Part shown: piece by piece, positions 1 through 64,000 of the stretch | How the letters are laid out: each line of letters starts with the position of its first letter | How positions within the stretch are numbered: position 1 is the stretch's first letter | Source: Terriglobia bacterium | GTDB taxonomy: Bacteria > Acidobacteriota > Terriglobia > 20CM-2-55-15 | DNA: 64,000 nucleotides | Assembly (NCBI GenBank): GCA_965198225.1 | Contig: CBDAOY010000006.1 | Span: 320,001 to 384,000, forward strand | Direction: 5' to 3' | Position numbers and translations under genes: made by a program | Notes under the pieces: model-generated | Database searches by the model: none | Told to the model about the DNA's origin: nothing | The model's input: only the letters and a program-made list of their open reading frames with translations

Positions 1-293
1 TCCCTCAGCGTGTCGCCTTCGACAAGTTCAAGGACAAGGAACCGGGTGCCGTTGTCTTCTTCCAACCCGTAGATTGCTGCGATGTTCGGATGGTTCAACG
101 ACGCCAGCAGCTTCGCTTCACGCTCGAACCTCGCGAGGCGCTCTTCGGCTTTGGCGAACTCTTCAGGGAGAGTCTTGATCGCGACTTCGCGTCCCAGTTT
201 GGAGTCGCGGGCACGCCACACTTCGCCCATGCCGCCCTTGCCGAGGGGAGAAACGACTTCATAGTGTGCGAGCTTGGAGCCGGGTTGAATCAC
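1..293 (-). CDS. Ser/Thr protein kinase, N-terminal part (runs off window edge)
   Basis: Manual translation from GTG at 293: MIQPGSKLAHYEVVSPLGKGGMGEVWRARDSKLGREVAIK...RFEREAKLLASLNHPNIAAIYG; Gly-rich loop and VAIK lysine. Confidence 0.92.
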   Translation of the reverse strand, partial: MIQPGSKLAHYEVVSPLGKGGMGEVWRARDSKLGREVAIKTLPEEFAKAEERLARFEREAKLLASLNHPNIAAIYGLEEDNGTRFLVLELVEGDTLR

Positions 294-581
294 CCGTAAA
301 TAAGACTACAGGAAGGAGTTGGGGTCAATCAGAAGGTCACATGCTTGAAAACCGCGTATCCGTACATGTGACAGTCGGCAAATCGATACGGTAGTGACTG
401 TCTACGAGTACGGGTGGTTCAACTTCCGACAAGAGGATTTATCAGGACTTGAGAATGGATTTCAAGGCTGTTGAGGCCACAGAACGCCGTCTCGGCAGCG
501 GCACTCTTTCAGTTCCAGGCGGCGCTCGTCCCCTCCAAGTTTTTATTGTGTTACCGTCGCGCTGACTATATGAAGAAGCCA

Positions 582-1754
582 ATGACAACGAGATCCGGTC
601 GGCAATTCCTGCAGATTCCTGGCCCTAGCAATGTGCCCGACCGCGTGTTGCGGGCCATTAATCGGCCCACAATCGATCATCGCGGTCCGGAGTTCCGAGA
701 GCTGACCGAACGGCTCCTGTCCGGGCTGAAGCAGGTTTTTAACTGCGCGGGTCCGGTGATTATTTTTCCTTCGTCGGGATCGGGCTGCTGGGAAGCCGCC
801 CTGGTGAATACGCTCTCCCCCGGCGACACCCTGTTGATGGTGGAGACGGGACAGTTCGCAGTGCTCTGGCGCGACATCGCCATGAAACTCGGGCTCGATG
901 TGGAGTTCATTCCCGGAGATTGGCGGCATGGGGTGGACCCCAAGACCATCGAGGCGAGGCTATCGGCGGATAGCGATAGAGTGATCAAAGCCGTTGCCGT
1001 CGTCCACAACGAGACGTCCACCGGAGTCACCAGTAATATCGCCCAGGTCCGAAAAGCCATGGATTCGGCAGCTCATCCTGCTCTGCTTCTGGTGGACGTG
1101 ATCTCTTCGCTCGGTTCGACCGACTACCAACAGGACGCGTGGGGCGTGGACGTAACCGTTGGAGGGTCCCAGAAAGGTCTCATGCTGCCTCCGGGTCTCG
1201 GCTTCAACGCGGTAAGTGACAAGGCGCTTGACGCTGCCAACGACGCAACCCTGTCGAGGTCATACTGGGACTGGAGCGCGGTCGTCGAGGCGAACAAGAC
1301 CGGTTTCTTTCCTTATACGCCGGCCACCAATCTGCTCTTCGGTCTCGATGAAGCACTGACCATGCTTTTCGAGGAGGGGCTCGAAAACGTGTTCTCCCGC
1401 CACGCGAGGCTCGCCGAAGCTACGCGTAAAGCCGTTGCTGCCTGGGGCCTGGAGAATCTCAGCCTGGACCCGAACGAGCACTCCAACAGCTTGACGGCTG
1501 TGCTCATGCCGGAAGGTCACGACGCTGATGCGTTCCGCAAGGTGATCCTGGAGCGTTTCGATATGACATTGGGCACGGGCCTGGGCAAAGTGAAGGGCAG
1601 GGTCTTTCGCATCGGTCACCTGGGCTGGCTCAACGAGCTGATGCTAGCGGGTACGCTCTGCGGTGTGGAGATGGGCCTCAAGCTCGCGGGAGTACCGTTC
1701 AAACCTGGCGGCGCGCAAACGGCGCTTGACTGGTTGGCCGAACAAAGCGAGTAG
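582..1754 (+). CDS. Serine/alanine-glyoxylate aminotransferase (class V PLP)
   Basis: LQIPGPS, DHRGPEF, VHNETSTGV, GSQKGLMLPPG, FRIGHLG motifs; start may be 570 or 582. Confidence 0.92.
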   Translation: MTTRSGRQFLQIPGPSNVPDRVLRAINRPTIDHRGPEFRELTERLLSGLKQVFNCAGPVIIFPSSGSGCWEAALVNTLSPGDTLLMVETGQFAVLWRDIAMKLGLDVEFIPGDWRHGVDPKTIEARLSADSDRVIKAVAVVHNETSTGVTSNIAQVRKAMDSAAHPALLLVDVISSLGSTDYQQDAWGVDVTVGGSQKGLMLPPGLGFNAVSDKALDAANDATLSRSYWDWSAVVEANKTGFFPYTPATNLLFGLDEALTMLFEEGLENVFSRHARLAEATRKAVAAWGLENLSLDPNEHSNSLTAVLMPEGHDADAFRKVILERFDMTLGTGLGKVKGRVFRIGHLGWLNELMLAGTLCGVEMGLKLAGVPFKPGGAQTALDWLAEQSE

Positions 1755-1790
1755 GGGGCATCATCGTGGACCCTTCCACGGTGGTGCCAA

Positions 1791-3710
1791 CTAGTATGCG
1801 ATCGCGTAGCAGTAGCGGCGCGGATCGGCAGCCGCCAGGCGATTCTGCGTCAGCGGATCGATCATCACGGCCGTCGCACACCCGGACATTCCGAAAGAAC
1901 GCAGTCGGCTCACCTCGTGCCCGCGGGCTTGCAATTCGTCATAAACGCTATCCGGGATCGGCGCCTCGATGTTCAGCCTGTTGAAGCCGGACGAGTGCGG
2001 CCAGAAAGATCCGTACAGATGCTGGGTCTGCGCTCGCGGACGCTCGATGGCAGCGTGCAGATTCGGATACCAATCGTCCCAAAACTCAACGATGCTGAGA
2101 AAAGTCTGGAGAATCGTCTGTTCCTGGTTGTCACCGCCCGGCGTTCCCAGGCCCATCATCGGCACATCACCCTTGAAAACCAGACTCGGCGTCAACGTGT
2201 ACCTCGGCCGTGCGCGGGGGCGGATCTGGTTGGCGCGAGTAGTGTCCAGCCAGAACTGCTCGCCTCGGACGCTCATGCCAATTCCAGTCTCTCCGAGAAC
2301 GACTGCGCCGCCAATCCAGCCGCCACTGGGCGTTGCGTCGAAGATGTTCCCCTCCTTGTCGATGATCGCCATGTGTGTCGTGTCCTTCATGACGCCGGCA
2401 GAATCCTGGCCGAACGAGGTCGGTGCGTCCGGAAAGGAGGATTCCAGCGCGGCCCGGTCCCCCGAGGCATCCTCAATTTCGGCTTTCCAATAGTTCCACT
2501 CCTTGACGCTCGAATCGTACGGCAGTGGATCTCCGGCGACAAAGGACCTGGAGGCGTGTAGCGGATCGATGAGTTTCGCGCGCTCTCTGGCGTATTCTTT
2601 TGACAGCAACCCTTCGGCCGGCACGGTCACGAATGCAGGATCCGCATAGTACGTGTCTCGGTCTGCGTACGCCAGCTTCATCGCCTCGACCACGGTGTGG
2701 ATGTAATCTGCACTTGCGTATCCCATCGCATTCAAGTCGAAGTTTTCGAGGATGTTGAGCGCCTGGAGAAGAGCGGGGCCCTGACTGCCAAAACCGTGTT
2801 TGTATATCGTGTAGTCGCGATACGTCGTCTTGGCGGGCTCCTCGATTCTTGCAAAGAACTCGGCAAAATCGGGATACGTGAACGGCGCTCCGTTACTCTC
2901 CAGGAACGCAACCATCTCGCGCGCGATGTCACCCTTGTAGAAGCGATCGCGCGCGGCGACGATACCGGCTTCGCGTCCTCTGGATTTCGCCCCACGCTCC
3001 GCTTCGACCATTCGCTTGAGTGTTCTGGCCAGCGTAGGCAGCTTGATTGTCTCACCGGCCTCGTAGAGAGACCCGTCGGATTTCAACCAGTACTTCTGGT
3101 TGTCCGGCCAGCCCTCGAAGAATTGAAGCTGGTTCCGAATTGCCCGCGCGGTGCTCGGGCGGAGCGGAAAACCCTTCTCCGCGTACTCGATCGCCGTGGC
3201 AGCGACCTCTTCGAAGCTCATCGTTCCCCAGAGCTCGAGCACCGTGAGCGCCGCATGGACCGCTCCCGGGACGACGGCAGGATCGAGCCCTTCACCTTCG
3301 AGCGTTTTGTTCCTCGATCGGTACCAATCCACGCTTACCGCGCCCGGCGCCCAACCCTGGCCGACCACCGAAGTGACTTTTCCTTCCGTCGTCGGGTAGA
3401 CCAGAACCAGTGCTTCGCCTCCGAGACTGTAGAGATCCTGTTCGAGCACCCCACCCGCGAGCAAGGATGCGGCGCCGGCGTCAAAAGCATTTCCGCCTTT
3501 GAGGAGAATGCCAAAGGCTGCAGCCGTCGTCAGCGGGTGCCCGGTGGATACGCCGCCGGACGGGCCCATCACGGCAGGTCGAAGCGCAGATCCCGCGGGT
3601 TGCCGATCCTGGACGGGCACCTGTCGGGCCTCGACGAAAACTCCCGTCAGCCCTAACGCTAAACCGGCAATTGTCAACGCCGTCACGAAAGCACGCAGTT
3701 CACGTGGCAT
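1791..3710 (-). CDS. ggt: Gamma-glutamyltransferase family protein, secreted
   Basis: GGNAFDA, EAMKLAYADRD, DTTH nucleophile Thr, GTPGGD; AGGAGG RBS before ATG 3710; signal peptide. Confidence 0.9.
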   Translation of the reverse strand: MPRELRAFVTALTIAGLALGLTGVFVEARQVPVQDRQPAGSALRPAVMGPSGGVSTGHPLTTAAAFGILLKGGNAFDAGAASLLAGGVLEQDLYSLGGEALVLVYPTTEGKVTSVVGQGWAPGAVSVDWYRSRNKTLEGEGLDPAVVPGAVHAALTVLELWGTMSFEEVAATAIEYAEKGFPLRPSTARAIRNQLQFFEGWPDNQKYWLKSDGSLYEAGETIKLPTLARTLKRMVEAERGAKSRGREAGIVAARDRFYKGDIAREMVAFLESNGAPFTYPDFAEFFARIEEPAKTTYRDYTIYKHGFGSQGPALLQALNILENFDLNAMGYASADYIHTVVEAMKLAYADRDTYYADPAFVTVPAEGLLSKEYARERAKLIDPLHASRSFVAGDPLPYDSSVKEWNYWKAEIEDASGDRAALESSFPDAPTSFGQDSAGVMKDTTHMAIIDKEGNIFDATPSGGWIGGAVVLGETGIGMSVRGEQFWLDTTRANQIRPRARPRYTLTPSLVFKGDVPMMGLGTPGGDNQEQTILQTFLSIVEFWDDWYPNLHAAIERPRAQTQHLYGSFWPHSSGFNRLNIEAPIPDSVYDELQARGHEVSRLRSFGMSGCATAVMIDPLTQNRLAAADPRRYCYAIAY

Positions 3711-3756
3711 TGGGCCTCCTTTACGGACGAATCCTACCACTTCTGTCTTTCAAGCG

Positions 3757-3948
3757 TTAGAGGTCCAGATTCTTCTTCACAAGCTTATTGAACTGCCCCT
3801 TTGACAAGAAGACTCTGTGATGAAAAGGCTGCTCCGGGTCTTGGAGTGCCAAGTGATGTCGGTTGCCATAATCCCAAGCAAGAACTTTTCTTGTTCGCAA
3901 GTCCAAGTCGATAAAGTATCTCGTATCCTTGTCCTCTTTCTTGGTCAT
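3757..3948 (-). CDS. Small hypothetical protein
   Basis: 63-aa ORF with GGGA RBS, co-oriented with neighbours. Confidence 0.55.
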   Translation of the reverse strand: MTKKEDKDTRYFIDLDLRTRKVLAWDYGNRHHLALQDPEQPFHHRVFLSKGQFNKLVKKNLDL

Positions 3949-4241
3949 GGCGGTCCCTGCGTAGATCGTCGGTTTTCTGTCGCCCCGGCAGGCTGCTTAA
4001 AAAGTCACTCAGGGCTTAGAAATGGAAGACTCCTCTGTGGTTCGGCTTCCTGTGCCCGCCAGGATCGGAGTGATGGCGACTTCACCTCACTTAGTCCAGA
4101 CACTGAACGATCGGTAAACGAGAACCCCGAACCGGCTGGGCCAATTCCGCTTGACGGCGGAGGGTCTCCAGATCTTCGGCGATGGCAGCATCCACCGTCT
4201 CATCAGACACGGCACTTGCGGCCTGAAACGATAGGAAGAAC

Positions 4242-5501
4242 TCACTGAGAATACTCCCGAACCAGCAACTCGACCATCGCCTCGGCCCGGTCCGGGTCGA
4301 GCTGGTCGATCCGAGCGTGAATGTCCTCCAGGATCGCACGGGCCTCCTCGGAGTTGGACAGTTCCCGAGTGAGCGCGTCCACCTTGAATGCGTGGTGAAT
4401 ACCCACAGCGCCCTCCGCGAACAACAGGACGGCTACAGGCACGGGAGCGACCTCGGCAAGCACGGGCAGCGCCAGTCGCAGCAGAGTCCGCGCATGGCGT
4501 GGGTCCCGATGCTTGTTGGCAGCCACGTCCTGTCGGATTCGATCCAGCCGTTCGTCTGCCACGAACAAATCCTCACCCTGAATCTCGCGCAACCGGTTCA
4601 TTGCCAGGGTGCGATGGTCGCGACCCGCGCGGGTGAATCCGGAACCCTCGTCCTCGATGATGAAACCATGACGTTGGCGGGTGATCCGGTACGTGGACGG
4701 GTCGTCACCGAGGCCGTGATAGGTGGGCGTGTGATCGCCGCCTCGAGTGTCGACAGCATAAAACCCGGTGACGATCTCGGTGTCCCGTGCTGCGCGATTG
4801 AGCGTTACGCATGACACGATCAGCCAATAGGTTGGAGTCGAGGGCAGAAAGTCCTGAATATCGAGGATCGCCTTTCGGGCCTGAAGGCGCGAGGAAACCA
4901 GCGCCGCAGTCAGCATCCGCGTTGCCGGATCAACTTTCGAATCGTCGCGAAGAATCGACTCCCTGTCGAGGCCTTCCGAACCCAGTAATTCACGCGTTCT
5001 CTCTGCGAAGGGCAGGGTTGAACCCTCGAGCAAAGCGTGGAGGGCACCGCAACAGGGAGACTCCGAGTCGTAGCGGCGAAGGACTCCAAGACGCACTTCC
5101 GGGATTTCCCCCGGCGTGGCGGGGTCGGTGGGAAGCTGGACACCGACATGACTGTTGATCTTGACGACGATCAGCTTGAACCCGCCCGGCGCCACATAGT
5201 GCTCTTCGGCGATCCGGGCAGCTCCCCATTCGTATTGCCCTCCCAGATTCGCCAGCCGCATGGGTTCCCGGTGTGCGAACTTCAGCGGCGGCAGCAGATA
5301 GTGCGCGAAGCCTTTACGGAATGCTTCGACGCATTCCATCTCGCTCTCGTCGGCGCAGGTAACGTGAACCGCCCCGACGGCGCCCGGGCGCAGACTGTCT
5401 GCAAAGAAATGCAGCGCCTGCGTCACCTCGTTGAGCGACCGCTCCTTTCCGACCATCCCCGACAGTCCTGCAAGGTTCTCGTTTAGCACTGTCTCATTCA
5501 C
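4242..5501 (-). CDS. Hypothetical protein with LCIB/theta-carbonic-anhydrase-like Zn-site motifs
   Basis: 419-aa ORF; CADE, LANLGG, INSHVG, LGVLRR..SPCCGAL in LCIB-like order. Confidence 0.55.
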   Translation of the reverse strand: MNETVLNENLAGLSGMVGKERSLNEVTQALHFFADSLRPGAVGAVHVTCADESEMECVEAFRKGFAHYLLPPLKFAHREPMRLANLGGQYEWGAARIAEEHYVAPGGFKLIVVKINSHVGVQLPTDPATPGEIPEVRLGVLRRYDSESPCCGALHALLEGSTLPFAERTRELLGSEGLDRESILRDDSKVDPATRMLTAALVSSRLQARKAILDIQDFLPSTPTYWLIVSCVTLNRAARDTEIVTGFYAVDTRGGDHTPTYHGLGDDPSTYRITRQRHGFIIEDEGSGFTRAGRDHRTLAMNRLREIQGEDLFVADERLDRIRQDVAANKHRDPRHARTLLRLALPVLAEVAPVPVAVLLFAEGAVGIHHAFKVDALTRELSNSEEARAILEDIHARIDQLDPDRAEAMVELLVREYSQ

Positions 5502-5701
5502 GTTGGCTTCCCGGTGGTGTCACTCTGGTCCGCTGGGCAAGGTAGATACGTCATTTGTCCCTGGGAGGTTCGGCGAGAAAGGTCGTGTCCGGCCGGTTAG
5601 ACGCAGGAATCGAGACGCCACGGCGTTTCTCGGACTGAATCCCTTCGCACTTTCACCAACACCGCTTGAGAAAACCCTCGAGGAAGGGCCGCACGCCGGT
5701 G

Positions 5702-7339
5702 CTACTCGATGCGATCGAAGCGCATGTCGTACACACGGCCCAGGCTGAGCGACAGCATCGTGACCCGACCTCCACCCTCGCGACGGAAACGCACGATGTT
5801 GCCGCCCATGCGAAACGCGTCGCGGTAGATCGGTGCCAGCGAGTTTGTCTGGCTGGGGCGTTGCCATATGGCGAGTTCGCCGGCTTCCGAGCGGACCACG
5901 TAGGTCGTCTCCGCGTCTTCGCTGCGGTAAGTTCCGGTGAACGCCTCCAACTCCGCTGCCTTCGGTTCCCACGGCTCCACCGGATCCAGGCGATGATCCG
6001 AGTACTGCCAGTCTTCGATCCGAAAACTGCTCCTGCCGGCGTCATCGAAGACGTAACGCCTACCGTTGGCCCCAATCGCGAATTCGCGGTCCGACAGCGG
6101 AATCAGCCGGGCATTCCCGTCGCGGAGTTCGCCTTCGACGAAACGAAGCTCCTGCGGGTTTCCGGTGACGGGGTCCCTGTACAATCCCGCGAATTTCTCC
6201 AGCGCGGTGGCAGACATGTCGACTCCCATCGGAAGCTCGGCGTCGGAGGCTTCCCCACCCAGGAAGACGCGCGCGATGCGGCCCCCGGTTCCGCCTGTCG
6301 ACACGTTCGACGCATTGCAGAGCATCGCCACCGACAGGTCTTGATCGGGGAAGCGTCCGAGATAAGCGCGGTAGCCGGCGGTCGATCCCGTGTGGGTGAT
6401 CGACGGAACTCCGGCGAACTTCTGGATCCGCAACCCTGAGGCGTAGACGATCTCGGAGCCGTCGTTCAGACGGCCCTGATCGTGCATCATTCGGACAAAT
6501 TTTTCGCCACCCAACCGCCCGTTCGTGAGGGCCTGATTCCATATTCCCAGGTCGCCGACCGTCGTCAGAATGCCGCCGTTGCCGTGTACGTACTCGATGG
6601 GGCGATTGATCTCCCAGGTGTCGTCAGGCCGCGCGGCATACGCGCTACTCCTGCCGGCAACGATACGTTTGTAGTCGTCGCGCCACTGTGTGTTCCGCAG
6701 GCCGAGCGGCTCGAAGATTCGCTCTTTCGAAAACTCGGCGAACGCAGTGCCGCTGACCCGGCCGACGATGATCGCCAGCAGGTTGAAGCCGGAGTTGCTG
6801 TAGGAATACTCGTGCCCCGGCTCGAAGTTGAGCGCGGTCTGCCGGCTCAGGATGTCCACGACATCGTCATGGTCGTGGCTGCGCTCGCCGCGTCCCCAAC
6901 CGGAGATCCCGGCGACGCTGCCCCAATCGCGAAGGCCGCTCGTGTGGTTCATCAAGTGGCGAAGCGTAATCGTGGCTCCGTAGTCGGGCAGCTCCGGAAC
7001 GTATTTGTGGACGTCATCGTCCAGGGCAAGCTTTCCGTCGAGTGCGAGCAGCACGACGGCCGCGGCCGTGAACTGCTTCGAAAGCGATCCGCCCTCGAAG
7101 ATCGTGTCGGATGTGTTCCCTATTCCGTGCTCGAGATCGGCCATCCCGTAGGCACGCTCCAGAACGGTCAGGCCGCCATCGGTGACCCCGACCGCGCAAC
7201 CCGGAGAGCTGACCGAGTCCCATCGCTCGAAGATCTCGTCCACGCGCTGGCCGGCATCGGCCGGAACCTGTGCGTGGGCCGCCATAGAGACAACTGCCGA
7301 TACAAGAGCGGCAGCCACAACGAACCGTCGCATGTTCAT
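5702..7339 (-). CDS. Serine hydrolase, beta-lactamase class C-like, secreted
   Basis: SLSK (SxxK), HTSG, YSN, HTG motifs; signal peptide; GAGGAG RBS. Confidence 0.92.
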   Translation of the reverse strand: MNMRRFVVAAALVSAVVSMAAHAQVPADAGQRVDEIFERWDSVSSPGCAVGVTDGGLTVLERAYGMADLEHGIGNTSDTIFEGGSLSKQFTAAAVVLLALDGKLALDDDVHKYVPELPDYGATITLRHLMNHTSGLRDWGSVAGISGWGRGERSHDHDDVVDILSRQTALNFEPGHEYSYSNSGFNLLAIIVGRVSGTAFAEFSKERIFEPLGLRNTQWRDDYKRIVAGRSSAYAARPDDTWEINRPIEYVHGNGGILTTVGDLGIWNQALTNGRLGGEKFVRMMHDQGRLNDGSEIVYASGLRIQKFAGVPSITHTGSTAGYRAYLGRFPDQDLSVAMLCNASNVSTGGTGGRIARVFLGGEASDAELPMGVDMSATALEKFAGLYRDPVTGNPQELRFVEGELRDGNARLIPLSDREFAIGANGRRYVFDDAGRSSFRIEDWQYSDHRLDPVEPWEPKAAELEAFTGTYRSEDAETTYVVRSEAGELAIWQRPSQTNSLAPIYRDAFRMGGNIVRFRREGGGRVTMLSLSLGRVYDMRFDRIE

Positions 7340-7858
7340 CAGTCCCTCCTCAAGAGCCGTCTGAAATAAAACTACGGATGGGACCTCACGTCAATCAGGA
7401 AGGCACTTGGTCGTATTACCGCAGCTACAGAAGAGTGCAATCCTCGAAGCCAGGGGGTGACGACCACGATCCACCTTACCGGCACGACTTTACGGCCACG
7501 TGGCTTCGTCCCGATCACGGGCCAGGGCCAGGGACCGATTTCATGGACATAGATGGTCCGATCGGTCAGCATAGCGCTCAGCCCATTCGTTGATGAAAGG
7601 GCCAATCGCCAGCGAAGCCGAGCTTCCTGAACCTGCAGATTCTGGAGAAACAGGCCTATGGCTCGTCGAAAATAGCGCGCAGGATGTTCCATAGCGCCCA
7701 GCCGCCCCGGGACCAGTGAGGAACGTTAGTAGATCTGGACTCATGTGCGGGGAGGCACGAGATTTGGGAGTAGTAAGCAAAAGATCTCGAATCAGGCAAG
7801 GACGCTAAAAGGTACGTTGAACTATCACCGAAATGACCCAATCCCCGGAGGTTTCCCC

Positions 7859-9271
7859 ATGCGTCGGATCGTGAGCACCCATATGGCAGTTTTCTTTGTT
7901 GTCCTCGGGACCGCGGTTCCGTCCTGGAGCCAGCAACCCGAGGAGATCGTCATTCGCGACGGCACGGTCGTGACCTCGGAAGGCCGTTACGACGCCGACG
8001 TGCGCACCCGCGGCGGCATCATCGTCGACATCGGCGAAAACCTGGAAGCGGGGGCCGGCGTCCGGGAACTGGATGCCACGGGCCTGCTTGTCATTCCCGG
8101 CGGCATCGATCCCCACGTGCACGTGCGCGACAACTCCGTCGACACCTATGAAAGCGGCTCTCGGTCTGCCCTGGCGGGCGGCTTGACGACGATCTCGAGC
8201 TTCCCGTTCCAACAGGCGCCGGTCCTTACCGGAGGGTTCCCCCCGGTGCGGAAGACCCTTGCCAGAGCCATCGAAGGCGAGGTCCCGTCGATCCGCCGGG
8301 ACGCGATCGCGGACTTCATGCTCCATCCGGTTATCGACGACCCGGACGCCCAGCAGCACGAGCTGGCTACCTTGAGCGCCGACACCGGCCAGACCACCAT
8401 CAAGGTCTTCATGGCCGGTCCCGATTTCGATGACAACGTCCGCGGCTACCTGGCGGTACTGGACGCGGCACGGGAGGCCGGCATTCTGACGATGTTTCAC
8501 TGCGAGGATGGGCCCATCGTAGAACGCGCCGTCGAGGAGCTGGCCGCTGCGGGTCGGACTGCGTTCCGGCACTTTGCGGACAGCAGACCGGCGCTCGCTG
8601 AGGTCGTCGCCACCCAGCGGGCCATGGCCATGGTCGAGGCGACCGGAGCACCGATGTACATCGTGCACCTTTCGGCGGAGGGGGCGCTGCGGGTCGCCCA
8701 ACAGGCACAGGCTCGGGGTCTGCCGGTGTTTGTCGAGACCCGGGCCATCTATCTGCACTTCACCCGGGAGAGTCTGGACCGTCCCGATCGCGAGCGCTTT
8801 CGCACCATGCCGCCGCTCCGGACCGCACGCGATCAGGACGCCCTCTGGACGGGAATCGCCAACGGGTCCATCCACGTGGTGGCCACCGACCACGGCAGCA
8901 TCGACAACCTGCAGATGATGCGTCCGATGTTGTTTTCCGATGGCGTCGTCACCGGCCGGATCTCGGCGGAGCGGTTCGTTGCGGTGACCGCGACCAACCC
9001 TGCCCGCCTGATGGGCCTCTATCCCCGCAAGGGGACCATCGCCGTCGGCTCGGACGCCGACATCGTGCTCTGGGATCCCGACGCGGTTCGGACGGTCCGG
9101 GACGAGGACATGTTCTCGAACAGGGGCTACTCGATCTATGCGGGCAGAGAAGTCACGGGTTGGCCCGTCGTGACGATCCGTCGGGGTGAGATCGTGTATG
9201 AGAACGGCGAATTTCGCGCCACGGCGGGAAGCGGACAACTGCTGCGGCGGAACCGATGGCAGGCTCCTTAG
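7859..9271 (+). CDS. Dihydropyrimidinase/hydantoinase-like amidohydrolase with signal peptide
   Basis: PGGIDPHVH, IKVFM, HCED, VHLS, TDH, TNPARLMGLYPRKGTIAVGSDAD; GGAGG RBS. Confidence 0.88.
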   Translation: MRRIVSTHMAVFFVVLGTAVPSWSQQPEEIVIRDGTVVTSEGRYDADVRTRGGIIVDIGENLEAGAGVRELDATGLLVIPGGIDPHVHVRDNSVDTYESGSRSALAGGLTTISSFPFQQAPVLTGGFPPVRKTLARAIEGEVPSIRRDAIADFMLHPVIDDPDAQQHELATLSADTGQTTIKVFMAGPDFDDNVRGYLAVLDAAREAGILTMFHCEDGPIVERAVEELAAAGRTAFRHFADSRPALAEVVATQRAMAMVEATGAPMYIVHLSAEGALRVAQQAQARGLPVFVETRAIYLHFTRESLDRPDRERFRTMPPLRTARDQDALWTGIANGSIHVVATDHGSIDNLQMMRPMLFSDGVVTGRISAERFVAVTATNPARLMGLYPRKGTIAVGSDADIVLWDPDAVRTVRDEDMFSNRGYSIYAGREVTGWPVVTIRRGEIVYENGEFRATAGSGQLLRRNRWQAP

Positions 9272-9417
9272 CAGCCGTGATCGAGACGAAAAATAGAGTC
9301 GTCACTCAGCGGGAATCCTTGAGGAAGTTGGTTCCAGCGGCTTGAGGCAACCGTTCCTTCAGTTCTTCAATCCCGTTCGAGACGACGGCGGAACACCCGT
9401 GCCAACGATGCATCTTT

Positions 9418-9580
9418 GTGGCCTGTAACAGAGATAGTGACAGCGTCGCCAATGGGTCTTGCGGGTCCTCTCCCGAGTCGTTGTAGATCGAAAGGCATCG
9501 CCTTCCTAGCTCCTCTGCGGGGCTGACAAGACCCACCCATCGTCCCTTCCGGTTGCCGCGGAACAGCACCGTTCCGTCGC
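9418..9580 (+). mobile_element. Truncated MITE-like element (GTGGCCTGTAAC end)
   Basis: Aligns with the left ~160 bp of the 18424-18692 element. Confidence 0.8.
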
Positions 9581-9824
9581 TGGCCCGCAGTTTGCTCAAC
9601 GTGTCGCGCGACTGATTCGTCGCCCAAATGTTGACCCCATCAAAGGGAGTGCGCACAGTTAGCGCCGCCGCACCTCGTCTTCCCGAGAAGACCAAGGAGA
9701 TTGTGCCGGGATGGGTACCGGGTTATATGTCTTGGGCAGGGGTGGCGGGACGGCGTTTCTTCTTCCTATCCGTGGAGATATTGATAGGTCGCTGTGGCCC
9801 CTTGAGAAACCTGATCGACTGCCT

Positions 9825-10260
9825 TTAGTCGGCGGTGACCTGCAGCTCGTAGAGGTTGTATACCAACACGCCAGTTTCAAGGTTGACTTGGCCGGCGCCA
9901 ATCGCTTGAACGCGGTTCAGCCACTTGTAACGGTCGTCGCCGGTCTGGAAGGTAGGGGCGGAAGCGATCAGTCCCGTAGCCATGTCGGCGCGTCCCCCAT
10001 ATTCAACGTAAATGATTGCTCCGTCGTCGGTTCTCAAGGTGAAACGGACGTCGAGAGAGCCAAGGGTTCCGTCCTCACTCATCGTTAGCCAGTCGGCAGC
10101 GTCGTTGGTTGCAAGAGTGGCATTTACGCGGTCGCTCTCGAGCTTGATCTCAGGTACATCGACCACGAGCCGCGTCCCCTTCGGACCCGCCCCGACTTCA
10201 ATCATATCCCCGAGCTGGGCGGTAATGGTGTCCCATTGGACTCAGTGTTGCTTTAGGCAT
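9825..10260 (-). pseudogene. DUF3237 family protein, +1 frameshift near N-terminus (or intact from ATG 10205)
   Basis: GPKGTR, ADWL, LDVRFTLRTDDGAIIYVEY, PTFQTGDDRYKWLN; RBS-preceded ATG 10260 is out of frame by one base near 10231. Confidence 0.7.
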
Positions 10261-10740
10261 AAATTTATCTCCACCTCTTTGTTTGTCGCCGACTGTTCAT
10301 TCGGCGCAGAATAAGTGTTTACTCGACTGTTGTATTTTGATCGGCGGCTAAAAGAGCCTTTAGCAGACTTCGTGGCCCAGCGGACGCACGTATAATATAT
10401 CGACTTTCCGTCATGATCTTCCGGCGGGATTCTATTTCGGGACGACGCTTATTTTTCCTATACTGGCGAACGCTGTGAACCATATTGATTCAATCGGAAC
10501 GCAAACAAACACGCGCCTACCCACCAGAGCGCAGGCTTCAGAACCCTTTAACTTTGGGGAGTGGTTTGTACCACTGACCTTCCCCAGAACTTAGGTCCGA
10601 CTCGAGCTGCGCCGCAAGGAAGCCGTCACTTCCATGACGATATTCGCGCTCCTTGTCATAGACTCAAGACAGGTAGTTAACAGCGTCCAGCTGACTGCAG
10701 CTTCCTGCACTGTTAGCCGGCGGACATGAAAAGGGTAAGG

Positions 10741-11377
10741 ATGCGCCCTTGGTCGCGAGCAACTCTAGAAGAGTACCAGCGACTCACATGCGCCCTCGCG
10801 AGCAACTCTAGAAGAGTACCAGCGACTCACACTGCGTGCTCACAGCATACTGGCCGATGTGCCTCTGCATGACGTCTGGCGAGTTTCCCTCCGGGGCGGG
10901 CACACCTCCCGCACCATCAAGGATGTTCGCTCGGTCTTCCAAGCCCCGAGGAAGACACAACCTCTAAACTCAACCGTTCGCGCGCTCTTCGCGCTCCGAT
11001 GGTTTCTCGGACGTTTGTTTCGATGGGATGTTCCTTTGGCACAGCCGGAAGTCTGGTCTTTTCGAACGCGACTCTCCGAGGCTGACCGCCAGCTGTCGAT
11101 TGTCGAGCCCGGGACGCCCGAGGGACCGTTTTCTGTCTTGTACGTGCACCCGAGGGAGGCAGTCGATGAGATCCGGAACGCGACGGTCCATGCCTTCCTA
11201 GTTTGGTCCCTGGAGCCAGCGCCGGATGGTTATCAGCTCTTATGGGCGATTCACATCCTCCCAGTCAGCGCCTGGACAAAGCCGTATCTTGCGGTGATCG
11301 ATCCCTTCCGGCGCTGGTTGGTATACCCGTCGTTGTTGCGACGCATTCATGAAGCGTGGTCCCATGAGTTCAAGTGA
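10741..11377 (+). pseudogene. DUF2867-like protein, start frameshifted by a 43-bp tandem duplication
   Basis: LADVPLHDVW, LFALRWFLGRLFRWD, EIRNATVHAFL, YLAVIDPFRRWLVYP; duplication 10741-10787/10788-10830. Confidence 0.72.
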
Positions 11378-11718
11378 GCAACCGGGAACATGGTCACAGC
11401 GCGATGAAGCTGACCTTGCCCACGATCTCTACGACTTGGGGGGGGAGGCACTGCTACAAGTAGCCGACTGCTCAGGAGTGGAAGAATCGGTAAACGCTGC
11501 GGCGTTACTCAGGACTAATCGTCGTCGATTGCACCCAAGGTCGTAACCAGTGAAAATCCGGCGCTCATTATAAGACTTTGGCCGATAAGTAAAACAAAAG
11601 GGGTTCGCAGTGCAGGGGGTGGCGGGACGGCTCAAAACGCGAGTTTTCGCTTCTGGAATCGAACGCCGCGTCGAGATCCAGGCTATCGCAAAAGGTCCGG
11701 ACGGTCGGGGCGCGAGTC

Positions 11719-13257
11719 TCAGCCAGTCGGCGGACCGGGTCGCGGATCGCGCCTCTCGATCGAAAACTCGTCGAAGACCGCGTCGTCGTTTCGACGCACA
11801 CGGAAGGTGGCCGTCCACGTGCCGTCGGCGTTGTTGATCAGCTCCATCTCCAGCATGCTCGCATACCGGTCGTCCTCAGCCCAGTCGTAGTGCCACTGCC
11901 GGAAGAACGGTGCCTGGTCGTCGCCATTGACCGACATCCACTTCTCCCACCCTTTCTGTGCCTGGCGCGACACGCTGCCCGAGTTGCCGACCACGAAGTA
12001 GTTGATGTTGCGTTCGTCGCCCGCGTCTCGCAACGGACCCAATCCTACGAGGCTGCGCTCGGCCAGATGGTCGTGCGACGAGATCACCGCGTCGACGCCG
12101 TACTCGCGGAAGAGCGGATCCAGCGCCCGAAGCTCGTGGCCTCGCTGCGTATCGTTCCTCTTCTCAGAAGTTCCATGCACGCCGCTGGAGTACGGCGAAG
12201 GGTGGGACAGCACCACGGTCATTACGCTCTGCTCCCGCGCGTCCGCCAGCTGAGCCTTGAGCCATCGATACTGCTCACTGCCGGGTTCCCAGTCAGGCGT
12301 CGAGCCGTCGTGCAGGAAGTCGTGATTGTCGAGTTTGTCGTCCGAGGTGTTGTTGGCGTCGAGTACGACAAACGTCACGGCTCCATACGTCAGCACGTAG
12401 TAGCGTTCGTCCCACCGACTGTCGGTCGACCCGTTGGAAGGGTGTGCCACGATGGCTTTAAACCGCTCCATCGAGTCGACCGTCAAGTCGTAGTAGTCGG
12501 CGTCACCGGGGGGATACTGCGGCAGGTTCGCGATCTCGTGATTGCCGACGACGAGGTGGTACGGCACAGTGCTCCCGGTCGTAGCACCGGGGTCAGCTGC
12601 GTCGGTGGCCGTCATGATCCGGCGCAGGAAACGTCCCCAGTGGTCGACGGAGCCATACTCAACGATATCCCCCAGCTCGAAGATCAGGTCCGATGAGGCG
12701 GCCTTGGCGACCATGCTGCGATGACGCGCGATCACGTGAGAATCGTCGGTGCGGCCGTCGCCGAGGATACTGAACTTCACGCTGCTGTGTCGTTGTTTGG
12801 CCGTCCGGAATTGGTAGCTGTCGCTCACGGCGTCGCCAGAACGCACGCGATAGAGATGCGGGGTTTCCGGAGTCAGCGCAGTGAGCGTCGCTTCGTGGAG
12901 CCACTTGTCCATCTCCTCGACGTACTCGTTCGTCGCCGGCGTCTGCGTGTCCAGCTCTGTCACCCCGTGCTCCACAAAGCTCTTCCGCTGGCTCACATGC
13001 GTCCACCACAACACCGTCATCCCAGTGGGCGAGGGATTCTGCAGGTAGGGCAGGACCCAGAACGCCGCCGGCACTGCGGCTCCTTGCTCGGACCCACGCG
13101 TGGGTGTGCTCCTAGAAGCCGCGCAGGCTGTGACGAAGGCCATGACCATCACAGCGATGAGCAGGACGCGACGCGGAACGAGGGGATGCCTCGCGCTGAG
13201 GCGCCTCATGACTCTTCGTGGAGCGCGCGGTCGCGATCGGTTCATAGGACCTCTCAA
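11719..13257 (-). CDS. Purple acid phosphatase-like metallophosphoesterase with FN3-like N-terminal domain, probable lipoprotein
   Basis: PYLQ, GDGR, GDIV, GNHE, HPSPY, SHDH motifs; lipobox-like VTAC; start uncertain. Confidence 0.85.
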   Translation of the reverse strand: MRGPMNRSRPRAPRRVMRRLSARHPLVPRRVLLIAVMVMAFVTACAASRSTPTRGSEQGAAVPAAFWVLPYLQNPSPTGMTVLWWTHVSQRKSFVEHGVTELDTQTPATNEYVEEMDKWLHEATLTALTPETPHLYRVRSGDAVSDSYQFRTAKQRHSSVKFSILGDGRTDDSHVIARHRSMVAKAASSDLIFELGDIVEYGSVDHWGRFLRRIMTATDAADPGATTGSTVPYHLVVGNHEIANLPQYPPGDADYYDLTVDSMERFKAIVAHPSNGSTDSRWDERYYVLTYGAVTFVVLDANNTSDDKLDNHDFLHDGSTPDWEPGSEQYRWLKAQLADAREQSVMTVVLSHPSPYSSGVHGTSEKRNDTQRGHELRALDPLFREYGVDAVISSHDHLAERSLVGLGPLRDAGDERNINYFVVGNSGSVSRQAQKGWEKWMSVNGDDQAPFFRQWHYDWAEDDRYASMLEMELINNADGTWTATFRVRRNDDAVFDEFSIERRDPRPGPPTG

Positions 13258-13361
13258 ATCAAGACGAAAGCCTCTGCCTGTTCAGGGAACATATGCGCTG
13301 CCGTGGCCAGAATCACATCTTGCCAAGCCTACACACTCACGAACGGTGAGTAAAATAGTTG

Positions 13362-14316
13362 TCATGCGCCAGCAGTTCGTGCTCCACTCGGCATCGGGTT
13401 TGCGTTGCCGCAGACCCCGTACCGCATCATATCAACGCCCTTAGAATTCCAGGTTCTTGCGAACATGTTATTGGTCCAGGTCGCCGCCCGAAGTCGCCCC
13501 TTCACACCCGCGATCTCGAGTCCCACCCCGACGTATTTCAGGTGGAGCTCGGTTAAAGCGTAGCCACTCGCTTCGTTGAGCCCACGGTTCCGGCACCGGG
13601 GACGTGGATGTGCCAAGCGGTTTCAAACGCCATGACTGTATTCTCTGCGCCGGGTCTTCGACGGAACCCGTCCAAGTTGGCGGCGGCGCGGGTTACGCGT
13701 TCTTGTCCCCGAGCTGCTCCACGGACGCAGTCGAGGAGTCGCACACGCCATGTTGGTATATCATCTGCTTCTTGTTTAGGTCATGGCGCTCAAGCTCCCA
13801 GACTCTAGTGAACACGTTGTTGCTCCACGCGGCTGCCAGACGCGGCCAGGCGCCCGGGGGATCTTCGATCCCTACCCCGACGTACCGTAGACGGGTCCCG
13901 GAAGCATAGCCCTCCGCCTCGTTGAGCCATTCCTCTGGCTCGAAGTCCCATTTGATCCAGTGGGCAAATCCGAAGGTCGAGTTCGGCTCGATTGGCAAGT
14001 CCGTTTTCATCAACCGGATTTCCACTGTTCCGGTTGCCGCCTCTTTCTTCTCGGGAGTCAATGTTGTCGACTTATAGGTGCCGTCCCAAACCCCTGTGGG
14101 CTGGCCTACGTCCTTTACGAGCTCTTCCTTGGCGAGAGCACCGCGATACATCGGGAGCGCAAACTGGCCCTCCACATGCTTAAAATCGTCGGCGACCGTT
14201 GGACGGAAGACGATCACGCCGATTTCCCGGAAAAATCCTTCTGCCCAGGGTGGTTTGGCAGCGGTGTATTGCAAAGTCGGGTCAGAAAGTTGAAGCATGT
14301 CAATGAGTTGAAGCAT
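13362..14316 (-). pseudogene. Hypothetical two-repeat protein, apparently broken by frameshifts
   Basis: ORFs 13693-14316 and 13362-13616 share LNEAxGY..LxYVGVGxE..AxWxNNxFxRxW..xGVC; bridging ORF 13553-13744. Confidence 0.55.
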
Positions 14317-14779
14317 TTTGAATCCTCCTCGATGGCATCGCGACGAGCGGCCGGCTCAGACAGCGCTCGGGATGAGCGTAATTATGCTGGTCAGTCTTGA
14401 CTCTTGAGATCTCCTGGAACGATTTCCCGGAGCAGGGAGAAAGCCTCTGCCTTCCTGCACCCGGACTCCCTCCCCTTTTGATAGCCGGGGCCTCGGGCGG
14501 TGGCAGTCACGGGCCAACTACGTCAAGTGCCAACTACCTGGAAAAGTGAAACGTCTGATTACTCCTCCCTTGTCGCCAAGGGTTTATCCATCCTGCCGAA
14601 GTGAATGGCTCTACCCTTCGGCGTTTATCAGGAGCAACCCACGGGAAAGGAATATTTTTTAGCATTTTACAGGCTGCATTCAAACGCGTTTGTGGCTAGC
14701 GGCCGGGTAAAACCTTACACCCATACGACGACATTGACAGCCCTGCCATGGTCGTCAGACTCTGCTTGTTCCGCTTATG

Positions 14780-14937
14780 CGCTCGAGGCCAGTGAAATCG
14801 TCCAGGTGACTGCCAGGGACACAGCCGGGGAGAAGACCTTCTCGGTGCGGATGCGAAGCCATACTCCCGTGAAGCTCGAGTACTACCTGCACGGCGGGAT
14901 CCTGCAGTATGTCCTGCGGCAGACTCTCGCGGCTTGA
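14780..14937 (+). pseudogene. acnA: Aconitase A C-terminal fragment
   Basis: TFSVRMRSHTPVKLEYYLHGGILQYVLRQ matches the AcnA C-terminus; no upstream gene body. Confidence 0.75.
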
Positions 14938-14962
14938 TCAACTAGCGGACTGTCATAATCCA

Positions 14963-16159
14963 CTAGCCCAGCGAGCGACCGGCGATCCAGCTTCCTCCGA
15001 TGATCGTCCCAAGCGTGCTTCCCAGGTTCGAGAGCACGACGACCAGCAGAATGCGACTCACCGGGTTGGTCCAGAAACCCTTGACCGTGCTGATCGACTC
15101 GGACAGATTCTCGAGGTCTTCAACCGTCGGCTTCTTGAGGACCGCTTGCGCCAGGCCCGAGACCCAACCGGCGGCGATCATTGGGTTCAGGCTGGTAAGC
15201 GGCGCCGCTACGAAGGCGGTGAGAATGGTCAGCGGATGCCCCAGCGCAAGGAGTGCACCGAGTGCGGAGAACGTGCCGTTGACCAGCACCCAGATGGCCA
15301 CCGACTCCAGCGAGTGCTGTGCTCCGCCTATGAAGAAACCGTAAACAATCAGTCCGACGATCGCCACAGGGATGCCCCACTTGAGGAGCTGCGGCCAGAA
15401 CGAGGGCTTGGGTTGCTGTTCAAGGGGCCCAAAGGGGGTGTCCTTCTGGATCTCCTGCAGGATGCCGGGAACGTGGCCTGCGCCCAAGATCGCGACGACA
15501 GTCTTGCCTTCGGCGCTGCGGATCTTCTGCGACAGGTAGACGTCTCGTTCATCGATCAATGTGCCCTTGACGGTGGGGAATTCCTTGGCCAGGAGCCCCA
15601 GCACGTCGGCAAGCTGTTCCTCCTGCTTGATCTCCTCGACGGTTTCCGCGTCGATCTTGCCGACGAAGAACAGGCTCATCATGAGCTGTCCCATCATCTT
15701 CAGCTTGCTCCAGAAACCCAGATTGCCCCAGGTCCGGCGCAGAGTGATCTGAATATCGCGGTCGGCCAGCACCAACGCTGCCTGCCGCTTCTCCGCCAGC
15801 CGGATTCCTTCGACCATTTCTGCGCCCGGAGTGACGCCGAGTTGCTGCGCGATGCGGCGCTGGTACGAGCTCATGATGAGGGAGCTCAGGAGAATCATGG
15901 CCTTTTTCTCGCGGATGATCTTGACGATGTTGGTTCGCTTCCACTGCTCGCGATCCATGATGTTGCGGTAGCGCGACTCGCAGAGTTCGACGCATATCGA
16001 GTCGGGATTGACGGCGGCGATGGTATCTCGGACGTCCTGAACGCTCTGCTTCGAGACGTGGGCCGTGGCGACGAGGTAGATCTGCCGGCCCTCGAGTTCT
16101 ACCTTCTTGACGCAGGAGGGGATCTCCGGCGTGGGTTTGGTGGGCTCGATTTCCGTCAT
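14963..16159 (-). CDS. TraB/PrgY family protein with C-terminal membrane helices
   Basis: LVATAHVS, ICVELC, PGAEM, LADRDIQITLRR, LIDERD, GAGH motifs. Confidence 0.92.
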   Translation of the reverse strand: MTEIEPTKPTPEIPSCVKKVELEGRQIYLVATAHVSKQSVQDVRDTIAAVNPDSICVELCESRYRNIMDREQWKRTNIVKIIREKKAMILLSSLIMSSYQRRIAQQLGVTPGAEMVEGIRLAEKRQAALVLADRDIQITLRRTWGNLGFWSKLKMMGQLMMSLFFVGKIDAETVEEIKQEEQLADVLGLLAKEFPTVKGTLIDERDVYLSQKIRSAEGKTVVAILGAGHVPGILQEIQKDTPFGPLEQQPKPSFWPQLLKWGIPVAIVGLIVYGFFIGGAQHSLESVAIWVLVNGTFSALGALLALGHPLTILTAFVAAPLTSLNPMIAAGWVSGLAQAVLKKPTVEDLENLSESISTVKGFWTNPVSRILLVVVLSNLGSTLGTIIGGSWIAGRSLG

Positions 16160-16170
16160 GGAGTGTCCGC

Positions 16171-16479
16171 TTATCCCTTCAAGGCCTTGCCCAGCTTGAG
16201 TCGCAGGCGGTCCTCGATCCTGTGGTCATCCCGCCATCCCACCAGGTTTGCCGGCAGACCGTGCAGGAACATCGCGAAGTGCAATGGGTCACCACCGGCA
16301 AGATCGGTCTCGCCCTTGCGGCCCAGAGTATCGACGCGGGCAACTTCCTGCCTCTCGCTGACGTCCACCGAGGAGAGGTGGCTGTAAAGAGACATCAAAC
16401 TGTAGCCATGGTTGACCACCCCATTGCCGTAAATGCCGAATGAGCCGGCTCTCAAGACGATAAGGCCGACAGCGTGCAC
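16171..16479 (-). pseudogene. M23 peptidase C-terminal fragment
   Basis: GIYGN..HG..LMSLYSHLS..G.TDLAGGDPLHF; HxH motif degraded, 5' part missing. Confidence 0.75.
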
Positions 16480-16865
16480 CTCTCAGGGGCATTATCACCC
16501 GTTCTCATGTATCCGTTCTATCGGTCGAAATCCAGAGGAACTCAAACAACAAGTACCAGTGTCGGGATTCGGGTCGTCAGGTCCTTACAAATGCGGTTGT
16601 AGGACTTTACCCTCTGGCATTAATGGCGGCCCCCCGAAAAGTGCCCTTAGCAACGAGCAGCGGGATTACCTGCCATAAGTCGCCAAGGGATGACCTATGC
16701 GCCGTCAACAATTCCCCATCACTGCGGCGTTAGTCAGGAGCTGTCCGGAAGACGGATGTCGTAGAAGCCGGTTCGGGCGGGTCAGGTGTCCGTCGGTAAC
16801 TAATTCTAGTTATCGTAACCCTTCCACTAACCCGTAACTAAAATTCTGGGAAGCCCCGGTATCGG

Positions 16866-18299
16866 CTAGCGATTGCCGAGCGCCCCTCGCAGTTTGTCGG
16901 CTAGTGATCCAAAGGACGCCGTCGCCGGGGCATCCGGACGCTCGGCGTACTCCCGTAGTTCCGCTTGCTCCCGTTGCTTGGCGACCGCCGTCTTGCTGAG
17001 GCGAATCCGGCCCCCGGCCGGATCAACCTCAAGCACCATCACTTCAACCTCGCTGCCCAGGGGAAAGGCCCGCAGCATGTCCTGGTCGCGGTCCACCCCG
17101 GTTTCCGCAGTCGGTATGAGGCCAGTCTTGCCAGGTGCCAGGAACACGAACACGCCGAACGTCTCGTGCCGCTCCACCTTTCCGACCAGGATCGCCCCCT
17201 CCACGATGCCACTCTGCGGTGCTCGGGCTCCGGCCGTGCGGGTGGAGCCTTCCTCCAGCATTGCGACACCCATACGCTGCTTCTCGGAGTCGATGCTCAA
17301 AATCTCGAACGCGGCGGTGTCGCCCACAGCGATGGACTTCGTCCACCCGTCGGCGCGCGCCGTTGGGGCGAACGTCGAGCTGTGCGCAAGCGCCTCGATG
17401 CCAGGTTCCAGCTCTACGAAGGCACCGAACTCCATCATTCGGGTGACGCGGCCCGTGTACACCTGGCCCACTTCGTAGCGGGTCGCCACCCCGGTCCACG
17501 GATCCTTCTGGAGCTGTTTCAGCCCGAGCGAAATCCTGTCGGCGTCCTCGTCCACGCGCAGCACCTGGACAGTGATCTGATCGCCGGGCGCCACTATTTC
17601 GCTGGGACTGCTCACGCGCGACCAGCTCATCTGGGACACATGCAGCAGGCCCTGGATGCCGCCACCCAAATCCACGAACGCGCCGAATTCGGGCACCGAG
17701 ACGACGCGCCCCGTGAGCACCGCGCCGGCTACGATGGATTTGCGAACCTCGGCCGCAACGGCGCGCTGCTCCTCTTCGAGCTGCTTGCGCCTCGAGACCA
17801 CGATATTCTTGCCGCCTTCCTTGTACTCGATGATGCGGAACGTGTAGACCTGCCCCTCGTGTACGGCCGGATCGGATGTGCGGGCGATGTCGATTTGCGA
17901 CATCGGGCAGAACGCGCGCTCTCGGGCGATGCGCACCTCGTAGCCGCCCTTTATCGCAGTCTCGACCTTACCCTCTATGGCGAGGCCGTCCTGGAATGCA
18001 TCTTCGATTTCGCGCTGGGTGGCAGCGTTGCGTACGCCCCTCCGCGACAGCGTGATGCCTCTGGTCGTGGAGACGACGATGGCCTGGAGGGGATCGCCAA
18101 CCGCGACTTCCAGGTTGCCGTCGGCGTCTTTCAGTTCCGCGACGTCGATCTGGGCCTCGCTCTTGCCGCCCACGCTGACAAGGGCCACCTCGGCGCCGAT
18201 GGCCACGATCGTGCCATCGACGGTCTGGCCCCGGTCGAAGCGCTTGGCCCCGACCGACGCTTCGAACATCGCGGCGAAATCTTCGTCTGGTTCGTTCAT
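16866..18299 (-). CDS. rpsA: Multi-S1-domain protein (30S ribosomal protein S1 homolog)
   Basis: Repeated FGAFV..G..GL.H.S S1 domains, RISLGLKQLQKDPW, C-terminal FGSLADKL; GAGGTG RBS before ATG 18299. Confidence 0.85.
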   Translation of the reverse strand: MNEPDEDFAAMFEASVGAKRFDRGQTVDGTIVAIGAEVALVSVGGKSEAQIDVAELKDADGNLEVAVGDPLQAIVVSTTRGITLSRRGVRNAATQREIEDAFQDGLAIEGKVETAIKGGYEVRIARERAFCPMSQIDIARTSDPAVHEGQVYTFRIIEYKEGGKNIVVSRRKQLEEEQRAVAAEVRKSIVAGAVLTGRVVSVPEFGAFVDLGGGIQGLLHVSQMSWSRVSSPSEIVAPGDQITVQVLRVDEDADRISLGLKQLQKDPWTGVATRYEVGQVYTGRVTRMMEFGAFVELEPGIEALAHSSTFAPTARADGWTKSIAVGDTAAFEILSIDSEKQRMGVAMLEEGSTRTAGARAPQSGIVEGAILVGKVERHETFGVFVFLAPGKTGLIPTAETGVDRDQDMLRAFPLGSEVEVMVLEVDPAGGRIRLSKTAVAKQREQAELREYAERPDAPATASFGSLADKLRGALGNR

Positions 18300-18423
18300 T
18301 GCATACACCTCGGAACTGGAACGGAAGCGATTATACCAGCGCATATTTTTGAACCGCAACGCCACCCGCAGCCTACGGCTGACATGTGATTGATGGAATC
18401 GCACCAACGAGCTGAGTCGTTCC

Positions 18424-18692
18424 CTAGTAGCCTGTAACAGAGATAGTGACAGCGTCGACGATGGGCCTTGCGGGCCCTCTCCCGACTCGTCGCAGATGGA
18501 AAGCGTCGCTGTTTCCTAGCTCCTCTGCGTGGCTGGCAAGGCCCATCGTCCCTTCGGGTTGCGGCGGAACAGCACCGTCTTCGTTGTCGCGCCTTCTCGC
18601 AATGAAGCAGCATTACCTCGGGCGGCGCTCCTAGAATCCGGTACCGTTGCGCTCGCAACGCCACTATCACTTTCTCTGTTACAGGCCACTAG
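18424..18692. mobile_element. MITE-like element, TIR CTAGTRGCCTGTAACAGAGA
   Basis: ~30-bp imperfect TIRs, CTAG at both ends, 269 bp, internal hairpin core. Confidence 0.88.
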
Positions 18693-18966
18693 CTCCCGGG
18701 AATTTGCGGAAGTGTTACCGAAGTCGCCTTCTGGAAAACTGAGACTCCCATTCTTGGACTCCCTCAAACTGTGCCATTTCCCCCTAGAGTTACACTTGGA
18801 GGCGGGCCGACGCGGGATTACTCCTGCGTTGTCGCCAAGGGTTTACGAATCCGCCAACGGATGGCTCTAGACTGGGTGTCAGGGGCGATCCGTAGGTCTC
18901 TCGGAGTATTCCGGCGGGCGAGGCGAGCTCGGAGATTCGGACGGTGGAGACTGGTCGGCGCGATCG

Positions 18967-19338
18967 TCAGGTCACGAGTGCCGCAAGGCGTCCGACGAAG
19001 ATGAGTACGATCGCGAATGCGAAGAAGTAGAGAACGAGAACGCCGAGGCCGACGGTCGCCTTGGCGGCTCGGTTCTCGAAGGGCACCGCAGCAACGATGT
19101 CGGAGAGTCTCGAGACGGCGCGCACCGCCACGTAGAGCGCGATGAGCATGGCGCCGAGGCCAAGGGGTGGCGCGTCGTCGATTTCGGCGGACCCTATCAG
19201 AACGGCAGCGAGCATGATGCGCCCGAGCCAGGTGAAGAAGGTCCCTTCGGCGGCGGCAAGCCGGTCCTCGCTGATGAGTGCGAACACCCCTCGAGCGGGA
19301 TGCTCGTTGGGCGCGGCCGGGTTTTTTACGTGTTCCAT
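18967..19338 (-). CDS. Hypothetical membrane protein
   Basis: GGAGG RBS, about three hydrophobic helices. Confidence 0.6.
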   Translation of the reverse strand: MEHVKNPAAPNEHPARGVFALISEDRLAAAEGTFFTWLGRIMLAAVLIGSAEIDDAPPLGLGAMLIALYVAVRAVSRLSDIVAAVPFENRAAKATVGLGVLVLYFFAFAIVLIFVGRLAALVT

Positions 19339-19480
19339 CGGTACCTCCGGTGCTGTCTCGGCCGCGATGGCGTGATCCGTTAGCCGCCGTCCGCGGAGGA
19401 GAATGAAGTATAGCCCCAGAAACTTTGAAATATCAAGTACTTTACGTATTTGAGCTCCAATCGAAGGCGAATTCCGTCGA

Positions 19481-19575
19481 TGATGTAACGACTTCATACT
19501 GTGCAAGTTTGGAGCCGGGTTGAATCACACTGCAGGTGGGAGTTGAACGGAATCGAAGAGTCACATGCCTGATCT
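19481..19575 (-). pseudogene. Ser/Thr kinase start remnant with its upstream leader
   Basis: GTG ATT CAA CCC GGC TCC... = MIQPGSKLAQYEVVT, nearly identical to 252-293; leader resembles 305-350. Confidence 0.8.
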
Positions 19576-19792
19576 ACCGCATACCCTCCGAAGTGAGGAC
19601 CCAATAGATCGGAACAGCCAATAGAGACGGCGAGCGGAGCGATGGACGCGGATCATGGGACGAAGTCAGGGTGGCCCGACGGGCGGGCAAGCCAGCTTCC
19701 CCCCGCCCGTTTCCATGCGCCTGTCAGGGCCGAGACTGGTAGCGCTGACCATGCGCCCGTTCCGGCTTCGGGCCGCGCTTAGCCGACCAGCC

Positions 19793-21118
19793 TCACCTCC
19801 CGTCGCCGCTGTACCAGACACGGAAGATCCGATTGGCCCCGTCCTCGGCGACCAGCAGCGAGCCGTCCGCCGACTGCAGTACATCGACAGGGCGACCCCA
19901 CACCTCCTTCTCCGGAGAGGGGCCAATGTAAGTGGACAAAGCACGTGTCTCGTCGTCCCTGAGGATGAAGCCGGTCAGAAAGTCCTCCGGTGGACCCGAC
20001 GGCATCCCGTTCTCGAAGGGGATGCGCACGACCTTGTACCCGACGAGGTACGGGCGGTTGACGGACCCTCGCAGCGCAACGAACGCGCTGTTGCGGTACG
20101 TCTCGGGAAACTGCTCGCCGGTGTAGAAGGCCAATCCCATCGGGGCGGCGTGGGCGGGGAGGAGCACATCGGGAACGATCGTCTTCTCGATAAGATCCGG
20201 TCGCGCTCCGTTGAGAAGCGGCTCGGGGTTCGGACCGGTATAGGCATACGGCCAGCCGTAGAAGCCGCCGTCCACCACTGATGTCACGAAATCGGGAGCA
20301 AGCTCATCCCCCAGGTGGTCCCGCTCGTGCACCGCGGTCCACAGAGTGCTCGATTCCGGGTAGAACGCCATGGGCACGGGGTTTCGCAGGCCCCCGGCGA
20401 ATACCCGATGTCCTGAGCCGTCCGTGTTGTATTCGCTGATCGCGGCCCTCCGGGGATCGGTGCCGGGCTTGGCATTCGTCGCTGAGCCCGCCGCGACATA
20501 CATCTTCCGGCCGTCCGGCCCGAAGATCAGGTTCCGCGTCGTGTGGCGGAAACCACTCGTCGGGTGATCGGACCGTTCGATCAGCTCCACCCGGCGGTCG
20601 TCGATCCCGAGGCGCTCCGCCCGCGTCCGGCTGACGTCGATGCCGAGCCGCTGCGCCGTCTCGTGATCGAGCGCGTCGCTTTCCACCGGGAGGTCCACGA
20701 CGTGCTCGGGTACTCCTTGCGCCCGAAGCTGTCCCGCAACGTATGGGAAGCGCACGACAGCGTCGTTGTTCCCGACGTACAGGAACCCATCGAGGAACGC
20801 CATGCCGAACGGTCGCTCCAGCCCCGTGGCGAACGTCTCGCGGCGTTCTGCAACGCCGTCGCCGTCCGCGTCTCGGAGGATCAGGACCCTACCGAAGCCG
20901 GTCTCGGCGACGAAGACGTCTCCGTTCGGAGCAAGGGCCAGTCGGCGCGGGTTTGAGAGCCCTTCGGCGAATACGCTCACTTCGAATCCCGCCGGAACGG
21001 ACAGCCTAGCGCCGTCCGGCCGCTCCACGATCGTTGGAAAGGCTCGGTTCCACTCGGTTTCGAAGGGCTCGGGAAGCTGCTGGGCCGACAGGACCAGGAG
21101 CAAAGCGATGACAGACAT
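19793..21118 (-). CDS. PQQ-dependent sugar/sorbosone dehydrogenase family protein
   Basis: GLRNPV, VHERDHLGD, FYGWPY, HAAPMGLAFY, WGRPVDV motifs; GGAG RBS. Confidence 0.9.
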   Translation of the reverse strand: MSVIALLLVLSAQQLPEPFETEWNRAFPTIVERPDGARLSVPAGFEVSVFAEGLSNPRRLALAPNGDVFVAETGFGRVLILRDADGDGVAERRETFATGLERPFGMAFLDGFLYVGNNDAVVRFPYVAGQLRAQGVPEHVVDLPVESDALDHETAQRLGIDVSRTRAERLGIDDRRVELIERSDHPTSGFRHTTRNLIFGPDGRKMYVAAGSATNAKPGTDPRRAAISEYNTDGSGHRVFAGGLRNPVPMAFYPESSTLWTAVHERDHLGDELAPDFVTSVVDGGFYGWPYAYTGPNPEPLLNGARPDLIEKTIVPDVLLPAHAAPMGLAFYTGEQFPETYRNSAFVALRGSVNRPYLVGYKVVRIPFENGMPSGPPEDFLTGFILRDDETRALSTYIGPSPEKEVWGRPVDVLQSADGSLLVAEDGANRIFRVWYSGDGR

Positions 21119-21568
21119 ACGAGGCCACTCCTTTGAGCTCGGGCGTCATGTGATTAGACGATAGGAAGCACTAGCAATCCTGCGACGTGTCGTCTTCCCG
21201 GCCCAAGCGATCGTGGCACGGTAGCAGACCCACAGCCTCCCTGGCAATGACGATAGGAAGCGCCTACTTCGTGTCCGTCTCTTTCCACGCTTCGCCTATG
21301 CCGCCGTTGCCGAGGGGGAGAGGATCTCGTAGTGGCCAAGCTCCGTGCCAGGCTGCATGTTTTAGAGCCCGTCGGATTAGATGCTAGAAATCTCGGCAAC
21401 TATAACTACAGGTGGGAGTTAAACGCAATCAAACAGTCCCATGCCTGAAATGGGGCCTTCCCGACGAGATCGACAAGGCAGTGTAGCCGACTATACAGCA
21501 AGGTGGATTGAGGGCAGTGGGGCGGATCGAGAGGGTTTGTCGGGGGCAGAAGGCTCGAACACAGATCC

Positions 21569-21635
21569 CTAAGGCACTGGCACACGTTCCTTCAGTTCTT
21601 CGAACCAGTTCAGAACAACTGTGATCGGGATCGAA
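21569..21635 (-). pseudogene. C-terminal remnant of a kinase-PD40 type protein
   Basis: Translates ITVVLNWFEELKERVPVP*, the typical tail of acidobacterial kinase/TolB-like proteins. Confidence 0.75.
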
Positions 21636-22152
21636 CCGGTTTCGGCGGTCGGTCGGCTACTCGTAGATGTGCATGGGCGCTAACCAGAAAAGTGCCCACT
21701 GCATTGACCTCAAGCCCCTTGCCTCGTACCCTTCTTTTCCGGATTTGCTCGTGCGGTTCGTTCCTGCAGTGCTTTTCGAACTTCCCGGCTACGTTCTCTC
21801 ATCCGAAGTTTTGCCTTGCGCAGACGGTTGAAGCGCGCCTTGTCACCATTTCTTGCAGACATTTGTCACCTCACATAATTCAGCATTCAGATTCTAGTCA
21901 TTTGTGAACGAATAGAAAGTGTCCTCTTGCTAACGGAACGACAAAGGCCACTGGATGAACATTCAGACCCCCGGCTTTCCCGACGAGATCCACAAGGAAG
22001 TGTAGGCGACTAGAACGAAGCCGCTGGCGCGGCGGACGCTACGCGTGTGCTGAGCGAAGAGTGATGAGCCCCCGAATCCCGGTAGGAGGTGAAGTGACCC
22101 TCACCCCCTCCGGACAGAACGGCTCGTACCGGCCAGGTAAGCCGCTCTTCGA

Positions 22153-23769
22153 TCAGCGAGCAAACTCCAGTTTGAGATTCCGCTGCGCGAAGTCGTGGAG
22201 AAAGACGAGTCCCTGGCGCCGAAACCACTCCAGGCTCAGGACGAAACGGACCTCCCGCCGCATGACGGATTGCCACGCCTTCATCCGCACCCAGGTTCGG
22301 CGGGCGTAATACACCGGGGCGCCGGCGCGAATCATCATCCGCTGGAACTTCGCCGGCTTCTTCCACTTCTTCAACTGCATGGACCGGAGCCGACTACGGA
22401 TGAATCCATCTAGCTCTTGGAAGATCTTCCGGAACTCCTGGATGCGGTAATACCCGACCCATCCTTCAAGATATTCGTTGAGTTCGCCAATGACCTGGTG
22501 CATCGATAGCCCGTTATTCCGCCGTGTCCGGGATCGGACCTCTTGCACGAAGCGCTTCCGCGCCCGCGTACTCACCCGAATCTGACCCCGCAGGATCTGG
22601 AATCCTAAGAACTCCACATCCTTGATCGGGGCCACGCGGCTCTTGTCCCGGTTGACGCGCAGTCCGAGTTCCTCTTCGAGGAATCGTGTGATACCTTCCA
22701 TCACCCGTAGAGCCGCCCGCTCCGTTCGCAACAGGATGACGAAATCATCGGCCCACCGGCTGAACCGGTGTCCCCGCCGTTCCAGTTCCTGGTCGAGCTC
22801 ATTGAGCACGATGTTGGACAGGACCGGCGAGACCGGGGAGCCTTGGGGACATCCCTGATCCGTCTTCTCGATAACACCATCCACAGCAGCTCCTGCCTTC
22901 AGCACCCGCACGATCAACGTAACGAGCCGCTCATCTCGGATTCTCTGTCGAATGAGCTTGAGGATCAGGTTGTGGGGGATCTCATCGAAGAAGCTCTGGA
23001 TGTCGAGGGATGCACACCACTCATAGCCCTCCATCACGCCTTCCCGCACATGGCGAATGGCCTGGTGTTGGCTCTTACCACGCCGAAACCCGAAGTTGGA
23101 CCCGCTGAAGTCCGGCTCAAAGATTTCCGTCAACACAGCATGGAGACTTTGACTGACCACGCGGTCCATCACGACGGGAATACCCAGCTTCCTCTTCTTC
23201 GAACTGCCCGGCTTGGGGATCAGAACCCTCTTTGCGGGCTTGAAACGGTATGTCCCGGCTTTCAGCTTGTCGTGGATGAGTGAGAGAAATTCATCCTCTC
23301 TTTCCCCGAAGGCTTCGACCGTCATGTTGTCCACCCCGGCGGCTCCGGCGTTGGCCCGTACCTGCTGCCACGCCTGAACCAGTCGCCTCCGGTCGTAGAC
23401 CCGTTTCATCACTCCAACAACTTTCAGTTCACTTCCTCCGTGACTGTCTTCCGCCAGGGATGGCCGGGGGTGGTTGGCGTTGTCGCCGGACCCGGACGGC
23501 TGATGACCGCGGCGGTTTTCCGCCTCGGCGCCCATGTGGAACTCGCCGCCCCCGATGGCTTTCTGGGCCCCTTGCTCCATCCACTGAGTCGACTCCCTGT
23601 CGGTGTCACTCTCGCCTCTCGTCCATGACTTCCCACCGCCGGTTGGCGATCTCCGGCCGTCCGGGTTGTCCCAGAGATTCAGTTGCTCCGGCTGCTGCCA
23701 GGGCGCCCGTTTCTCTCTTTGTTTCCCGGTCGTCAGGGTTTTATCCTCCGCACTGTTGCCAGGCTTCAT
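22153..23769 (-). CDS. ltrA: Group II intron reverse transcriptase/maturase (intron A), no endonuclease domain
   Basis: GAAGVD, RKLGIP, FGFRRGKS, DIQSFFD, GCPQGSPVSPVLSNI, RWADD, FLGF, maturase X domain; true start probably near 23409. Confidence 0.93.
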   Translation of the reverse strand: MKPGNSAEDKTLTTGKQREKRAPWQQPEQLNLWDNPDGRRSPTGGGKSWTRGESDTDRESTQWMEQGAQKAIGGGEFHMGAEAENRRGHQPSGSGDNANHPRPSLAEDSHGGSELKVVGVMKRVYDRRRLVQAWQQVRANAGAAGVDNMTVEAFGEREDEFLSLIHDKLKAGTYRFKPAKRVLIPKPGSSKKRKLGIPVVMDRVVSQSLHAVLTEIFEPDFSGSNFGFRRGKSQHQAIRHVREGVMEGYEWCASLDIQSFFDEIPHNLILKLIRQRIRDERLVTLIVRVLKAGAAVDGVIEKTDQGCPQGSPVSPVLSNIVLNELDQELERRGHRFSRWADDFVILLRTERAALRVMEGITRFLEEELGLRVNRDKSRVAPIKDVEFLGFQILRGQIRVSTRARKRFVQEVRSRTRRNNGLSMHQVIGELNEYLEGWVGYYRIQEFRKIFQELDGFIRSRLRSMQLKKWKKPAKFQRMMIRAGAPVYYARRTWVRMKAWQSVMRREVRFVLSLEWFRRQGLVFLHDFAQRNLKLEFAR

Positions 23770-23787
23770 CGGCCCTGAGTCCTCAGT

Positions 23788-25943
23788 GTAGAGTCGAAAG
23801 TGGTCGGGCTGGTCTGCCCTTCCACCGTCCGCTCAATCAAACGGCTCGTGCGGTTTTCCCGCAAGCCGCTTTCCTCAGTTGCTCCTCGCACGGAGTCACC
23901 GGTCCACGAGACCGGGAATCAGATGCGTCAGTCGGACCAGACCGAATTCTCGAATAAGTCGTCGCGTCGGATAACGGCGCCACATCGTATTTCTCCACCG
24001 TTTCGCGAGAAACGAGTAGATACGGCGCTCAATCCAACGGTCCAGCTCGTTGAAGAGTCGGCGCACCCTCGCTTTGCGGTAATAGTTCCCCCAGCCCCGA
24101 ATCACCGGGTTGAGCTGGTCGATGACTTCGCCCAGCTTCAGGGGAGCCTTACGGCGCGAGAGGTGTCGGATTTGCGTCCGGAACCTCTCGACCGACTTTT
24201 CCCGTGGAATGGCATACAGGTTATGGGGGTGCATTCCGCGACCACGCCTCTGTGTATCGGACAGACGCAGTCCTTTCCCTTGTTTCACCTTGTACCCCAA
24301 GAACTCAAAGCCTTGTCGAACGTGTACAATCCGCGTCTTCTTCGGATGAAGTCGAACTCCAAGTTCCTCCCAGAGAAACCGCTCTGCAAATGCGAGCGCC
24401 TGCCGGGCTTGGGCCGGTGTCCTACAAACCACCACAAAGTCGTCCGCCCAGCGTGTGAGTCTGTGACCTTGCCGGGTCATCGCACGGTCAAACGGCGTCA
24501 GAAAGATGTTCGACCACAACGGACTGGCCACTCCCCCTTGGGGAACTCCCGTCCGCGTGGGTTGCCAGCAACCTCCTTCCAATACCCCCGAACCCAGGAT
24601 TGCCCGGATCAGCCCCAGAACTCGGCCGTCGCTGATCTCTTCGGCGATCAAGTCGAGAAGCTTCTCCTGGTCGATCGTGTCAAAGAACTGCCGTAGGTCA
24701 GCATCAACCACCCAGAGGTCTCCGGCGCCTAGCTCTGCCCAGACTTTCCGCATCGCATCATGGGGTGAACGCCCCTTGCGATACCCGAATGAGCAGTCCA
24801 GAAACAACGGCTCGAAGATTGGTTCCATCCGCTGGACCAGCGCCTGCTGACAGACCCGATCCATTACGGCCGGTATCCCCAGCTTTCGCATTCCTCCGTC
24901 GGACTTCCCGATCTCGACTCGCTTTACCGGCTTGGGTCGATAGGTGTCATCCCGCAGCTTTTGATGCAACAAGGCCAGATACTCCTCCTTGCACGTTTCA
25001 AACTGCTCAATGGTCACTTCGTCGATGCCCGCGCTACCTCGGTTCCGTTTCACTTTCTCCCAGGCCAACTCCAGATTCTTGCGACTAAACACCTTGTCGA
25101 TCAGCGAGTGGACCTTTCGCTTCCTTCCCTGTCTGCTTTCCAATGTCGCTGTGTGGCGGCGGGCGGCGGCTTCATCCGTACCGCGTTTGGGTCTTTCACT
25201 AAAGGAACTATCCAAGTTCACGATATCTCCGCGTTTCCCATCGCTCGCACATTCCCAACTGAGTACGGGGACTTCCCCCTCCAACGGGCCTTTTGGACCC
25301 GCCAGCGCCGCTGCTCGAAGCAACGATCCGAGACCTTATGTTTGCCGTCTCGTTCCTGAGTACTATTCCCCGATCCGATTCCTGGCACCGCGTCGGCCGG
25401 AATTTCGCTCTCGCTTATATCCGCACCTACCTTGCGGGGCTCTAGGTCGATGTTTGTCTTCTCGGTTGCCCGCCCTTTCGTCTGCGGGTGCCACATCATC
25501 TCGACCTTACCTTCCGCCCGGACGATACCAGGCCTCCCTGGGTCACTCGCGTCTCTTCTCCACCGTGTCGCCCGCACACACCTTGGTGCGATGGGGTGGA
25601 ACCAAATGCGCCTTCGCCCCCATAGTGCGGGCTCGACCATTCCCCATCTTTGGCCGACCGGTTCATCCTCGGGATCGCTCCCTTCGATTACGACCCGGTG
25701 GTTCTCCTCATGCCCTTCAGACCCCACCTCGCGGTGGGCGCCCTGCCCTCCAAAGTTTCCGTAGGTGGCTCCAGCTCTGCCTTGGCCGTTTCCGGCTTTC
25801 GCCTTCGTGCCCGTTTAGGCATCTGCCATACCTGCCTACACTCCGGCCAGTGAGGCATTACCCCCACTTGTTGGATATCGACCCGTGGCCTCGGGCCGAG
25901 CGGGACTTTAACCCGCCGGAAACGCGTGCTGCCAGGCACGCAC
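23788..25943 (-). mobile_element. Group II intron B (inner, nested in intron A)
   Basis: 5' GTGCGTGCCTGG at 25943; DV AAAGCGGCTTGCGGGAAAACCGCACGAGCCGTTT; DVI ending CGACTCTAC at 23788. Confidence 0.88.
23896..25323 (-). CDS. ltrA: Group II intron reverse transcriptase/maturase (intron B), no endonuclease domain
   Basis: HSLIDKV, GSAGID, RKLGIP, GVPQGGVASPLWSNI, RWADD, FLGY, LNPVIRGWGNYY; start uncertain. Confidence 0.93.
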   Translation of the reverse strand: MLRAAALAGPKGPLEGEVPVLSWECASDGKRGDIVNLDSSFSERPKRGTDEAAARRHTATLESRQGRKRKVHSLIDKVFSRKNLELAWEKVKRNRGSAGIDEVTIEQFETCKEEYLALLHQKLRDDTYRPKPVKRVEIGKSDGGMRKLGIPAVMDRVCQQALVQRMEPIFEPLFLDCSFGYRKGRSPHDAMRKVWAELGAGDLWVVDADLRQFFDTIDQEKLLDLIAEEISDGRVLGLIRAILGSGVLEGGCWQPTRTGVPQGGVASPLWSNIFLTPFDRAMTRQGHRLTRWADDFVVVCRTPAQARQALAFAERFLWEELGVRLHPKKTRIVHVRQGFEFLGYKVKQGKGLRLSDTQRRGRGMHPHNLYAIPREKSVERFRTQIRHLSRRKAPLKLGEVIDQLNPVIRGWGNYYRKARVRRLFNELDRWIERRIYSFLAKRWRNTMWRRYPTRRLIREFGLVRLTHLIPGLVDR

Positions 25944-26406
25944 TATCCATGGATCTGCCACCCTCTGCTCCCTGCCCGCTACGGAATCGCCGTTCGCGGC
26001 TCGGTTTTCGAACGTCAGGTCACGGCGGACTGGATAACCCAATGTCCTTTGAGCGCCTGGGCGGGCGCACCCGCTGTGGGTCCCGACATCGAAGCAGTAG
26101 GGCTTCCCGGGGTAAGACACGCCCCCTCCTCGTATCCCGTCCGGCTTCAGCTCCCTTCGGTAACTCCGATCGAATATCGGGGCTCGCTCTCTCAAGCCTG
26201 CTCGCCCCCCTCCGGGCACCCATCTAGCCGGTTCGCTGTTCGCTACGTACACGAGTTCTGCCTCATGCTTCCTCCGGACATCCCATCTCTGAGACTGCCC
26301 TTGCCTTGTTGGCGTTCGCCTTCCGTCCGATCACGGTGGCTTTCCTGCCTTCGGTTGGCGTGCCATGCCCGGCGCACTAGAGTGTGAGCCTCACAAGGAG
26401 GCTCAC

Positions 26407-27297
26407 ATGACGAAGCTGCGACAACGGATGCTGGAGGAACTCCAGCGCCGGAACTACTCACCCGCTACGATTCGGCTGTATCTTCACGCGGTCGAAGACT
26501 TCGCCCGCTACTTCGGGAAGTCCCCCGACAAGCTCGAACAGGAACAGATGCGGCAGTACCAGCTGCATCTGCTTCAGGAGCGCAAGCTCGCTGTCGACAC
26601 CATCATCGGACGGATCGCCGCACTCCGGTTCTTCTACGTGAAGGTGCTTCGCCGTCCCTATCACCAGGTCGATCTGGTCTATCCGAAACAGCCGTCCCGG
26701 TTGCCCACGATTCTGAGCGAAGAGGAAGTGGCGCAACTGCTGGCCTCCGCCAACAGTGCCTATCACTTCGTCATCCTGATGACCTTGTATTCGACGGGAC
26801 TGCGGCGGGCCGAGCTGTGTCGTCTGAAGGTCGAGGACGTCGATAGCGAACGCATGGTGATCCATGTGAGGCAGGGTAAAGGCAATCGCGACCGCGACGT
26901 GCCGCTGTCACCGAAACTGCTGGAAGTCCTGCGCGACTACTGGCGTTGGCGGAAACCCGGCGAGTACCTCTTCCCCAGTTTGCTCCGGACCCGGCCCGGA
27001 CAGCCCATCGATGTGAAGACGGTTTGGTACGCCGTCCAACAAGCCGCCCAACGTGCCGGCATCAAAAAGAAAGTATCCCCACATACGCTGCGCCACAGCT
27101 GGGCCACCCACCTGCTGGAGAGGGGAACCGACCTGCGAACCATCCAGCTCCTGTTGGGTCATGTCGATCTGGAAGCGACGACCCTCTATCTCCATTTGTC
27201 TCAGGCGCACATGCAGCGCGTGGTGAACCCGATCGATTCTCTTCCGGTTCCCGATCTGGGACCGTCTCCCCGTCTGAGAAAGAAGAAAGGCGAATGA
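26407..27297 (+). CDS. Tyrosine recombinase/integrase with N-terminal SAM-like domain
   Basis: TGLRRAE (R), GKG (K), HTLRHSWATH, LLGH, TTLY; AAGGAGG RBS. Confidence 0.95.
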   Translation: MTKLRQRMLEELQRRNYSPATIRLYLHAVEDFARYFGKSPDKLEQEQMRQYQLHLLQERKLAVDTIIGRIAALRFFYVKVLRRPYHQVDLVYPKQPSRLPTILSEEEVAQLLASANSAYHFVILMTLYSTGLRRAELCRLKVEDVDSERMVIHVRQGKGNRDRDVPLSPKLLEVLRDYWRWRKPGEYLFPSLLRTRPGQPIDVKTVWYAVQQAAQRAGIKKKVSPHTLRHSWATHLLERGTDLRTIQLLLGHVDLEATTLYLHLSQAHMQRVVNPIDSLPVPDLGPSPRLRKKKGE

Positions 27298-28463
27298 GCC
27301 GGCCCGCCGTCGAGGTGGCCGACATCGTCCGCGCCCGGGTTCGAGGTTTCCTCCAGCGTCACCGCCTCGGCATCCAGAAGCTCAAGGTCCTGCGCGCCAT
27401 CCTGAACTGTCGTACTGCGGCTCTGGGTGGCCACATCGACCGGTGTGCCGATTGTGGCCGGGAGTCCGGAATCTCGTTCAACTCCTGCCGCAACCGCCAC
27501 TGCCCGAAGTGTCAGACCCAGGCCCGACGACGGTGGCTCGAAGCACGAGAAGCCGAACTGCTGCCCACCCCCTACTTCCACGTCGTGTTCACCGTCCCGC
27601 ACCAGTTCCATCCGTTCTTCTTCCACAACCCTGCCCTACTCTACAGCCTGCTGTTTCGCAGCGTGGCCGACACGATGATCGAGGTGGCGGCCAATCCGAA
27701 ACGACTCGGCGCCCGGATCGGCTTCTTCGGCATCCTGCATACCTGGAGTCAGAACCTGGAGTTCCATCCCCACATCCACTGCGTGGTACCGGCCGGCGGA
27801 CTGGCTCCGGATCAGTCCCGTTGGATTCCGGGTTCTGGGCGCTTCTTCCTCCCCAAGCAGGTGCTCGCCCGAGTCTTCCGTGGCAAGTTCATCGACGGGC
27901 TCGGGCGAGCGATCGCCGACGGTTCGCTCGAACTGTCCGGCTCGATTCGACCCTTCGGCGAACCGCAACACTTTCGGCGGTTCCGCCGCCAGATCCATTC
28001 CCGCAACTGGGTCGTCTATATCAAACGACCCTTTGGTGGCCCCGAACAGGTGCTCCGCTACCTGGGCCGCTACACCCATCGGGTCGCCATCTCCAACCAT
28101 CGATTGATCTCGTTTGACGGTAACCGGGTCCGGTTCCGTTGGCGGGATTACCGCAATGGCAACAAGAGTCGCATCATGACACTCGCGGCCGACGAGTTCA
28201 TCCGACGGTTCTTATTGCACGTTCTGCCGAAGGGCTTCGTCCGCATCCGACACTTCGGATTCATGGCCAACTACCGCCGGTCGGCCGCCTTCGCTCTCTG
28301 TCGCCAACTCCTCGATGCCATGCCGAGGGTCGAATCTGACGAAACCACCACCTCGAACTCTTCCTGGTCGTGTCCGCACTGTCAGGGACCGATGACTCTC
28401 ATCCAACGCTTCACCGCTCTGCAACTCGTAGCGAGGCTCGCCTTCCAATGCGATACGTCCTAA
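27294..28463 (+). CDS. IS91 family (Y2/HUH) transposase
   Basis: CRTAALGGH, SCRNRHCPKCQ, YFHVVFTVP, HPHIH, YLGRYTHRVAISN, LHVLPKGFVRIRHFG; ATGA overlap with integrase stop. Confidence 0.95.
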   Translation: MSRPAVEVADIVRARVRGFLQRHRLGIQKLKVLRAILNCRTAALGGHIDRCADCGRESGISFNSCRNRHCPKCQTQARRRWLEAREAELLPTPYFHVVFTVPHQFHPFFFHNPALLYSLLFRSVADTMIEVAANPKRLGARIGFFGILHTWSQNLEFHPHIHCVVPAGGLAPDQSRWIPGSGRFFLPKQVLARVFRGKFIDGLGRAIADGSLELSGSIRPFGEPQHFRRFRRQIHSRNWVVYIKRPFGGPEQVLRYLGRYTHRVAISNHRLISFDGNRVRFRWRDYRNGNKSRIMTLAADEFIRRFLLHVLPKGFVRIRHFGFMANYRRSAAFALCRQLLDAMPRVESDETTTSNSSWSCPHCQGPMTLIQRFTALQLVARLAFQCDTS

Positions 28464-29065
28464 TCCTCCTTCACAAACCGACGACCGACGTGCGGTTCAG
28501 CCACGTCCTCGCCGGAGTGTGCCTCCGCTGCAAAATCCCCTCAGATCCCGTCCTTTCAACCCACCGATTCCCCGACCCAACTGCTTTCCGATTCACACCA
28601 TCGACGCGGTCATCGACCGCCGGTCCCCCTCCTCGCCCCAACGCCACTCCAGATCCGGCCCGCTTCCGGCTACTTTCTCCATAGCCCACCGCGTCCGCCG
28701 CATTCGGCCAGCGCCCTCCTTCAAGTCTTGTTATCGAAACTGCCGCGGTGGGAACTTCTCGCTCATCCTGTGGCCGCGCTCGCCGCGGCACTTCCGATGA
28801 ACGCTAACGACTTCCCAGGCATCTGGATGATCGACTTCGAGGAGGACCGATTTGATGGACATAGATGGTCGGGTCGGTCAGCATAGCACCGGACTCGCCT
28901 AAGTCTCGTCAAAGAAGTCGTCGAGGCCCAGGTGCTGCCAGTGACAAGAACTCGCAATGAGTGAACATCAGGCAAAGATTGCCGCGATACTCAGCCTTTG
29001 TAGGCTGGAGGGTTTCCTATAAACCTGGAAGTTTAACCATGCGACTTCAGGAGGACCAGAATCAC

Positions 29066-30392
29066 ATGACGAAATCTCGTCGAAGCCTGATCATGGTCGT
29101 TGCTCTCTCTGTTGTCCCTACACCCGTTGGGGCGCAGGAACCCGTCTATTGGGATGTGATCGACCGAATTCGCAGTGAGGGATTCCAGAACTCGCAGGTT
29201 ATGGACAACGCCGGCTACCTGGCCGATGTGATTGGTCCACGTCTCACAGGATCACCCAACATGCGCCAGGCTCAGGACTGGGCGATGGACCGCATGACGG
29301 AGGTCGGGCTGTCCAAGGTGGAGAAGGAGCCGTGGGGCGATGAGACCGTCGGGTGGGAGGTGCAGCGCGTTTCCGTTCATATGAACGCGCCCGACTACCA
29401 GATGGTGATCGCGTACCCGCTTGCCCTGACGCCCGGGACGCAGGGTCCGGTCACCGCAAATGCCGTGACTGCACCGATCCGGACCCCTGAAGATCTGGAT
29501 CGATATCGCGGTCGTCTCGATGGCGCGATCGTGCTGGCCACACCTCCGATACCGACGAGTCCCCGCTTCGTCCAGGACGCGTTCCGGCATACTGAGGAAT
29601 CGTTGCGCGTGTTCAAGACAGAGGGAACCGACCTTCTCATCAACCGCCACGGACGGGGTCAGCCCGACCAATCGACCCTCCGGCGAGAAGGAATCTCCGC
29701 GGCCGAGGTAGAGGAATTCTACAAGTCCGAGGGGGTAGCGGTGGTTCTGACCGCGAGTATCGGTAGCGACGGAACGGTGTTCGCGACCGGACATCCCACG
29801 ACACGTAACGACAGGACCCGCGCAGGGATCTAGAATGCCCTTCCCACCCTCGCCGTTGCCACCGAACACTACAACCGCATCTACAGGATTCTCGAACGGG
29901 GGATCGAGGTGACGATGGACGTTGAAGTCCGGGTCGCGTTCGACGAATCGGATCCGAGGGGGTACAACGTGATCGGCGAGATTCCGGGGAGTGATCTAGC
30001 AGACGAGGTGGTGATGATCGGGGCGCACCTGGACTCCTGGCACGCCGGGACCGGTGCAACCGACAACGCGAGTGGCGTTTCGGTCGTGCTCGAAGCGATG
30101 CGCATACTCCGGGCCATCGACTCCCGTCCGCGGCGCACGATTCGTGTGGCCCTGTGGAGTCAGGAGGAGACGGGTCACAGGGGCTCCCTGGGCTATATCA
30201 AGAATCACTTCGGGAGTCCGCAAGAAGGCACCACGCCCGACCATGAGCGCTTTTCCGTGTACTTCAACATGGACAATGGCACCGGCCAGTTCCGCGGCGT
30301 GCACATCCAAGGAAATACCCAAGCCACGCCCATACTCGATGCCTGGATGAGACCGTTCAATGAGTTTCAAATGGAAACGATCTCCCAGTTCA
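29066..30392 (+). pseudogene. M28 family peptidase with in-frame TAG (29831-29833) and 3' truncation
   Basis: GPRLTGS, GAHLDSWH, GATDNASG, QEETG, YFNMDNG; ORFs 28961 and 29909 share a frame; second metal His region missing. Confidence 0.85.
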
Positions 30393-30558
30393 GGCGGACT
30401 CCCCCGGCCTCTCGGGCAAGAGCAACAGTGTCGTCCGTTGAAAAGTCGTCGATGAGGACTACCGGACAGTTCTCCTGAAGGAGGGCGGAGCGCACCGCCC
30501 GCTGGATCGTGGCCGAAGCATCCCTCGCCGCAATCAGTATGGTCGCGGTTGTATCCAT
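30390..30558 (-). pseudogene. GT2 glycosyltransferase N-terminal fragment
   Basis: TILIAARDASATIQRAVRSAL..IDDFSTDDT, cut after ~55 aa where it meets the M28 gene. Confidence 0.75.
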
Positions 30559-30615
30559 CGAGCTATCCCCGACCTGAAAGCGGGCCGACGCCAGGCCATT
30601 CCCATCTGTCCCGTA

Positions 30616-31932
30616 CTACGAGCCGTCCGAAGTCCGTGCGAGTCCCCGCTCTGGCAGGTCGTGCTCTCCGAGACCCCACCGACGGCCATTCATTAGGTAA
30701 GGTCGTCGTGCCAGGCCAAACGAGAGGAGGCGGTATACCCTACCGGCCAGACGACGGTAAGAAAAGAGCTGACGGTCGAGCGCGCGGTAGGCCGCCCAGA
30801 GATCCCACAACAGGCGAATCAAGCGGCCACGCAGTTTGCGGAGTTGTTCGACTTCCGCAGCGGGCATTCCCTTCAAGAGGCGCCGCACATGGCCCACCTT
30901 CGCGATCAGCGGCCGCGGACGACGCTCCGACAGCAACCACACCCGGTACAGATACTCAGCGTAAGACGGGTAATCAGACACAGCCACCCCGCTTAGGCCG
31001 CGGCGCGGTTCGTTGAATGTCAGGCGCACCCCGAATCGCACGATGTCTCCCAGTTTCGGGAAATACAGATCCGATCGCTGGAACTCGTAGTTCAAGTCCT
31101 CGAGGAGCGTATCTTCGAGCTGGCCTACCAACGGCGTCAGTGGCCCTTTCCCGGTTCTCGCGGGAGTGAGGTCCCCGTGCCGGACCTTGAACAGGCAGTG
31201 GTCGGGCGGCAGGATCTGCTGTTCCAGGCCGCTGGCGACGAGCGCGTAGAGGGCAAGGCCGTCGCTGTCCATCGAGACGACACTGCCGGTCTCAGGAAAG
31301 CCGCGCACTGTCTGCCAGGATGCGTGTGAAGCCAGCAGGAAGTCGCCGCTGGCATTCGTATGAAGGGACAGACCCGCGGGAACTGTGGGAGCCTCGAGGG
31401 CGCGATACTCGTGCGCAGCATCATTGGAACAGCGATCGAGGAAGGCGAAACGGTCATCGGTCGGCGTGTCCAGGACCTCGGCGGGAACATCCACGCGGTT
31501 GACGCGGTACACCCGATCGCTACGCAGTTCACGCCGCGCAAGGAACTCCATCAGCGGCTCCGAGTAGAAAACGTCGCTGGCCCGAACTACGATGAACTGC
31601 CCACACGCCCTACGGATGCCCACGTTCGCCGCGACGGTACCCGCGGACCCTGGAAACTGGTTCCAGAGGCGCAAGCGGCGATGATGGCGAGGGGGAACCA
31701 CTATGAAGCGAACTTTGACACGCTGATTCTGTTCCAGTCGCAAAACGCCACGCAGCAGCGGTTGATCCTGCGGAGGGTTCCACTCGACGACGATGATCTC
31801 TGCGTCGAGCGCATGATCCGTCAATTGCGCGATGAGAAAGTTCAGCGACCGCTCCAGCTTGAAGACGAGGTCGCCGCCATAGTCATCGTTCCGGCTGTAC
31901 AGGACGAAGGAGATGTAAGGTTTCGCTGGCAC
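30616..31932 (-). CDS. GT-A fold glycosyltransferase-like protein
   Basis: ISFVLYSRNDDYGG, EIIVVEWNPP, NVGIRRA, ASD, NASGDFLL. Confidence 0.75.
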   Translation of the reverse strand: MPAKPYISFVLYSRNDDYGGDLVFKLERSLNFLIAQLTDHALDAEIIVVEWNPPQDQPLLRGVLRLEQNQRVKVRFIVVPPRHHRRLRLWNQFPGSAGTVAANVGIRRACGQFIVVRASDVFYSEPLMEFLARRELRSDRVYRVNRVDVPAEVLDTPTDDRFAFLDRCSNDAAHEYRALEAPTVPAGLSLHTNASGDFLLASHASWQTVRGFPETGSVVSMDSDGLALYALVASGLEQQILPPDHCLFKVRHGDLTPARTGKGPLTPLVGQLEDTLLEDLNYEFQRSDLYFPKLGDIVRFGVRLTFNEPRRGLSGVAVSDYPSYAEYLYRVWLLSERRPRPLIAKVGHVRRLLKGMPAAEVEQLRKLRGRLIRLLWDLWAAYRALDRQLFSYRRLAGRVYRLLSFGLARRPYLMNGRRWGLGEHDLPERGLARTSDGS

Positions 31933-32142
31933 TTATGCGTCCCTGTGGACCATCCACCCCTGTGTTCGAAAGCGCTTCGGAAGAATAGCAGGCATCTGAT
32001 GATTGAATCTCGACTACGGGTGCACTACACACACTGTCCGGTGGCAACAAGCGGCTCGTATTGCGGAGTCATATTAATGGATTCCTGAGATTGTATGCGT
32101 GGAATTGCATTGCGGCCGCTTTGTGGCATTAGAATTGTTTCC

Positions 32143-33645
32143 ATGGCTACGGAGCGACTCCGACGCGTGCTCTCTCGATCCGGGCAACCGACAGTCGAGG
32201 TGGACGGCGTTGCGTATCACAGTGTGCACGACCCGTTGCGTGAGGTCCGGCGGTTCTACTCGGCTTTGAAGCTCGAGGACGCCGACGTGATCCTGCATTT
32301 CGGCTGGGGGCTCGGTTATTGCGGCGAAACACTCCGGGAGCGGACCAAACCCGGCGCTCGCATCGTCGTTTTCGAGCCAGACGAAGAACTCTTCGAGTTG
32401 TCGCGTGCCGAATCCGTCAACAGCGATGTCTTCGAAGAAGACCGCTTCGAGTTTGTCGTGGGTGCGAACGTATCTCATTTTTTCGACGACTGGGAAACGG
32501 TCAACTTCCGGGAAACCGACCAGATCCTGTGGGTGGAGTGGCCGGCAGCTCTTCGTGAATACGCCCAGGTGGCAGAGTCTCTACAAGCCCGGTTCAAGAG
32601 CCACCTGCGTGATCGGGCAGCCAACCTCCTGACGCACTTTCAGAATGGAGAGGTCTACTTCGAACATGTCATCGGCAACTTCGAGTATCAAGGCGACGCC
32701 GATGCGGGCCGTCTCTTCGGGCGTTTCCGCAACATCCCCCTGGTTCTCGTTTCCGCCGGGCCGTCACTGGATCGCAATATTGGCCAGCTGCGGGACCGGC
32801 AGGACCGGTGTTTCATCCTGTCGGTCGACACGGCACTGCGGCCATTGCTGGCCGCCGGAATCACGCCTCACGCCGTCATCACCGAGGATCCGAGCGAGCT
32901 GAACGCACAACATGTCGTCGGCGCGATACCGGAATCGGTATATCTCATCGCAGAGCAGGCAGTCCACCGGTCGGCGCTTGACGCGGCCGCACGACGTTTT
33001 GTTTTCGGCCTCGGACTGTTTCCCGATTCACTCTTTTCGAAGTTCGGCTTCGGCAAGAGCAGCCTCGATGCCTGGGGCTCGGTGGCCACAACCGCCCTGG
33101 ACCTCGCGTGCCGGATGGGCGCCAATCCGATAGTCTTTGCAGGCCAGGACTTCGCCTACTCCTGGTATCGCGACTACGCGAGCAACACCATCTATCACGG
33201 CAACCCCTTCTACCCCGAACGGTCCGGAACGGAGCAGGCAGACGACATCTTCGGCAACACCGCCCACACGACGGAAAACATGATCGCCTACCGCGACTAC
33301 TTTGTACGTCGGATGAAGCAGGAGTCCGGAGTTCGCTTCATCAATGCCACCGAGGGCGGCATCCTCACCGAGGGTGCGGAGGTGCTGCCCCTCTGGGTTG
33401 CGTTTGAACAGATCCTTTTCGATCCCGTGGACATCGCCGGCGTCCTCGCCGAAAGTCATCAGCCTTCGAAGGCTTCGGCCGACGCTCTCGAACACCTGCA
33501 TCAGGTTCTGAAGTACCGCCGCACGGACTGTGCCTGCCTCGACGGTTTTCTGGAGCTCGCCGCGAAGGAACACCTGTTGAGCAGGGATGAGTCCGAGGTC
33601 GAGAAGACAATCCTGCGCGGAATCGACACCATTTCAGCCAGATGA
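32143..33645 (+). CDS. Maf (motility-associated factor, DUF115/MptE-like) family protein
   Basis: HSVHDP, GWGLGY, VFEPD, VSAGPSLDRN, GSVA, MGANPIVFAGQDFAY, INATEGG. Confidence 0.88.
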   Translation: MATERLRRVLSRSGQPTVEVDGVAYHSVHDPLREVRRFYSALKLEDADVILHFGWGLGYCGETLRERTKPGARIVVFEPDEELFELSRAESVNSDVFEEDRFEFVVGANVSHFFDDWETVNFRETDQILWVEWPAALREYAQVAESLQARFKSHLRDRAANLLTHFQNGEVYFEHVIGNFEYQGDADAGRLFGRFRNIPLVLVSAGPSLDRNIGQLRDRQDRCFILSVDTALRPLLAAGITPHAVITEDPSELNAQHVVGAIPESVYLIAEQAVHRSALDAAARRFVFGLGLFPDSLFSKFGFGKSSLDAWGSVATTALDLACRMGANPIVFAGQDFAYSWYRDYASNTIYHGNPFYPERSGTEQADDIFGNTAHTTENMIAYRDYFVRRMKQESGVRFINATEGGILTEGAEVLPLWVAFEQILFDPVDIAGVLAESHQPSKASADALEHLHQVLKYRRTDCACLDGFLELAAKEHLLSRDESEVEKTILRGIDTISAR

Positions 33646-33680
33646 CGAGCTCGCTGGGCCCGCCGGGCCGGCAACCCTAG

Positions 33681-34524
33681 CTAAGGCGCGCCGAAGGGGA
33701 TCGAGCGAGCTTGAAGCTGGCTGGTGAAATCCCGCAACGCGTCGTCATTGGTACTCGCTCCCATGCCGAACAGCCGTGCTCGCATCAACTGAACGAAACC
33801 TCTCAGTCCTGTGGAATACTCGTTCGCGGCGAGCGCGCCTGCCCTGTTGTTGAGGTAATAATCTAAAAACGTGTTGTCCTCGGCCCGCTCGTAAACGTAA
33901 TGATCGCCGATCACGCCCCTCAGGGTGAACTTGTGGCGCTTCCTGAATGGACCGATCGACATCCAATTCCTGGAGTCGATATCCCCAGCGACAGCGACGA
34001 CTTCGTCCATCGTGCCGCCATCGCCTTCGAGTGCGTCTAGGAGTTCGAAAAAACCGAGCTGACACCCGGTCTCGTGATTGTGAAACGTGGTGTTGAAGGT
34101 TGGATCGAGAACATGATGCGTCCATGCGGCGCCGTCTGAAATCGGCACGACGACGGTAACATGGGTCAGCCCGTCCCGTGTGTCGCCGAAATTGATCGTA
34201 AACGATCCATACCCGAACGTCTTCAGCAGCTGATCAAAGAACAGGGACATGCCCGCGCAGTAGACGGCGCCTAAAAAGGACCCACCAAACGGGGTTTCTG
34301 GGCAGGAACTGATCGTAGTACGCTTCTGCCGCCGACGCAGTTTGAACGAAGCTGGTCGTCGCCTGGGAAAGCTCATCCACCAGGGCGTAGTTTCCGGCGT
34401 TCGCCGCCCAGTTCAGGATCAGGCACGCAGCGCGCAGACGGTCGGAAGCCAGCGCGTCGGCGAGGCCGTCGATCTCCTCGAGGAGTTGTCGTCGGAGCCT
34501 GACGGAGGACGGTTCATCGAACAT
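33681..34524 (-). pseudogene. Transglutaminase-like (Cys-His-Asp) protein frameshifted by a 22-bp insertion
   Basis: YCAG/THV/LDPTF; paralog of the C-terminal half of 40376-42229; removing 34273-34294 restores FLPRKGAVYC. Confidence 0.75.
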
Positions 34525-34545
34525 GATAAGACTGGGTCGGACGGC

Positions 34546-34820
34546 TAGCAGCCCGTGGCAGAACTCTGCAGGGTCGCGCGCAGGGGTCTTCGGGTTGCAG
34601 GCGCGAAGAGAGGAGCGGAGCGATGATCATTCATCGTGACCGACGAGCGACAAAGCCTGCGGCCCGAAGACCCCTGCACCCTTCGGGTTACGGCGAAACG
34701 GGGCCGTCTTCGTTGTCGCCGACTCCTCCCAATGAATGAGCATTGTTTCGTCCTCGCCTCCTAGAATCCGGCCCCGTTTGGCCGTAACGCGGCCCTGCAG
34801 AGTTCTGCCACGGGCTGCTA
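34546..34820. mobile_element. MITE-like element, TIR TAGCAGCCCGTGGCAGAACTCTGCAGGG
   Basis: 33-bp TIR with one mismatch, 275 bp, TA at both ends, overlaps GT2 stop. Confidence 0.88.
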
Positions 34821-35897
34821 AACGGCGGCTCGTTCAGATTGCAGGTCCATCTTGGCGAGCCTGGTCGCCGCTGCGACCTGGCAGGGTCTGTTCTGGGGGC
34901 GATCCAGCCCCGCCAGAGCCTCCAGCATGGATCGAGCGTGAGCCGGATTCTTCGTGTGGAAGGCTCCTCGGATCCGGCCGGTGTCGAGCCTGCGCACGCC
35001 TTGATGCCAGCCGCAATCCCAGCTCTCCCGATCGGCTTCGATGTCCCTGAAGAGCTGGAGCGCACGGGCCCGGTCGTCGTCGCTGAGCCGCTCGAAGGCC
35101 TGGGCGAAGACACTCATCAGACCACGCCCGCCCAGGGCGGCTACGATTTCCGGTGTCACCTCGACACTCTGCTCCTCGAAACAACGGCGGATGAACATCC
35201 TCTCCAACGCCGATCCCATTGAGCTGCCGTTGAAGTCGGCATTTCCAGCATGACGACGCGAGCGGTGCAGTAGATGGTCGACGCATGCAATCGGGCCGCG
35301 CTGGGCGATCTTGAGCCAATGGTAGTACTCGGCGGCTCGCCACAACTCGGGAAACTCGGGGTCGGTTTCGAGGAACGGCCCGACCTCTTCGAGCACGTCA
35401 CGACGGATCAGGACCGTGTTGCCGTTGATGAAGTTCCCGTCCAGCAGCGCGGTGAAGGCATCGGTCTCGAATTCGTTCGGAGGATGGAAGTCGCCGATCT
35501 GGCGGCCGTTGGCGTCGATCGCGACGTAAGCGGTATGAACAAGTCCGACCGCCGGATTCTCATCCAGAAAACGAACCTGCGCTTCGAGCTTGTCCGGTTC
35601 GAAGATGTCGTCTGAACTCAGCCATGCGAAGTAATCCCCGTGCATCTGGCGTATGCCTATGTTGATCGGCGTAGGGGTACCGGAAGGGCCCTGCGAGTTG
35701 ATGACGAGCGATATCCTCCGCTCGGGATGCCGCTGGATGAAGCCCTCGACAATCTTCCGCGATTCATCCGTCGAGTTGTCGTCCACGACGATCAACTCCC
35801 AGTCCGTGAACGTCTGACCGATGACGCTATCCAGGGTTTCCGCGATGAACCGACCGTAGTTGTAGTTCGGAACGACAATGCTGACTCTGGGCGTCAT
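34818..35897 (-). CDS. GT2 glycosyltransferase
   Basis: VSIVVPNYNY, VVDDNSTD, WLSSDD, KLEAQV. Confidence 0.92.
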   Translation of the reverse strand: MTPRVSIVVPNYNYGRFIAETLDSVIGQTFTDWELIVVDDNSTDESRKIVEGFIQRHPERRISLVINSQGPSGTPTPINIGIRQMHGDYFAWLSSDDIFEPDKLEAQVRFLDENPAVGLVHTAYVAIDANGRQIGDFHPPNEFETDAFTALLDGNFINGNTVLIRRDVLEEVGPFLETDPEFPELWRAAEYYHWLKIAQRGPIACVDHLLHRSRRHAGNADFNGSSMGSALERMFIRRCFEEQSVEVTPEIVAALGGRGLMSVFAQAFERLSDDDRARALQLFRDIEADRESWDCGWHQGVRRLDTGRIRGAFHTKNPAHARSMLEALAGLDRPQNRPCQVAAATRLAKMDLQSERAAV

Positions 35898-35965
35898 AGT
35901 GATCTGTTTTCTACGGCCTCCGCCCGATTACAAGAGGTTTACCGACACGGCCTCCGCCATGAAAA

Positions 35966-36059
35966 TGCAGATCGGTGTCCAAAGGATAGGTTCTAAATAT
36001 CAGCCACTTACGGTGTCAGGCAGGCGCTTCCGAATCTAAAATTTGACGTGAAATGTCAG
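35966..36059 (-). promoter_or_regulatory. Putative sigma54 promoter with IHF site and upstream activator palindrome
   Basis: TGG-ACACCGATCT-GCA (GG-N10-GC); TATCAGCCACTTA 35998-36010; TGAC-N7-GTCA 36044-36058; layout repeated at 42288-42382. Confidence 0.68.
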
Positions 36060-36135
36060 GATTCCGTCGGTAAGATCTAGTGGCTAGTAACAGCGTTTGT
36101 CCCGTGGCGTCTTTCAGAACAATCAGAGGAACAGG

Positions 36136-37191
36136 ATGAGTATCCCCTTGCAGCATCTAGAGTGTGACATTCGCTCGTGGCTTCAGGAACATGGCGGGAT
36201 CGCTTCCGACTATACGGTTCAGCGAATCAACCAGAGCTACCCACGAATCCAACAGATACTCACCGAGAGCGGGGGTGTTTCCTTCACAGCCGCCCTCGAC
36301 ATAGGGTGCGGTGCAGGTTTCGACGCATTCGCGTTGGGCGTTCACTTCGACCAGGTTCTTGCCATCGACTCCAGCGAGGCCGCCATCGAGGAGGCGCGCA
36401 GCATCGCCCGCGAAGCGGGTGTCTCCAACGTCCATTTCGAATGCGTTGATGCGCTGGGCTACGTGCCTTCAACGCTCTTCAGCTTCGTTTTTTGCAATAT
36501 CATGTCGCACAACGTGGACTCACGGCGGCTGCTCGCGACGGGCATCGCCCAATCCCTCGATCTGAGCGGATGGCTGAACTACGCCGAAGAACAGGAAGGG
36601 TATGCTCCCTTGGAGATCCACCGGGCAATCCAACGGAAGGATCTCTCCGCGGTGACATACCGCCTGTGGCAGATGCTTCGAGGCTTCTGCAGCATGAAGG
36701 GGTTCCGGTTTTTTGCTTCGGGTTCGATGGCGCCACTCCTGGAGGCCCTGGGGCTGAGGACCGTATCCTGCCAGTCCGAAGAGTGGAACGGCATCCCATT
36801 CGTCGAGAGGATTTCCCTCGTCCGCGAAGGAAGGCCGCTCGGACCCGAGCCTGAGGGAACGGATCCCGATTACCTCGACCTTCGGGACGAGTTCCAGCAG
36901 ATGAGGGGAAGGTTCCGGGCGTTGATTTCCGGCCGACCGGAGGCGGGGTTTTCCGCTCACCAGCGTGAGGAAATAGAGGAGGAAGCGGGGGCTTCGGCTA
37001 ATCGCTACGGACCTTTCCTGACGCTGCTGTCGATGGCAGACCTGGTTCTTCCGTCCCTGGATGAGGACGATCGCGGCCGACTACAGGCACAGCCGGAACC
37101 GAATTGGAGCTTGTTGCAGGATCTCGACGGGCGTTTCATCGGACAGATGAGACAGCGGGCCGGTCTGGAAGAGGGGCCGATTGACGACTGA
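36136..37191 (+). CDS. Class I SAM-dependent methyltransferase
   Basis: LDIGCGAGFD motif I, AID motif II. Confidence 0.85.
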   Translation: MSIPLQHLECDIRSWLQEHGGIASDYTVQRINQSYPRIQQILTESGGVSFTAALDIGCGAGFDAFALGVHFDQVLAIDSSEAAIEEARSIAREAGVSNVHFECVDALGYVPSTLFSFVFCNIMSHNVDSRRLLATGIAQSLDLSGWLNYAEEQEGYAPLEIHRAIQRKDLSAVTYRLWQMLRGFCSMKGFRFFASGSMAPLLEALGLRTVSCQSEEWNGIPFVERISLVREGRPLGPEPEGTDPDYLDLRDEFQQMRGRFRALISGRPEAGFSAHQREEIEEEAGASANRYGPFLTLLSMADLVLPSLDEDDRGRLQAQPEPNWSLLQDLDGRFIGQMRQRAGLEEGPIDD

Positions 37192-38287
37192 CGAGTTTCA
37201 TCAATCGTTTTCGAACCGACCACGGTTAACGACGAGTCAAATGGATCTTCCGCTGCGGCATCCAGAGTGCGACCTCCGCTCCTGGCTTCAGGAACACGGC
37301 GGGATCGCTTCCGACTATACTGCCCGGCGAATCACCGAGAGCTACCCCCGCATCCGAGGGATACTCGGGGACACACAGGGCCTTTCCTACAACGCCGCTT
37401 TCGACATTGGGTGCGGATCGGGCTTCGACTCCTTCGCGATGGGCCTTCACTTCGACCAGGTTGTTGCCGTTGACACAGACAAGAAAGCGATCGAGGAGGC
37501 CGTCAGGATCAGCGGCGAAGCCGGAATCACCAACGTCCATTTTGATTGCGCCAACGCCGAACAGTACGAGACTTCCAGGCTCTTCAACTTCGCCTTCTGT
37601 AACCTGATGTCTCACAACGTCGGTTCCCGATGCCTGCTTGGCGTGAGAATGGCAATGGCCCTGCAGGAGGGTGGATGGCTGAACTACGCCGAGGAGCAGG
37701 AAGGCTATGCTCCTCTGGAGATCCACCGGGCCACCGAGCGGCGGGATGTTGCGGGGCTATCACAACGCCTGCGGCAATTGCTTCGGGGTTTCACGGGAGC
37801 GCCGGGTTTCAGATTCTTTGCCTCGGAGAGCATTCGGCCGCTACTGGCGGCCCTGGGGCTGAGGTCCGTGTCCGGTCACATCAACCGCTGGAACGGGTTA
37901 CCGTTCGGAGAGAGGATGTTGTTCGTTAAAGACGGAAACCCTTCTGAAACGGAACCCGACGGCACCGACCCGGATTACCTGGCGGTGCCGAGCGAATTTC
38001 GAGAGATCGGGGACAGGTTCAGAGCGTGGATAGAGGTCCGCCCGCCTGAAGGGTTTGCTCGTCAGCAGCGCGAGGAGATAGAGAAGGAAGTCGACGGTAC
38101 CGCCAATCGGTACGGACCTTTCCTCACGCTTCTGTCGATGGCGGACCTGGTATTGCCATCCTTGAGTCCCCTGGAAACACCGGAAGCCCATGAGCCGGAC
38201 TGGGATGCAGTTCTGGAACTCGACAGGCGTTTCATCGCCCAGGTGCGAAAGAGGGCAGGTTTGGAAGATGGGCCGATTGACGACTGA
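37181..38287 (+). CDS. Class I SAM-dependent methyltransferase, tandem paralog of 36136-37191
   Basis: FDIGCGSGFD; shares WLQEHGGIASDY, WLNYAEEQEGYAPLEIHRA, AGLExGPIDD; start 37181 or 37241. Confidence 0.85.
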   Translation: MTTDEFHQSFSNRPRLTTSQMDLPLRHPECDLRSWLQEHGGIASDYTARRITESYPRIRGILGDTQGLSYNAAFDIGCGSGFDSFAMGLHFDQVVAVDTDKKAIEEAVRISGEAGITNVHFDCANAEQYETSRLFNFAFCNLMSHNVGSRCLLGVRMAMALQEGGWLNYAEEQEGYAPLEIHRATERRDVAGLSQRLRQLLRGFTGAPGFRFFASESIRPLLAALGLRSVSGHINRWNGLPFGERMLFVKDGNPSETEPDGTDPDYLAVPSEFREIGDRFRAWIEVRPPEGFARQQREEIEKEVDGTANRYGPFLTLLSMADLVLPSLSPLETPEAHEPDWDAVLELDRRFIAQVRKRAGLEDGPIDD

Positions 38288-39275
38288 TTTCGAAGAGTAC
38301 GGGTACAGCCGGGGTCCGGTTCCGGTCCGGGGACGTTACTGGCTGCTCACCGTCGATTTCGAGGCGTTCACCAATCCGGACAACATCGCGTCTTGGATGG
38401 CGGCCATGCGTCACTGGGCGGCCCAGGCGAAGAACTACGGCTTACGGTTCTCCTTCTTCATGTCGGTCGAGGATGTCGTCATCTTGAAAGTGAATTCCCC
38501 TACTGAATACGGCGATTTCCTGGAGTGCGTCGACTTGTTATATCAGTCAGGAACGCGCTTTCATCCTCACAATCACGGCGTTTTCGATCCGGAAAGCGGA
38601 GCCGGTTTCGCCGATACCGACAGTGAGCGGCCCGAAGGATATACCAAACGCATCAGTATGTTTCATCGCGCCCACTACCAGCACGGAGTGGACTTTGGCT
38701 CCTGGATGGGTACCGTGAAAGCAGGCTACGAGAGTTTTCTCGCCGATGCGGGTGTTCCGCCGCCCCACATGCTTGCCTTTCGCGCGGGCGGATGGGACTA
38801 CGGCTCCACTTCAGAGGACCTCCGGATATACCTGGACGCTCTGTCCGAGGCAGGATACAAAGTCGACAGCAGCGCCTGCTCGGGCGCGTTTGGTACGCCC
38901 TCGTGGCGGATGGGCGCCGACTACCAATCAAACGTCTTCCTGCTGGACTCTAACTTGATCGAAGTTGCGCCGAATTCCGCACTGGATTGCGGGCAGTTGC
39001 CGCCCGAAGCGCCGTCGCCGTTTGAGACCAATCAATCGGGGCCTGGAGTGTATGTACACGTCTTACACTTCGATCATCTCTTTCACGAACTCGACGCCGG
39101 CTCATACCGGTATTTCGCCGTGACCGACCCTGAAGCGATAAAACGGAGAATAGACCAGTTTTTCGAAAAAATGGGGATCTGGCGGTCTTCGCCGCTTCTC
39201 CAGAGCGCCACCTTTGACGACATCGAGTTTGTGATGCCGGAATCGGTTTCTTCCGAGGAGAGTCACAGTGTCTGA
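38277..39275 (+). CDS. Polysaccharide deacetylase-like (CE4/NodB-type) protein
   Basis: LLTVDFE, HPHNH, AFRAGGW, VDSS, LHFDH; TTG start overlapping the upstream stop. Confidence 0.72.
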   Translation: MTTDFEEYGYSRGPVPVRGRYWLLTVDFEAFTNPDNIASWMAAMRHWAAQAKNYGLRFSFFMSVEDVVILKVNSPTEYGDFLECVDLLYQSGTRFHPHNHGVFDPESGAGFADTDSERPEGYTKRISMFHRAHYQHGVDFGSWMGTVKAGYESFLADAGVPPPHMLAFRAGGWDYGSTSEDLRIYLDALSEAGYKVDSSACSGAFGTPSWRMGADYQSNVFLLDSNLIEVAPNSALDCGQLPPEAPSPFETNQSGPGVYVHVLHFDHLFHELDAGSYRYFAVTDPEAIKRRIDQFFEKMGIWRSSPLLQSATFDDIEFVMPESVSSEESHSV

Positions 39276-40311
39276 AAGCACCACCGAGCCGCTCGTTCTC
39301 AATGACATGTACGAACAGCCGCGTAAGAGCCTGATGGTCAATCTGGTCATGGGCCTTTTCCTCAGGTTGAAGGAAGACCGCTACTCCTCTCCTCACAGCA
39401 CTCGACCCGATTTCGAAAAGGATGGGGAAGCCGAGCTAGCTGAAGCCGAACCACCTGAAGATGCAAGCTCGGGTGACGTGCTCGATCCCCGCACCCAGTA
39501 CGAGTACGACACCGCCTACAACTCGTTCTTCTATTGGCTCCAGGACTACGTCACCATGGACTTCCTCGACCACAAGGACGTGCTCGACGTCGGTTGCGGA
39601 TGGGGCGGGAAGATGATCAATTACGCAGCCAACACCCAGCTCAACACGATCTATGGATTCGACGTCCCGCCGTACAAGCCGGAGGTCTCCGAGGCATTTG
39701 CCCGGTCCAAGGGCTTGGACAACTGCGTCTTCACGGCGGCTTACGCCGAGGACATCCCCTACGACGACAACCGGTTCGACGTGGCGATCATCGACGACGT
39801 CCTGGAGCACGTGCAAGACCCCGAAAAGACGGTCTCGGAGGCTTATCGCGTCCTGAAGCCCGGAGGCACGCTAATCATCAAGTCGCCCTCGTTCAAGATG
39901 ATGGACGCCCATCATCTTGACAATGCAATCACCTGGCCCGGCATCCACTATCTCCTGTCGATGAAGACGTGGGCGGCCGGCCTGAACTATCTGCTTCTGG
40001 ACGAAAGATACCGGGATGTTCTGAACTTCTCCCCCTTCTACAAGACCGTTTCGACGCGGTATCACAAATGTGTCACCGCCAACCTGAACGGGCTGGACTA
40101 CTCCGACTTCGTGCAAATAATCGGGCGGCATGATTTCGAGATTGAAACGTTGAAGATGACGAAGCGGAATATATCGAGGAGCAGGGTCGTAAAGTATCAT
40201 CTCTATGATTTCTTCTACCGTATCCCCCTGGCGAAAGAGTTCCTTTCACAGTTTGTCCTGTTCATCGGCAAGAAGCCCGCAAAGCCCGATTCCCAGAGCA
40301 ACGCTTCCTGA
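39268..40311 (+). CDS. Class I SAM-dependent methyltransferase (type 11-like)
   Basis: VLDVGCGWGG, AEDIPY, DVLEHV, RVLKPGG. Confidence 0.9.
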   Translation: MSESTTEPLVLNDMYEQPRKSLMVNLVMGLFLRLKEDRYSSPHSTRPDFEKDGEAELAEAEPPEDASSGDVLDPRTQYEYDTAYNSFFYWLQDYVTMDFLDHKDVLDVGCGWGGKMINYAANTQLNTIYGFDVPPYKPEVSEAFARSKGLDNCVFTAAYAEDIPYDDNRFDVAIIDDVLEHVQDPEKTVSEAYRVLKPGGTLIIKSPSFKMMDAHHLDNAITWPGIHYLLSMKTWAAGLNYLLLDERYRDVLNFSPFYKTVSTRYHKCVTANLNGLDYSDFVQIIGRHDFEIETLKMTKRNISRSRVVKYHLYDFFYRIPLAKEFLSQFVLFIGKKPAKPDSQSNAS

Positions 40312-40375
40312 CGCGTATGGAACACGCCGGGACTACCGCTTGTCGTGAATGATGGAGTGGGAGTCGAGACGGTCT

Positions 40376-42229
40376 TCAGCGGTTTCCGAGAGGTATGCCT
40401 CGGGCTTCCAGCTGTCGGGTAAAATCCTGCGTCGCCGTCGCGTTCCCGCAGGGCCCGATGCTGAACATCCGAGCGCGCATCAACTGCGCGAGTCCTTTCA
40501 GACCGCCGGCATATCCGTTAGCGGCGAGTTCCCGTGTGTTTCTGTCGAGGAAGTCGACGAATCTGCCGTCACTCCTCCCGTAGACGTAGCGATCGCCGAC
40601 AACGTCCCTGAGGAAAAAGAAGGACTCTTTGAGGGGACCGATCGATATCCAATCCCTGGAGTCCATGCTTTCGGAGTGTGCGACAACCGAATCCATGCTG
40701 TCGGTGTCGAGCGCATCGATCAGTTCGAACATGCCCAACTGGCATCCGGTGACGCGGTCATGAAACGTCGTGTTGAAGGTCGGATCGAAGATATGGTGCT
40801 CCCATGCCGTGCCATCGGAAACCGGCACGATGACGGCCACGTGGGTCAGCCAGTCCCTCAGGTCACCGAAGTTGATCGTAAAGGCGTCGTACCCGAACAT
40901 CTTCAGCAGCCGATCGTAGAACAACGCCATGCCGGAACAATAGAGGGCCCCCTTGTTCGGCAGGAATTGATCGTAATAGATCTCCGCGACCGACGCCTTT
41001 AGAACAGAGTCGGTTGTGACCTGCGCAAGATCACTGCTCTGGGCATAGTTTCCAGCGTTGGAGGCCCAGTTCAAAAGCATCCGGGCCGCTAGCATCCGAT
41101 CCGTGACCAGTGCATCTCCAAGGCCGTCGATTTCAATCAGAAGCTGCTGCCTCAACGTAGCATCAGTAGTAGCAGGTACTTCTTCGAGGGCCAGACGTTC
41201 CCGGCTCAGCTCGTTCACACCCTGGCAATGGACCGGCCCAGAGCCACCCGGTGTCCTGTGCACGACGCCGGATGCACCCTCCTCGCACCGATCGCCGAAC
41301 CGCTCGATGGATGACGGAGCCCTCCACCCCACTGAATGCCTGGCGAACCACCCGTCATCGACGCCACTGGCCTCGTAGAGTTGGAGCGCGCGAGCCTGGT
41401 CCTCGTCTGGGAGATGGGCGAACGCCTCGATGAAAACACTCATCACACCTCGCCGGCCGAGCGCCGCTACTATCCCCGGTGTCAACTCGACACGCTGTTG
41501 CTCGAAGCAGCCAAGTGCGAAGCTGCTTTCGAGGCACGATTCGATGTAGCGACTGTTGTCGTGCGCGTTTCCAGCGTGACGTCGCGCCCGGAGCAACGGA
41601 CGATCGATACACGCGATAGGGTGGCGCAGGGCGATGAGGAGCCAGTGATGATACTCGGAGGCACGTCCCAAACCCGGGAACCTCACGTCGGTTTCGACAA
41701 ACGGGCCGACGTCGGCGAGCACCTCGCTGCGGATGAGGACCGTGTTGCCGTTGATGAAGTTTCCGTCCAGCAGCGTCGTGAACGCGTCGGTCTCGAATTC
41801 GCCGGGAGGGTGGCAGTCGCCGATCTGACAGCCGTCCGAATCGATCGTGATGTAGGCGCTATGAACCAGCCCGACCGCCGGATTCTCATCCAGGAAGCGG
41901 ACCTGCGCGTCGAGCTTGTCCGGCTCGATCACGTTGTCCGAACTGAGCCACGCGAGGTAGTGTCCGCGCGCCTCGCGCATTCCGAGGTTGATCGGCGCCG
42001 GCGCGCCGGAAGGGCCCTGCGGGTTGACGACGAGTGAGATATTCCGATCCGGATGGCGCTGTATATAGGACCCGACGATTTCTCGCGAGTCGTCCGTAGA
42101 GTTGTCGTCCACGACGATCAACTCCCAATCCGTGAGGGTCTGCCGGATGACGCTGTCGAGGGCCTCCCCTATGAAACGACCGTAGTTGTAGTTGGGGACG
42201 ATGACGCTGACTTTGGGCACCGTGGTCAT
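40376..42229 (-). CDS. GT2 glycosyltransferase fused to a transglutaminase-like domain
   Basis: N-half is a close paralog of 34818-35897; C-half has YCSG/THVAV/FDPTF. Confidence 0.82.
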   Translation of the reverse strand: MTTVPKVSVIVPNYNYGRFIGEALDSVIRQTLTDWELIVVDDNSTDDSREIVGSYIQRHPDRNISLVVNPQGPSGAPAPINLGMREARGHYLAWLSSDNVIEPDKLDAQVRFLDENPAVGLVHSAYITIDSDGCQIGDCHPPGEFETDAFTTLLDGNFINGNTVLIRSEVLADVGPFVETDVRFPGLGRASEYHHWLLIALRHPIACIDRPLLRARRHAGNAHDNSRYIESCLESSFALGCFEQQRVELTPGIVAALGRRGVMSVFIEAFAHLPDEDQARALQLYEASGVDDGWFARHSVGWRAPSSIERFGDRCEEGASGVVHRTPGGSGPVHCQGVNELSRERLALEEVPATTDATLRQQLLIEIDGLGDALVTDRMLAARMLLNWASNAGNYAQSSDLAQVTTDSVLKASVAEIYYDQFLPNKGALYCSGMALFYDRLLKMFGYDAFTINFGDLRDWLTHVAVIVPVSDGTAWEHHIFDPTFNTTFHDRVTGCQLGMFELIDALDTDSMDSVVAHSESMDSRDWISIGPLKESFFFLRDVVGDRYVYGRSDGRFVDFLDRNTRELAANGYAGGLKGLAQLMRARMFSIGPCGNATATQDFTRQLEARGIPLGNR

Positions 42230-42287
42230 CTTTGATTAGACTGCAATCCTTTCAGGCGTTCCGGGGACACTGCGTCGGGGGGGGAAA

Positions 42288-42382
42288 TGCAAGCAGCCTT
42301 CCAAAGGATTCGTTAATACGAATCAACTACTTACGGTTTAGCGGTGCCGGACGGGCTCAAGGATTTGACGGTGAATTGTCAG
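42288..42382 (-). promoter_or_regulatory. Putative sigma54 promoter with IHF site and upstream activator palindrome
   Basis: TGG-AAGGCTGCTT-GCA; AATCAACTACTTA (matches WATCAANNNNTTR) 42321-42333; TGAC-N8-GTCA 42366-42381. Confidence 0.72.
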
Positions 42383-42478
42383 TGTTCCGGCTGCGCCTCC
42401 GCTTCCTGGCTCGGGAGGGTTCCGTGTAAAAAGTTGTAACCCGGATAACGGTCTGACCGCACGGAGCGCTGCACTGTT

Positions 42479-42811
42479 CTATGAGTTGCCGGCCGGCTCG
42501 ATCACCGCCGACATAGAACCCATCGACCGGGGAAGGAGCGGATCGGCGCCGTAAGCGTGGATCTGGTCACGCTTCTGCTCCGCCTTCGATAACTCGCAGG
42601 TTATCAGGATAGTGGTGCCCTTGGTATCGACTTCGACGGCGTGGGAAAAAGCCTGGGCTTCGCCGAAGCCAAAGAGCTTCCGGAGCATCTCGACGACGTA
42701 CTCATAGGTATGGTCCTCATCGTTGAGGAGGATGACGTGGTAGAGGCTCTCGAGTTGGTATTCTGTGGACTCTTCGATTTCAGGAACGGCGCTCGTAGAC
42801 GATCCGGGCAT
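42479..42811 (-). CDS. clpS: ATP-dependent Clp protease adaptor ClpS
   Basis: YHVILLNDEDHTYEYVVEML, EVDTKG. Confidence 0.9.
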   Translation of the reverse strand: MPGSSTSAVPEIEESTEYQLESLYHVILLNDEDHTYEYVVEMLRKLFGFGEAQAFSHAVEVDTKGTTILITCELSKAEQKRDQIHAYGADPLLPRSMGSMSAVIEPAGNS

Positions 42812-42961
42812 GCCACAGTCTAAACTCAAGTAAACAGGGAAGTGAGAGGTTTTTGTGAGCGCTCGATCCACGTTTACATCTCTAATTGCGCGGACTACAA
42901 TTGCCCTTTCCTGAGCAATAGATCGATTTTTTGGGGTTCTTCCCTCGGAGGATTAGAAGTG

Positions 42962-44914
42962 ATGCGCAAGACCGTAAACATCTGTTTATTGGCGACTGTG
43001 ATCGTGCTGTCCGGTTGTGGTTCATCGACGGGACCCGGCGACGACACCTCGTCCACCGTCCTGACGCCGCGGGGACCGGTCTCGATGGACAGAAATGACT
43101 ACCCCGTCTTCCCGGACGCCGATGCCGGTGCCGACCCCTCTGTGTCCGCTGAAGAGGGGGGCGCAGGGTTTACGGGCGAGGGCTGGGACACGAACACCGA
43201 CTTCGATCTGATCGGCGACCCAAGGGCGGTAAAAGGCGGCAGCTTTACGAAGCACGAGATCGACTTCCCCGGCACACTCCGAACCGAAGGCCCCGACGTC
43301 ATCCTGTGGAACCAGCACGTCGAAGGCATGGTATACGAGGGCCTCGTGAGCCTTCACCCGACGACGCTCGAATTCATCCCGTCACTCGCCACCCACTGGC
43401 AGGTATCCGACGACCAGATGACCTACCGTTTCCGGATCAATCCCAACGCCCGTTTCTCGGATGGGGAGCCCGTCACGGCCGAGGATGTCGTCGCCAGCTG
43501 GGAATTCCGCATGGATCCCAACATCCAGGCTCCGATGAACCGTCTCGTCTTCGAGAAGTACGAGCGGCCGATCGCGGAGAGCAAATACCTCGTTCGGGTA
43601 GAAAGCAAGGAACTCAACTGGCGCAACTTCCTCTACATCTCGACGTCGTCGATCATGCCTGCCCACGTCATCCGCACCCTCGAAGACGACGACTACCTGA
43701 CCGATTGGAACTTCAAGATGTTCCCGGGATCCGGTCCCTACATCGTCAACGAAGAGGATGTGGAGCAGGGTAAGTCGGTCACGATCCGGCGGCGTCAGGA
43801 TTACTGGGCCGAGAACCATCGCGCGAACGTCGGCCTGGGCAACTTCGACGAGATTCGGAATGTCATCGTCAGGGACGAAAACCTGGCCTTCGAGATGCTC
43901 AAGCGCGGCGACCTGGACTTCTTTTTCGTCATTCGAGCTCAGATGTGGGTCGAGGAACTGGAGTTCGACCGGATTCAGAGGGGCCTCATTCACAAGAGGA
44001 AGGTCTTCAACCACGATCCGCAAGGGATGGGCGGCCTCGCGATGAACATGCGAAGACCACCGTTTGACGACATCCGCGTCCGGAAGGCGATGAACTACCT
44101 GTACAACCGCGGACAGATGATCGAGAAGCTGTTCTACAACGAATACCTGCCCCAGAATTCCTACTACCCGGGCGGAGTCTACGAAAACGCCGACAACCCC
44201 GAAAACCTGTATGATCCGGAACGGGCGCTGGCCCTGCTTGGGGAAGCAGGTTGGGATTCGAGGGATTCACAGGGACGGCTGGTGAAGAACGGACAACCTC
44301 TGAGCCTCGAGCTGGTCTACTACTCCAACACTCAAGAACCTTATCTGACGGTGTTCCAGGAAGACCTGCGGCGTGTGGGCATCGGTCTCAACCTGCGGCT
44401 GGTGACGTTCGCAACGCTTGTCAAGCTACTGGATGAGAGGCGTTTCGACTTCGTGACGCTCGCCTACAACGGCTTGCTGTTCCCGAACCCGGAAACCTCC
44501 GTTCATTCCAGCCTGGCCGACCAGGAGAATTCCAACAACATCACCGGCATCAAGAACGCCCGGATCGACGACATTCTCGGAGCCTACGACAAGATGTTCG
44601 ATGTCGAAGAGCGCATCGCGGCGATCCAGGAAATCGACGGGCTCATGGCCGACACCTATCCGTTTGTGCTGTCGTGGTATGCCCCTTACCAGCGGTTTGT
44701 GTTCTGGAACAGGTTCGGGACTCCGGAAGGCTACGTTTCCCGAACGGGAGACTACAGCGACCCGATCGCTTTCTGGTGGGTCGAACCCGAGAAGGAGCAG
44801 GCCATCGCAGGAGCCATGCGTGACGAGTCGATCACGCTGGACGTCGGAGAGACAGACAATCGTTACTGGCTGGAGTTCTCCGGAACCGAGGCGGCGACTC
44901 CGAAGGATCAGTGA
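42962..44914 (+). CDS. ABC peptide transporter substrate-binding lipoprotein (family 5, YejA-like)
   Basis: Lipobox LSGC; AVKGG, ARFSDGEPVTAEDV, GSGPY, NFDEI, FDDIRVRKA. Confidence 0.9.
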   Translation: MRKTVNICLLATVIVLSGCGSSTGPGDDTSSTVLTPRGPVSMDRNDYPVFPDADAGADPSVSAEEGGAGFTGEGWDTNTDFDLIGDPRAVKGGSFTKHEIDFPGTLRTEGPDVILWNQHVEGMVYEGLVSLHPTTLEFIPSLATHWQVSDDQMTYRFRINPNARFSDGEPVTAEDVVASWEFRMDPNIQAPMNRLVFEKYERPIAESKYLVRVESKELNWRNFLYISTSSIMPAHVIRTLEDDDYLTDWNFKMFPGSGPYIVNEEDVEQGKSVTIRRRQDYWAENHRANVGLGNFDEIRNVIVRDENLAFEMLKRGDLDFFFVIRAQMWVEELEFDRIQRGLIHKRKVFNHDPQGMGGLAMNMRRPPFDDIRVRKAMNYLYNRGQMIEKLFYNEYLPQNSYYPGGVYENADNPENLYDPERALALLGEAGWDSRDSQGRLVKNGQPLSLELVYYSNTQEPYLTVFQEDLRRVGIGLNLRLVTFATLVKLLDERRFDFVTLAYNGLLFPNPETSVHSSLADQENSNNITGIKNARIDDILGAYDKMFDVEERIAAIQEIDGLMADTYPFVLSWYAPYQRFVFWNRFGTPEGYVSRTGDYSDPIAFWWVEPEKEQAIAGAMRDESITLDVGETDNRYWLEFSGTEAATPKDQ

Positions 44915-45945
44915 CAAGCTATTTCATCCGACGGTTCCTGCTGATCATCCCGACCTTCCTGGGAATCAGCATGGCCGTGTTCGTCATCACCCACTTCGTC
45001 CCGGGGGGACCGGTCGAGCAACAGGTTCTCCGGTTCAAGATGGCGCTGGCGCAGGAGGGCGGGGCCGGCGGAGCGGCCGGAGGGCTGACAGCCGAGGGTC
45101 TGCCCGAAGGAGCGATCGAGGAGATCCGCCGCTATTACGGCTTCGACAAGCCCGTCCACATCCGGTACGCAAGTTGGTTGTGGAGTGTCCTGCACCTGGA
45201 CCTGGGGCGGTCCTACATCTACCACCAGCCGGTCTGGGACGTCATCAAGACGAGGTTTCCCATCTCGATCTTCCTCGGTCTGACCGGTTTCCTCCTCAGT
45301 TATCTCGTCTGCGTCCCCCTCGGCGTCTTCAAAGCCATCAAGCACGGATCCAGATTCGACTTCGTCAGTTCCTTCAGCGTCTTCCTCGGCTATTCCATCC
45401 CGGGCTGGGCCCTGGGCACGGCCCTGCTGGTCCTGTTCGGCGGCGGGAGCTTCTGGGACCTGTTCCCGCTGGGAGGATTCCGGCCGGACAACTGGGAGTA
45501 CCTCAACTTCGGGGAAAAGATCATCGCCCAGGCTCATCACATGTTTCTGCCCGTTGTCTGCTACATGATCGGGTCGTTCGCGACGCTGACGATCCTGACG
45601 AAGAACGCGCTCATGGAAAACATGGGCCAGGACTACGTGCGAACGGCTTTTGCGAAAGGACTGCGAGAGAGGCGTGTCATCTTCGTTCACGCGCTGCGGA
45701 ACTCGATGATCCCACTCGCTACGGGTCTGGGCCATTTCATCAGCCTGATTCTGGCCGGATCGTTCCTGATCGAGAAGGTCTTCAACATCGACGGTATGGG
45801 CTACCTGGGGTACACGTCGGTCTTGCAGAGGGACTATCCCGTCGCGCTCGGCATCATCATGATCAGCAGCGTCCTGATGCTGGTCGGCAACATTCTTTCC
45901 GACATGATCTACGTCGTCGTCGACCCGAGGATTCGTTTCAAATGA
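44911..45945 (+). CDS. ABC peptide transporter permease (YejB-like)
   Basis: YFIRRFLLIIPT, VPGGPVEQ, YGFDKP, DYVRTAFAKGL, DPRIRF. Confidence 0.92.
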   Translation: MTSYFIRRFLLIIPTFLGISMAVFVITHFVPGGPVEQQVLRFKMALAQEGGAGGAAGGLTAEGLPEGAIEEIRRYYGFDKPVHIRYASWLWSVLHLDLGRSYIYHQPVWDVIKTRFPISIFLGLTGFLLSYLVCVPLGVFKAIKHGSRFDFVSSFSVFLGYSIPGWALGTALLVLFGGGSFWDLFPLGGFRPDNWEYLNFGEKIIAQAHHMFLPVVCYMIGSFATLTILTKNALMENMGQDYVRTAFAKGLRERRVIFVHALRNSMIPLATGLGHFISLILAGSFLIEKVFNIDGMGYLGYTSVLQRDYPVALGIIMISSVLMLVGNILSDMIYVVVDPRIRFK

Positions 45946-45988
45946 TCAACCTAGATCGGGGGGCAAAGGTGCCGACCCGTGAATGTAG

Positions 45989-47128
45989 ATGGCAGTAGGG
46001 GAAGAAGAACTGAGGGAGGTCCTGACCGAGCCCTCGTCCGAGCAGCCGGAAGAGCCGAAGCGATCCGTTTCGATATTCAGGAAGCGGTGGCACAAGTTTC
46101 GAACTCTGAAACGCGGGTACTATTCCTTCCTCATCGTCGTCGCAGCGTACCTGATCTCGTTCATCCTACCGATCCTGATTAACAACAAGCCCCTGGCGCT
46201 GAAGTTTAACGGCGAGTACCACTTCCCGATCCGAACCTACGTCGATGCTTCGGAGTTCGATCCCGACTCGTTCGGTGAGCCCGACTACCGGGCGCTCAGG
46301 GAAAGGTTCGCCTCGGAGGGCGAGGGCAACTGGGTCTTGATGCCGCCCTTCCCCTACAGCCCGAACGAAAACCTTCTCGATATGGAAGGAGTGCCGCCGC
46401 ACTCTCCGTCAGCGGAGCATCCCTTCGGAACGGACAACAGGGCAAGGGACATCCTCGCCAGGCTGGCTTACGGGTTCAATATCTCACTGTCCTTCGCCCT
46501 GCTCGTTCTGGTGTTCAGCTACGTGGCCGGAATCGTCGTCGGGGCCTCGATCGGCTACTTCGGAGGAAAGCTCGATATCCTGGGCCAACGCGCCATCGAG
46601 ATCTGGTCGTCCCTACCCTTCCTGTACATGATCATCATCGTGAGTTCGATCATCGTCCCAACATATATTCAGGGGCGGAATCAGCTGCTGCAACCCTCGT
46701 TCTGGCTTCTGATCATCATCCTTTCGGCATTCGGGTGGATGGGAATCACCTACTACGTGCGCGGAGAGTTTTACAGGGAGAAAGCAAAGGACTACATCGG
46801 CGCGGCTATCGCCATGGGCGCTTCCGAACGCGCGATCATGTTCAGGCATATCCTTCCGAACGCGCTTACCCCGGTCGTCTCTTTTGCGCCGTTCGCCATC
46901 GTCGGCAACATCTCGGCTCTCGTCGCCCTGGACTTTCTCGGTTTCGGCCTGCCTGCGCCCACACCAAGCTGGGGGGAGCTGATCGGACAGGGAACGCAGT
47001 ATCTGACGAAGTGGTGGCTGGTCTTCTTCCCTCTCGGCGCGGTCTTTCTGACTCTTCTCCTGATCGTCTTCATCGGCGAAGCCATACGCCAAGCTTTCGA
47101 TCCGAAGGAGTATTCGAGGCTGCGGTAG
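45989..47128 (+). CDS. ABC peptide transporter permease (YejE-like)
   Basis: KRGYYS, NNKPL, GTDNRARDILARLAYGF, RHILPNA, LDFLGFGLP, AFDP. Confidence 0.92.
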   Translation: MAVGEEELREVLTEPSSEQPEEPKRSVSIFRKRWHKFRTLKRGYYSFLIVVAAYLISFILPILINNKPLALKFNGEYHFPIRTYVDASEFDPDSFGEPDYRALRERFASEGEGNWVLMPPFPYSPNENLLDMEGVPPHSPSAEHPFGTDNRARDILARLAYGFNISLSFALLVLVFSYVAGIVVGASIGYFGGKLDILGQRAIEIWSSLPFLYMIIIVSSIIVPTYIQGRNQLLQPSFWLLIIILSAFGWMGITYYVRGEFYREKAKDYIGAAIAMGASERAIMFRHILPNALTPVVSFAPFAIVGNISALVALDFLGFGLPAPTPSWGELIGQGTQYLTKWWLVFFPLGAVFLTLLLIVFIGEAIRQAFDPKEYSRLR

Positions 47129-47169
47129 CCCCCGCCTGTCGGTCTCTATCACGTAAGAACGGAATTTGA

Positions 47170-48153
47170 ATGGCTGAAAAACTCGTGGAAATCCAGGGCC
47201 TCAAAACCTACTTCAGAACCGAAGCAGGCATCGCCAAAGCCGTCGACGGCGTGGATCTGAACATATTCAAGGGCGAGGTCGTGGGCCTGGTCGGCGAATC
47301 CGGATCGGGGAAGAGCGTCACGGCGCTGAGCATCCTCCGATTGATCCCGAACCCTCCCGGGGAGATCGTGGACGGATCCATCCTCTATAAAGGACAGAAC
47401 CTACTCGAGCTCTCGTGGGAGGAGATCCGCAAGATTCGCGGGAACGAAATCAGCATGATCTTCCAGGAGCCGATGACGTCGCTCAACCCGGTGTTTACGA
47501 TTGGGATGCAGTTGATGGAGATCATCCTCGAGCACGAGAAGTGCTCAAAGAAAGAGGCTTTCGATCGCTCCGTCGAGATGCTCAAGCTGGTCGGAATCCC
47601 GGAGCCGGCCTCACGGATGGGGGCCTACCCCCAGCATTTTTCCGGGGGCATGCGCCAGCGGGTGATGATTGCGATCGCGCTTGCATGTAATCCATCGCTG
47701 TTGATCGCCGACGAACCCACCACGGCGCTGGATGTCACGATCCAGGCGCAAATCCTGGAGTTGATGTTCCAGATCAAGGAAAAGCGCAAGGACGCGGCGA
47801 TACTCCTCATCACGCACAACCTGGGAGTCGTAGCGGAAACCTGCGACCGCGTCGCCGTGATGTATGGGGGTAAGATGCAGGAGATCGGGTCCGCTGAGGA
47901 AATCTTCAACAACCCGCAACACCCCTACACGCGCGGCCTGCTGGCGTCACTCCCGCAGGTCGAGGGAGAGAAACACGATCGGCTGCGCACGATACCGGGC
48001 AACGTCCCGAACATCCACGAATTACCGATCGGCTGCAAGTTCGCCACCCGATGTGAAGAGAAACTCGAACGATGCGACCTGATCGAGCCGGACTTTCATC
48101 AAGTCGCGCCAAACCACCGGTCCCGCTGCCATCTGGTGGAAAGTGGTCAGTGA
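47170..48153 (+). CDS. Oligopeptide ABC ATP-binding protein (OppD/DppD-like)
   Basis: [29 protein letters not shown], Cys tail. Confidence 0.95.
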
Positions 48154-48190
48154 TCAGTGTTCAGTCAGACCAACGTGACCGAGAGAGAGA

Positions 48191-48261
48191 TGTAAGTGCG
48201 CTCTATGAGCGCACAAATTCTTGCTGAACCATCAGTTGTGCGGTCATAGACCGCACCTACA
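48191..48261. repeat. Inverted pair of GTAG-type REP-like palindromes
   Basis: TGTAAGTGCGCTCTATGAGCGCAC ... GTGCGGTCATAGACCGCACCTACA; other copies at ~54318, ~55827, ~55985. Confidence 0.72.
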
Positions 48262-48299
48262 CGGCCTCATCGAAGCGGATTGCGGATGCGCACAGACTA

Positions 48300-49289
48300 A
48301 TGGAAAAGATTCTCGAACTGAAAAACCTGAAAGTGCTCTTCCCCATATTCGGCGGGGTCTTGCTGCGGAAGCGGGCGGCGGTCCGGGCCGTCGACGGGGT
48401 CAGCCTGGATCTTTATAAGGGAGAGACACTGGGTCTGGTCGGCGAGTCCGGTTGCGGCAAGAGCACCGTCGGGCGGGCGATCGTCAACATCCTGCGAGCG
48501 ATGAGCCACGGCGTGGAGGTGTCGGGCGAGATTCTCTACCATTCCCCTGACGGGGTCGTCGACCTCAATTCCCTGAACCGATCCGACATGCGGCCGCTGC
48601 GGTCCGACATCCAGATGATATTCCAGGACCCGTATTCGTCCCTGAACCCCCGAATGACCGTCAGCCAGATCGTCGAGGAGCCGTTGAAGATCCACACCCG
48701 CTCGACCGCCGCCGGACGCAAGGAGCATGTCCTCCGGCTTCTCGACAAGGTGGGTCTAACCCACGAGCAGGCCAGCCGCTACCCTCACGAGTTCTCGGGC
48801 GGTCAACGGCAGCGCATCGGCATCGCCCGCGCTCTCTCCACCCACCCGAAAATCATCATCGCCGATGAGCCCGTGAGTGCTCTCGATGTGTCCATCCAGG
48901 CTCAGGTGATCAACCTGATGCAGGACCTGCAGAAGGAATTCGATCTCTCTTACATCTTCATCGCCCACGACCTGTCGGTGGTGCGGCACATTTCCGACCG
49001 TATCGCGGTGATGTACCTGGGAAACATTGTCGAGCTCGGCCCTGCCGACAAGGTGTACACCGACCCGAAGCATCCATACTCGAGCGCGCTGCTTTCGGCG
49101 GTACCCCGACCGGTTCCAGGACGGGTCCACGAACGCATCAGGCTCGTCGGCGACGTCCCGAACCCGATCAACAAACCTTCCGGGTGCAGCTTTCACACCC
49201 GCTGCCCCATCGCACAAGAGTCTTGCTCGGCCGAGGTTCCTGCCCTTCAGGCAAAAAACGGCCGATCGGTAGCCTGTCCCCTGGTCTAG
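48300..49289 (+). CDS. Oligopeptide ABC ATP-binding protein (OppF/DppF-like)
   Basis: GESGCGKS, QMIFQDPYSSLNPR, YPHEFSGGQRQR, DEPVSALD. Confidence 0.95.
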   Translation: MEKILELKNLKVLFPIFGGVLLRKRAAVRAVDGVSLDLYKGETLGLVGESGCGKSTVGRAIVNILRAMSHGVEVSGEILYHSPDGVVDLNSLNRSDMRPLRSDIQMIFQDPYSSLNPRMTVSQIVEEPLKIHTRSTAAGRKEHVLRLLDKVGLTHEQASRYPHEFSGGQRQRIGIARALSTHPKIIIADEPVSALDVSIQAQVINLMQDLQKEFDLSYIFIAHDLSVVRHISDRIAVMYLGNIVELGPADKVYTDPKHPYSSALLSAVPRPVPGRVHERIRLVGDVPNPINKPSGCSFHTRCPIAQESCSAEVPALQAKNGRSVACPLV

Positions 49290-49559
49290 TGTCCTGAGTT
49301 AGAAGTACGTTCACTATCTCCGATGGATGTTGCCACTCGCTGGGTGGACGTTGAACCGGTCGACAACGGTCGTATGCACGCTGCCGGCTCTGCCCTTGCA
49401 ACCGGCAACTTCCATCGGCCCTGCGGGTTCGGGCGGAACGGCGCCGTCTTTGGAGTCGCTCCTCCTCGCAATGAATGAGCATTGGCTCGTCGTCGCTCCG
49501 CCAAATCCAGCGTCGTTGCGCTCCGAAATATAGCAAACGTACTTCTAACTCAGGACACT
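49287..49559. mobile_element. MITE-like element, TIR AGTGTCCTGAGTTAGAAGTACGTT
   Basis: 24-bp perfect TIR, 273 bp, starts in the TAG stop of the upstream ATPase. Confidence 0.88.
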
Positions 49560-49728
49560 CGCAACTCGCTTTCTTCCGCCTTCAGGCGGCTTTCGCAAAG
49601 CTCCAGGTTTGGTGCTCCGGAAACGCCCAATAAGGGATGGAGTTGTATGCTGGTTTTCTGGTAGACTTCTCCGTTGATTCTGCACAGGACGTAAACTTTC
49701 TGTTCTTAATAGCTTAGGAGGAATTGAC

Positions 49729-50571
49729 ATGGCCGACGGAAGCGGGAACGGCCGGGTCACGGTGGCGGGAGCGGTCCTAGGCGGCATGCTCCTGATTTTG
49801 ATCGTGGTTTCGCTCTGGCTTTTCACGAGCGACCGCTATTGGTTCACCCCATTGGCTTCAGCTGAAGGCGGCGCGATCGATCGAATTTTCGTGATCGTCT
49901 TGGTCGTGACCGGGATTGCCTTTGTGCTCGTCCAGGGCGTGATGGCCTATTTCGTGGTGCGATTCGGAGAGAGGGGGGAGGAGAAAGCCACCTACTGGCA
50001 CGACCACCCGAAGGGTGAAGCCATACTGATCGGGATCACGGCGATCACGCTGACCGTCCTGGTTTTCCTGGGCCAGAGCGTCTGGGCTGATATTTTCTTC
50101 GCGGACCCGCCCGAGGACGCGATGATCGTCCAGGTCACGGGCCAGCAGTTTCAGTGGGTCATCCACTACCCCGGCCCCGACGGTGTCTTCGGAAACCGGG
50201 ATCTCACCCGGGTGACGGCCACCAATTACATCGGGTTGGACCGCAGCGATCCGGCCGCGGTGGACGACATCATGACGCTGAACCAGATGCATGCCATCAA
50301 AGACCAGCCTGTGCGGGTGAGAGTCGGTTCGACCGACGTCATCCACAACTTTCACATCCCGCAGATGCGGGTCAAGCAGGACGCGGTGCCCGGGATGGTG
50401 ATCGAGTTATGGTTCACTCCGATCGAATCGGGGGAATACGAAATCGCGTGCGCCGAACTGTGCGGCCTCGGTCACTACCGTATGAAGGGCTTCCTGACGG
50501 TAGACGAGACCGAAGAAGAGTTCCAGCAGTGGCTCGAGGAACAGATCGAGTTCCAGCCGGCTGACGATTAG
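49729..50571 (+). CDS. coxB: Cytochrome c oxidase subunit II
   Basis: GQQFQW, DVIHNF, KQDAVPG, CAELCGLGHYRM CuA ligands. Confidence 0.95.
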   Translation: MADGSGNGRVTVAGAVLGGMLLILIVVSLWLFTSDRYWFTPLASAEGGAIDRIFVIVLVVTGIAFVLVQGVMAYFVVRFGERGEEKATYWHDHPKGEAILIGITAITLTVLVFLGQSVWADIFFADPPEDAMIVQVTGQQFQWVIHYPGPDGVFGNRDLTRVTATNYIGLDRSDPAAVDDIMTLNQMHAIKDQPVRVRVGSTDVIHNFHIPQMRVKQDAVPGMVIELWFTPIESGEYEIACAELCGLGHYRMKGFLTVDETEEEFQQWLEEQIEFQPADD

Positions 50572-50582
50572 GGATCAATTCA

Positions 50583-52373
50583 ATGAGTACAACCGTAGAA
50601 CATGCCCATCCCGAACTGGGCTTCTTGCGCAAATACATCTTCAGCACGGATCACAAGATCATCGCGATCCAGTACATCGTAACGGCGATGTTCATGGCGC
50701 TCATCGGCGGCGCGCTCTCGATGATGATGCGGTTACAGCTGGCCTGGCCGACACCGACCGGCCGGGGACCGATTGTCACCGCGGTCTGGTCCTTTCTGGG
50801 GTCGATCTTTCCCAACGCCGTGCCAGGCGGTGTCATGGTGCCGGAGTTCTACCTGTCGCTGGTCACGATGCACGGGACCATCATGGTGTTCTTCCTGTTC
50901 ACTGCGATTCTGACCGGAGGATTTGGCAATTTCCTCATCCCGCTCCAGATCGGAGCCCGGGACATGGCGTTCCCGTTCCTGAACGCCCTTTCCTACTGGG
51001 TGTTTCTGGTGTCGTGCGTCGTCATCCTGGGAGCGCTGTTCGCGACGGGCGGCGCGCCGCTTGGAGGCTGGACGGCCTATGCCCCTCTCAGTGCGATCCC
51101 CGAAGCCGGTCCGGGACAGGCCCTGGGAATGACGCTGTGGATTGTGGCGATCGCGCTATTTGCCGCATCGGGACTCATGGGCGGGCTGAACTATGTCACC
51201 ACTCTGCTGACCATGCGGACCAGGGGCATGTCCATGATGCGGCTGCCCCTGACACAGTGGGCCATCTTCATCACCGCCGTGCTGGGTATCCTGGCATTCC
51301 CGGTGCTGCTCGCCGCCGGAATCCTGCTCCTGGCAGACCGACTGGGCGGCACGAGCTTCTTCGTGCCCGGCGGTATCGTCCTGAACGAGCAGTTGATCGA
51401 GCACACCGGCGGCCACCCGCTGCTGTGGCAGCACCTGTTCTGGTTCTTCGGCCATCCCGAGGTCTACATCGTCGTCCTGCCCGCGATGGGCATCGCCTCG
51501 GATGTCTTGGCGACCTTCTGCCGAAAGCCCATCTTCAGCTACCGGATGATGGTCTATTCGATGAGCGCCATCGCGTTTCTGAGCTTCATCGTGTGGGGCC
51601 ACCATATGTTCCTGAGCGGCATGAGCCCGGTGATGGGCTCGCTGTTCACGCTGACCACCCTGTTGATCGCTGTTCCCTCCGCGGTGAAGACGTTCAACTG
51701 GCTCGGTACCCTCTGGGGGGCCCGAATACGGTTTACCACGCCGATGCTGTTCGCGCTGGGGTTTGTGTCGACGTTCGTCAGCGGCGGCTTGAGCGGTATC
51801 TTCCTTGGGACGTCCGCCGCGGACATCGCGATGCACGACACCTATTTCGTGGTCGGGCACTTCCATCTCGTGATGGCGGTCGCGCCGCTGTTTGCGGGCT
51901 TTGCGGGCATCTACTTCTGGTTCCCGAAAATGTTCGGACGGATGATGAACAACACGCTGGGGAAGATTCACTTCTGGATCAGCTTTGTCGGCGTGAACTG
52001 CATCTTCCACACCATGCACAGCATGGGAATCGTGGGCCATCTGCGGCGTATATACGACCCGCTCCAGTATGAGTTCCTGGCGCCGGTCGCGGGTATGAAC
52101 ACGTTCGTGTCGGTTGCCGCATTCATCACCGGCGCAGCCCAACTGTTGTTCATCGCGAACTTCCTGATGAGCATCTGGGCCGGGAAGAAAGCCGGGAAGA
52201 ACCCGTGGCAGGCGACGACGCTGGAATGGACCGTTCCTTCTCCACCGGGACACGGAAACTTCCCGGCCGAGCTTCCGACGGTGCACCGCTGGGCATTCGA
52301 CTACAGCCTGCCGGAAGCGGCCGAGGACTTCGTGATGCAGGATCAGCCCTCGACTTCCGCAAGGTCGGGGTAG
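50583..52373 (+). CDS. coxA: Cytochrome c oxidase subunit I, A1 type
   Basis: STDHK, TMHG, GWTAY, WFFGHPEVY, WGHHMF, HDTYFVVGHFH. Confidence 0.96.
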   Translation: MSTTVEHAHPELGFLRKYIFSTDHKIIAIQYIVTAMFMALIGGALSMMMRLQLAWPTPTGRGPIVTAVWSFLGSIFPNAVPGGVMVPEFYLSLVTMHGTIMVFFLFTAILTGGFGNFLIPLQIGARDMAFPFLNALSYWVFLVSCVVILGALFATGGAPLGGWTAYAPLSAIPEAGPGQALGMTLWIVAIALFAASGLMGGLNYVTTLLTMRTRGMSMMRLPLTQWAIFITAVLGILAFPVLLAAGILLLADRLGGTSFFVPGGIVLNEQLIEHTGGHPLLWQHLFWFFGHPEVYIVVLPAMGIASDVLATFCRKPIFSYRMMVYSMSAIAFLSFIVWGHHMFLSGMSPVMGSLFTLTTLLIAVPSAVKTFNWLGTLWGARIRFTTPMLFALGFVSTFVSGGLSGIFLGTSAADIAMHDTYFVVGHFHLVMAVAPLFAGFAGIYFWFPKMFGRMMNNTLGKIHFWISFVGVNCIFHTMHSMGIVGHLRRIYDPLQYEFLAPVAGMNTFVSVAAFITGAAQLLFIANFLMSIWAGKKAGKNPWQATTLEWTVPSPPGHGNFPAELPTVHRWAFDYSLPEAAEDFVMQDQPSTSARSG

Positions 52374-52444
52374 TGGTACGACAAATGTTATAACGACGGA
52401 TAGAGCGGCGAGAGCCTCCCGTCGCAGTTCCGTGAAGTTATTTT

Positions 52445-53095
52445 ATGCCTGTAGTTACCGAAGAGAAGATCGAAGAAAAACTGAGCGTGGGACCGCCGCC
52501 TCCGCCAATATGGCACGGCGGTGGCGACGATGGTGAGCCGCTCGAGCCGGGCTCGACGTTTCCCGTCTCCAAAGGACGGATCGGGCTCTGGCTCCTGCTG
52601 AGCGGCATCGTGATGCTATTCGGCGGTTTTTCAAGCGCGTACATCGTGTTGCGGGGCGTTCCGGCGTGGCAGAACGTCGCGATCCCTCCGGTCCTCTGGG
52701 TGAACACCATCATCCTGCTCGCCAGCAGTGTCACGATCGAATGGACCCGCCGCTCGGTCCGTCAGGGACACCAGAGTGCCACGAAGAAGTGGATCGTGGC
52801 GACCGGTGTCCTGGGTTTCGCCTTTCTGGCAGGCCAGGTCCTCGCCTGGCAGCAGATGGTGGATGCGGGCGTTTATCTTCCGTCTACGTTGCACAGCTCC
52901 TTCCTGTATATCCTGACCGGGGCGCATGCCGTGCACTTGCTCGGGGGGATCGGGGGTTTGACATATGTATTGGGGCAGACTCTTCGGAATCGCTACACAA
53001 GGACAGACCACGAACCGGTCAGCCTGTGTGCCACGTACTGGCATTTCATGGACGGCCTGTGGGTCTATCTCTTCCTGATGTTTGTTTTGGCTTGA
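52445..53095 (+). CDS. coxC: Cytochrome c oxidase subunit III family
   Basis: NTIILLASS, LTGAHAVH, YWHFMDGLW. Confidence 0.9.
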   Translation: MPVVTEEKIEEKLSVGPPPPPIWHGGGDDGEPLEPGSTFPVSKGRIGLWLLLSGIVMLFGGFSSAYIVLRGVPAWQNVAIPPVLWVNTIILLASSVTIEWTRRSVRQGHQSATKKWIVATGVLGFAFLAGQVLAWQQMVDAGVYLPSTLHSSFLYILTGAHAVHLLGGIGGLTYVLGQTLRNRYTRTDHEPVSLCATYWHFMDGLWVYLFLMFVLA

Positions 53096-53108
53096 TTGAG
53101 GAGTTTCG

Positions 53109-53735
53109 ATGGAAGCGACCATAGCGGAACAAGAACGGCTATTGGCTTCGGACTGGGGGGGCGGGAAGTCCCCGTTCGGTACGACATGGGGAAAATTCAT
53201 GATGTGGATTTTCATCGTGTCCGACGCCCTGACATTCGCGGGGTTCATCGTCGCATACGGGTTCATGCGCGCCTCGAGCCCGGCCTGGCCGGACCAGACG
53301 GAAGTCTTCGATATGCGGCTAATCACCTTCATGACGTTTGCCCTGATCTCGAGCAGCGCGGTCATGGCCATGGCCGTCGGCGCGGCTCAACGAGGGGATG
53401 CGAAGGCTGCGGTGCGTTTCCTGCTCATGACGATTGTCGGAGGGATAATCTTCCTCGGCGCGCAGGTCTACGAGTGGTCGCACTTCATCGCCGAAGGGGC
53501 ACGCCCCTGGGTCAACCCCTGGTTGCCGGAAGTGCCGCAATTCACCGCGAGCTTCTTCGTCATGACGGGCTTCCACGGCTTGCACGTGCTCAGCGGGATC
53601 GTCCTGCTGGCTTACACCGCAATGCGGGCCGGCATGGGAAAGTATTCCGGCGACAGCGTCGAGATCGCCGGCCTGTACTGGCACTTTATCGATGTTGTCT
53701 GGGTCTTTATTTTTGCGTTCTTCTATTTACTGTAG
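53109..53735 (+). CDS. coxC: Cytochrome c oxidase subunit III family (second copy)
   Basis: KFMMWIFIVSD, TGFHGLHV, GLYWHFIDVVW. Confidence 0.9.
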   Translation: MEATIAEQERLLASDWGGGKSPFGTTWGKFMMWIFIVSDALTFAGFIVAYGFMRASSPAWPDQTEVFDMRLITFMTFALISSSAVMAMAVGAAQRGDAKAAVRFLLMTIVGGIIFLGAQVYEWSHFIAEGARPWVNPWLPEVPQFTASFFVMTGFHGLHVLSGIVLLAYTAMRAGMGKYSGDSVEIAGLYWHFIDVVWVFIFAFFYLL

Positions 53736-53746
53736 GGAGGTAATGG

Positions 53747-54046
53747 ATGGCTGAATCCCACGGTTACAGAGTTTACATGGTTACGTGGGCCTGGCTTCTT
53801 GTCATGACACTGCTCGCTCTCGGTGTCGGGTACGTGGAGATGCACACGGGGATAAAGGCGGTGCTCCTCGTCGGCATCACTCTGGCAAAGGTCGTCCTGA
53901 TCGCGGCAATCTTCATGCACCTGCGGTTCGAAAGACTGAACCTGGTGATGATCACGTTCACGCCACTCGTCCTGTCGTTGATATTGTTCTTTTTTATCGC
54001 GCCCGACACCGCCGACACGGCGACCCGGGTTCTTTCCGTACGGTGA
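53747..54046 (+). CDS. Cytochrome c oxidase subunit IV family
   Basis: Three helices, AKVVLIAAIFMHLRFE; operon position. Confidence 0.85.
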   Translation: MAESHGYRVYMVTWAWLLVMTLLALGVGYVEMHTGIKAVLLVGITLAKVVLIAAIFMHLRFERLNLVMITFTPLVLSLILFFFIAPDTADTATRVLSVR

Positions 54047-54052
54047 TCCATC

Positions 54053-54298
54053 ATGCGTAGGGTAGCCGGGGCGTTCATAGTGGCGTTAGTGGTTCTCCTC
54101 CTGGAGGGAACGGGATGGAGCCAGTGCGCGATGTGCCGCACGGCTCTTGAGAACTCGGTAGAGGGTGCCGAGATCGCGGAGGGTTTTCGTTACGGGATCC
54201 TGTTCCTGCTGGCCGCTCCCTACGCCATACTCGGCGGAATCTCCTTCGGTGTCGTTAGGGCGTACAGGCGACGGGAGCCGGGGGCTCCGGTCGAGTAG
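54053..54298 (+). CDS. Small oxidase-operon protein with CAMC motif
   Basis: Signal-like N-terminus, SQCAMC, GILFLLAAPY. Confidence 0.7.
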   Translation: MRRVAGAFIVALVVLLLEGTGWSQCAMCRTALENSVEGAEIAEGFRYGILFLLAAPYAILGGISFGVVRAYRRREPGAPVE

Positions 54299-54349
54299 TC
54301 AGTTGTCAGTTGATACGTGTAGGGGCGGTCTATGACCGCCCGGTCTTTC

Positions 54350-54474
54350 CTTTGAGATCTCTCAGCCTTCGCTGAGGGCTTTTCCCTTCTTCCACTGAGT
54401 TTCAGTTGATAAGTCTTGACTTTGAGATCTCTCAGCCTTCGCTGAGGGCTTTTCCCTTCTTCCACTGAGTTTCA
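54350..54474. repeat. Two-copy 55-bp direct repeat, period 70 bp
   Basis: CTTTGAGATCTCTCAGCCTTCGCTGAGGGCTTTTCCCTTCTTCCACTGAGTTTCA at 54350 and 54420, each with a CTCAGC/GCTGAG hairpin. Confidence 0.9.
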
Positions 54475-54495
54475 AGCTTGACGAGATAGGCCTCT

Positions 54496-54519
54496 ATATG
54501 TAACCTATTAGTTACATAT
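54496..54519. promoter_or_regulatory. Probable ArsR autoregulatory operator
   Basis: Perfect ATATGTAAC-N6-GTTACATAT directly before the ArsR start. Confidence 0.8.
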
Positions 54520-54520
54520 T

Positions 54521-54877
54521 ATGGGTGACGCATTCGATGCCGTGTTCCAGGCTCTGGCTCATCCGAGCCGGCGCAAGATCCTCGATTTTGTCAAAGCGAA
54601 TCCGGGGTCGAGTATCAACGATGTCTGCGTCGATTTCTCGAGCAGCCGGATCGCGGTAATGAAGCATATCCGCAAGCTGGAAGCTTCATCCCTTATCGTC
54701 TCCCACAAAGAAGGACGGGTGCGTCGGCTGTACTTCAACGTGATCCCCATCCAGATGATCTACGAGCGTTGGACCGACCAGTACAGCGCCATCTGGGCGG
54801 GTCAGATAACGCGCTTCAAGAACAGAGTCGAATCGAGGAAACATGAGCGAAAGAGAACGAGCGGTATTCAAGGTTAA
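54521..54877 (+). CDS. ArsR/SmtB family regulator
   Basis: VFQALAHPSRRKILD, SRIAVMKH, GRVR, IYERW. Confidence 0.92.
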   Translation: MGDAFDAVFQALAHPSRRKILDFVKANPGSSINDVCVDFSSSRIAVMKHIRKLEASSLIVSHKEGRVRRLYFNVIPIQMIYERWTDQYSAIWAGQITRFKNRVESRKHERKRTSGIQG

Positions 54878-55421
54878 GATCGAGGCGCCCATCGAGGTGG
54901 TCTGGCGCGAGTTGACCACCACGAACGAGTTGCTGCCTTTCTTCTTCAATTCCAGGATGGAAACGACCGGTCTGGAAGTCGGGGGGCGTATCCGCATGGT
55001 TACTCCTGCCCGCAAATACACCGGAGTGATCGGCGAGGTCCTCGAATACAGCCCGCCGCATCGTTTCTCGCACACCTTTCGGTTCACTCAGTTGGACGAA
55101 CCGCCTTGCAAGGTGACCTACGAACTCGAGGAAGTCGGGGGTGCGGTGGAATTCACGCTGATCGCCGACGATATACCGGCCGCGAGCAAGACGGGGAAGT
55201 ACATGAAGCAAGGCGGAGATTACATCGTCCAGACGCTCAAGGCCGTGGCGGAGCGCAAACCGCTGCCGCTCTATTCCAAGTTCATCCTTCTGATGTGCAA
55301 GCTGTCGGTGCCGTTTACTCCGAAGAAATCACTGTCGGAGAATTGGCCCCTGGGGAACGAAGAAGTAGGCCGTAGGCCGTTGGCCGTTGGTCGGAATGCA
55401 AGAGAGGTGAAGAGGTCATGA
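54843..55421 (+). CDS. SRPBCC/AHSA1-like protein
   Basis: IEAPIEVVWRELT, GEVLEYSPP, VTYELEE; follows ArsR. Confidence 0.85.
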   Translation: MSERERAVFKVKIEAPIEVVWRELTTTNELLPFFFNSRMETTGLEVGGRIRMVTPARKYTGVIGEVLEYSPPHRFSHTFRFTQLDEPPCKVTYELEEVGGAVEFTLIADDIPAASKTGKYMKQGGDYIVQTLKAVAERKPLPLYSKFILLMCKLSVPFTPKKSLSENWPLGNEEVGRRPLAVGRNAREVKRS

Positions 55422-55762
55422 GTACATACATCGTTGTTGGAATTATGTTGCAGGTGGCGATGGTTGTGTCGGGTCACTATTCGGAGGCTGTTATCAATCT
55501 GTCCGCGGTGTTGGGAGTTGGTATTCCGCTCATCGTGGGTGCGGTCTTCGGGTTGGCGCGCGCGGCAACGGTCAAAGATGCCGCAGCGGGCGGATTCGCG
55601 ATCGGCATCGTCGGAGCGTTCATTGGAATACTCCTGGCAATCCTCATGGGTGACCAGGAATGGATGTTGCTGACATTCGGGCCGGTCTCCTCTGCCGTTA
55701 CGGGCATGATCGGCGCCCTCGGACTGTACGCCTTGGCCGGAAAACGGCGAGCTACGGCCTAA
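55418..55762 (+). CDS. Hypothetical membrane protein
   Basis: Four hydrophobic segments; ATGA coupling to the upstream gene. Confidence 0.75.
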   Translation: MSTYIVVGIMLQVAMVVSGHYSEAVINLSAVLGVGIPLIVGAVFGLARAATVKDAAAGGFAIGIVGAFIGILLAILMGDQEWMLLTFGPVSSAVTGMIGALGLYALAGKRRATA

Positions 55763-56013
55763 GGTGAAACGACACCGTGGCGAGCCCCTGGCGTCAGCAC
55801 GTGAGGCAGCGAAACTCTAGGATCGGGTGTAGGGGCGCTCTATGAGCGGAACCATCTATTAGCGTCGGGCCCACCGTCCCCCTCACGCCGAAAGGCCGAA
55901 CGTTCAAGGACCGAATTGCAGTGCGTGGATTCGCGGAGAAAGACAGTTGGTCCGGTCCCCCCACGCCCTCCTTGACGAGAACAGTGTGCGGTCATAGACG
56001 TCATAGACCGCAC

Positions 56014-56262
56014 CTACACATCATTGAACTCCGGGCGATAGCACGCCGTTCCACGAACCCCGTCAAGCACTCCCTCCCGGAGTTCCATCACGATGAAGGC
56101 CTCGGCGGGAGCGCTGAACTCACACGCGATCCCGTGCCTGTCCGATTGCTCGAAACCGAAACGCGGGTAGTAGGCGGGATGGCCCAGGACGACGACGATC
56201 TCACAGCCATCCTGCCGCAATATCTCCAGTCCACTCCTCACGAGTTGCGATCCGACACCGGA
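56014..56262 (-). pseudogene. GNAT acetyltransferase (YhbS-like) C-terminal fragment
   Basis: GVGSQLVRSGL, VVVLGHPAYYPRFGF; N-terminal half absent. Confidence 0.75.
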
Positions 56263-56404
56263 TCTCTAAGGCAAGTGTGTGCACTTCGTGGACAGAATCG
56301 ATGTCGGAAGGATTCTCCCGACGGATTAAGATGTGTGTCTCAGGCACCGGGCTGCTCAATAGGCTAGACTTTGGAAACCAATTTTACAGCGGGAGAGCGA
56401 ACTG

Positions 56405-56794
56405 ATGGGGGAATCTCGAAAGCCAGAGGTAGGAGCGATCGGATGGGTCGATCTGACCGTCCAGAACGCCGGCGACATCCGGGACTTTTACAGCAAAGTC
56501 GTCGGCTGGAAACCGGCCGAGGTCGACATGGGAGGGTATTCGGACTACAACATGACGCAACCGGAAAGCGGTACACCAACGGCGGGGGTGTGCTGGTCCC
56601 GTGGTTCGAACGCAAACTTTCCGCCCTACTGGCTCGTCTACATCACGGTGGCCGATATCGACGAGAGTGTCCGCTGCTGCACAGAGTCGGGTGGGACGAT
56701 TATCGAAGGCCCCAAGGATATGGGCGCGCACGGACGATACTGCGTCATCAAGGATCCGGCGGGCGCCTATGCGGGGCTCTTCCAATCGGCCTAG
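56405..56794 (+). CDS. VOC/glyoxalase family protein
   Basis: WVDLTV, FYSKVVGW, WLVYITVAD, IKDPAGA. Confidence 0.9.
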   Translation: MGESRKPEVGAIGWVDLTVQNAGDIRDFYSKVVGWKPAEVDMGGYSDYNMTQPESGTPTAGVCWSRGSNANFPPYWLVYITVADIDESVRCCTESGGTIIEGPKDMGAHGRYCVIKDPAGAYAGLFQSA

Positions 56795-56946
56795 TGGCCT
56801 GTAACAGTGCTACCCAGGAGTATTCTGAATTCTTGGGTTAGGCGATCAGCCATCAGCTTTCTGCTATCGGCTCAATCGGATGGACGATCGTCGTGTTCCG
56901 GAAGCAGCTGAGGCTGATCGCTGACATTACGCTTGATCCGCAGGGC

Positions 56947-57552
56947 TCAAGAGTCTATTACTTCGATATCGATCGGGGTCGTTCCGCCAGCATTGCAGCG
57001 TTTACCCGAACAGGCAGAGACTCCCACTGCCAGATCCATCTCAGCCCGGAACGTGACCGAGGAGCCGGGTTTCGAGAGGGGGTGTCGTATCTCGAGTTGC
57101 CCGGACTCCAGGACGCCTACGTTCATGAAGACGTTGAACGCAGTCGGGATCGTGTCCGCACCGATGTCGAACGGAGCCAGGGCGGCCGTCAGGTTGTCGA
57201 GACAGTTCGAATGGTCCCTCAGTCCGTAGTTCCGCTCGAACATCGCCGTACTGCACGGGCTGTAGAGAAAGTCGTGTCGGCCGACGGTGTCGTCAACGAT
57301 CTTGAGCATCGGGTTGCTCCGGTTCGAATAGAGAGTATGCCCCTCGGTCAGGAACAGCGTCTCGTTGTAATGGAAGCTTCGGCCGTTCGACAAGCCCTCA
57401 CCCACGTCCTGTCGATTGAAACAGACCAGGTCGGCAACCTGGCCTCCTTCCGAATCGATCACCTTCAGCGACTGCCCCTTGTCCAGCTCCAGGCCGATTC
57501 CCTTACAGGCTTCGATCCTCCGCCGTCCAGCTTCACGCACGACAGCCTCCAA
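56947..57552 (-). CDS. DUF1989 (urea carboxylase-associated) family protein
   Basis: GGQVADL, LYSNRS, GRHDFLYSPCS, CLDNL, FNVFMNV, AEMDL, SACS; start uncertain. Confidence 0.88.
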   Translation of the reverse strand: MEAVVREAGRRRIEACKGIGLELDKGQSLKVIDSEGGQVADLVCFNRQDVGEGLSNGRSFHYNETLFLTEGHTLYSNRSNPMLKIVDDTVGRHDFLYSPCSTAMFERNYGLRDHSNCLDNLTAALAPFDIGADTIPTAFNVFMNVGVLESGQLEIRHPLSKPGSSVTFRAEMDLAVGVSACSGKRCNAGGTTPIDIEVIDS

Positions 57553-57848
57553 TAGATTCAGCGATCCTCATGCGGATCCATTCTACCTGTCCAACCGGGA
57601 TTACGTTTACGCTGGCTGTACTGGAGTCCTCTCGAGTCTTCTCGAGCGGCGCTCGCGGCGCCCGCCCTGGTGTGCCAGGGCAACATCCAGCCATCGGTAC
57701 CGGTCTGCAGGCTGCAATAATCTCAGCCAACGGAACGAAGGAAGCCTCCCCGATACGCGGCATTCGTGTTCGGAGTTACTGCAAGTAATTACAAGCACGA
57801 CAATTCCTTTTGAGGTCTTGGGCACTACCGTCCTGTCTTACGAGGACG

Positions 57849-58123
57849 CTAGTGGCCTGTAACGGAGATATCGGTACCAGCGTTGCGGTGGAACGGCACC
57901 GGATTCTAGGAGTCGACGACGAGGTAATGCTCCTACATTGCGAGGAGGAGCGACAACGAAGACGGTGCCGTTCCGCCGCAACCCTCCGGGCCGATGGGGG
58001 TTGCCGTCGATCTCTTTGTCGTTCGTCGTCTTGATGAAACCGCATCAATTCCTCCTCTCTCCTCGACCTCGACTGGCAAGACCCATCGGCGATGGTGCCG
58101 ATCTCTCCGTTACAGGCCACTAG
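57849..58123. mobile_element. MITE-like element, TIR CTAGTGGCCTGTAACGGAGA
   Basis: 20-bp perfect TIR, 275 bp, core inverted relative to the 18424 copy. Confidence 0.88.
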
Positions 58124-58206
58124 AATTGCGTTGTTGCCGATTTTCGGCTTGTTTCCGGCCTGCTCTTGCCTTTCAATAGGTGCTCTATCTACAGCGGAGG
58201 TATCCA

Positions 58207-59090
58207 ATGTTGAAACGAGTCATGACAGTAACGCTCGTGGTCGTGGGAGTGCTCGGTTTCGTTTCAGTTGTCGGGAACTGGACCAAAGCACTCGATGCCG
58301 AGTTTCTGGTCTTCGGACAGACCGGTGGAACCGGGTCCGGATCGGGAGGTGGCGGCACCGGCGGCGGAACAACGACGATCACCAAGATAATCCCTCAGGT
58401 GGCCGCCGGTTCATTCGACGCAGGAGCAACGACGTTCTCGACAACCATCCAGGTGATCAACGTCGGAACGAGCGCGGTCAGCCTGACCGCCGACTTCTTC
58501 AACCAAAACGGCAGCGTGTCGACCATACCCTTCACGACGACCGACGTGACGGCTCCGACCTTCACCGGGACGCTCAGCTCGATTTCCATACCGTCCAACG
58601 CTGCAATCGTGATTCAGAATGGCAGCGTAGCCGCGGGAGCGGTCAACTGGGCCCGGCTCGTGACGGACGGGGCGGTCACGATAGCTGCGCAGTTCGAGAT
58701 CAAGGACGCAAACGGAAGGCTCGTCTCACGTGTGGGTGTCCCTTCGGCTGATGCCGACGGCACGAAGCTCTTGATTCCGCGGTTGAGAAACGCCGACCCG
58801 ACCAAGGGTACGAGCACCGCGTTCGCCATCGCGAACACGGGAGATGCGACTGCATCCGTCACAGCCACGCTCTATTCGGCGGGACAGGTCGCGGGAACAA
58901 AAACCCTGACGCTGGACGCGAAGAACCAGACGGCCCAGTTCGCCAAGGAGTTTTTCACACTGACGAACGAACCCACCGTGGACACGTTCTCCTTCATGAT
59001 ATTCGAGTCGACGACTGCGACTCTGGCCGCACCGCCCTCGTTTTTGAAGGCAGCAACCAGGCCACGTTCCCGGTCGACAAGCTTCAGTAA
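58207..59090 (+). CDS. Secreted Thr/Gly-rich beta-sheet hypothetical protein, one-base frameshift near 59030
   Basis: GGAGG RBS, signal peptide, IPQVAAG; the alternative frame ends ALVFEGSNQATFPVDKLQ*, matching the paralog tail at 59240-59339. Confidence 0.68.
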
Positions 59091-59282
59091 ATCATCGCAA
59101 CGCCGATGTCGGCGGCCGGCCCTCTCTGCCGGCCGCCACCCAATCGCTTCAGACGTCGAACCTCCACGTTTAGCTGGGTTCTCCTTTCCCCACCATCGAG
59201 GTTGAACCACACCTCTGCCCGGACTTTTGCGCTTGTTTCCCATATGGTCTTCGAGTCCACGACCGCTTCTCTTGCGGCAACG

Positions 59283-60849
59283 TCACTCGTTTTCGAAGGA
59301 GCCAATCAGGCGACCTTCCCTGTTGGGCGCATCCAGTAGGATCTCGTAAAGCGCCGAGCGGCCTGTGCCGACAGAATAGGACTCGATCAGCCGGAGGGAA
59401 TACTCCGATTTGATCCGGCGATCTGCGCGCCAGTTCTCACCTCCAGCATCACTGGTGCGCACGCCGGAGTAGTACCGCACGTTTGGATACCTGCCTGCTT
59501 GCGCCCCGATCACCCCCGGCCGTTCCGAGGCAAAGATCGCGTGGAGGGCCGCTACACCGTGGTTGAGGAAGACTTCGGGCTCGCCGGCAATGACAATGCT
59601 GCCCTCACCCAATTCGCCGGCGATCTGCGCCATTCTGCGGTGGTCGGCAGCGAGATCGTCGACCGCCACGGAGTGATCCTGGTCGGGCGGCTTGGGGGAC
59701 AGATTGGAGTACAACAACGTGAACGCGACGCCCATCACAACGACGAGGCCCTGTCGAGTGTTGAAAAGCTTCAACGCCGTCACCCCGAGGAGAATCATCG
59801 GAACGGCGATCTGTATGCTGTATCGCGGGTTCAGATCGAAGCTGCCTTCGTAAAAAGCGAGGTACACGGCCATCATCAAGCCGATCCACGCCACAAAGTA
59901 AAACTCCCCCAACTTTGGACGGGTATCTTTTCCAGACTGAGATCGCAGCGTCCTCACTCCCCAGGCCAGAAGAGAAAGGGCGGCCAGAACCGAGATGCCC
60001 CACGGAAAACGACCCCCGTTCAACAGGTATCCGAGTGACCCGACGAAGTTGGCCGGTACATAAGCAGGGGAAAAGGCCGCCTCGACTCCGACCAGCGTAG
60101 GCGGGAGCCGCCGAGAGGACCCAGCCCAGGTGGAACAGCTGACCGGAGATGAGCGCAAGTCCGATCAACTTCCATCGCCGGCCGAGGGCGGGACTCGCGA
60201 ACAGGAACAGAGTGAGAACGACCGCCTCGAGTCGCATCTGAGCCGCGAGCGCAAGACCCGCTACCGCCACCGGGTAGGCGCCCGAAACCAGTCCCCACAC
60301 ACCGAGAACTGCAAAGAGGACCGTCACCAGGTCGGTTCCCGCCGACACGGAGTATTCCAGCACAGGCGGGGTGGTCAGAAAAGCGAGGGCTGCCATCCAA
60401 CCCATCCATGACTGCCGGAAAGTATCTCTTGCCAGAAGGTAGATTCCGCCAACTGCGAAAGCGAAAAGGATGCGGGCAAAAACGAACGCAGCGCCTTCCG
60501 ATGGACCGGATACCGCGAATAGCAGACCCAGCAGGGTGGGATAGCCGACGGGCTCCTTGTAGTAGGTGGACACCTCGACCGTCTCGGGAGAACCCAGCAG
60601 CGTCAGTTGCGCCACCGGTGCCCGGGACAGGTTGGATGCGATCTGGATGTAGATGTCTTCATCAAAAAACAGTCGGTGGGATGCCTCGACGAAGACAAAG
60701 CTTGTGGCAAGGGCGAGAGCAACAACAGCTGGAACGTGGCGGTCCAGCCGTTCACGGTTCTTGAATAGCGCCCACAGCAAAAGCCCGAGAGACAAATAGA
60801 CCAGCAGGGGGCCGAAGACCGACAGTATTCGGGGAATCAGGGCGATCAT
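59283..60849 (-). pseudogene. GT-C (ArnT/PMT-like) membrane glycosyltransferase, frameshift near 60090
   Basis: FFDEDIY, KEPVGYP, many helices; split between ORFs 59605-60849 and 59283-60158. Confidence 0.7.
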
Positions 60850-60861
60850 CGTGGTTAGTAG

Positions 60862-62739
60862 TCAGTGGTCACTTTCCTGCAAGAGCCAGAAATGTGCCAG
60901 GTAGCTGAAAACCGTGAACGCGAGTTGTTCACCGTCCGGAGAATATGCAGGCTGCGTCTTGTCGGAGGGATCGAACGTCAGCTGTACGGCCGGACCGCCC
61001 GACATCGGGGCACGGAAAATCTGGAAATATCCGTCGGGCGCCGGAGCGATGTAGGCTGCCCACTGGAAGTCGGGAGAGACACTCATTCCCGAGAAAATCT
61101 GATCGCTCTCGAATGTGTGAACCCGTTCCGGCGTTCCACCCTGCCGCGAAACGACGTAAATCCCCTGCTCGACGCCACCGTCGTAGCCCTCGAACACGAG
61201 CCGCTCACTGTCGGGCGCCCATTCCGCCTGGAACGGCTCTCCGTCATAGGTTCCGAGATCGAGCTGTCTCGGCCGGCCGGTGACCTGTCCCGACTCCTGA
61301 TCGATGCCGACAACGAAAAGGACGCCGCGCCATCCGCTTCCCTCGGGCACCATGCTCGGATATACGATCCAACGCCCGTCCGGAGACCACCGGGGCCAGC
61401 CGGTTTCATAACCATCGAACGAGAGTTGCCGGGCCGGCGAGGAACCGTCGGCGGGTTGCAGCCAGACGTCGTCGGATCCATCGGCGTGAGTATGGAAAAC
61501 GATCCACTTGCCATTCGGGGACCAGTGCATGCCCTGGTCTTCGGAATACGATGATCGCACCACGGTGCCGGGGACATCGGCCGCACCCTCGCCGAGCCGG
61601 ACGAAACCGATGTTCTGGGCGATGTCGGGATAGTTGATGTCGTCGATCGCGCGTCTCCATGTGCCGTAGGTAAACGCGATGCTCCGGCTGTCCCAGTCCC
61701 AGGAAGGTGTTTCGGACTGGAAGGTCGTGACGGCACTCGTGGCACCACCGCCCGCCGGCGACACGGCGATGAACACACGATAGTCCTGGGTCTTGAACAG
61801 CACGCTGCCATCGGCCCCGACGGTTGCACCGTAAGTGTCCCGGTCGAAGTGGGTGAGCTGCTCTGCCCGGCCCGTTCCCAGATCCCGGGCCCAAAGGTCG
61901 AGGGTACCCTCCTCATTCGGCGATCCGTAGTAGAGGCTTCGACCGTCGGTCGAGTAGGCGAGGGGTCCATACGCTTCGGGGGCTTCAGCGACATGTTCGC
62001 CCCCGGAACAGGACGGATCGATGAGCTGGACGTCACCGGCTCTCGAAAGACAGTCGAAACCCGAAGAATCCGGTCGCCACGCCGGAAAAGTCAGCCGTTT
62101 GTCGGAAAGCCGGATCCTGGCGGAACCTCCGTCTGCGTCGAAGATCCACACCATGGAACCCGCCTGTCCGGGTGCGAGGCCGACAAAGGTCTTTCCGTCG
62201 GGCGCCCACGCCAACTGGGTCAGTTCCCCGTCGGCGATCGTCGTCGGAGGGGCGCCATCGATCCCCGAGTCGAGGGTCCCTTCCAGTTGCGGCTGCTCCC
62301 ACAATGGCCGTCGGCCTCCGTCCTCGATGTCGTAGAGGAACCATCTGGCGGTTCCGCGATCGGGGGGGACTTCTCGTGCCGCAAACGTCCGACTGTCCGG
62401 AAGCCACGAGATATGGCTGACGTTGTTCCCCCCGGAACCGAGGTCGCGGACCGCGCCGCCTGCGACACGCTGAAATCTGAGTCGGGTCCCCGTGGTGTAT
62501 GCGAGCCAGACACCGTCGGGAGACATGAAGCCGAGCGGATCCCGGTAACCGACGGGACCGCGTTGACGGACGGTGGTGACGAACTGGAGGCGAGCCTGAT
62601 TGTCCTGGAGCGAACCGGCCGGCTCAGGACTGCAGGCTCCTGAGAAGAGCAGAGAGAGCGCCAGAAGCCCATGGTGGAACAGTACCGAGGGTCGCTGTTG
62701 TCTCGGGTCAACCACTGGCGATGAAGAGTCCCAGGCCAT
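60862..62739 (-). CDS. TolB-like PD40 beta-propeller protein
   Basis: Repeated WSPDG/WAPD/YSPDG motifs; lipobox-like SGAC; start uncertain. Confidence 0.85.
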   Translation of the reverse strand: MAWDSSSPVVDPRQQRPSVLFHHGLLALSLLFSGACSPEPAGSLQDNQARLQFVTTVRQRGPVGYRDPLGFMSPDGVWLAYTTGTRLRFQRVAGGAVRDLGSGGNNVSHISWLPDSRTFAAREVPPDRGTARWFLYDIEDGGRRPLWEQPQLEGTLDSGIDGAPPTTIADGELTQLAWAPDGKTFVGLAPGQAGSMVWIFDADGGSARIRLSDKRLTFPAWRPDSSGFDCLSRAGDVQLIDPSCSGGEHVAEAPEAYGPLAYSTDGRSLYYGSPNEEGTLDLWARDLGTGRAEQLTHFDRDTYGATVGADGSVLFKTQDYRVFIAVSPAGGGATSAVTTFQSETPSWDWDSRSIAFTYGTWRRAIDDINYPDIAQNIGFVRLGEGAADVPGTVVRSSYSEDQGMHWSPNGKWIVFHTHADGSDDVWLQPADGSSPARQLSFDGYETGWPRWSPDGRWIVYPSMVPEGSGWRGVLFVVGIDQESGQVTGRPRQLDLGTYDGEPFQAEWAPDSERLVFEGYDGGVEQGIYVVSRQGGTPERVHTFESDQIFSGMSVSPDFQWAAYIAPAPDGYFQIFRAPMSGGPAVQLTFDPSDKTQPAYSPDGEQLAFTVFSYLAHFWLLQESDH

Positions 62740-63574
62740 GGATAACGGAGAAGACCACCGCCAGGAAGGTCAGGCCCAGGCAGGCGATGGCCCCGAACAG
62801 GTGGTCTCCCCGCTCGGGCTTCAAAGGATCCAACCACATCGAAGAAGCATACCCGCCCACGAATCCGCCCAGGTGGGCCCAGTTGTCCACACCCTGCATG
62901 ACGAACCCAAAGATGAACAGGAAGATCGCATACATTCTCGCCTGCTGTCCGACCATGCTGCTGCCTCCGCGCCGGCTGTAGTAGATCAACGCGCCGAGAA
63001 GTCCGAATATCGACGCCGAAGCACCGATCGTCCATCCCGCTCCACTGAAGAACCCGGGCAGGAACCGACCAGCCATGGTACTGGCAAAGAACCCGACGAC
63101 ACCCGAAACGGTATAAATGATGATCATGCGGCTGAGACCGTAGAACTCGATGACAGCCGGGCCGATCTGACGGACCCACATCATGTTGAAGAAGATGTGC
63201 AGGAGGCCGCCGTGAAGCCACGACGCGCTCAAAAACGTCCACCATCGACCGAGCTCAAAAACCGGGGTGGCCCCGCTGGCGCCGAACAGGAACAGACCTC
63301 GGATGCTCGGAGACAGGAAACCCAGCATACCGCCCATCTGGATACCGCCCGGGTCGACAACGAGAGATGCGATGAAAAGGATCGAGCAGGACACCAGGAC
63401 GAATTGGGGAAAGGTTTCGGCGAGGTCGCCGCGTCCGAGCCGCGCAAGGACGGGCGCAAACCCCCACAAGCCGGGGTTCCGTCGCCCGCAGTTGAGACAC
63501 TCGTCATCGTTGACGCCGACCAGCAAACCGCAGGACGGGCATACGACCGAGCCTTCTGTCTTACGTCCGAGCAT
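62708..63574 (-). CDS. Rhomboid intramembrane serine protease with N-terminal Zn-ribbon
   Basis: CPSCG..CLNCG, HGGLLHIFFNM, GAS, AHLGG. Confidence 0.92.
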   Translation of the reverse strand: MLGRKTEGSVVCPSCGLLVGVNDDECLNCGRRNPGLWGFAPVLARLGRGDLAETFPQFVLVSCSILFIASLVVDPGGIQMGGMLGFLSPSIRGLFLFGASGATPVFELGRWWTFLSASWLHGGLLHIFFNMMWVRQIGPAVIEFYGLSRMIIIYTVSGVVGFFASTMAGRFLPGFFSGAGWTIGASASIFGLLGALIYYSRRGGSSMVGQQARMYAIFLFIFGFVMQGVDNWAHLGGFVGGYASSMWLDPLKPERGDHLFGAIACLGLTFLAVVFSVIHGLGLFIASG

Positions 63575-63753
63575 CTGCTGTCGAGTATACCGGAATCCAG
63601 TGTGGTGCCGAGCTATGCGTCGGGTCCCGCAAGCCGGGCGGTCGCGAGTGATTCGTCGAGGGTATTAAAACGGAGGCGCGGAGACACGGAGGCTGAACAG
63701 GATCTCGGTGCCTCTGTGCCTCCGTGGTTACTTTTTTCCTACGTTACAGGCCA

Positions 63754-64000
63754 CTACACGCGCTCGAATATCTCCGGTTCGAACTCCTGGAGGAACGTCT
63801 CGTGTAGCCGGCGCAGGACCGTGTCGGCCTGACTCTCTTCGACGACGAAGCTCAGGTTGATGTTGGACGCACCCTGAGAAATCATCCGGATGTTGATGTC
63901 GTTGAGGCAGCCAAACGCCCGCGCCGCGATGCCTGGCGTATTCCTCAGGTTCGTCCCCACCATACACACCAGAGCCATGGCTCGCTCGGCCCGAACATCG
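63754..64000 (-). CDS. lysC: Aspartate kinase C-terminal ACT domain (partial)
   Basis: ALVCMVG..TPGIAARAF..INIRMISQGASNINLSFVV..LHETF. Confidence 0.88.
   Translation of the reverse strand, partial: DVRAERAMALVCMVGTNLRNTPGIAARAFGCLNDINIRMISQGASNINLSFVVEESQADTVLRRLHETFLQEFEPEIFERV

Follow-up and report, generated by a model that had tools for sequence, protein, structure and literature searches.

Two nested group II introns in an IS91-family element: a three-layer stack of mobile elements in a Terriglobia bacterium

The locus and its host element

The window, that is, the whole stretch of 64,000 nt analysed here from a Terriglobia bacterium (contig CBDAOY010000006.1), contains an IS91-family element that measures about 2.5 kb once its introns are taken out. 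Two genes, int and tnpA, lie on its plus strand, and two group II introns, each with its own RT/maturase (IEP-A and IEP-B), lie on the minus strand, intron A within the element and intron B within intron A (Table 1). The int product matches NF040815 at 223 bits (cut-off 220) and the tnpA product the NCBIfam IS91 transposase equivalog NF033538 at 432.6 bits (cut-off 125); TnpA combines the HUH-Y2 and N-terminal zinc-binding domains that the IS91 family requires, and family members with an upstream integrase have already been catalogued. The stop codon of int is overlapped by the ATG of tnpA (ATGA), and the int start given in the list of open reading frames (26365) is an in-frame ATG within intron A. 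All four genes are open, as had been claimed in a first reading of the letters without database searches (the sequence-only reading), and over int-tnpA three further copies of the element match this one at 100% identity.

The genome holds eight full copies of the element, seven of them without an intron, and two partial ones. CGAC (GTCG in bottom-strand reading) is present at both the left (terIS-side) and the right (oriIS-side) end in 8/8 full copies and occurs singly in a paralogous uninterrupted target (C6:633.28 kb); a true empty allele was found for no copy, and the flanks resemble imperfect palindromes. The base difference listed for the window copy is 2 nt inward from the CGAC of the terIS side. 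Subterminal palindromes are known at IS91-family ends and, as far as the available part of the source describes IS91 (PMC13181058), our element shares with it the HUH-Y2 transposase and an upstream ORF whose stop overlaps the tnpA start; it also appears to share ter and ori ends that are unlike each other, carry such palindromes and lack inverted repeats, and one tetranucleotide that recurs at the ter end and beside the ori end. It differs in its upstream gene (a tyrosine recombinase of 296 aa versus orf121), in its bottom-strand tetranucleotide, GTCG, and in the look of its flanks.

Table 1. Features of the nested locus, in window coordinates (a slash marks an insertion point)
Feature	Coordinates	Strand	Basis or remark
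IS91-family element, int + tnpA	22007..28811	+	Ends common to 8 full copies
Base difference	22012..22012	+	A here, T in 7 other full copies (CGACTTGAACG); left-end alignment, 8 copies
Subterminal palindrome, left (terIS-side) end, GCCGC-TGGC-GCGGC	22020..22033	+	Direct reading
Subterminal palindrome, right (oriIS-side) end	28773..28789	+	Direct reading
int, 296 aa, XerC/D- and integron-integrase-like tyrosine recombinase	26407..27297	+	Pfam Phage_integrase
tnpA, 389 aa, IS91-family HUH-Y2 transposase	27294..28463	+	Pfam Zn_Tnp_IS91 and Y2_Tnp (PF14319, PF04986)
Intron A, class-C-like group II intron	22076..26377	-	Empty site in 7 IS copies; second copy; homologues
Intron A domains V and VI	22076..22147	-	Direct reading; both helices in consensus fold
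IEP-A, 418 aa, RT/maturase	22153..23409	-	Pfam RVT_1 and GIIM; TIGR04416, 370 bits
Intron A 5' ribozyme half, 436 nt	25942..26377	-	Rfam group-II-D1D4-3 match 26117-26295
Intron A candidate EBS1, TTGA	26192-26195	-	Putative, from exon ends
Intron A target: hairpin GTGAGCCTC-CTTGT-GAGGCTCAC (26406-26384), then ACTCTA (26383-26378)	26378..26406	-	Direct reading
Intron B, 2154 nt	23788..25941	-	Empty sites and family boundaries
Intron B domain V: 9-bp basal stem with AGC, AC bulge, 4-bp distal stem	23839..23871	-	Direct reading
IEP-B, 441 aa, RT/maturase	23896..25221	-	Pfam RVT_1 and GIIM; TIGR04416, 390 bits
Intron B own homing site (AATAGT/ACTCAGG), unoccupied in this copy	25361..25362	-	B-family copies compared
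Intron B candidate EBS1 (ACTAT)	25622..25626	-	Putative; complementary to conserved RTAGT of 5' exons

Insertion boundaries and uninterrupted alleles

Intron A, which begins GTGCG, finishes GGGAT and is 4302 nt long including intron B (2148 nt excluding it), interrupts the element at 22075/22076 and 26377/26378, antisense to int and 29 nt before its start codon, just where the sequence-only reading had placed it. In 7/7 of the remaining full copies of this genome the element runs on without a break at precisely this point. A second copy of intron A lies at C9:456879-459948, and homologues are present in the relatives G015, G024 and G027.

Intron B begins GCGTG, finishes CTCTAC and sits in intron A between ...GGATAGT and ACTGAGG.... 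Its precise bounds can be checked against outer introns that lack it: uninterrupted alleles, reading ...GG(A/G)TAGT/ACTGA.., occur in G024 (four full and one 5'-truncated), in G015 (one) and in run X1 (one contig of 1563 nt), as expected of a twintron, and none was found in this genome, where both A copies are occupied. The sequence-only reading gave intron B as 23788-25943; the first coordinate stands, and the other, the 5' boundary of the intron, moves by 2 nt to 25941, as the empty sites keep the GT. The junction that it had predicted upon removal of intron B, CCATGGATA joined to ACTGAGG, has no counterpart, since natural B-free A alleles retain the two nucleotides, and for the same reason the IBS of intron B is GATAGT and not TGGATA. 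The GT is retained at every uninterrupted B target: for three other B targets of this genome, the predicted empty site occurs 7, 14 and 3 times in the form that includes the 2 nt, and 0, 0 and 0 times in the form that lacks them.

The A-B junction of the window recurs in the C9 copy, in which the insert is an ORF-less B, and in G027, in which it is a full B; this site has therefore been used repeatedly. Intron B lies 436 nt into intron A, beyond the 5' half of the ribozyme, and a further 378 nt separate it from the start of IEP-A; by position this would be the domain III/IV boundary or the 5' arm of domain IV. Its description as an interruption of the ribozyme part of intron A is thus right in that it lies in non-coding intron RNA, and needs amendment in that domains D1, D5 and D6 are all left whole. 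A basal stem of D4 proposed around intron B was rejected in a covariation check (two mismatches in relatives, no compensatory change). Intron B may, as the sequence-only reading proposed, have to be spliced out before intron A can fold.

The three-layer nest, B in A in the integrase-IS91 element, is real, in the order that the sequence-only reading had given; seven intron-free copies of the element join exactly at the site of intron A. An assembly artefact, in which several intron copies were merged or wrongly joined to the element, is extremely improbable. Contigs bridging the IS91-A or the A-B junction were indeed absent among the pieces listed for four public runs, the best of which contain 0.82 of the sampled words, and the IS91-A junction is supported by this assembly alone. 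Against an artefact, however, the sequences on both sides of intron A re-join to the base in the seven other copies, both insertions obey target rules (a hairpin for A and RTAGT/A for B), the genome comprises 9 contigs in which dozens of repeats are resolved, and the A-B junction is found again in the C9 copy and in G027.

Intron families and their target rules

Both introns have an internal RT/maturase ORF, a domain V and a domain VI with a bulged A, the features by which group II introns are recognized. By its DNA boundaries the RNA of intron A would have the ends GUGCG...AU, in agreement with the consensus 5'-GUGYG...AY-3'. Its D5 (22117-22147, 31 nt) consists of a 9-bp basal stem, an AC bulge and a distal stem of 3 bp (ACC/GGU), its D6 (22076-22116) has the bulged A at 22083, and both are unchanged in 5/5 homologues except for the D6 loop. 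The Rfam model group-II-D1D4-3 matches the 5' half at 67 bits (gathering score 32) and the match includes an AGGAA motif; with Rfam RF00029, neither intron A nor intron B reached E<=1. Among solved structures, IEP-A aligns end-to-end with the GsI-IIC RT (304-305 bits), followed by the E. rectale IIC maturase (247 bits) and another IIC protein (199 bits), versus 123 bits for LtrA and 106 for a T. elongatus IIB protein. The first 120 codons of the 538-aa frame of IEP-A are not kept as coding, with indels of 55 nt and 1 nt in relatives. Pfam detected no endonuclease (En) domain in IEP-A or IEP-B, which are 39% identical.

On sequence criteria we regard intron A as class-C-like, because its protein is nearest to solved IIC RTs, its D5 distal stem is shortened as in class C and it inserts after hairpins. 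Introns of class C have an IBS1-EBS1 pairing of 3-4 bp, no EBS2 and an EBS3 as in IIB, and their catalytic triad is typically CGC in place of AGC; in intron A the triad is AGC (D5 start GAGCGG) in the window copy and in 4/4 aligned homologues, and both the 5' half (436 nt) and the non-coding segment that precedes the ORF (378 nt) are long by the standards of this class. In the available part of the description of B.h.I1 of Bacillus halodurans and related IIC introns (PMC1702495), these introns resemble intron A in their En-less RT/maturase, their location outside genes, their insertion behind terminators or other inverted repeats at a distance of 3-11 nt, the AGGAA motif and a D5 distal stem that falls 2 bp short of that in IIA/IIB, and apparently also in a short IBS1 with an EBS3-type 3' exon signature (constant +1 T). 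Unlike them, intron A has the AGC triad and a longer 5' ribozyme half and pre-ORF stretch; its stem-loop at this site, which lacks a T run, is the antisense reading of the RBS hairpin that belongs to a transposon gene.

This hairpin, of 9 bp, stops 6 nt upstream of the insertion point and, on the plus strand, surrounds the ribosome-binding site of int; the motif is kept in 8/8 copies of the element. A GC-rich hairpin or terminator lies 6-9 nt before intron A in all eight copies with a readable 5' flank (the window copy, C9, X1, one in G015 and four in G024), and at the seven sites outside the element it is unrelated to IS91, being for instance a terminator followed by TTTTCAG in C9 and by TTTTTCGA in X1. 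The first base of the 3' exon is T in 10/10 copies. The exon ends TCTA, TCAG and TCGA fit the candidate EBS1 loop, which would pair with the IS91 site at 3/4 positions, and the introns of G024 and G015 have GTAA at this place and exons that finish in a pyrimidine. The ribosome-binding-site hairpin of int accounts for the insertion of intron A in the IS91-family element. The IIC-like nature of intron A and the hairpin 6 nt upstream, which together explain the site, had been overlooked in the sequence-only reading.

The family of intron B is represented in this genome by 20 5' ends and 22 3' ends. Most members are ORF-less derivatives of ~0.9 kb, and two full-length copies are intact; its boundaries and target were also drawn from six further loci in G027 and G020. 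The boundaries of the DNA insertions imply RNA ends of GCGUG...AC, with a departure from the GUGYG consensus at position 2. The family target, ...RTAGT/A, is found in other introns, and in B itself, within the non-coding part that directly precedes the protein gene: the homing site inside B-family copies is uninterrupted in 14 and interrupted in 4, and arrays of B in B within another intron occur elsewhere (e.g., C6:840161-841975). The candidate EBS1 of intron B is a single 5-mer match, of which about 0.6 would be expected by chance in 580 nt. The putative GTG start of IEP-B (25221) has GGAG 5 nt upstream.

Origin of the nest and comparison with known systems

The nesting arises from known retroelement habits, and we consider it probable that three selfish elements were stacked by ordinary, sequential retrohoming, each with its own target rule. 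The host is one of eight full copies of a rolling-circle element that encodes a tyrosine recombinase and, in translational coupling with it, an HUH-Y2 transposase. Intron A, En-less and class-C-like, would reverse-splice into DNA that is single-stranded, a few nt beyond a stem-loop, as IIC introns generally do, recognizing little more than a 3-4-bp EBS1-IBS1 pairing plus EBS3; the int hairpin, in antisense reading, would mimic a terminator stem, and intron A would have entered 6 nt after it in an ectopic (retrotransposition) event, the single-stranded DNA being most probably exposed at a replication fork. Intron B belongs to a different and larger family, whose target ...RTAGT/A(C)... recurs in several intron families of this genome, A and B among them, in the non-coding RNA directly before the protein gene, and full-length B copies presumably provide RT/maturase in trans to the ORF-less derivatives.

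The sequence-only reading had suggested that the introns exploit the single-stranded DNA of the element itself. On this account intron A, and perhaps B, entered a rolling-circle intermediate, and the element serves as a vehicle that the introns specifically exploit, which we judge highly unlikely. The sense strand of intron A is the bottom strand of the element, antisense to tnpA, and the bottom strand of IS91 is reported, in the available part of the source, as a functional single-stranded intermediate (PMC13181058); the layout of the ends agrees with this account, and the target hairpin needs single-stranded DNA to extrude. This strand agreement is what stands of the suggestion, and it carries little weight, because the orientation is set by the short IBS1 and IBS3 beside a palindromic stem. 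Positive support is lacking: intron A is found in 1/8 full copies and in none of ~11 two-sided copies in G002, G003, G015 and G020, its seven other sites with readable flanks have nothing to do with IS91, a single-stranded circle containing RNA would still require priming and cDNA synthesis before integration, and the intron-bearing copy gives no sign of transposition since.

It is doubtful, too, though less so, that A and B moved as one unit, a composite RNA having reverse-spliced into the element with intron A catalytically competent despite the 2.15 kb of intron B inside it. The two A copies of the genome, 99.7% identical, are occupied at one and the same site by a member of the B family, and an empty A is absent from the genome. 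Their inserts, however, are different, a full-length B in one and a member of the ORF-less subfamily in the other, so that at least one extra event is needed under either view; the short insert shares the substitutions of that subfamily (98.3% over the first 115 nt, like other short copies), and another host intron family is also highly occupied, with no empty site found, which fits efficient independent homing.

Under sequential retrohoming, the regulatory hairpin of a transposon acts as bait for a IIC intron, and a conserved motif of that intron as bait for a second one. A broader proposal, which we judge unlikely, casts B as a dedicated "intron of introns": a bacterial group II lineage, its GCGUG 5' end off the consensus, that homes to a conserved motif at the domain IV entrance of other group II introns together with a swarm of ORF-less riders. 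Inside a hairpin-seeking IIC intron within a rolling-circle IS it would gain a DNA-level vehicle, and HUH rolling circle, stem-loop retrotransposition and sequence-specific retrohoming could then move jointly, in a unit of 6.8 kb, via a single-stranded intermediate.

As for expression, intron A should not be spliceable from the int-tnpA mRNA, because it is antisense to it. It is plausible that a promoter within the 71-nt left end has been cut off from int-tnpA by the 4.3-kb insert, which probably uncouples this copy from any such promoter; a sigma-70 scan of one intron-free copy gave no match. Int and TnpA could be supplied in trans by other copies of the element. Among the contig pieces listed, those assembled from RNA runs show no spliced junction; they contain only unspliced ORF-less B in other hosts and low cover of intron A, in which DNA carry-over is possible.

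The nested introns of Methanosarcina acetivorans reportedly home into intron ORFs. According to the available part of a review (PMC4424553), they resemble the present nest in site-specific homing into other group II introns, multi-level nests, absence of coding exons, ORF-less members and loss of copies or formation of chimeras by recombination; the present nest differs in its bacterial host, its IS91-family outermost layer, the GCGUG start of the invader (versus GUGYG) and the target of the invader, which is non-coding RNA upstream of IEP genes. Cyanobacterial twintrons (Trichodesmium T.e.I7/I8 and four in Thermosynechococcus elongatus), as described in the accessible part of PMC4649490, likewise have an intron within an intron, both with an IEP. 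For Trichodesmium, however, sequential splicing has been demonstrated, and the inner intron occupies domain I of an outer intron that interrupts a protein gene, whereas intron B sits near the D3/D4 boundary with non-coding exons and is known here from DNA boundaries. In T. elongatus, per the part of the review available, ORF-less relatives are mobilised in trans, to which the ORF-less B copies may be likened.

By itself the locus reveals no new mechanism; it is a clean natural example of how the target rules of retroelements stack, useful for studies of IIC stem-loop recognition and trans-mobilisation, and for two intron families this genome and its relatives supply occupied as well as unoccupied sites.

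The intron nest and its host element

The nesting proposed in the sequence-only reading, a group II intron within a group II intron within an IS91-family element carrying an integrase gene, is genuine and now precisely bounded, and each of its layers behaves in a known way: a IIC intron sits after a stem-loop, an intron homes into other introns together with ORF-less riders, and an intron resides in a mobile element. Three details are new: an IS91-family element with an integrase as host, a non-consensus GCGUG start in the inner intron (B), and the large number of ORF-less copies for a bacterial genome.

Features of the nested element (window coordinates)
Feature	Position	Strand	Remarks
IS91-family element	~22007-28811	plus	carries tyrosine recombinase and IS91 transposase genes
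Tyrosine recombinase	26407-27297		296 aa; XerC/D- and integron-integrase-like
IS91 transposase	27294-28463		389 aa; ATG overlaps recombinase stop
Intron A	22076-26377	minus	GTGCG...GGGAT
IEP-A (protein of A)	23409-22153	minus	418 aa
Intron B	23788-25941	minus	2154 nt; GCGTG...CTCTAC; only insertion point consistent with all observations

The window is positions 320001-384000 of contig C6 in a genome of 6.4 Mb and 9 contigs, which contains seven further full and two partial copies of the element; from the alignment of copy ends, the sequence common to them runs from CGACTTGAACG... to ...GCTAACGAC, with a subterminal palindrome at either end, and a paralogous target without the insertion has a single CGAC. 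This is the layout given for IS91 in the part of the literature consulted, with terIS upstream of the genes, oriIS downstream and a tetranucleotide abutting oriIS (PMC13181058). A T>A change at 22012, adjoining the ter-side tetranucleotide, is found only in the window copy. Scanning the left end of an intron-free copy for sigma-70 promoters and terminators gave no sites.

In all eight copies the left and right flanks (21985-22006 and 28812-28835 in the window) resemble each other when inverted, reading …ATCCAC…ATAGG, the element, then TATACGG…GTGGAT, which suggests that its insertion targets are imperfect palindromic repeats with CGAC at their centre. The ~520 nt to its left (21488-22006) belong to a three-copy repeat of 97-98% identity, the other copies being at C9:766830-767339 and C6:632819-633284 (C4, C5, C6 and C9 are contigs of this genome); two copies adjoin a copy of the element and one has the CGAC site uninterrupted, an arrangement that one-ended transposition past terIS might have produced, as might several insertions into a repeat. 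Directly to the right lies a REP-like repeat of 40-57 nt (28831-28887), with copies at C6:295195, 327532 (window ~7532), 589991 and 637610, and at C9:821594.

Intron A: class and target sites

The equivalents of 22075 and 26378 are adjacent in all seven other full copies of the element, so the intervening 4302 nt were inserted, and their boundaries can be set in one way only, exactly as originally assigned to A. IEP-A gives a full-length alignment to the GsI-IIC reverse transcriptase (304 bits), the IIA and IIB proteins scoring far lower, and has no endonuclease domain. Domain V (D5) has a distal stem of 3 bp and domain VI (D6) a bulged A; MFE and three-sequence consensus folds of A, with B and the ORF deleted, gave convincing D5 and D6 and an untrustworthy topology for D1-D3. 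The sole Rfam match to A is group-II-D1D4-3 (67 bits, the domain I match containing AGGAA), from whose name no class claim is drawn; RF00029 matched neither A nor B. The IIC hallmarks described in the source consulted are a short D5 distal stem, AGGAA, a short IBS1, insertion after terminator stem-loops and a CGC triad (PMC1702495); A shows the first two and, as described below, insertion after stem-loops, but has AGC in place of the CGC triad. Both IEP-A and the protein of B have RWADDF (22750-22770 and 24440-24460, minus strand) where the GsI-IIC enzyme has RYADDC, with W for the Y of YADD. An A-like 3' fragment (365 nt, 88% identity, D5 and D6 intact) lies at C4:95137-95501, beside another intron array.

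Within the element, A is inserted 6 nt past a 9-bp hairpin, read on the antisense strand, that encloses the integrase ribosome-binding site. The second copy of A in the genome (C9:456879-459948) is preceded by a GC hairpin and then TTTTCAG, a near-identical A in a contig of the public sequencing run X1 follows a perfect terminator and then TTTTTCGA (loose end at 26378), and the homologues with 5' ends in the relatives G015 and G024 lie 6-9 nt after GC-rich hairpins (5/5). The hairpin rule is thus obeyed at 8/8 readable sites, and T is the first 3' exon base in 10/10 copies. Judged from these sequences, the predicted hairpin, unnoted in the sequence-only reading, is the simplest explanation of A's position. 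That reading suggested that the introns may exploit rolling-circle ssDNA of the element, which we consider highly improbable: its sole point in favour is that the sense strand of A coincides with the element's bottom strand, the one reported as functional single-stranded intermediate of IS91 (PMC13181058), whereas A is carried by one of eight full copies and by none of ~11 two-sided copies in the relatives G002, G003, G015 and G020, and its remaining sites are ordinary terminators. Introns lacking the endonuclease use replication-fork ssDNA, according to the review consulted (PMC4424553); GC skew, taken here as a guide to replication direction, mostly stays within ±3%, too weak to show fork orientation, and it goes from negative to positive in both of two contigs. 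Among the literature matches listed, no title or abstract describes an intron located in an IS91 element.

As for base pairing with the target, a candidate EBS1 of A, TTGA (26192-26195), lies in a hairpin loop which reads GTAA in G024 and G015, and the last exon base changes from a purine at window-type sites to a pyrimidine at the sites of these two relatives; the joint change is suggestive, although not proof, of the assignment. Two other candidates were rejected: TCGA, located 3' of the loop in a single-stranded region, matches the X1 site only, and the conserved CTAGA cannot account for the differing exon ends of the relatives.

Intron B: boundary and position within A

Intron B had been placed at 23788-25943 with a GTGCG start, and several independent observations assign its first two bases, GT, to the target; no insertion point other than the one in the table fits all of them. 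B's own internal target reads AATAGT/ACTCAGG in 14/14 uninterrupted copies and AATAGT/GCGTG in four interrupted ones (the slash marks the junction). For the single B copy inside one other intron family, which has seven protein-gene matches, the predicted empty site with GT has seven exact genome matches and the version without GT has none. Furthermore, where homologues of A in G024 and G015 lack B the sequence is GGGTAGT/ACTGAA, positions 23787 and 25942 are adjacent in an X1 contig, and in the relative G027 GC stands in place of GT before one B copy. The 5' exons share the consensus RTAGT, and the 3' exons begin with A without exception. ACTAT (25622-25626), a single 5-mer, is a possible, weak candidate for EBS1 of B; CRGA was discarded as an "IBS2", occurring at -16..-13 in the intron hosts of this genome and at -13..-10 in G027. 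Rfam group-II-D1D4-3 scores below threshold on B (24.6 bits, E 0.09), and none of the literature matches listed for a GCGUG start deals with intron termini.

The B site lies 436 nt from the 5' end of A, and a further 378 nt separate it from the start of IEP-A. The longer IEP-A frame has 120 additional codons upstream, which are not conserved as coding sequence. By position, it would correspond to the putative D3/D4 boundary or 5' arm of D4, and it is outside D1, D5 and D6. The 65 nt that follow are 94% conserved between genera, and this region is therefore probably functional. A hand-read basal stem of domain IV (…CAGGGAGCAGA with the IEP-stop stretch) was abandoned, the relatives having two mismatches and no compensatory changes, and MFE and consensus folds were not used for placing B because of their unreliable D1-D3 topology. 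After the B site, window A has ~55 extra non-coding nt (region 23723-23668, minus strand), missing in the G015, G024 and G027 homologues. Neither A copy of the genome is free of B: one holds a full B and the other an ORF-less B, which fits efficient independent homing of B; A and B may also have moved as a unit.

The B family and intron arrays

The genome, with 31 maturase-domain and 32 domain V/VI matches in total, contains 20 5' ends and 22 3' ends of B but only three B-type maturase matches, one of them truncated, so that most copies are ~0.9-kb derivatives without B positions 797-2047. Window B is probably not the only functional master: the copy at C5:501714-503866 likewise starts with GCGTG and has an open frame of 479 codons, its apparent 5' "mutation" being exon sequence. 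Members of the family sit in both copies of A, in B itself and in two or more further intron families, and the site is in each host in non-coding RNA a short distance before the intron's protein gene; in G027, B is also present at sites not assignable to introns. Nesting to three levels is seen at other loci too, such as C6:840161-841975, where another intron holds two B derivatives, and chimeric arrays suggest that copies have recombined with one another. The pattern closely resembles the introns of Methanosarcina acetivorans, described in the review consulted as up to five nested, homing into other introns and lost by recombination (PMC4424553), a source that also describes bacterial ORF-less introns as rare.

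ORF-less B is present in contigs of two sponge metatranscriptome runs, at depths of 21 and 12.4 and in unspliced contexts; A and full-length B are represented there by scattered pieces of low depth. The spliced junctions sought at RNA level did not appear in these contigs, in which DNA carry-over is possible. In public runs, no contig among the matches listed bridges the element and A or A and B, and no RNA covers 25982-26600, absences that prove nothing.

Head-to-tail and nested arrays of several intron families are located at C5:811000-819200, C6:839000-843600, C4:149800-153900 and C5:60600-64100; in one example an intron is followed by a second one with B derivatives, and some B 3' parts are duplicated in tandem. 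A 1.4-kb multicopy element (C5:815631-817042) has inserted at the 3' end of one array intron. In G027 (locus L021 on contig C17, 4816-6312), the B copy nested in the A homologue is interrupted in turn near B position ~495, where a gene for a 443-aa DDE transposase (DUF772 + DDE_Tnp_1) adds a further nesting layer.

Follow-up and report, generated by a model that had tools for sequence, protein, structure and literature searches.

A protein domain of about 270 residues, encoded in a flagellated, sponge-associated acidobacterium of the Terriglobia, is placed by its predicted structure in the transglutaminase/papain-like superfamily as a new member that has no Pfam model and is coupled to a GT2 glycosyltransferase. 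The domain, hereafter TGL, forms the C-terminal part of a GT2–TGL fusion protein and lies within an island at 30.6–42.2 kb of the window, the 64,000-nt stretch of contig CBDAOY010000006.1 analysed here (Table 1). The preferred reading, which we hold tentatively and at a little under even odds, is that this is a tailoring island of the flagellin-glycosylation type, in which TGL would form a cysteine acyl-enzyme and make or break an amide on a glycan.

Table 1. Features of the island, with positions in the window.
Feature	Position	Strand	Basis or remark
Protein of unknown family, 438 aa	30616..31932	-	Conserved; no family match
Maf-type (MptE-like) putative nonulosonic-acid transferase, 516 aa	32095..33645	+	PF01973, E 4.8e-34
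Stand-alone TGL gene (copy 1), split	33681..34524	-	ORFs 34234-34524 and 33681-34376
22-nt insertion, approximate place	34273..34294		22 nt absent from X1, X2, and X6 contigs
MITE-like insertion, 275 bp	34546..34820		Inverted repeat; 18 genome copies
Stand-alone GT2 paralogue, 359 aa	34818..35897	-	PF00535, E 2.6e-31
SAM methyltransferase A1	36097..37191	+	Methyltransf_25/31/11
SAM methyltransferase A2	37181..38287	+	Pfam; 59% identical to A1
CE4-fold protein, 335 aa (P0161)	38268..39275	+	Model, Foldseek, database homologue
SAM methyltransferase B	39268..40311	+	Methyltransf_31/11, E 1e-22
GT2–TGL fusion gene, 617 aa	40376..42229	-	Open frame; PF00535, E 1.6e-28
TGL domain as modelled (P0002, 280 aa)	40376..41218	-	Predicted fold and triad

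The fused and stand-alone modules

The fusion gene is a single intact open frame in which GT2 occupies approximately residues 1–300, a linker residues 300–350, and TGL residues 350–617. Its glycosyltransferase part matches PF00535 over residues 8–132, above the Pfam cut-off, and the motifs YCSG, THVAV, and FDPTF are present in the C-terminal part, just as an earlier note on this DNA had read them. That note allowed for a frameshift artefact, which is now ruled out: among database matches of 339–1,080 aa, 9 of 11 clusters are fused, all of them close relatives, and the eight besides the window's own comprise proteins of 609–727 aa at 58%–81% identity. Read by eye, the window protein begins directly with GT2 and has no hydrophobic leader. 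One position in the GT2 domain varies between copies, namely the place aligned to SSDD, which is putatively the acidic metal-binding motif of the DXD type. The stand-alone GT2 paralogues have SSDD here, the window fusion, P0003, and P0153 have SSDN, and six other fused proteins, which constitute a more distant fused clade, have NPGE. Because NPGE replaces SSDD, the GT2 domains of this distant clade may be non-standard enzymes.

The second copy of the module had been described as a separate GT2 followed by the same domain. Its paralogy with the fusion stands, with sequence similarity far above chance: the two GT2 domains are 70% identical over 282 aa (E 9e-145), and TGL copy 1 aligns with the fused TGL at 60% over 194 aa (E 3e-77) and at 56% over 85 aa (E 1e-26). 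The stand-alone copy is made up of a genuine GT2 gene and a genuine TGL gene; the latter, copy 1, is interrupted here and consists of two overlapping ORFs in different frames. The split is due to a 22-nt insertion near 34273, removal of which yields one TGL frame of 273 codons, and the insertion is missing from the single covering contig in each of three public DNA runs (X1, X2, and X6; 3/3). A MITE with terminal inverted repeats of 33 nt separates the stand-alone GT2 from TGL copy 1 and, in this assembly, provides the stop codon of that GT2 gene. Copies of the MITE were counted at ≥90% identity and ≥240 nt, and the contigs from the three runs cross its site without it.

Stand-alone GT2 orthologues of the same length class occur in two sister genomes (69%–71% identity). 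In one sister genome, the ORFs of GT2 and TGL overlap and differ in frame, and a second copy of the module is also broken in one. Since copies are damaged both here (one of two) and in a sister genome, the GT2/TGL module may be dispensable.

Fold, triad, and family status of TGL

The AlphaFold model of TGL (pLDDT 94.2) has a core with a cysteine at the N terminus of a helix (C94, helix 94–107) and a histidine and an aspartate on adjacent strands (H126 within strand 124–134, and D145 at the end of strand 139–145). In the numbering of the fusion, the predicted triad is Cys431, His463, and Asp482, with codons at 40937–40939, 40841–40843, and 40784–40786, respectively. All three residues are almost invariant in the homologue alignment (A1), the combination Cys-His-Asp being kept in 141 of 150 homologues; CHE occurs in three, SYD in one, and the other five are fragments.

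Structural comparison of the model with VIA-align placed TG2 (Z 9.0 over 180 aa), TG3, and factor XIII at the top, followed by PNGase (Z 7.6), GdmF (7.2), LapG (7.1), the arylamine N-acetyltransferase NAT1 (6.7), PeiP (5.7), and the CPR-C4 protease (5.2), and almost all of the 35 chains with Z ≥ 5 belong to the transglutaminase/papain-like superfamily. Foldseek ranked the same superfamily first, with LapG as the best bacterial match (E 7.5e-4) and a probability of 1.00 for LapG, 3isr, and TglA. Likewise, 26 of 30 ESM feature matches fall within Transglut_core clusters. The modelled core fold and the conserved Cys-His-Asp together assign TGL to the transglutaminase-like/papain-like superfamily (clan CA), so that both the fold and the conservation anticipated in the earlier note are borne out. 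An active thiol enzyme is the most likely identity of TGL. The matches are confined to the core (TM 0.25–0.44; best Foldseek E 5e-4) and do not distinguish a transferase from a hydrolase.

At the level of sequence, TGL had no recognised match in Pfam, NCBIfam, or PDB sequences. Transglut_core (PF01841) gave no match at E ≤ 10, nor did any Pfam model for the BTLCP or other peptidase families, and no Pfam match was obtained for arylamine N-acetyltransferases/amide synthases. Structurally, the scores for the NAT-type fold (GdmF and NAT1) lie below those of the transglutaminases. The BTLCP family, which includes LapG and HvyA, is presumably PF06035. Searching the whole genome with PF01841 recovered three other loci and not the TGL genes, and hhalign of TGL against one genuine Transglut_core member aligned the cysteine helix at a probability of only 2.8%. 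The family comprises 325 representative clusters; neither Pfam nor NCBIfam has a model for it, and sequence comparison connects it to no solved structure.

The core fold and the placement of Cys, His, and Asp are common to TG2/TG3/factor XIII, PNGase, and the BTLCPs LapG and HvyA. Cys-His and His-Asp spacings are 32 and 19 in TGL, compared with 34 and 15 in HvyA (PMC4241560) and 34 and 17 in CtaJ (PMC7898593). Unlike the known transglutaminase-like enzymes, whose HMMs give no match, TGL is extended in the model by five helices at the N terminus and by a subdomain at the C terminus, and its fusion to GT2 is new.

The island and its genomic setting

The Maf-like protein of the earlier note is upheld by a PF01973 match of 118 bits against a cut-off of 34.6 and is the sole MptE-like match in a genome-wide search; against the NCBIfam model PseD it scored 43 bits (cut-off 670) and is no equivalog. 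All three methyltransferases that had been named are confirmed by Pfam, A1 and A2 being paralogues. For the supposed CE4-like deacetylase, the fold is suggested by the model and a Pfam family assignment is not supported: no Pfam model, including NodB (PF01522), matched at E ≤ 10, whereas the top Foldseek matches of its model (pLDDT 89) are the CE4 deacetylases 3rxz (E 1.6e-5), 3qbu, and 4nyu. The CE4 rows range from E 1.6e-5 to 1e-3 with a probability of approximately 1, but class II aldolase barrels come up with comparable E-values. ESM features point to clusters of polysaccharide deacetylase/DUF2334 (0.91–0.93). Residues D30, H101, H103, R172, D177, and H267 are invariant, and by this conservation D30, H101, and H103 could be metal ligands. 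One database homologue, likewise 335 aa long, matches it at 100% identity, and the true start of the ORF is probably not at 38190, as in a longer ORF. The further glycosyltransferases that had been proposed are not confirmed, the sole candidate (the 438-aa protein) having no match in Pfam, NCBIfam, or PDB sequences. Homologues of this protein and of GT2–TGL have equal-sized longest contigs of 36,277 bp (P0286, P0005, and P0168), 62,280 bp (P0291 and P0003), and 1,576,508 bp (P0290 and P0154).

The window and sister locus L011 share the linkage of Maf, methyltransferases, the CE4-fold gene, and GT2/TGL, while at sister locus L008 Maf adjoins GT2/TGL; the Maf orthologues that adjoin GT2/TGL in the two sister genomes are 71%–72% identical to that of the window. 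Flagellin glycosylation islands of Aeromonas contain Maf-1, the soluble cytoplasmic GT2 Fgi-1, methyltransferases, and deacetylases (PMC7874193). As in these polar flagellin islands, a Maf-type transferase, soluble leaderless GT2, methyltransferases, and a deacetylase-like protein are grouped in one cluster, and genes for nonulosonic acid (NulO) synthesis are present in the genome. Unlike them, the window island lies apart from flagellin and pse-type genes and does not itself include genes for NulO biosynthesis, and its transglutaminase-fold domain has no counterpart among the Aeromonas island genes named in PMC7874193. A literature search pairing transglutaminase-like proteins with flagellin glycosylation found nothing.

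The genome has six flagellin-family matches. Flagellins and NeuB are encoded on contigs 7, 9, and 5 and the island on contig 6, away from both; on contig 9, NeuB, an ATP-grasp enzyme, a CMP-sugar synthetase, and a GT2-TPR protein are found beside flagellins. A single Maf in the island, with flagellins, NeuB, and the CMP-sugar synthetase elsewhere, therefore points to a function of the flagellin-glycosylation-island type, which is narrower than a generic surface glycan.

The glycan context suggested by the earlier note is found in the window island and also around distant homologues. Most TGL homologues have, by eye, an N-terminal hydrophobic or lipoprotein-like leader, and most have no GT2 partner; others lie behind FG-GAP, dockerin, Ig, or RTX modules (FG-GAP in 16 of 79 scanned). 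Polysaccharide genes and an AsnB-like amidotransferase occur within approximately 10 kb in five of the eight TGL loci inspected. Neighbours include epimerases, RmlC, and GMD (L008 and L009), a Wzt ABC transporter, GT2, and methyltransferases (L010), Wzy_C and GT1 (L022), and heparinase II/III, GT1, GT4, and DegT (G337, contig 17). TGL recurs in polysaccharide loci across unrelated phyla. One metagenomic TGL gene adjoins a subtilase-FG-GAP gene.

Candidate roles of TGL

Under the preferred reading, the Maf-type transferase would attach nonulosonic acid to protein, the two soluble GT2 paralogues would lengthen the glycan, and the three SAM methyltransferases and the CE4-fold deacetylase would decorate it. 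With His463 and Asp482 as its activators, Cys431 would be acylated to an acyl-enzyme thioester, and resolution of this intermediate by an amine would create a new amide on a sugar amine, e.g., one released by the CE4-like enzyme; alternatively, the thioester would be resolved by water. The substrate is somewhat more probably a glycan than a protein, flagellin as the target falls slightly short of an even chance, and the making of an amide and its hydrolysis are about evenly balanced. CtaJ and AdmF are cytoplasmic transglutaminase homologues that form amide bonds from thioesters via a Cys-His-Asp triad (PMC7898593), and together with GdmF they exemplify cytoplasmic acyl transfer from thioester to amine. 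These enzymes use carrier-protein or CoA thioesters encoded in their own clusters, whereas no obvious gene for an acyl donor, be it a carrier protein, a CoA ligase, or another, is seen in the window island. Most TGL homologues appear to be extracytoplasmic, a location in which CoA- or carrier-dependent acylation is impossible and hydrolysis, proteolysis, amidase activity, or transamidation is likelier.

Hydrolysis is the basis of the best-surviving rival, which we regard as somewhat unlikely: TGL would act as a cysteine peptidase or as an amidase, after the manner of LapG/HvyA, PNGase, or the pseudomurein isopeptidases, and would trim a protein or remove an amide-linked group, for instance to process the machinery of glycosylation or export or to regulate it. 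A precedent comes from Caulobacter, whose capsule export locus encodes HvyA; this BTLCP is periplasmic, has a C/H/D triad, and prevents capsulation (PMC4241560). The structural matches to LapG, PNGase, PeiP, and the CPR-C4 protease, the secreted or membrane-anchored appearance of most homologues, and the subtilase-FG-GAP neighbour all agree with such a role, but the highest structural scores belong to true transamidases, peptidase families gave no Pfam match, and the window protein is leaderless and fused behind a cytoplasmic GT2.

The island might instead tailor a polysaccharide (EPS, LPS, or capsule), with TGL serving general polysaccharide biosynthesis. Although the distance from the flagellar locus and the polysaccharide and AsnB-like genes near TGL elsewhere favour this, it is unlikely, given that genes for a flippase, a polymerase, an initiating phosphoglycosyl transferase, and sugar nucleotides are all absent from the window island, and that the genome, whose sole Maf lies in this island, has its NulO genes next to flagellins. 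A quite improbable proposal is that TGL is a ‘glycan transglutaminase’: the AsnB-like amidotransferase would make a sugar carboxamide, which TGL would use as acyl donor—much as transglutaminase uses glutamine—to form ATP-independent amide links to amines, the acceptors being de-N-acetylated amino sugars or lysines. Outside the cell, such links would tie polysaccharides together or anchor them; in this lineage, they would tailor the flagellar glycan at a stage when GT2 still carries it. Very improbable is a non-catalytic TGL that binds and controls GT2, in the way that yeast Cyk3's transglutaminase-like domain, which binds and activates Chs2, a GT2 chitin synthase, is functionally coupled to this enzyme's catalytic domain and acts on it (PMC4758748); direct contact would be consistent with the fusion, but Cyk3 is a separate eukaryotic regulator that lacks the catalytic Cys, TGL retains all three triad residues, and most homologues have no GT2 partner.

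A function assigned to TGL here would annotate the whole unclassified family, since the domain recurs in polysaccharide loci of unrelated phyla. To our knowledge, the reported substrates of thiol acyl-enzyme chemistry of the transglutaminase type have so far been proteins, peptidoglycan-like polymers, and a small number of natural products; should glycans be the substrate of TGL, such a step would be added to bacterial glycan tailoring, and the GT2–TGL fusion would provide a soluble, single-polypeptide system for probing it. In sponge symbionts, variable glycans of the flagellum or the cell surface are candidates for a role in host recognition.

A GT2–TGL fusion and its two-gene paralogue

The GT2 gene described in the earlier note as joined to a motif-bearing C-terminal domain, here TGL, is present as a single open frame of 617 aa; Pfam assigns no family to the C-terminal 280 aa, in which the YCSG, THVAV, and FDPTF motifs all lie. 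That the fusion is a frameshift artefact can be rejected, as the frame is open both in the window and in eight other clusters. A length-matched search returned GT2–TGL clusters as 9 of 11 matches (609–727 aa, TGL identity 58%–100%), and hence, the fusion is real and restricted to a narrow lineage. The GT2 motif reads SSDN in the window's fusion and two close relatives, NPGE in six more distant fusions, and SSDD in the stand-alone paralogues. In the longer fusions P0154, P0156, and P0158, the linker between GT2 and TGL contains an FG-GAP-like repeat motif—consistent with the many FG-GAP–TGL proteins in the family—and this hints that the GT2–TGL fusion may have descended from an FG-GAP–TGL ancestor. 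Predicting a complex between the GT2 and TGL halves (score 0.00, mark 0.32) gave a result with no bearing either way.

Features of the island and its flanks, in window coordinates
Feature	Position	Strand	Description
Two group II intron reverse transcriptase/maturase genes	22153-23769, 23896-25323		Left flank
Intron RNA domain	26117-26295		Left flank; RF02001
Tyrosine integrase overlapping IS91-type transposase	26365-28463		Left flank
M28/M20-like peptidase	28961-29833 + 29909-30478		Left flank; apparently split
Conserved protein	30616-31932		Without family match in Pfam, NCBIfam, or PDB sequences
MptE-like/Maf	32095-33645		Pfam E 4.8e-34
TGL copy 1 ORF	33681-34376	-	60% identity to fused protein aa 427-615
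TGL copy 1 ORF	34234-34524	-	56% identity to fused protein aa 359-443
22-nt insertion	34273-34294		Frameshift in TGL copy 1; present in assembly
MITE	34546-34820		Between GT2 stop and TGL start; 275 bp, 33-nt terminal inverted repeats
Stand-alone GT2 paralogue	34818-35897	-	70% identity to fused GT2 over 282 aa, E 9e-145
Two paralogous methyltransferases	36097-37191, 37181-38287		59% identical; Pfam
Putative CE4-fold protein	38268-39275		335 aa; widespread family of unnamed proteins, 180 matches
Third methyltransferase	39268-40311		Pfam
GT2–TGL fusion	40376-42229	-	617 aa; PF00535 at aa 8-132, E 1.6e-28
ClpS + peptide ABC transporter			Right flank

A separate GT2 followed by the same domain had also been claimed. 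The two-gene module and its GT2 paralogue hold up; the TGL directly downstream of that GT2 (33681-34524) is split in the window into two ORFs that overlap but differ in frame. The region 33600-36000 was compared with Logan contigs from four public runs, three of these being DNA runs from three studies (X1, X2, and X6). The 22 nt at 34273 are absent from the contig covering the site in all three DNA runs, and their removal in silico restores one 273-codon frame through the Cys motif. The MITE is likewise absent, with contigs joining 34537 (34528 in X6) directly to 34811; those of X1 are otherwise identical to the window, with 0 and 3 other differing letters over 938 and 1190 bases. The separate module is thus a true pair of genes with about 20 nt between them; the assembled haplotype carries two lesions in it. 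As the undamaged form is carried by the contigs of three runs, the second copy cannot be described in general as a dead pseudogene. The 22-nt insertion, present in the assembly and absent from these contigs, therefore reflects either polymorphism within the population or faulty assembly, the contigs giving no allele frequencies. In an RNA library labelled sponge metagenome (X11), one 180-nt contig with one mismatch falls on TGL copy 1, a weak hint of expression that is too little for a claim of transcription.

The 275-bp element is a MITE, apparently with a TA target duplication, TA being the target of IS630-family transposases. The genome holds 18 copies of at least 240 nt at 90% identity or more, and the contig depth summed over the element in three metagenome runs is 1000–3000, against about 2–20 for its flanks. 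IS630-family (DDE_3) transposases flank the sister loci. At one of these, L011, the second GT2–TGL copy is disrupted (8402-8722) by a roughly 320-bp insertion with inverted ends of its own, which is not the same element as the MITE of the window. Mobile elements seem to strike second copies of the GT2–TGL gene repeatedly.

Fold and distribution of TGL

Searches of 1.84 billion representatives found 325 homologues of TGL with E<=1e-3, of which 196 reach E<=1e-10. The AlphaFold model, built with 53 homologues aligned (pLDDT 94.2, pTM 0.91), places Cys94 (Cys431 of the protein) at a helix N terminus, with His126 (His463) and Asp145 (Asp482) on the next two strands. The transglutaminase-type fold put forward earlier is borne out: VIA-align against 48,161 chains ranks TG2 first (Z 9.0, 180 aligned), followed by TG3, factor XIII, protein 4.2, PNGase (7.6), the amide synthase GdmF (7.2), LapG (7.1), TglA, and NATs. 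Foldseek matches comprise LapG, a putative cysteine protease, a TGase, TglA, CPR-C4, and PeiP (best E 5e-4), and ESM features place TGL with Transglut_core clusters in 26 of 30 matches. The expected conservation of the triad was also found, with C-H-D in 141 of 150 proteins, C-H-E in 3, S-Y-D in 1, and 5 fragments; this set comprises P0002 (the TGL domain of the window's fusion) and the other 149 of ids P0002–P0151, and covers 148 of the 150 homologues listed.

Sequence models, in turn, do not recognise the domain. No significant Pfam family match was obtained at E<=10, none in NCBIfam, and none among PDB chains at E<=10 with either the single sequence or a profile. A sub-threshold Pfam match to Gln_deamidase_2 (E 0.061) over the His–Asp strands is suggestive and does not amount to evidence. 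A genome-wide PF01841 search picks up other genes and neither TGL copy, and when the TGL profile was aligned by hhalign to a single genuine Transglut_core protein from this genome, the probability was 2.8%. Because the fold matches the superfamily yet sequence models miss the domain, TGL is, on the modelled structure, considered a new family within the known transglutaminase-fold superfamily.

A Pfam scan covered 79 homologues chosen by the authors from the 150 listed, mostly the longer ones. GT2 was found in two of these, the closest relatives P0003 and P0005, and FG-GAP/VCBS repeats in 16; further ones have modules of the dockerin, Ig-like, RTX, or Calx-beta kind, and a transglutaminase Pfam family occurs in none of the 79. 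Many forms of 420–450 aa start, by eye, with hydrophobic or lipoprotein-like leaders. TGL is rare among the genomes sampled: it occurs in two of the genus's three other genomes, in 0 of 56 further relatives, in 3 of 401 genomes sampled from the phylum (the window's included), and in 1 of 401 sampled cyanobacteria, namely the sample's centre genome.

The island and related loci

Three methyltransferases and a Maf-like gene accompany the GT2–TGL genes, as previously noted. The reading of 38268-39275 as CE4-like fares less clearly: the top structural matches of its model (pLDDT 89) are CE4 proteins—3rxz (E 1.6e-5), HP0310, Vibrio chitin deacetylase, and PdaA—but aldolase barrels score about as well. 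D30, H101, and H103 are invariant in its family. Homologues of the conserved protein at 30616-31932 have, in several assemblies, longest contigs equal in size to those of the GT2–TGL homologues. Mobile elements are piled up left of the island (22153-28463), and the split peptidase is possibly another lesion at its edge. Genes for a flippase, a polymerase, an initiating transferase, and sugar-nucleotide synthesis are all absent from the island.

The only MptE-like gene of the whole genome lies inside the island. At the sister loci L008 and L011, Maf again adjoins GT2/TGL, and L011 reproduces the arrangement of methyltransferase, CE4-fold, GT2–TGL, and Maf genes. Flagellin-family matches in the genome number six. 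On contig 9 (555000-565000), flagellins, FliS, FliD, and FlgN are followed by genes for a GT2–TPR protein, a GT1, NeuB, a PylC-like ATP-grasp enzyme, and a CMP-sugar synthetase; this locus looks like a second glycosylation module, and its TPR-GT is reminiscent of Caulobacter FlmG. A second NeuB-family gene, on contig 5 (295349-296071), contains an in-frame TAG.

Flagellins acquire O-linked nonulosonic acids through Maf enzymes (PMC11339370), and the flagellin glycosylation islands of Aeromonas are described as containing Maf-1 together with methyltransferases, deacetylases, and Fgi-1, a soluble GT2 that lacks a leader (PMC7874193). By analogy of gene content, such an Aeromonas-type Maf island is the closest known system; TGL does not figure among the genes that the relevant part of that account names for the islands (PMC7874193). 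A full-text literature search found no report joining 'transglutaminase-like' with 'flagellin glycosylation'.

An alignment search with 14 rows gave only four genome loci and one metagenome locus, and therefore, the census of TGL neighbourhoods rests on eight loci. At five of these, polysaccharide genes and an AsnB-like amidotransferase lie within about 10 kb; this combination is absent over that distance in the window, at L011, and on contig 18 of another acidobacterium, G337. L008 and L009 are orthologous loci with both. A Caldora cyanobacterium locus holds a GT2 and three methyltransferases alongside a Wzt ABC transporter; a metagenome contig has Wzy_C and GT1, its TGL adjoining a subtilase–FG-GAP gene; and a large exopolysaccharide (EPS) locus on G337 contig 17 encodes two leader-bearing TGL paralogues. 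The latter locus also has heparinase II/III, a GT1–methyltransferase fusion, and PEP mutase, and one of its TGL genes lies about 300 nt downstream of the AsnB-like gene. Since AsnB-like genes are common in polysaccharide loci, their proximity to TGL is a lead rather than a test.

Candidate roles of TGL

That the Cys-His-Asp triad is conserved speaks for a catalytic mechanism with a Cys acyl-enzyme intermediate. TGL would form this intermediate in a glycan-directed step coupled to GT2, a tentative prediction given slightly less than an even chance. Whether the acyl-enzyme would be resolved by transfer or by hydrolysis is judged about equally likely. Amide formation is favoured by the transglutaminases giving the best structural scores, and by the cytoplasmic homologues CtaJ and AdmF, described as making amides from thioesters with the same triad (PMC7898593); in this genus, a putative CE4-fold enzyme, which could expose a sugar amine, is always near TGL. 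Hydrolysis is favoured by the LapG-, PNGase-, and Pei-type structural matches, by the extracytoplasmic setting of most homologues, and by HvyA, a capsule-locus BTLCP (LapG/HvyA-type protease) whose triad is reported as required for blocking capsulation (PMC4241560). By analogy, TGL may instead regulate GT2, as the transglutaminase-like domain of yeast Cyk3 activates the GT2 Chs2 (PMC4758748); against this, the Cyk3 domain lacks the catalytic Cys, which TGL keeps. A Nod-factor-like pathway (NodC/NodB/NodS/NodA logic) is rejected, the resemblance being generic (NodC E 9e-4, at family level; NodS E 0.006).

The GT2–TGL module is a real and non-random observation. The surface-glycan pathway proposed for it in the earlier note is plausible though unproven, and is better framed as glycan tailoring of the flagellin-island type.
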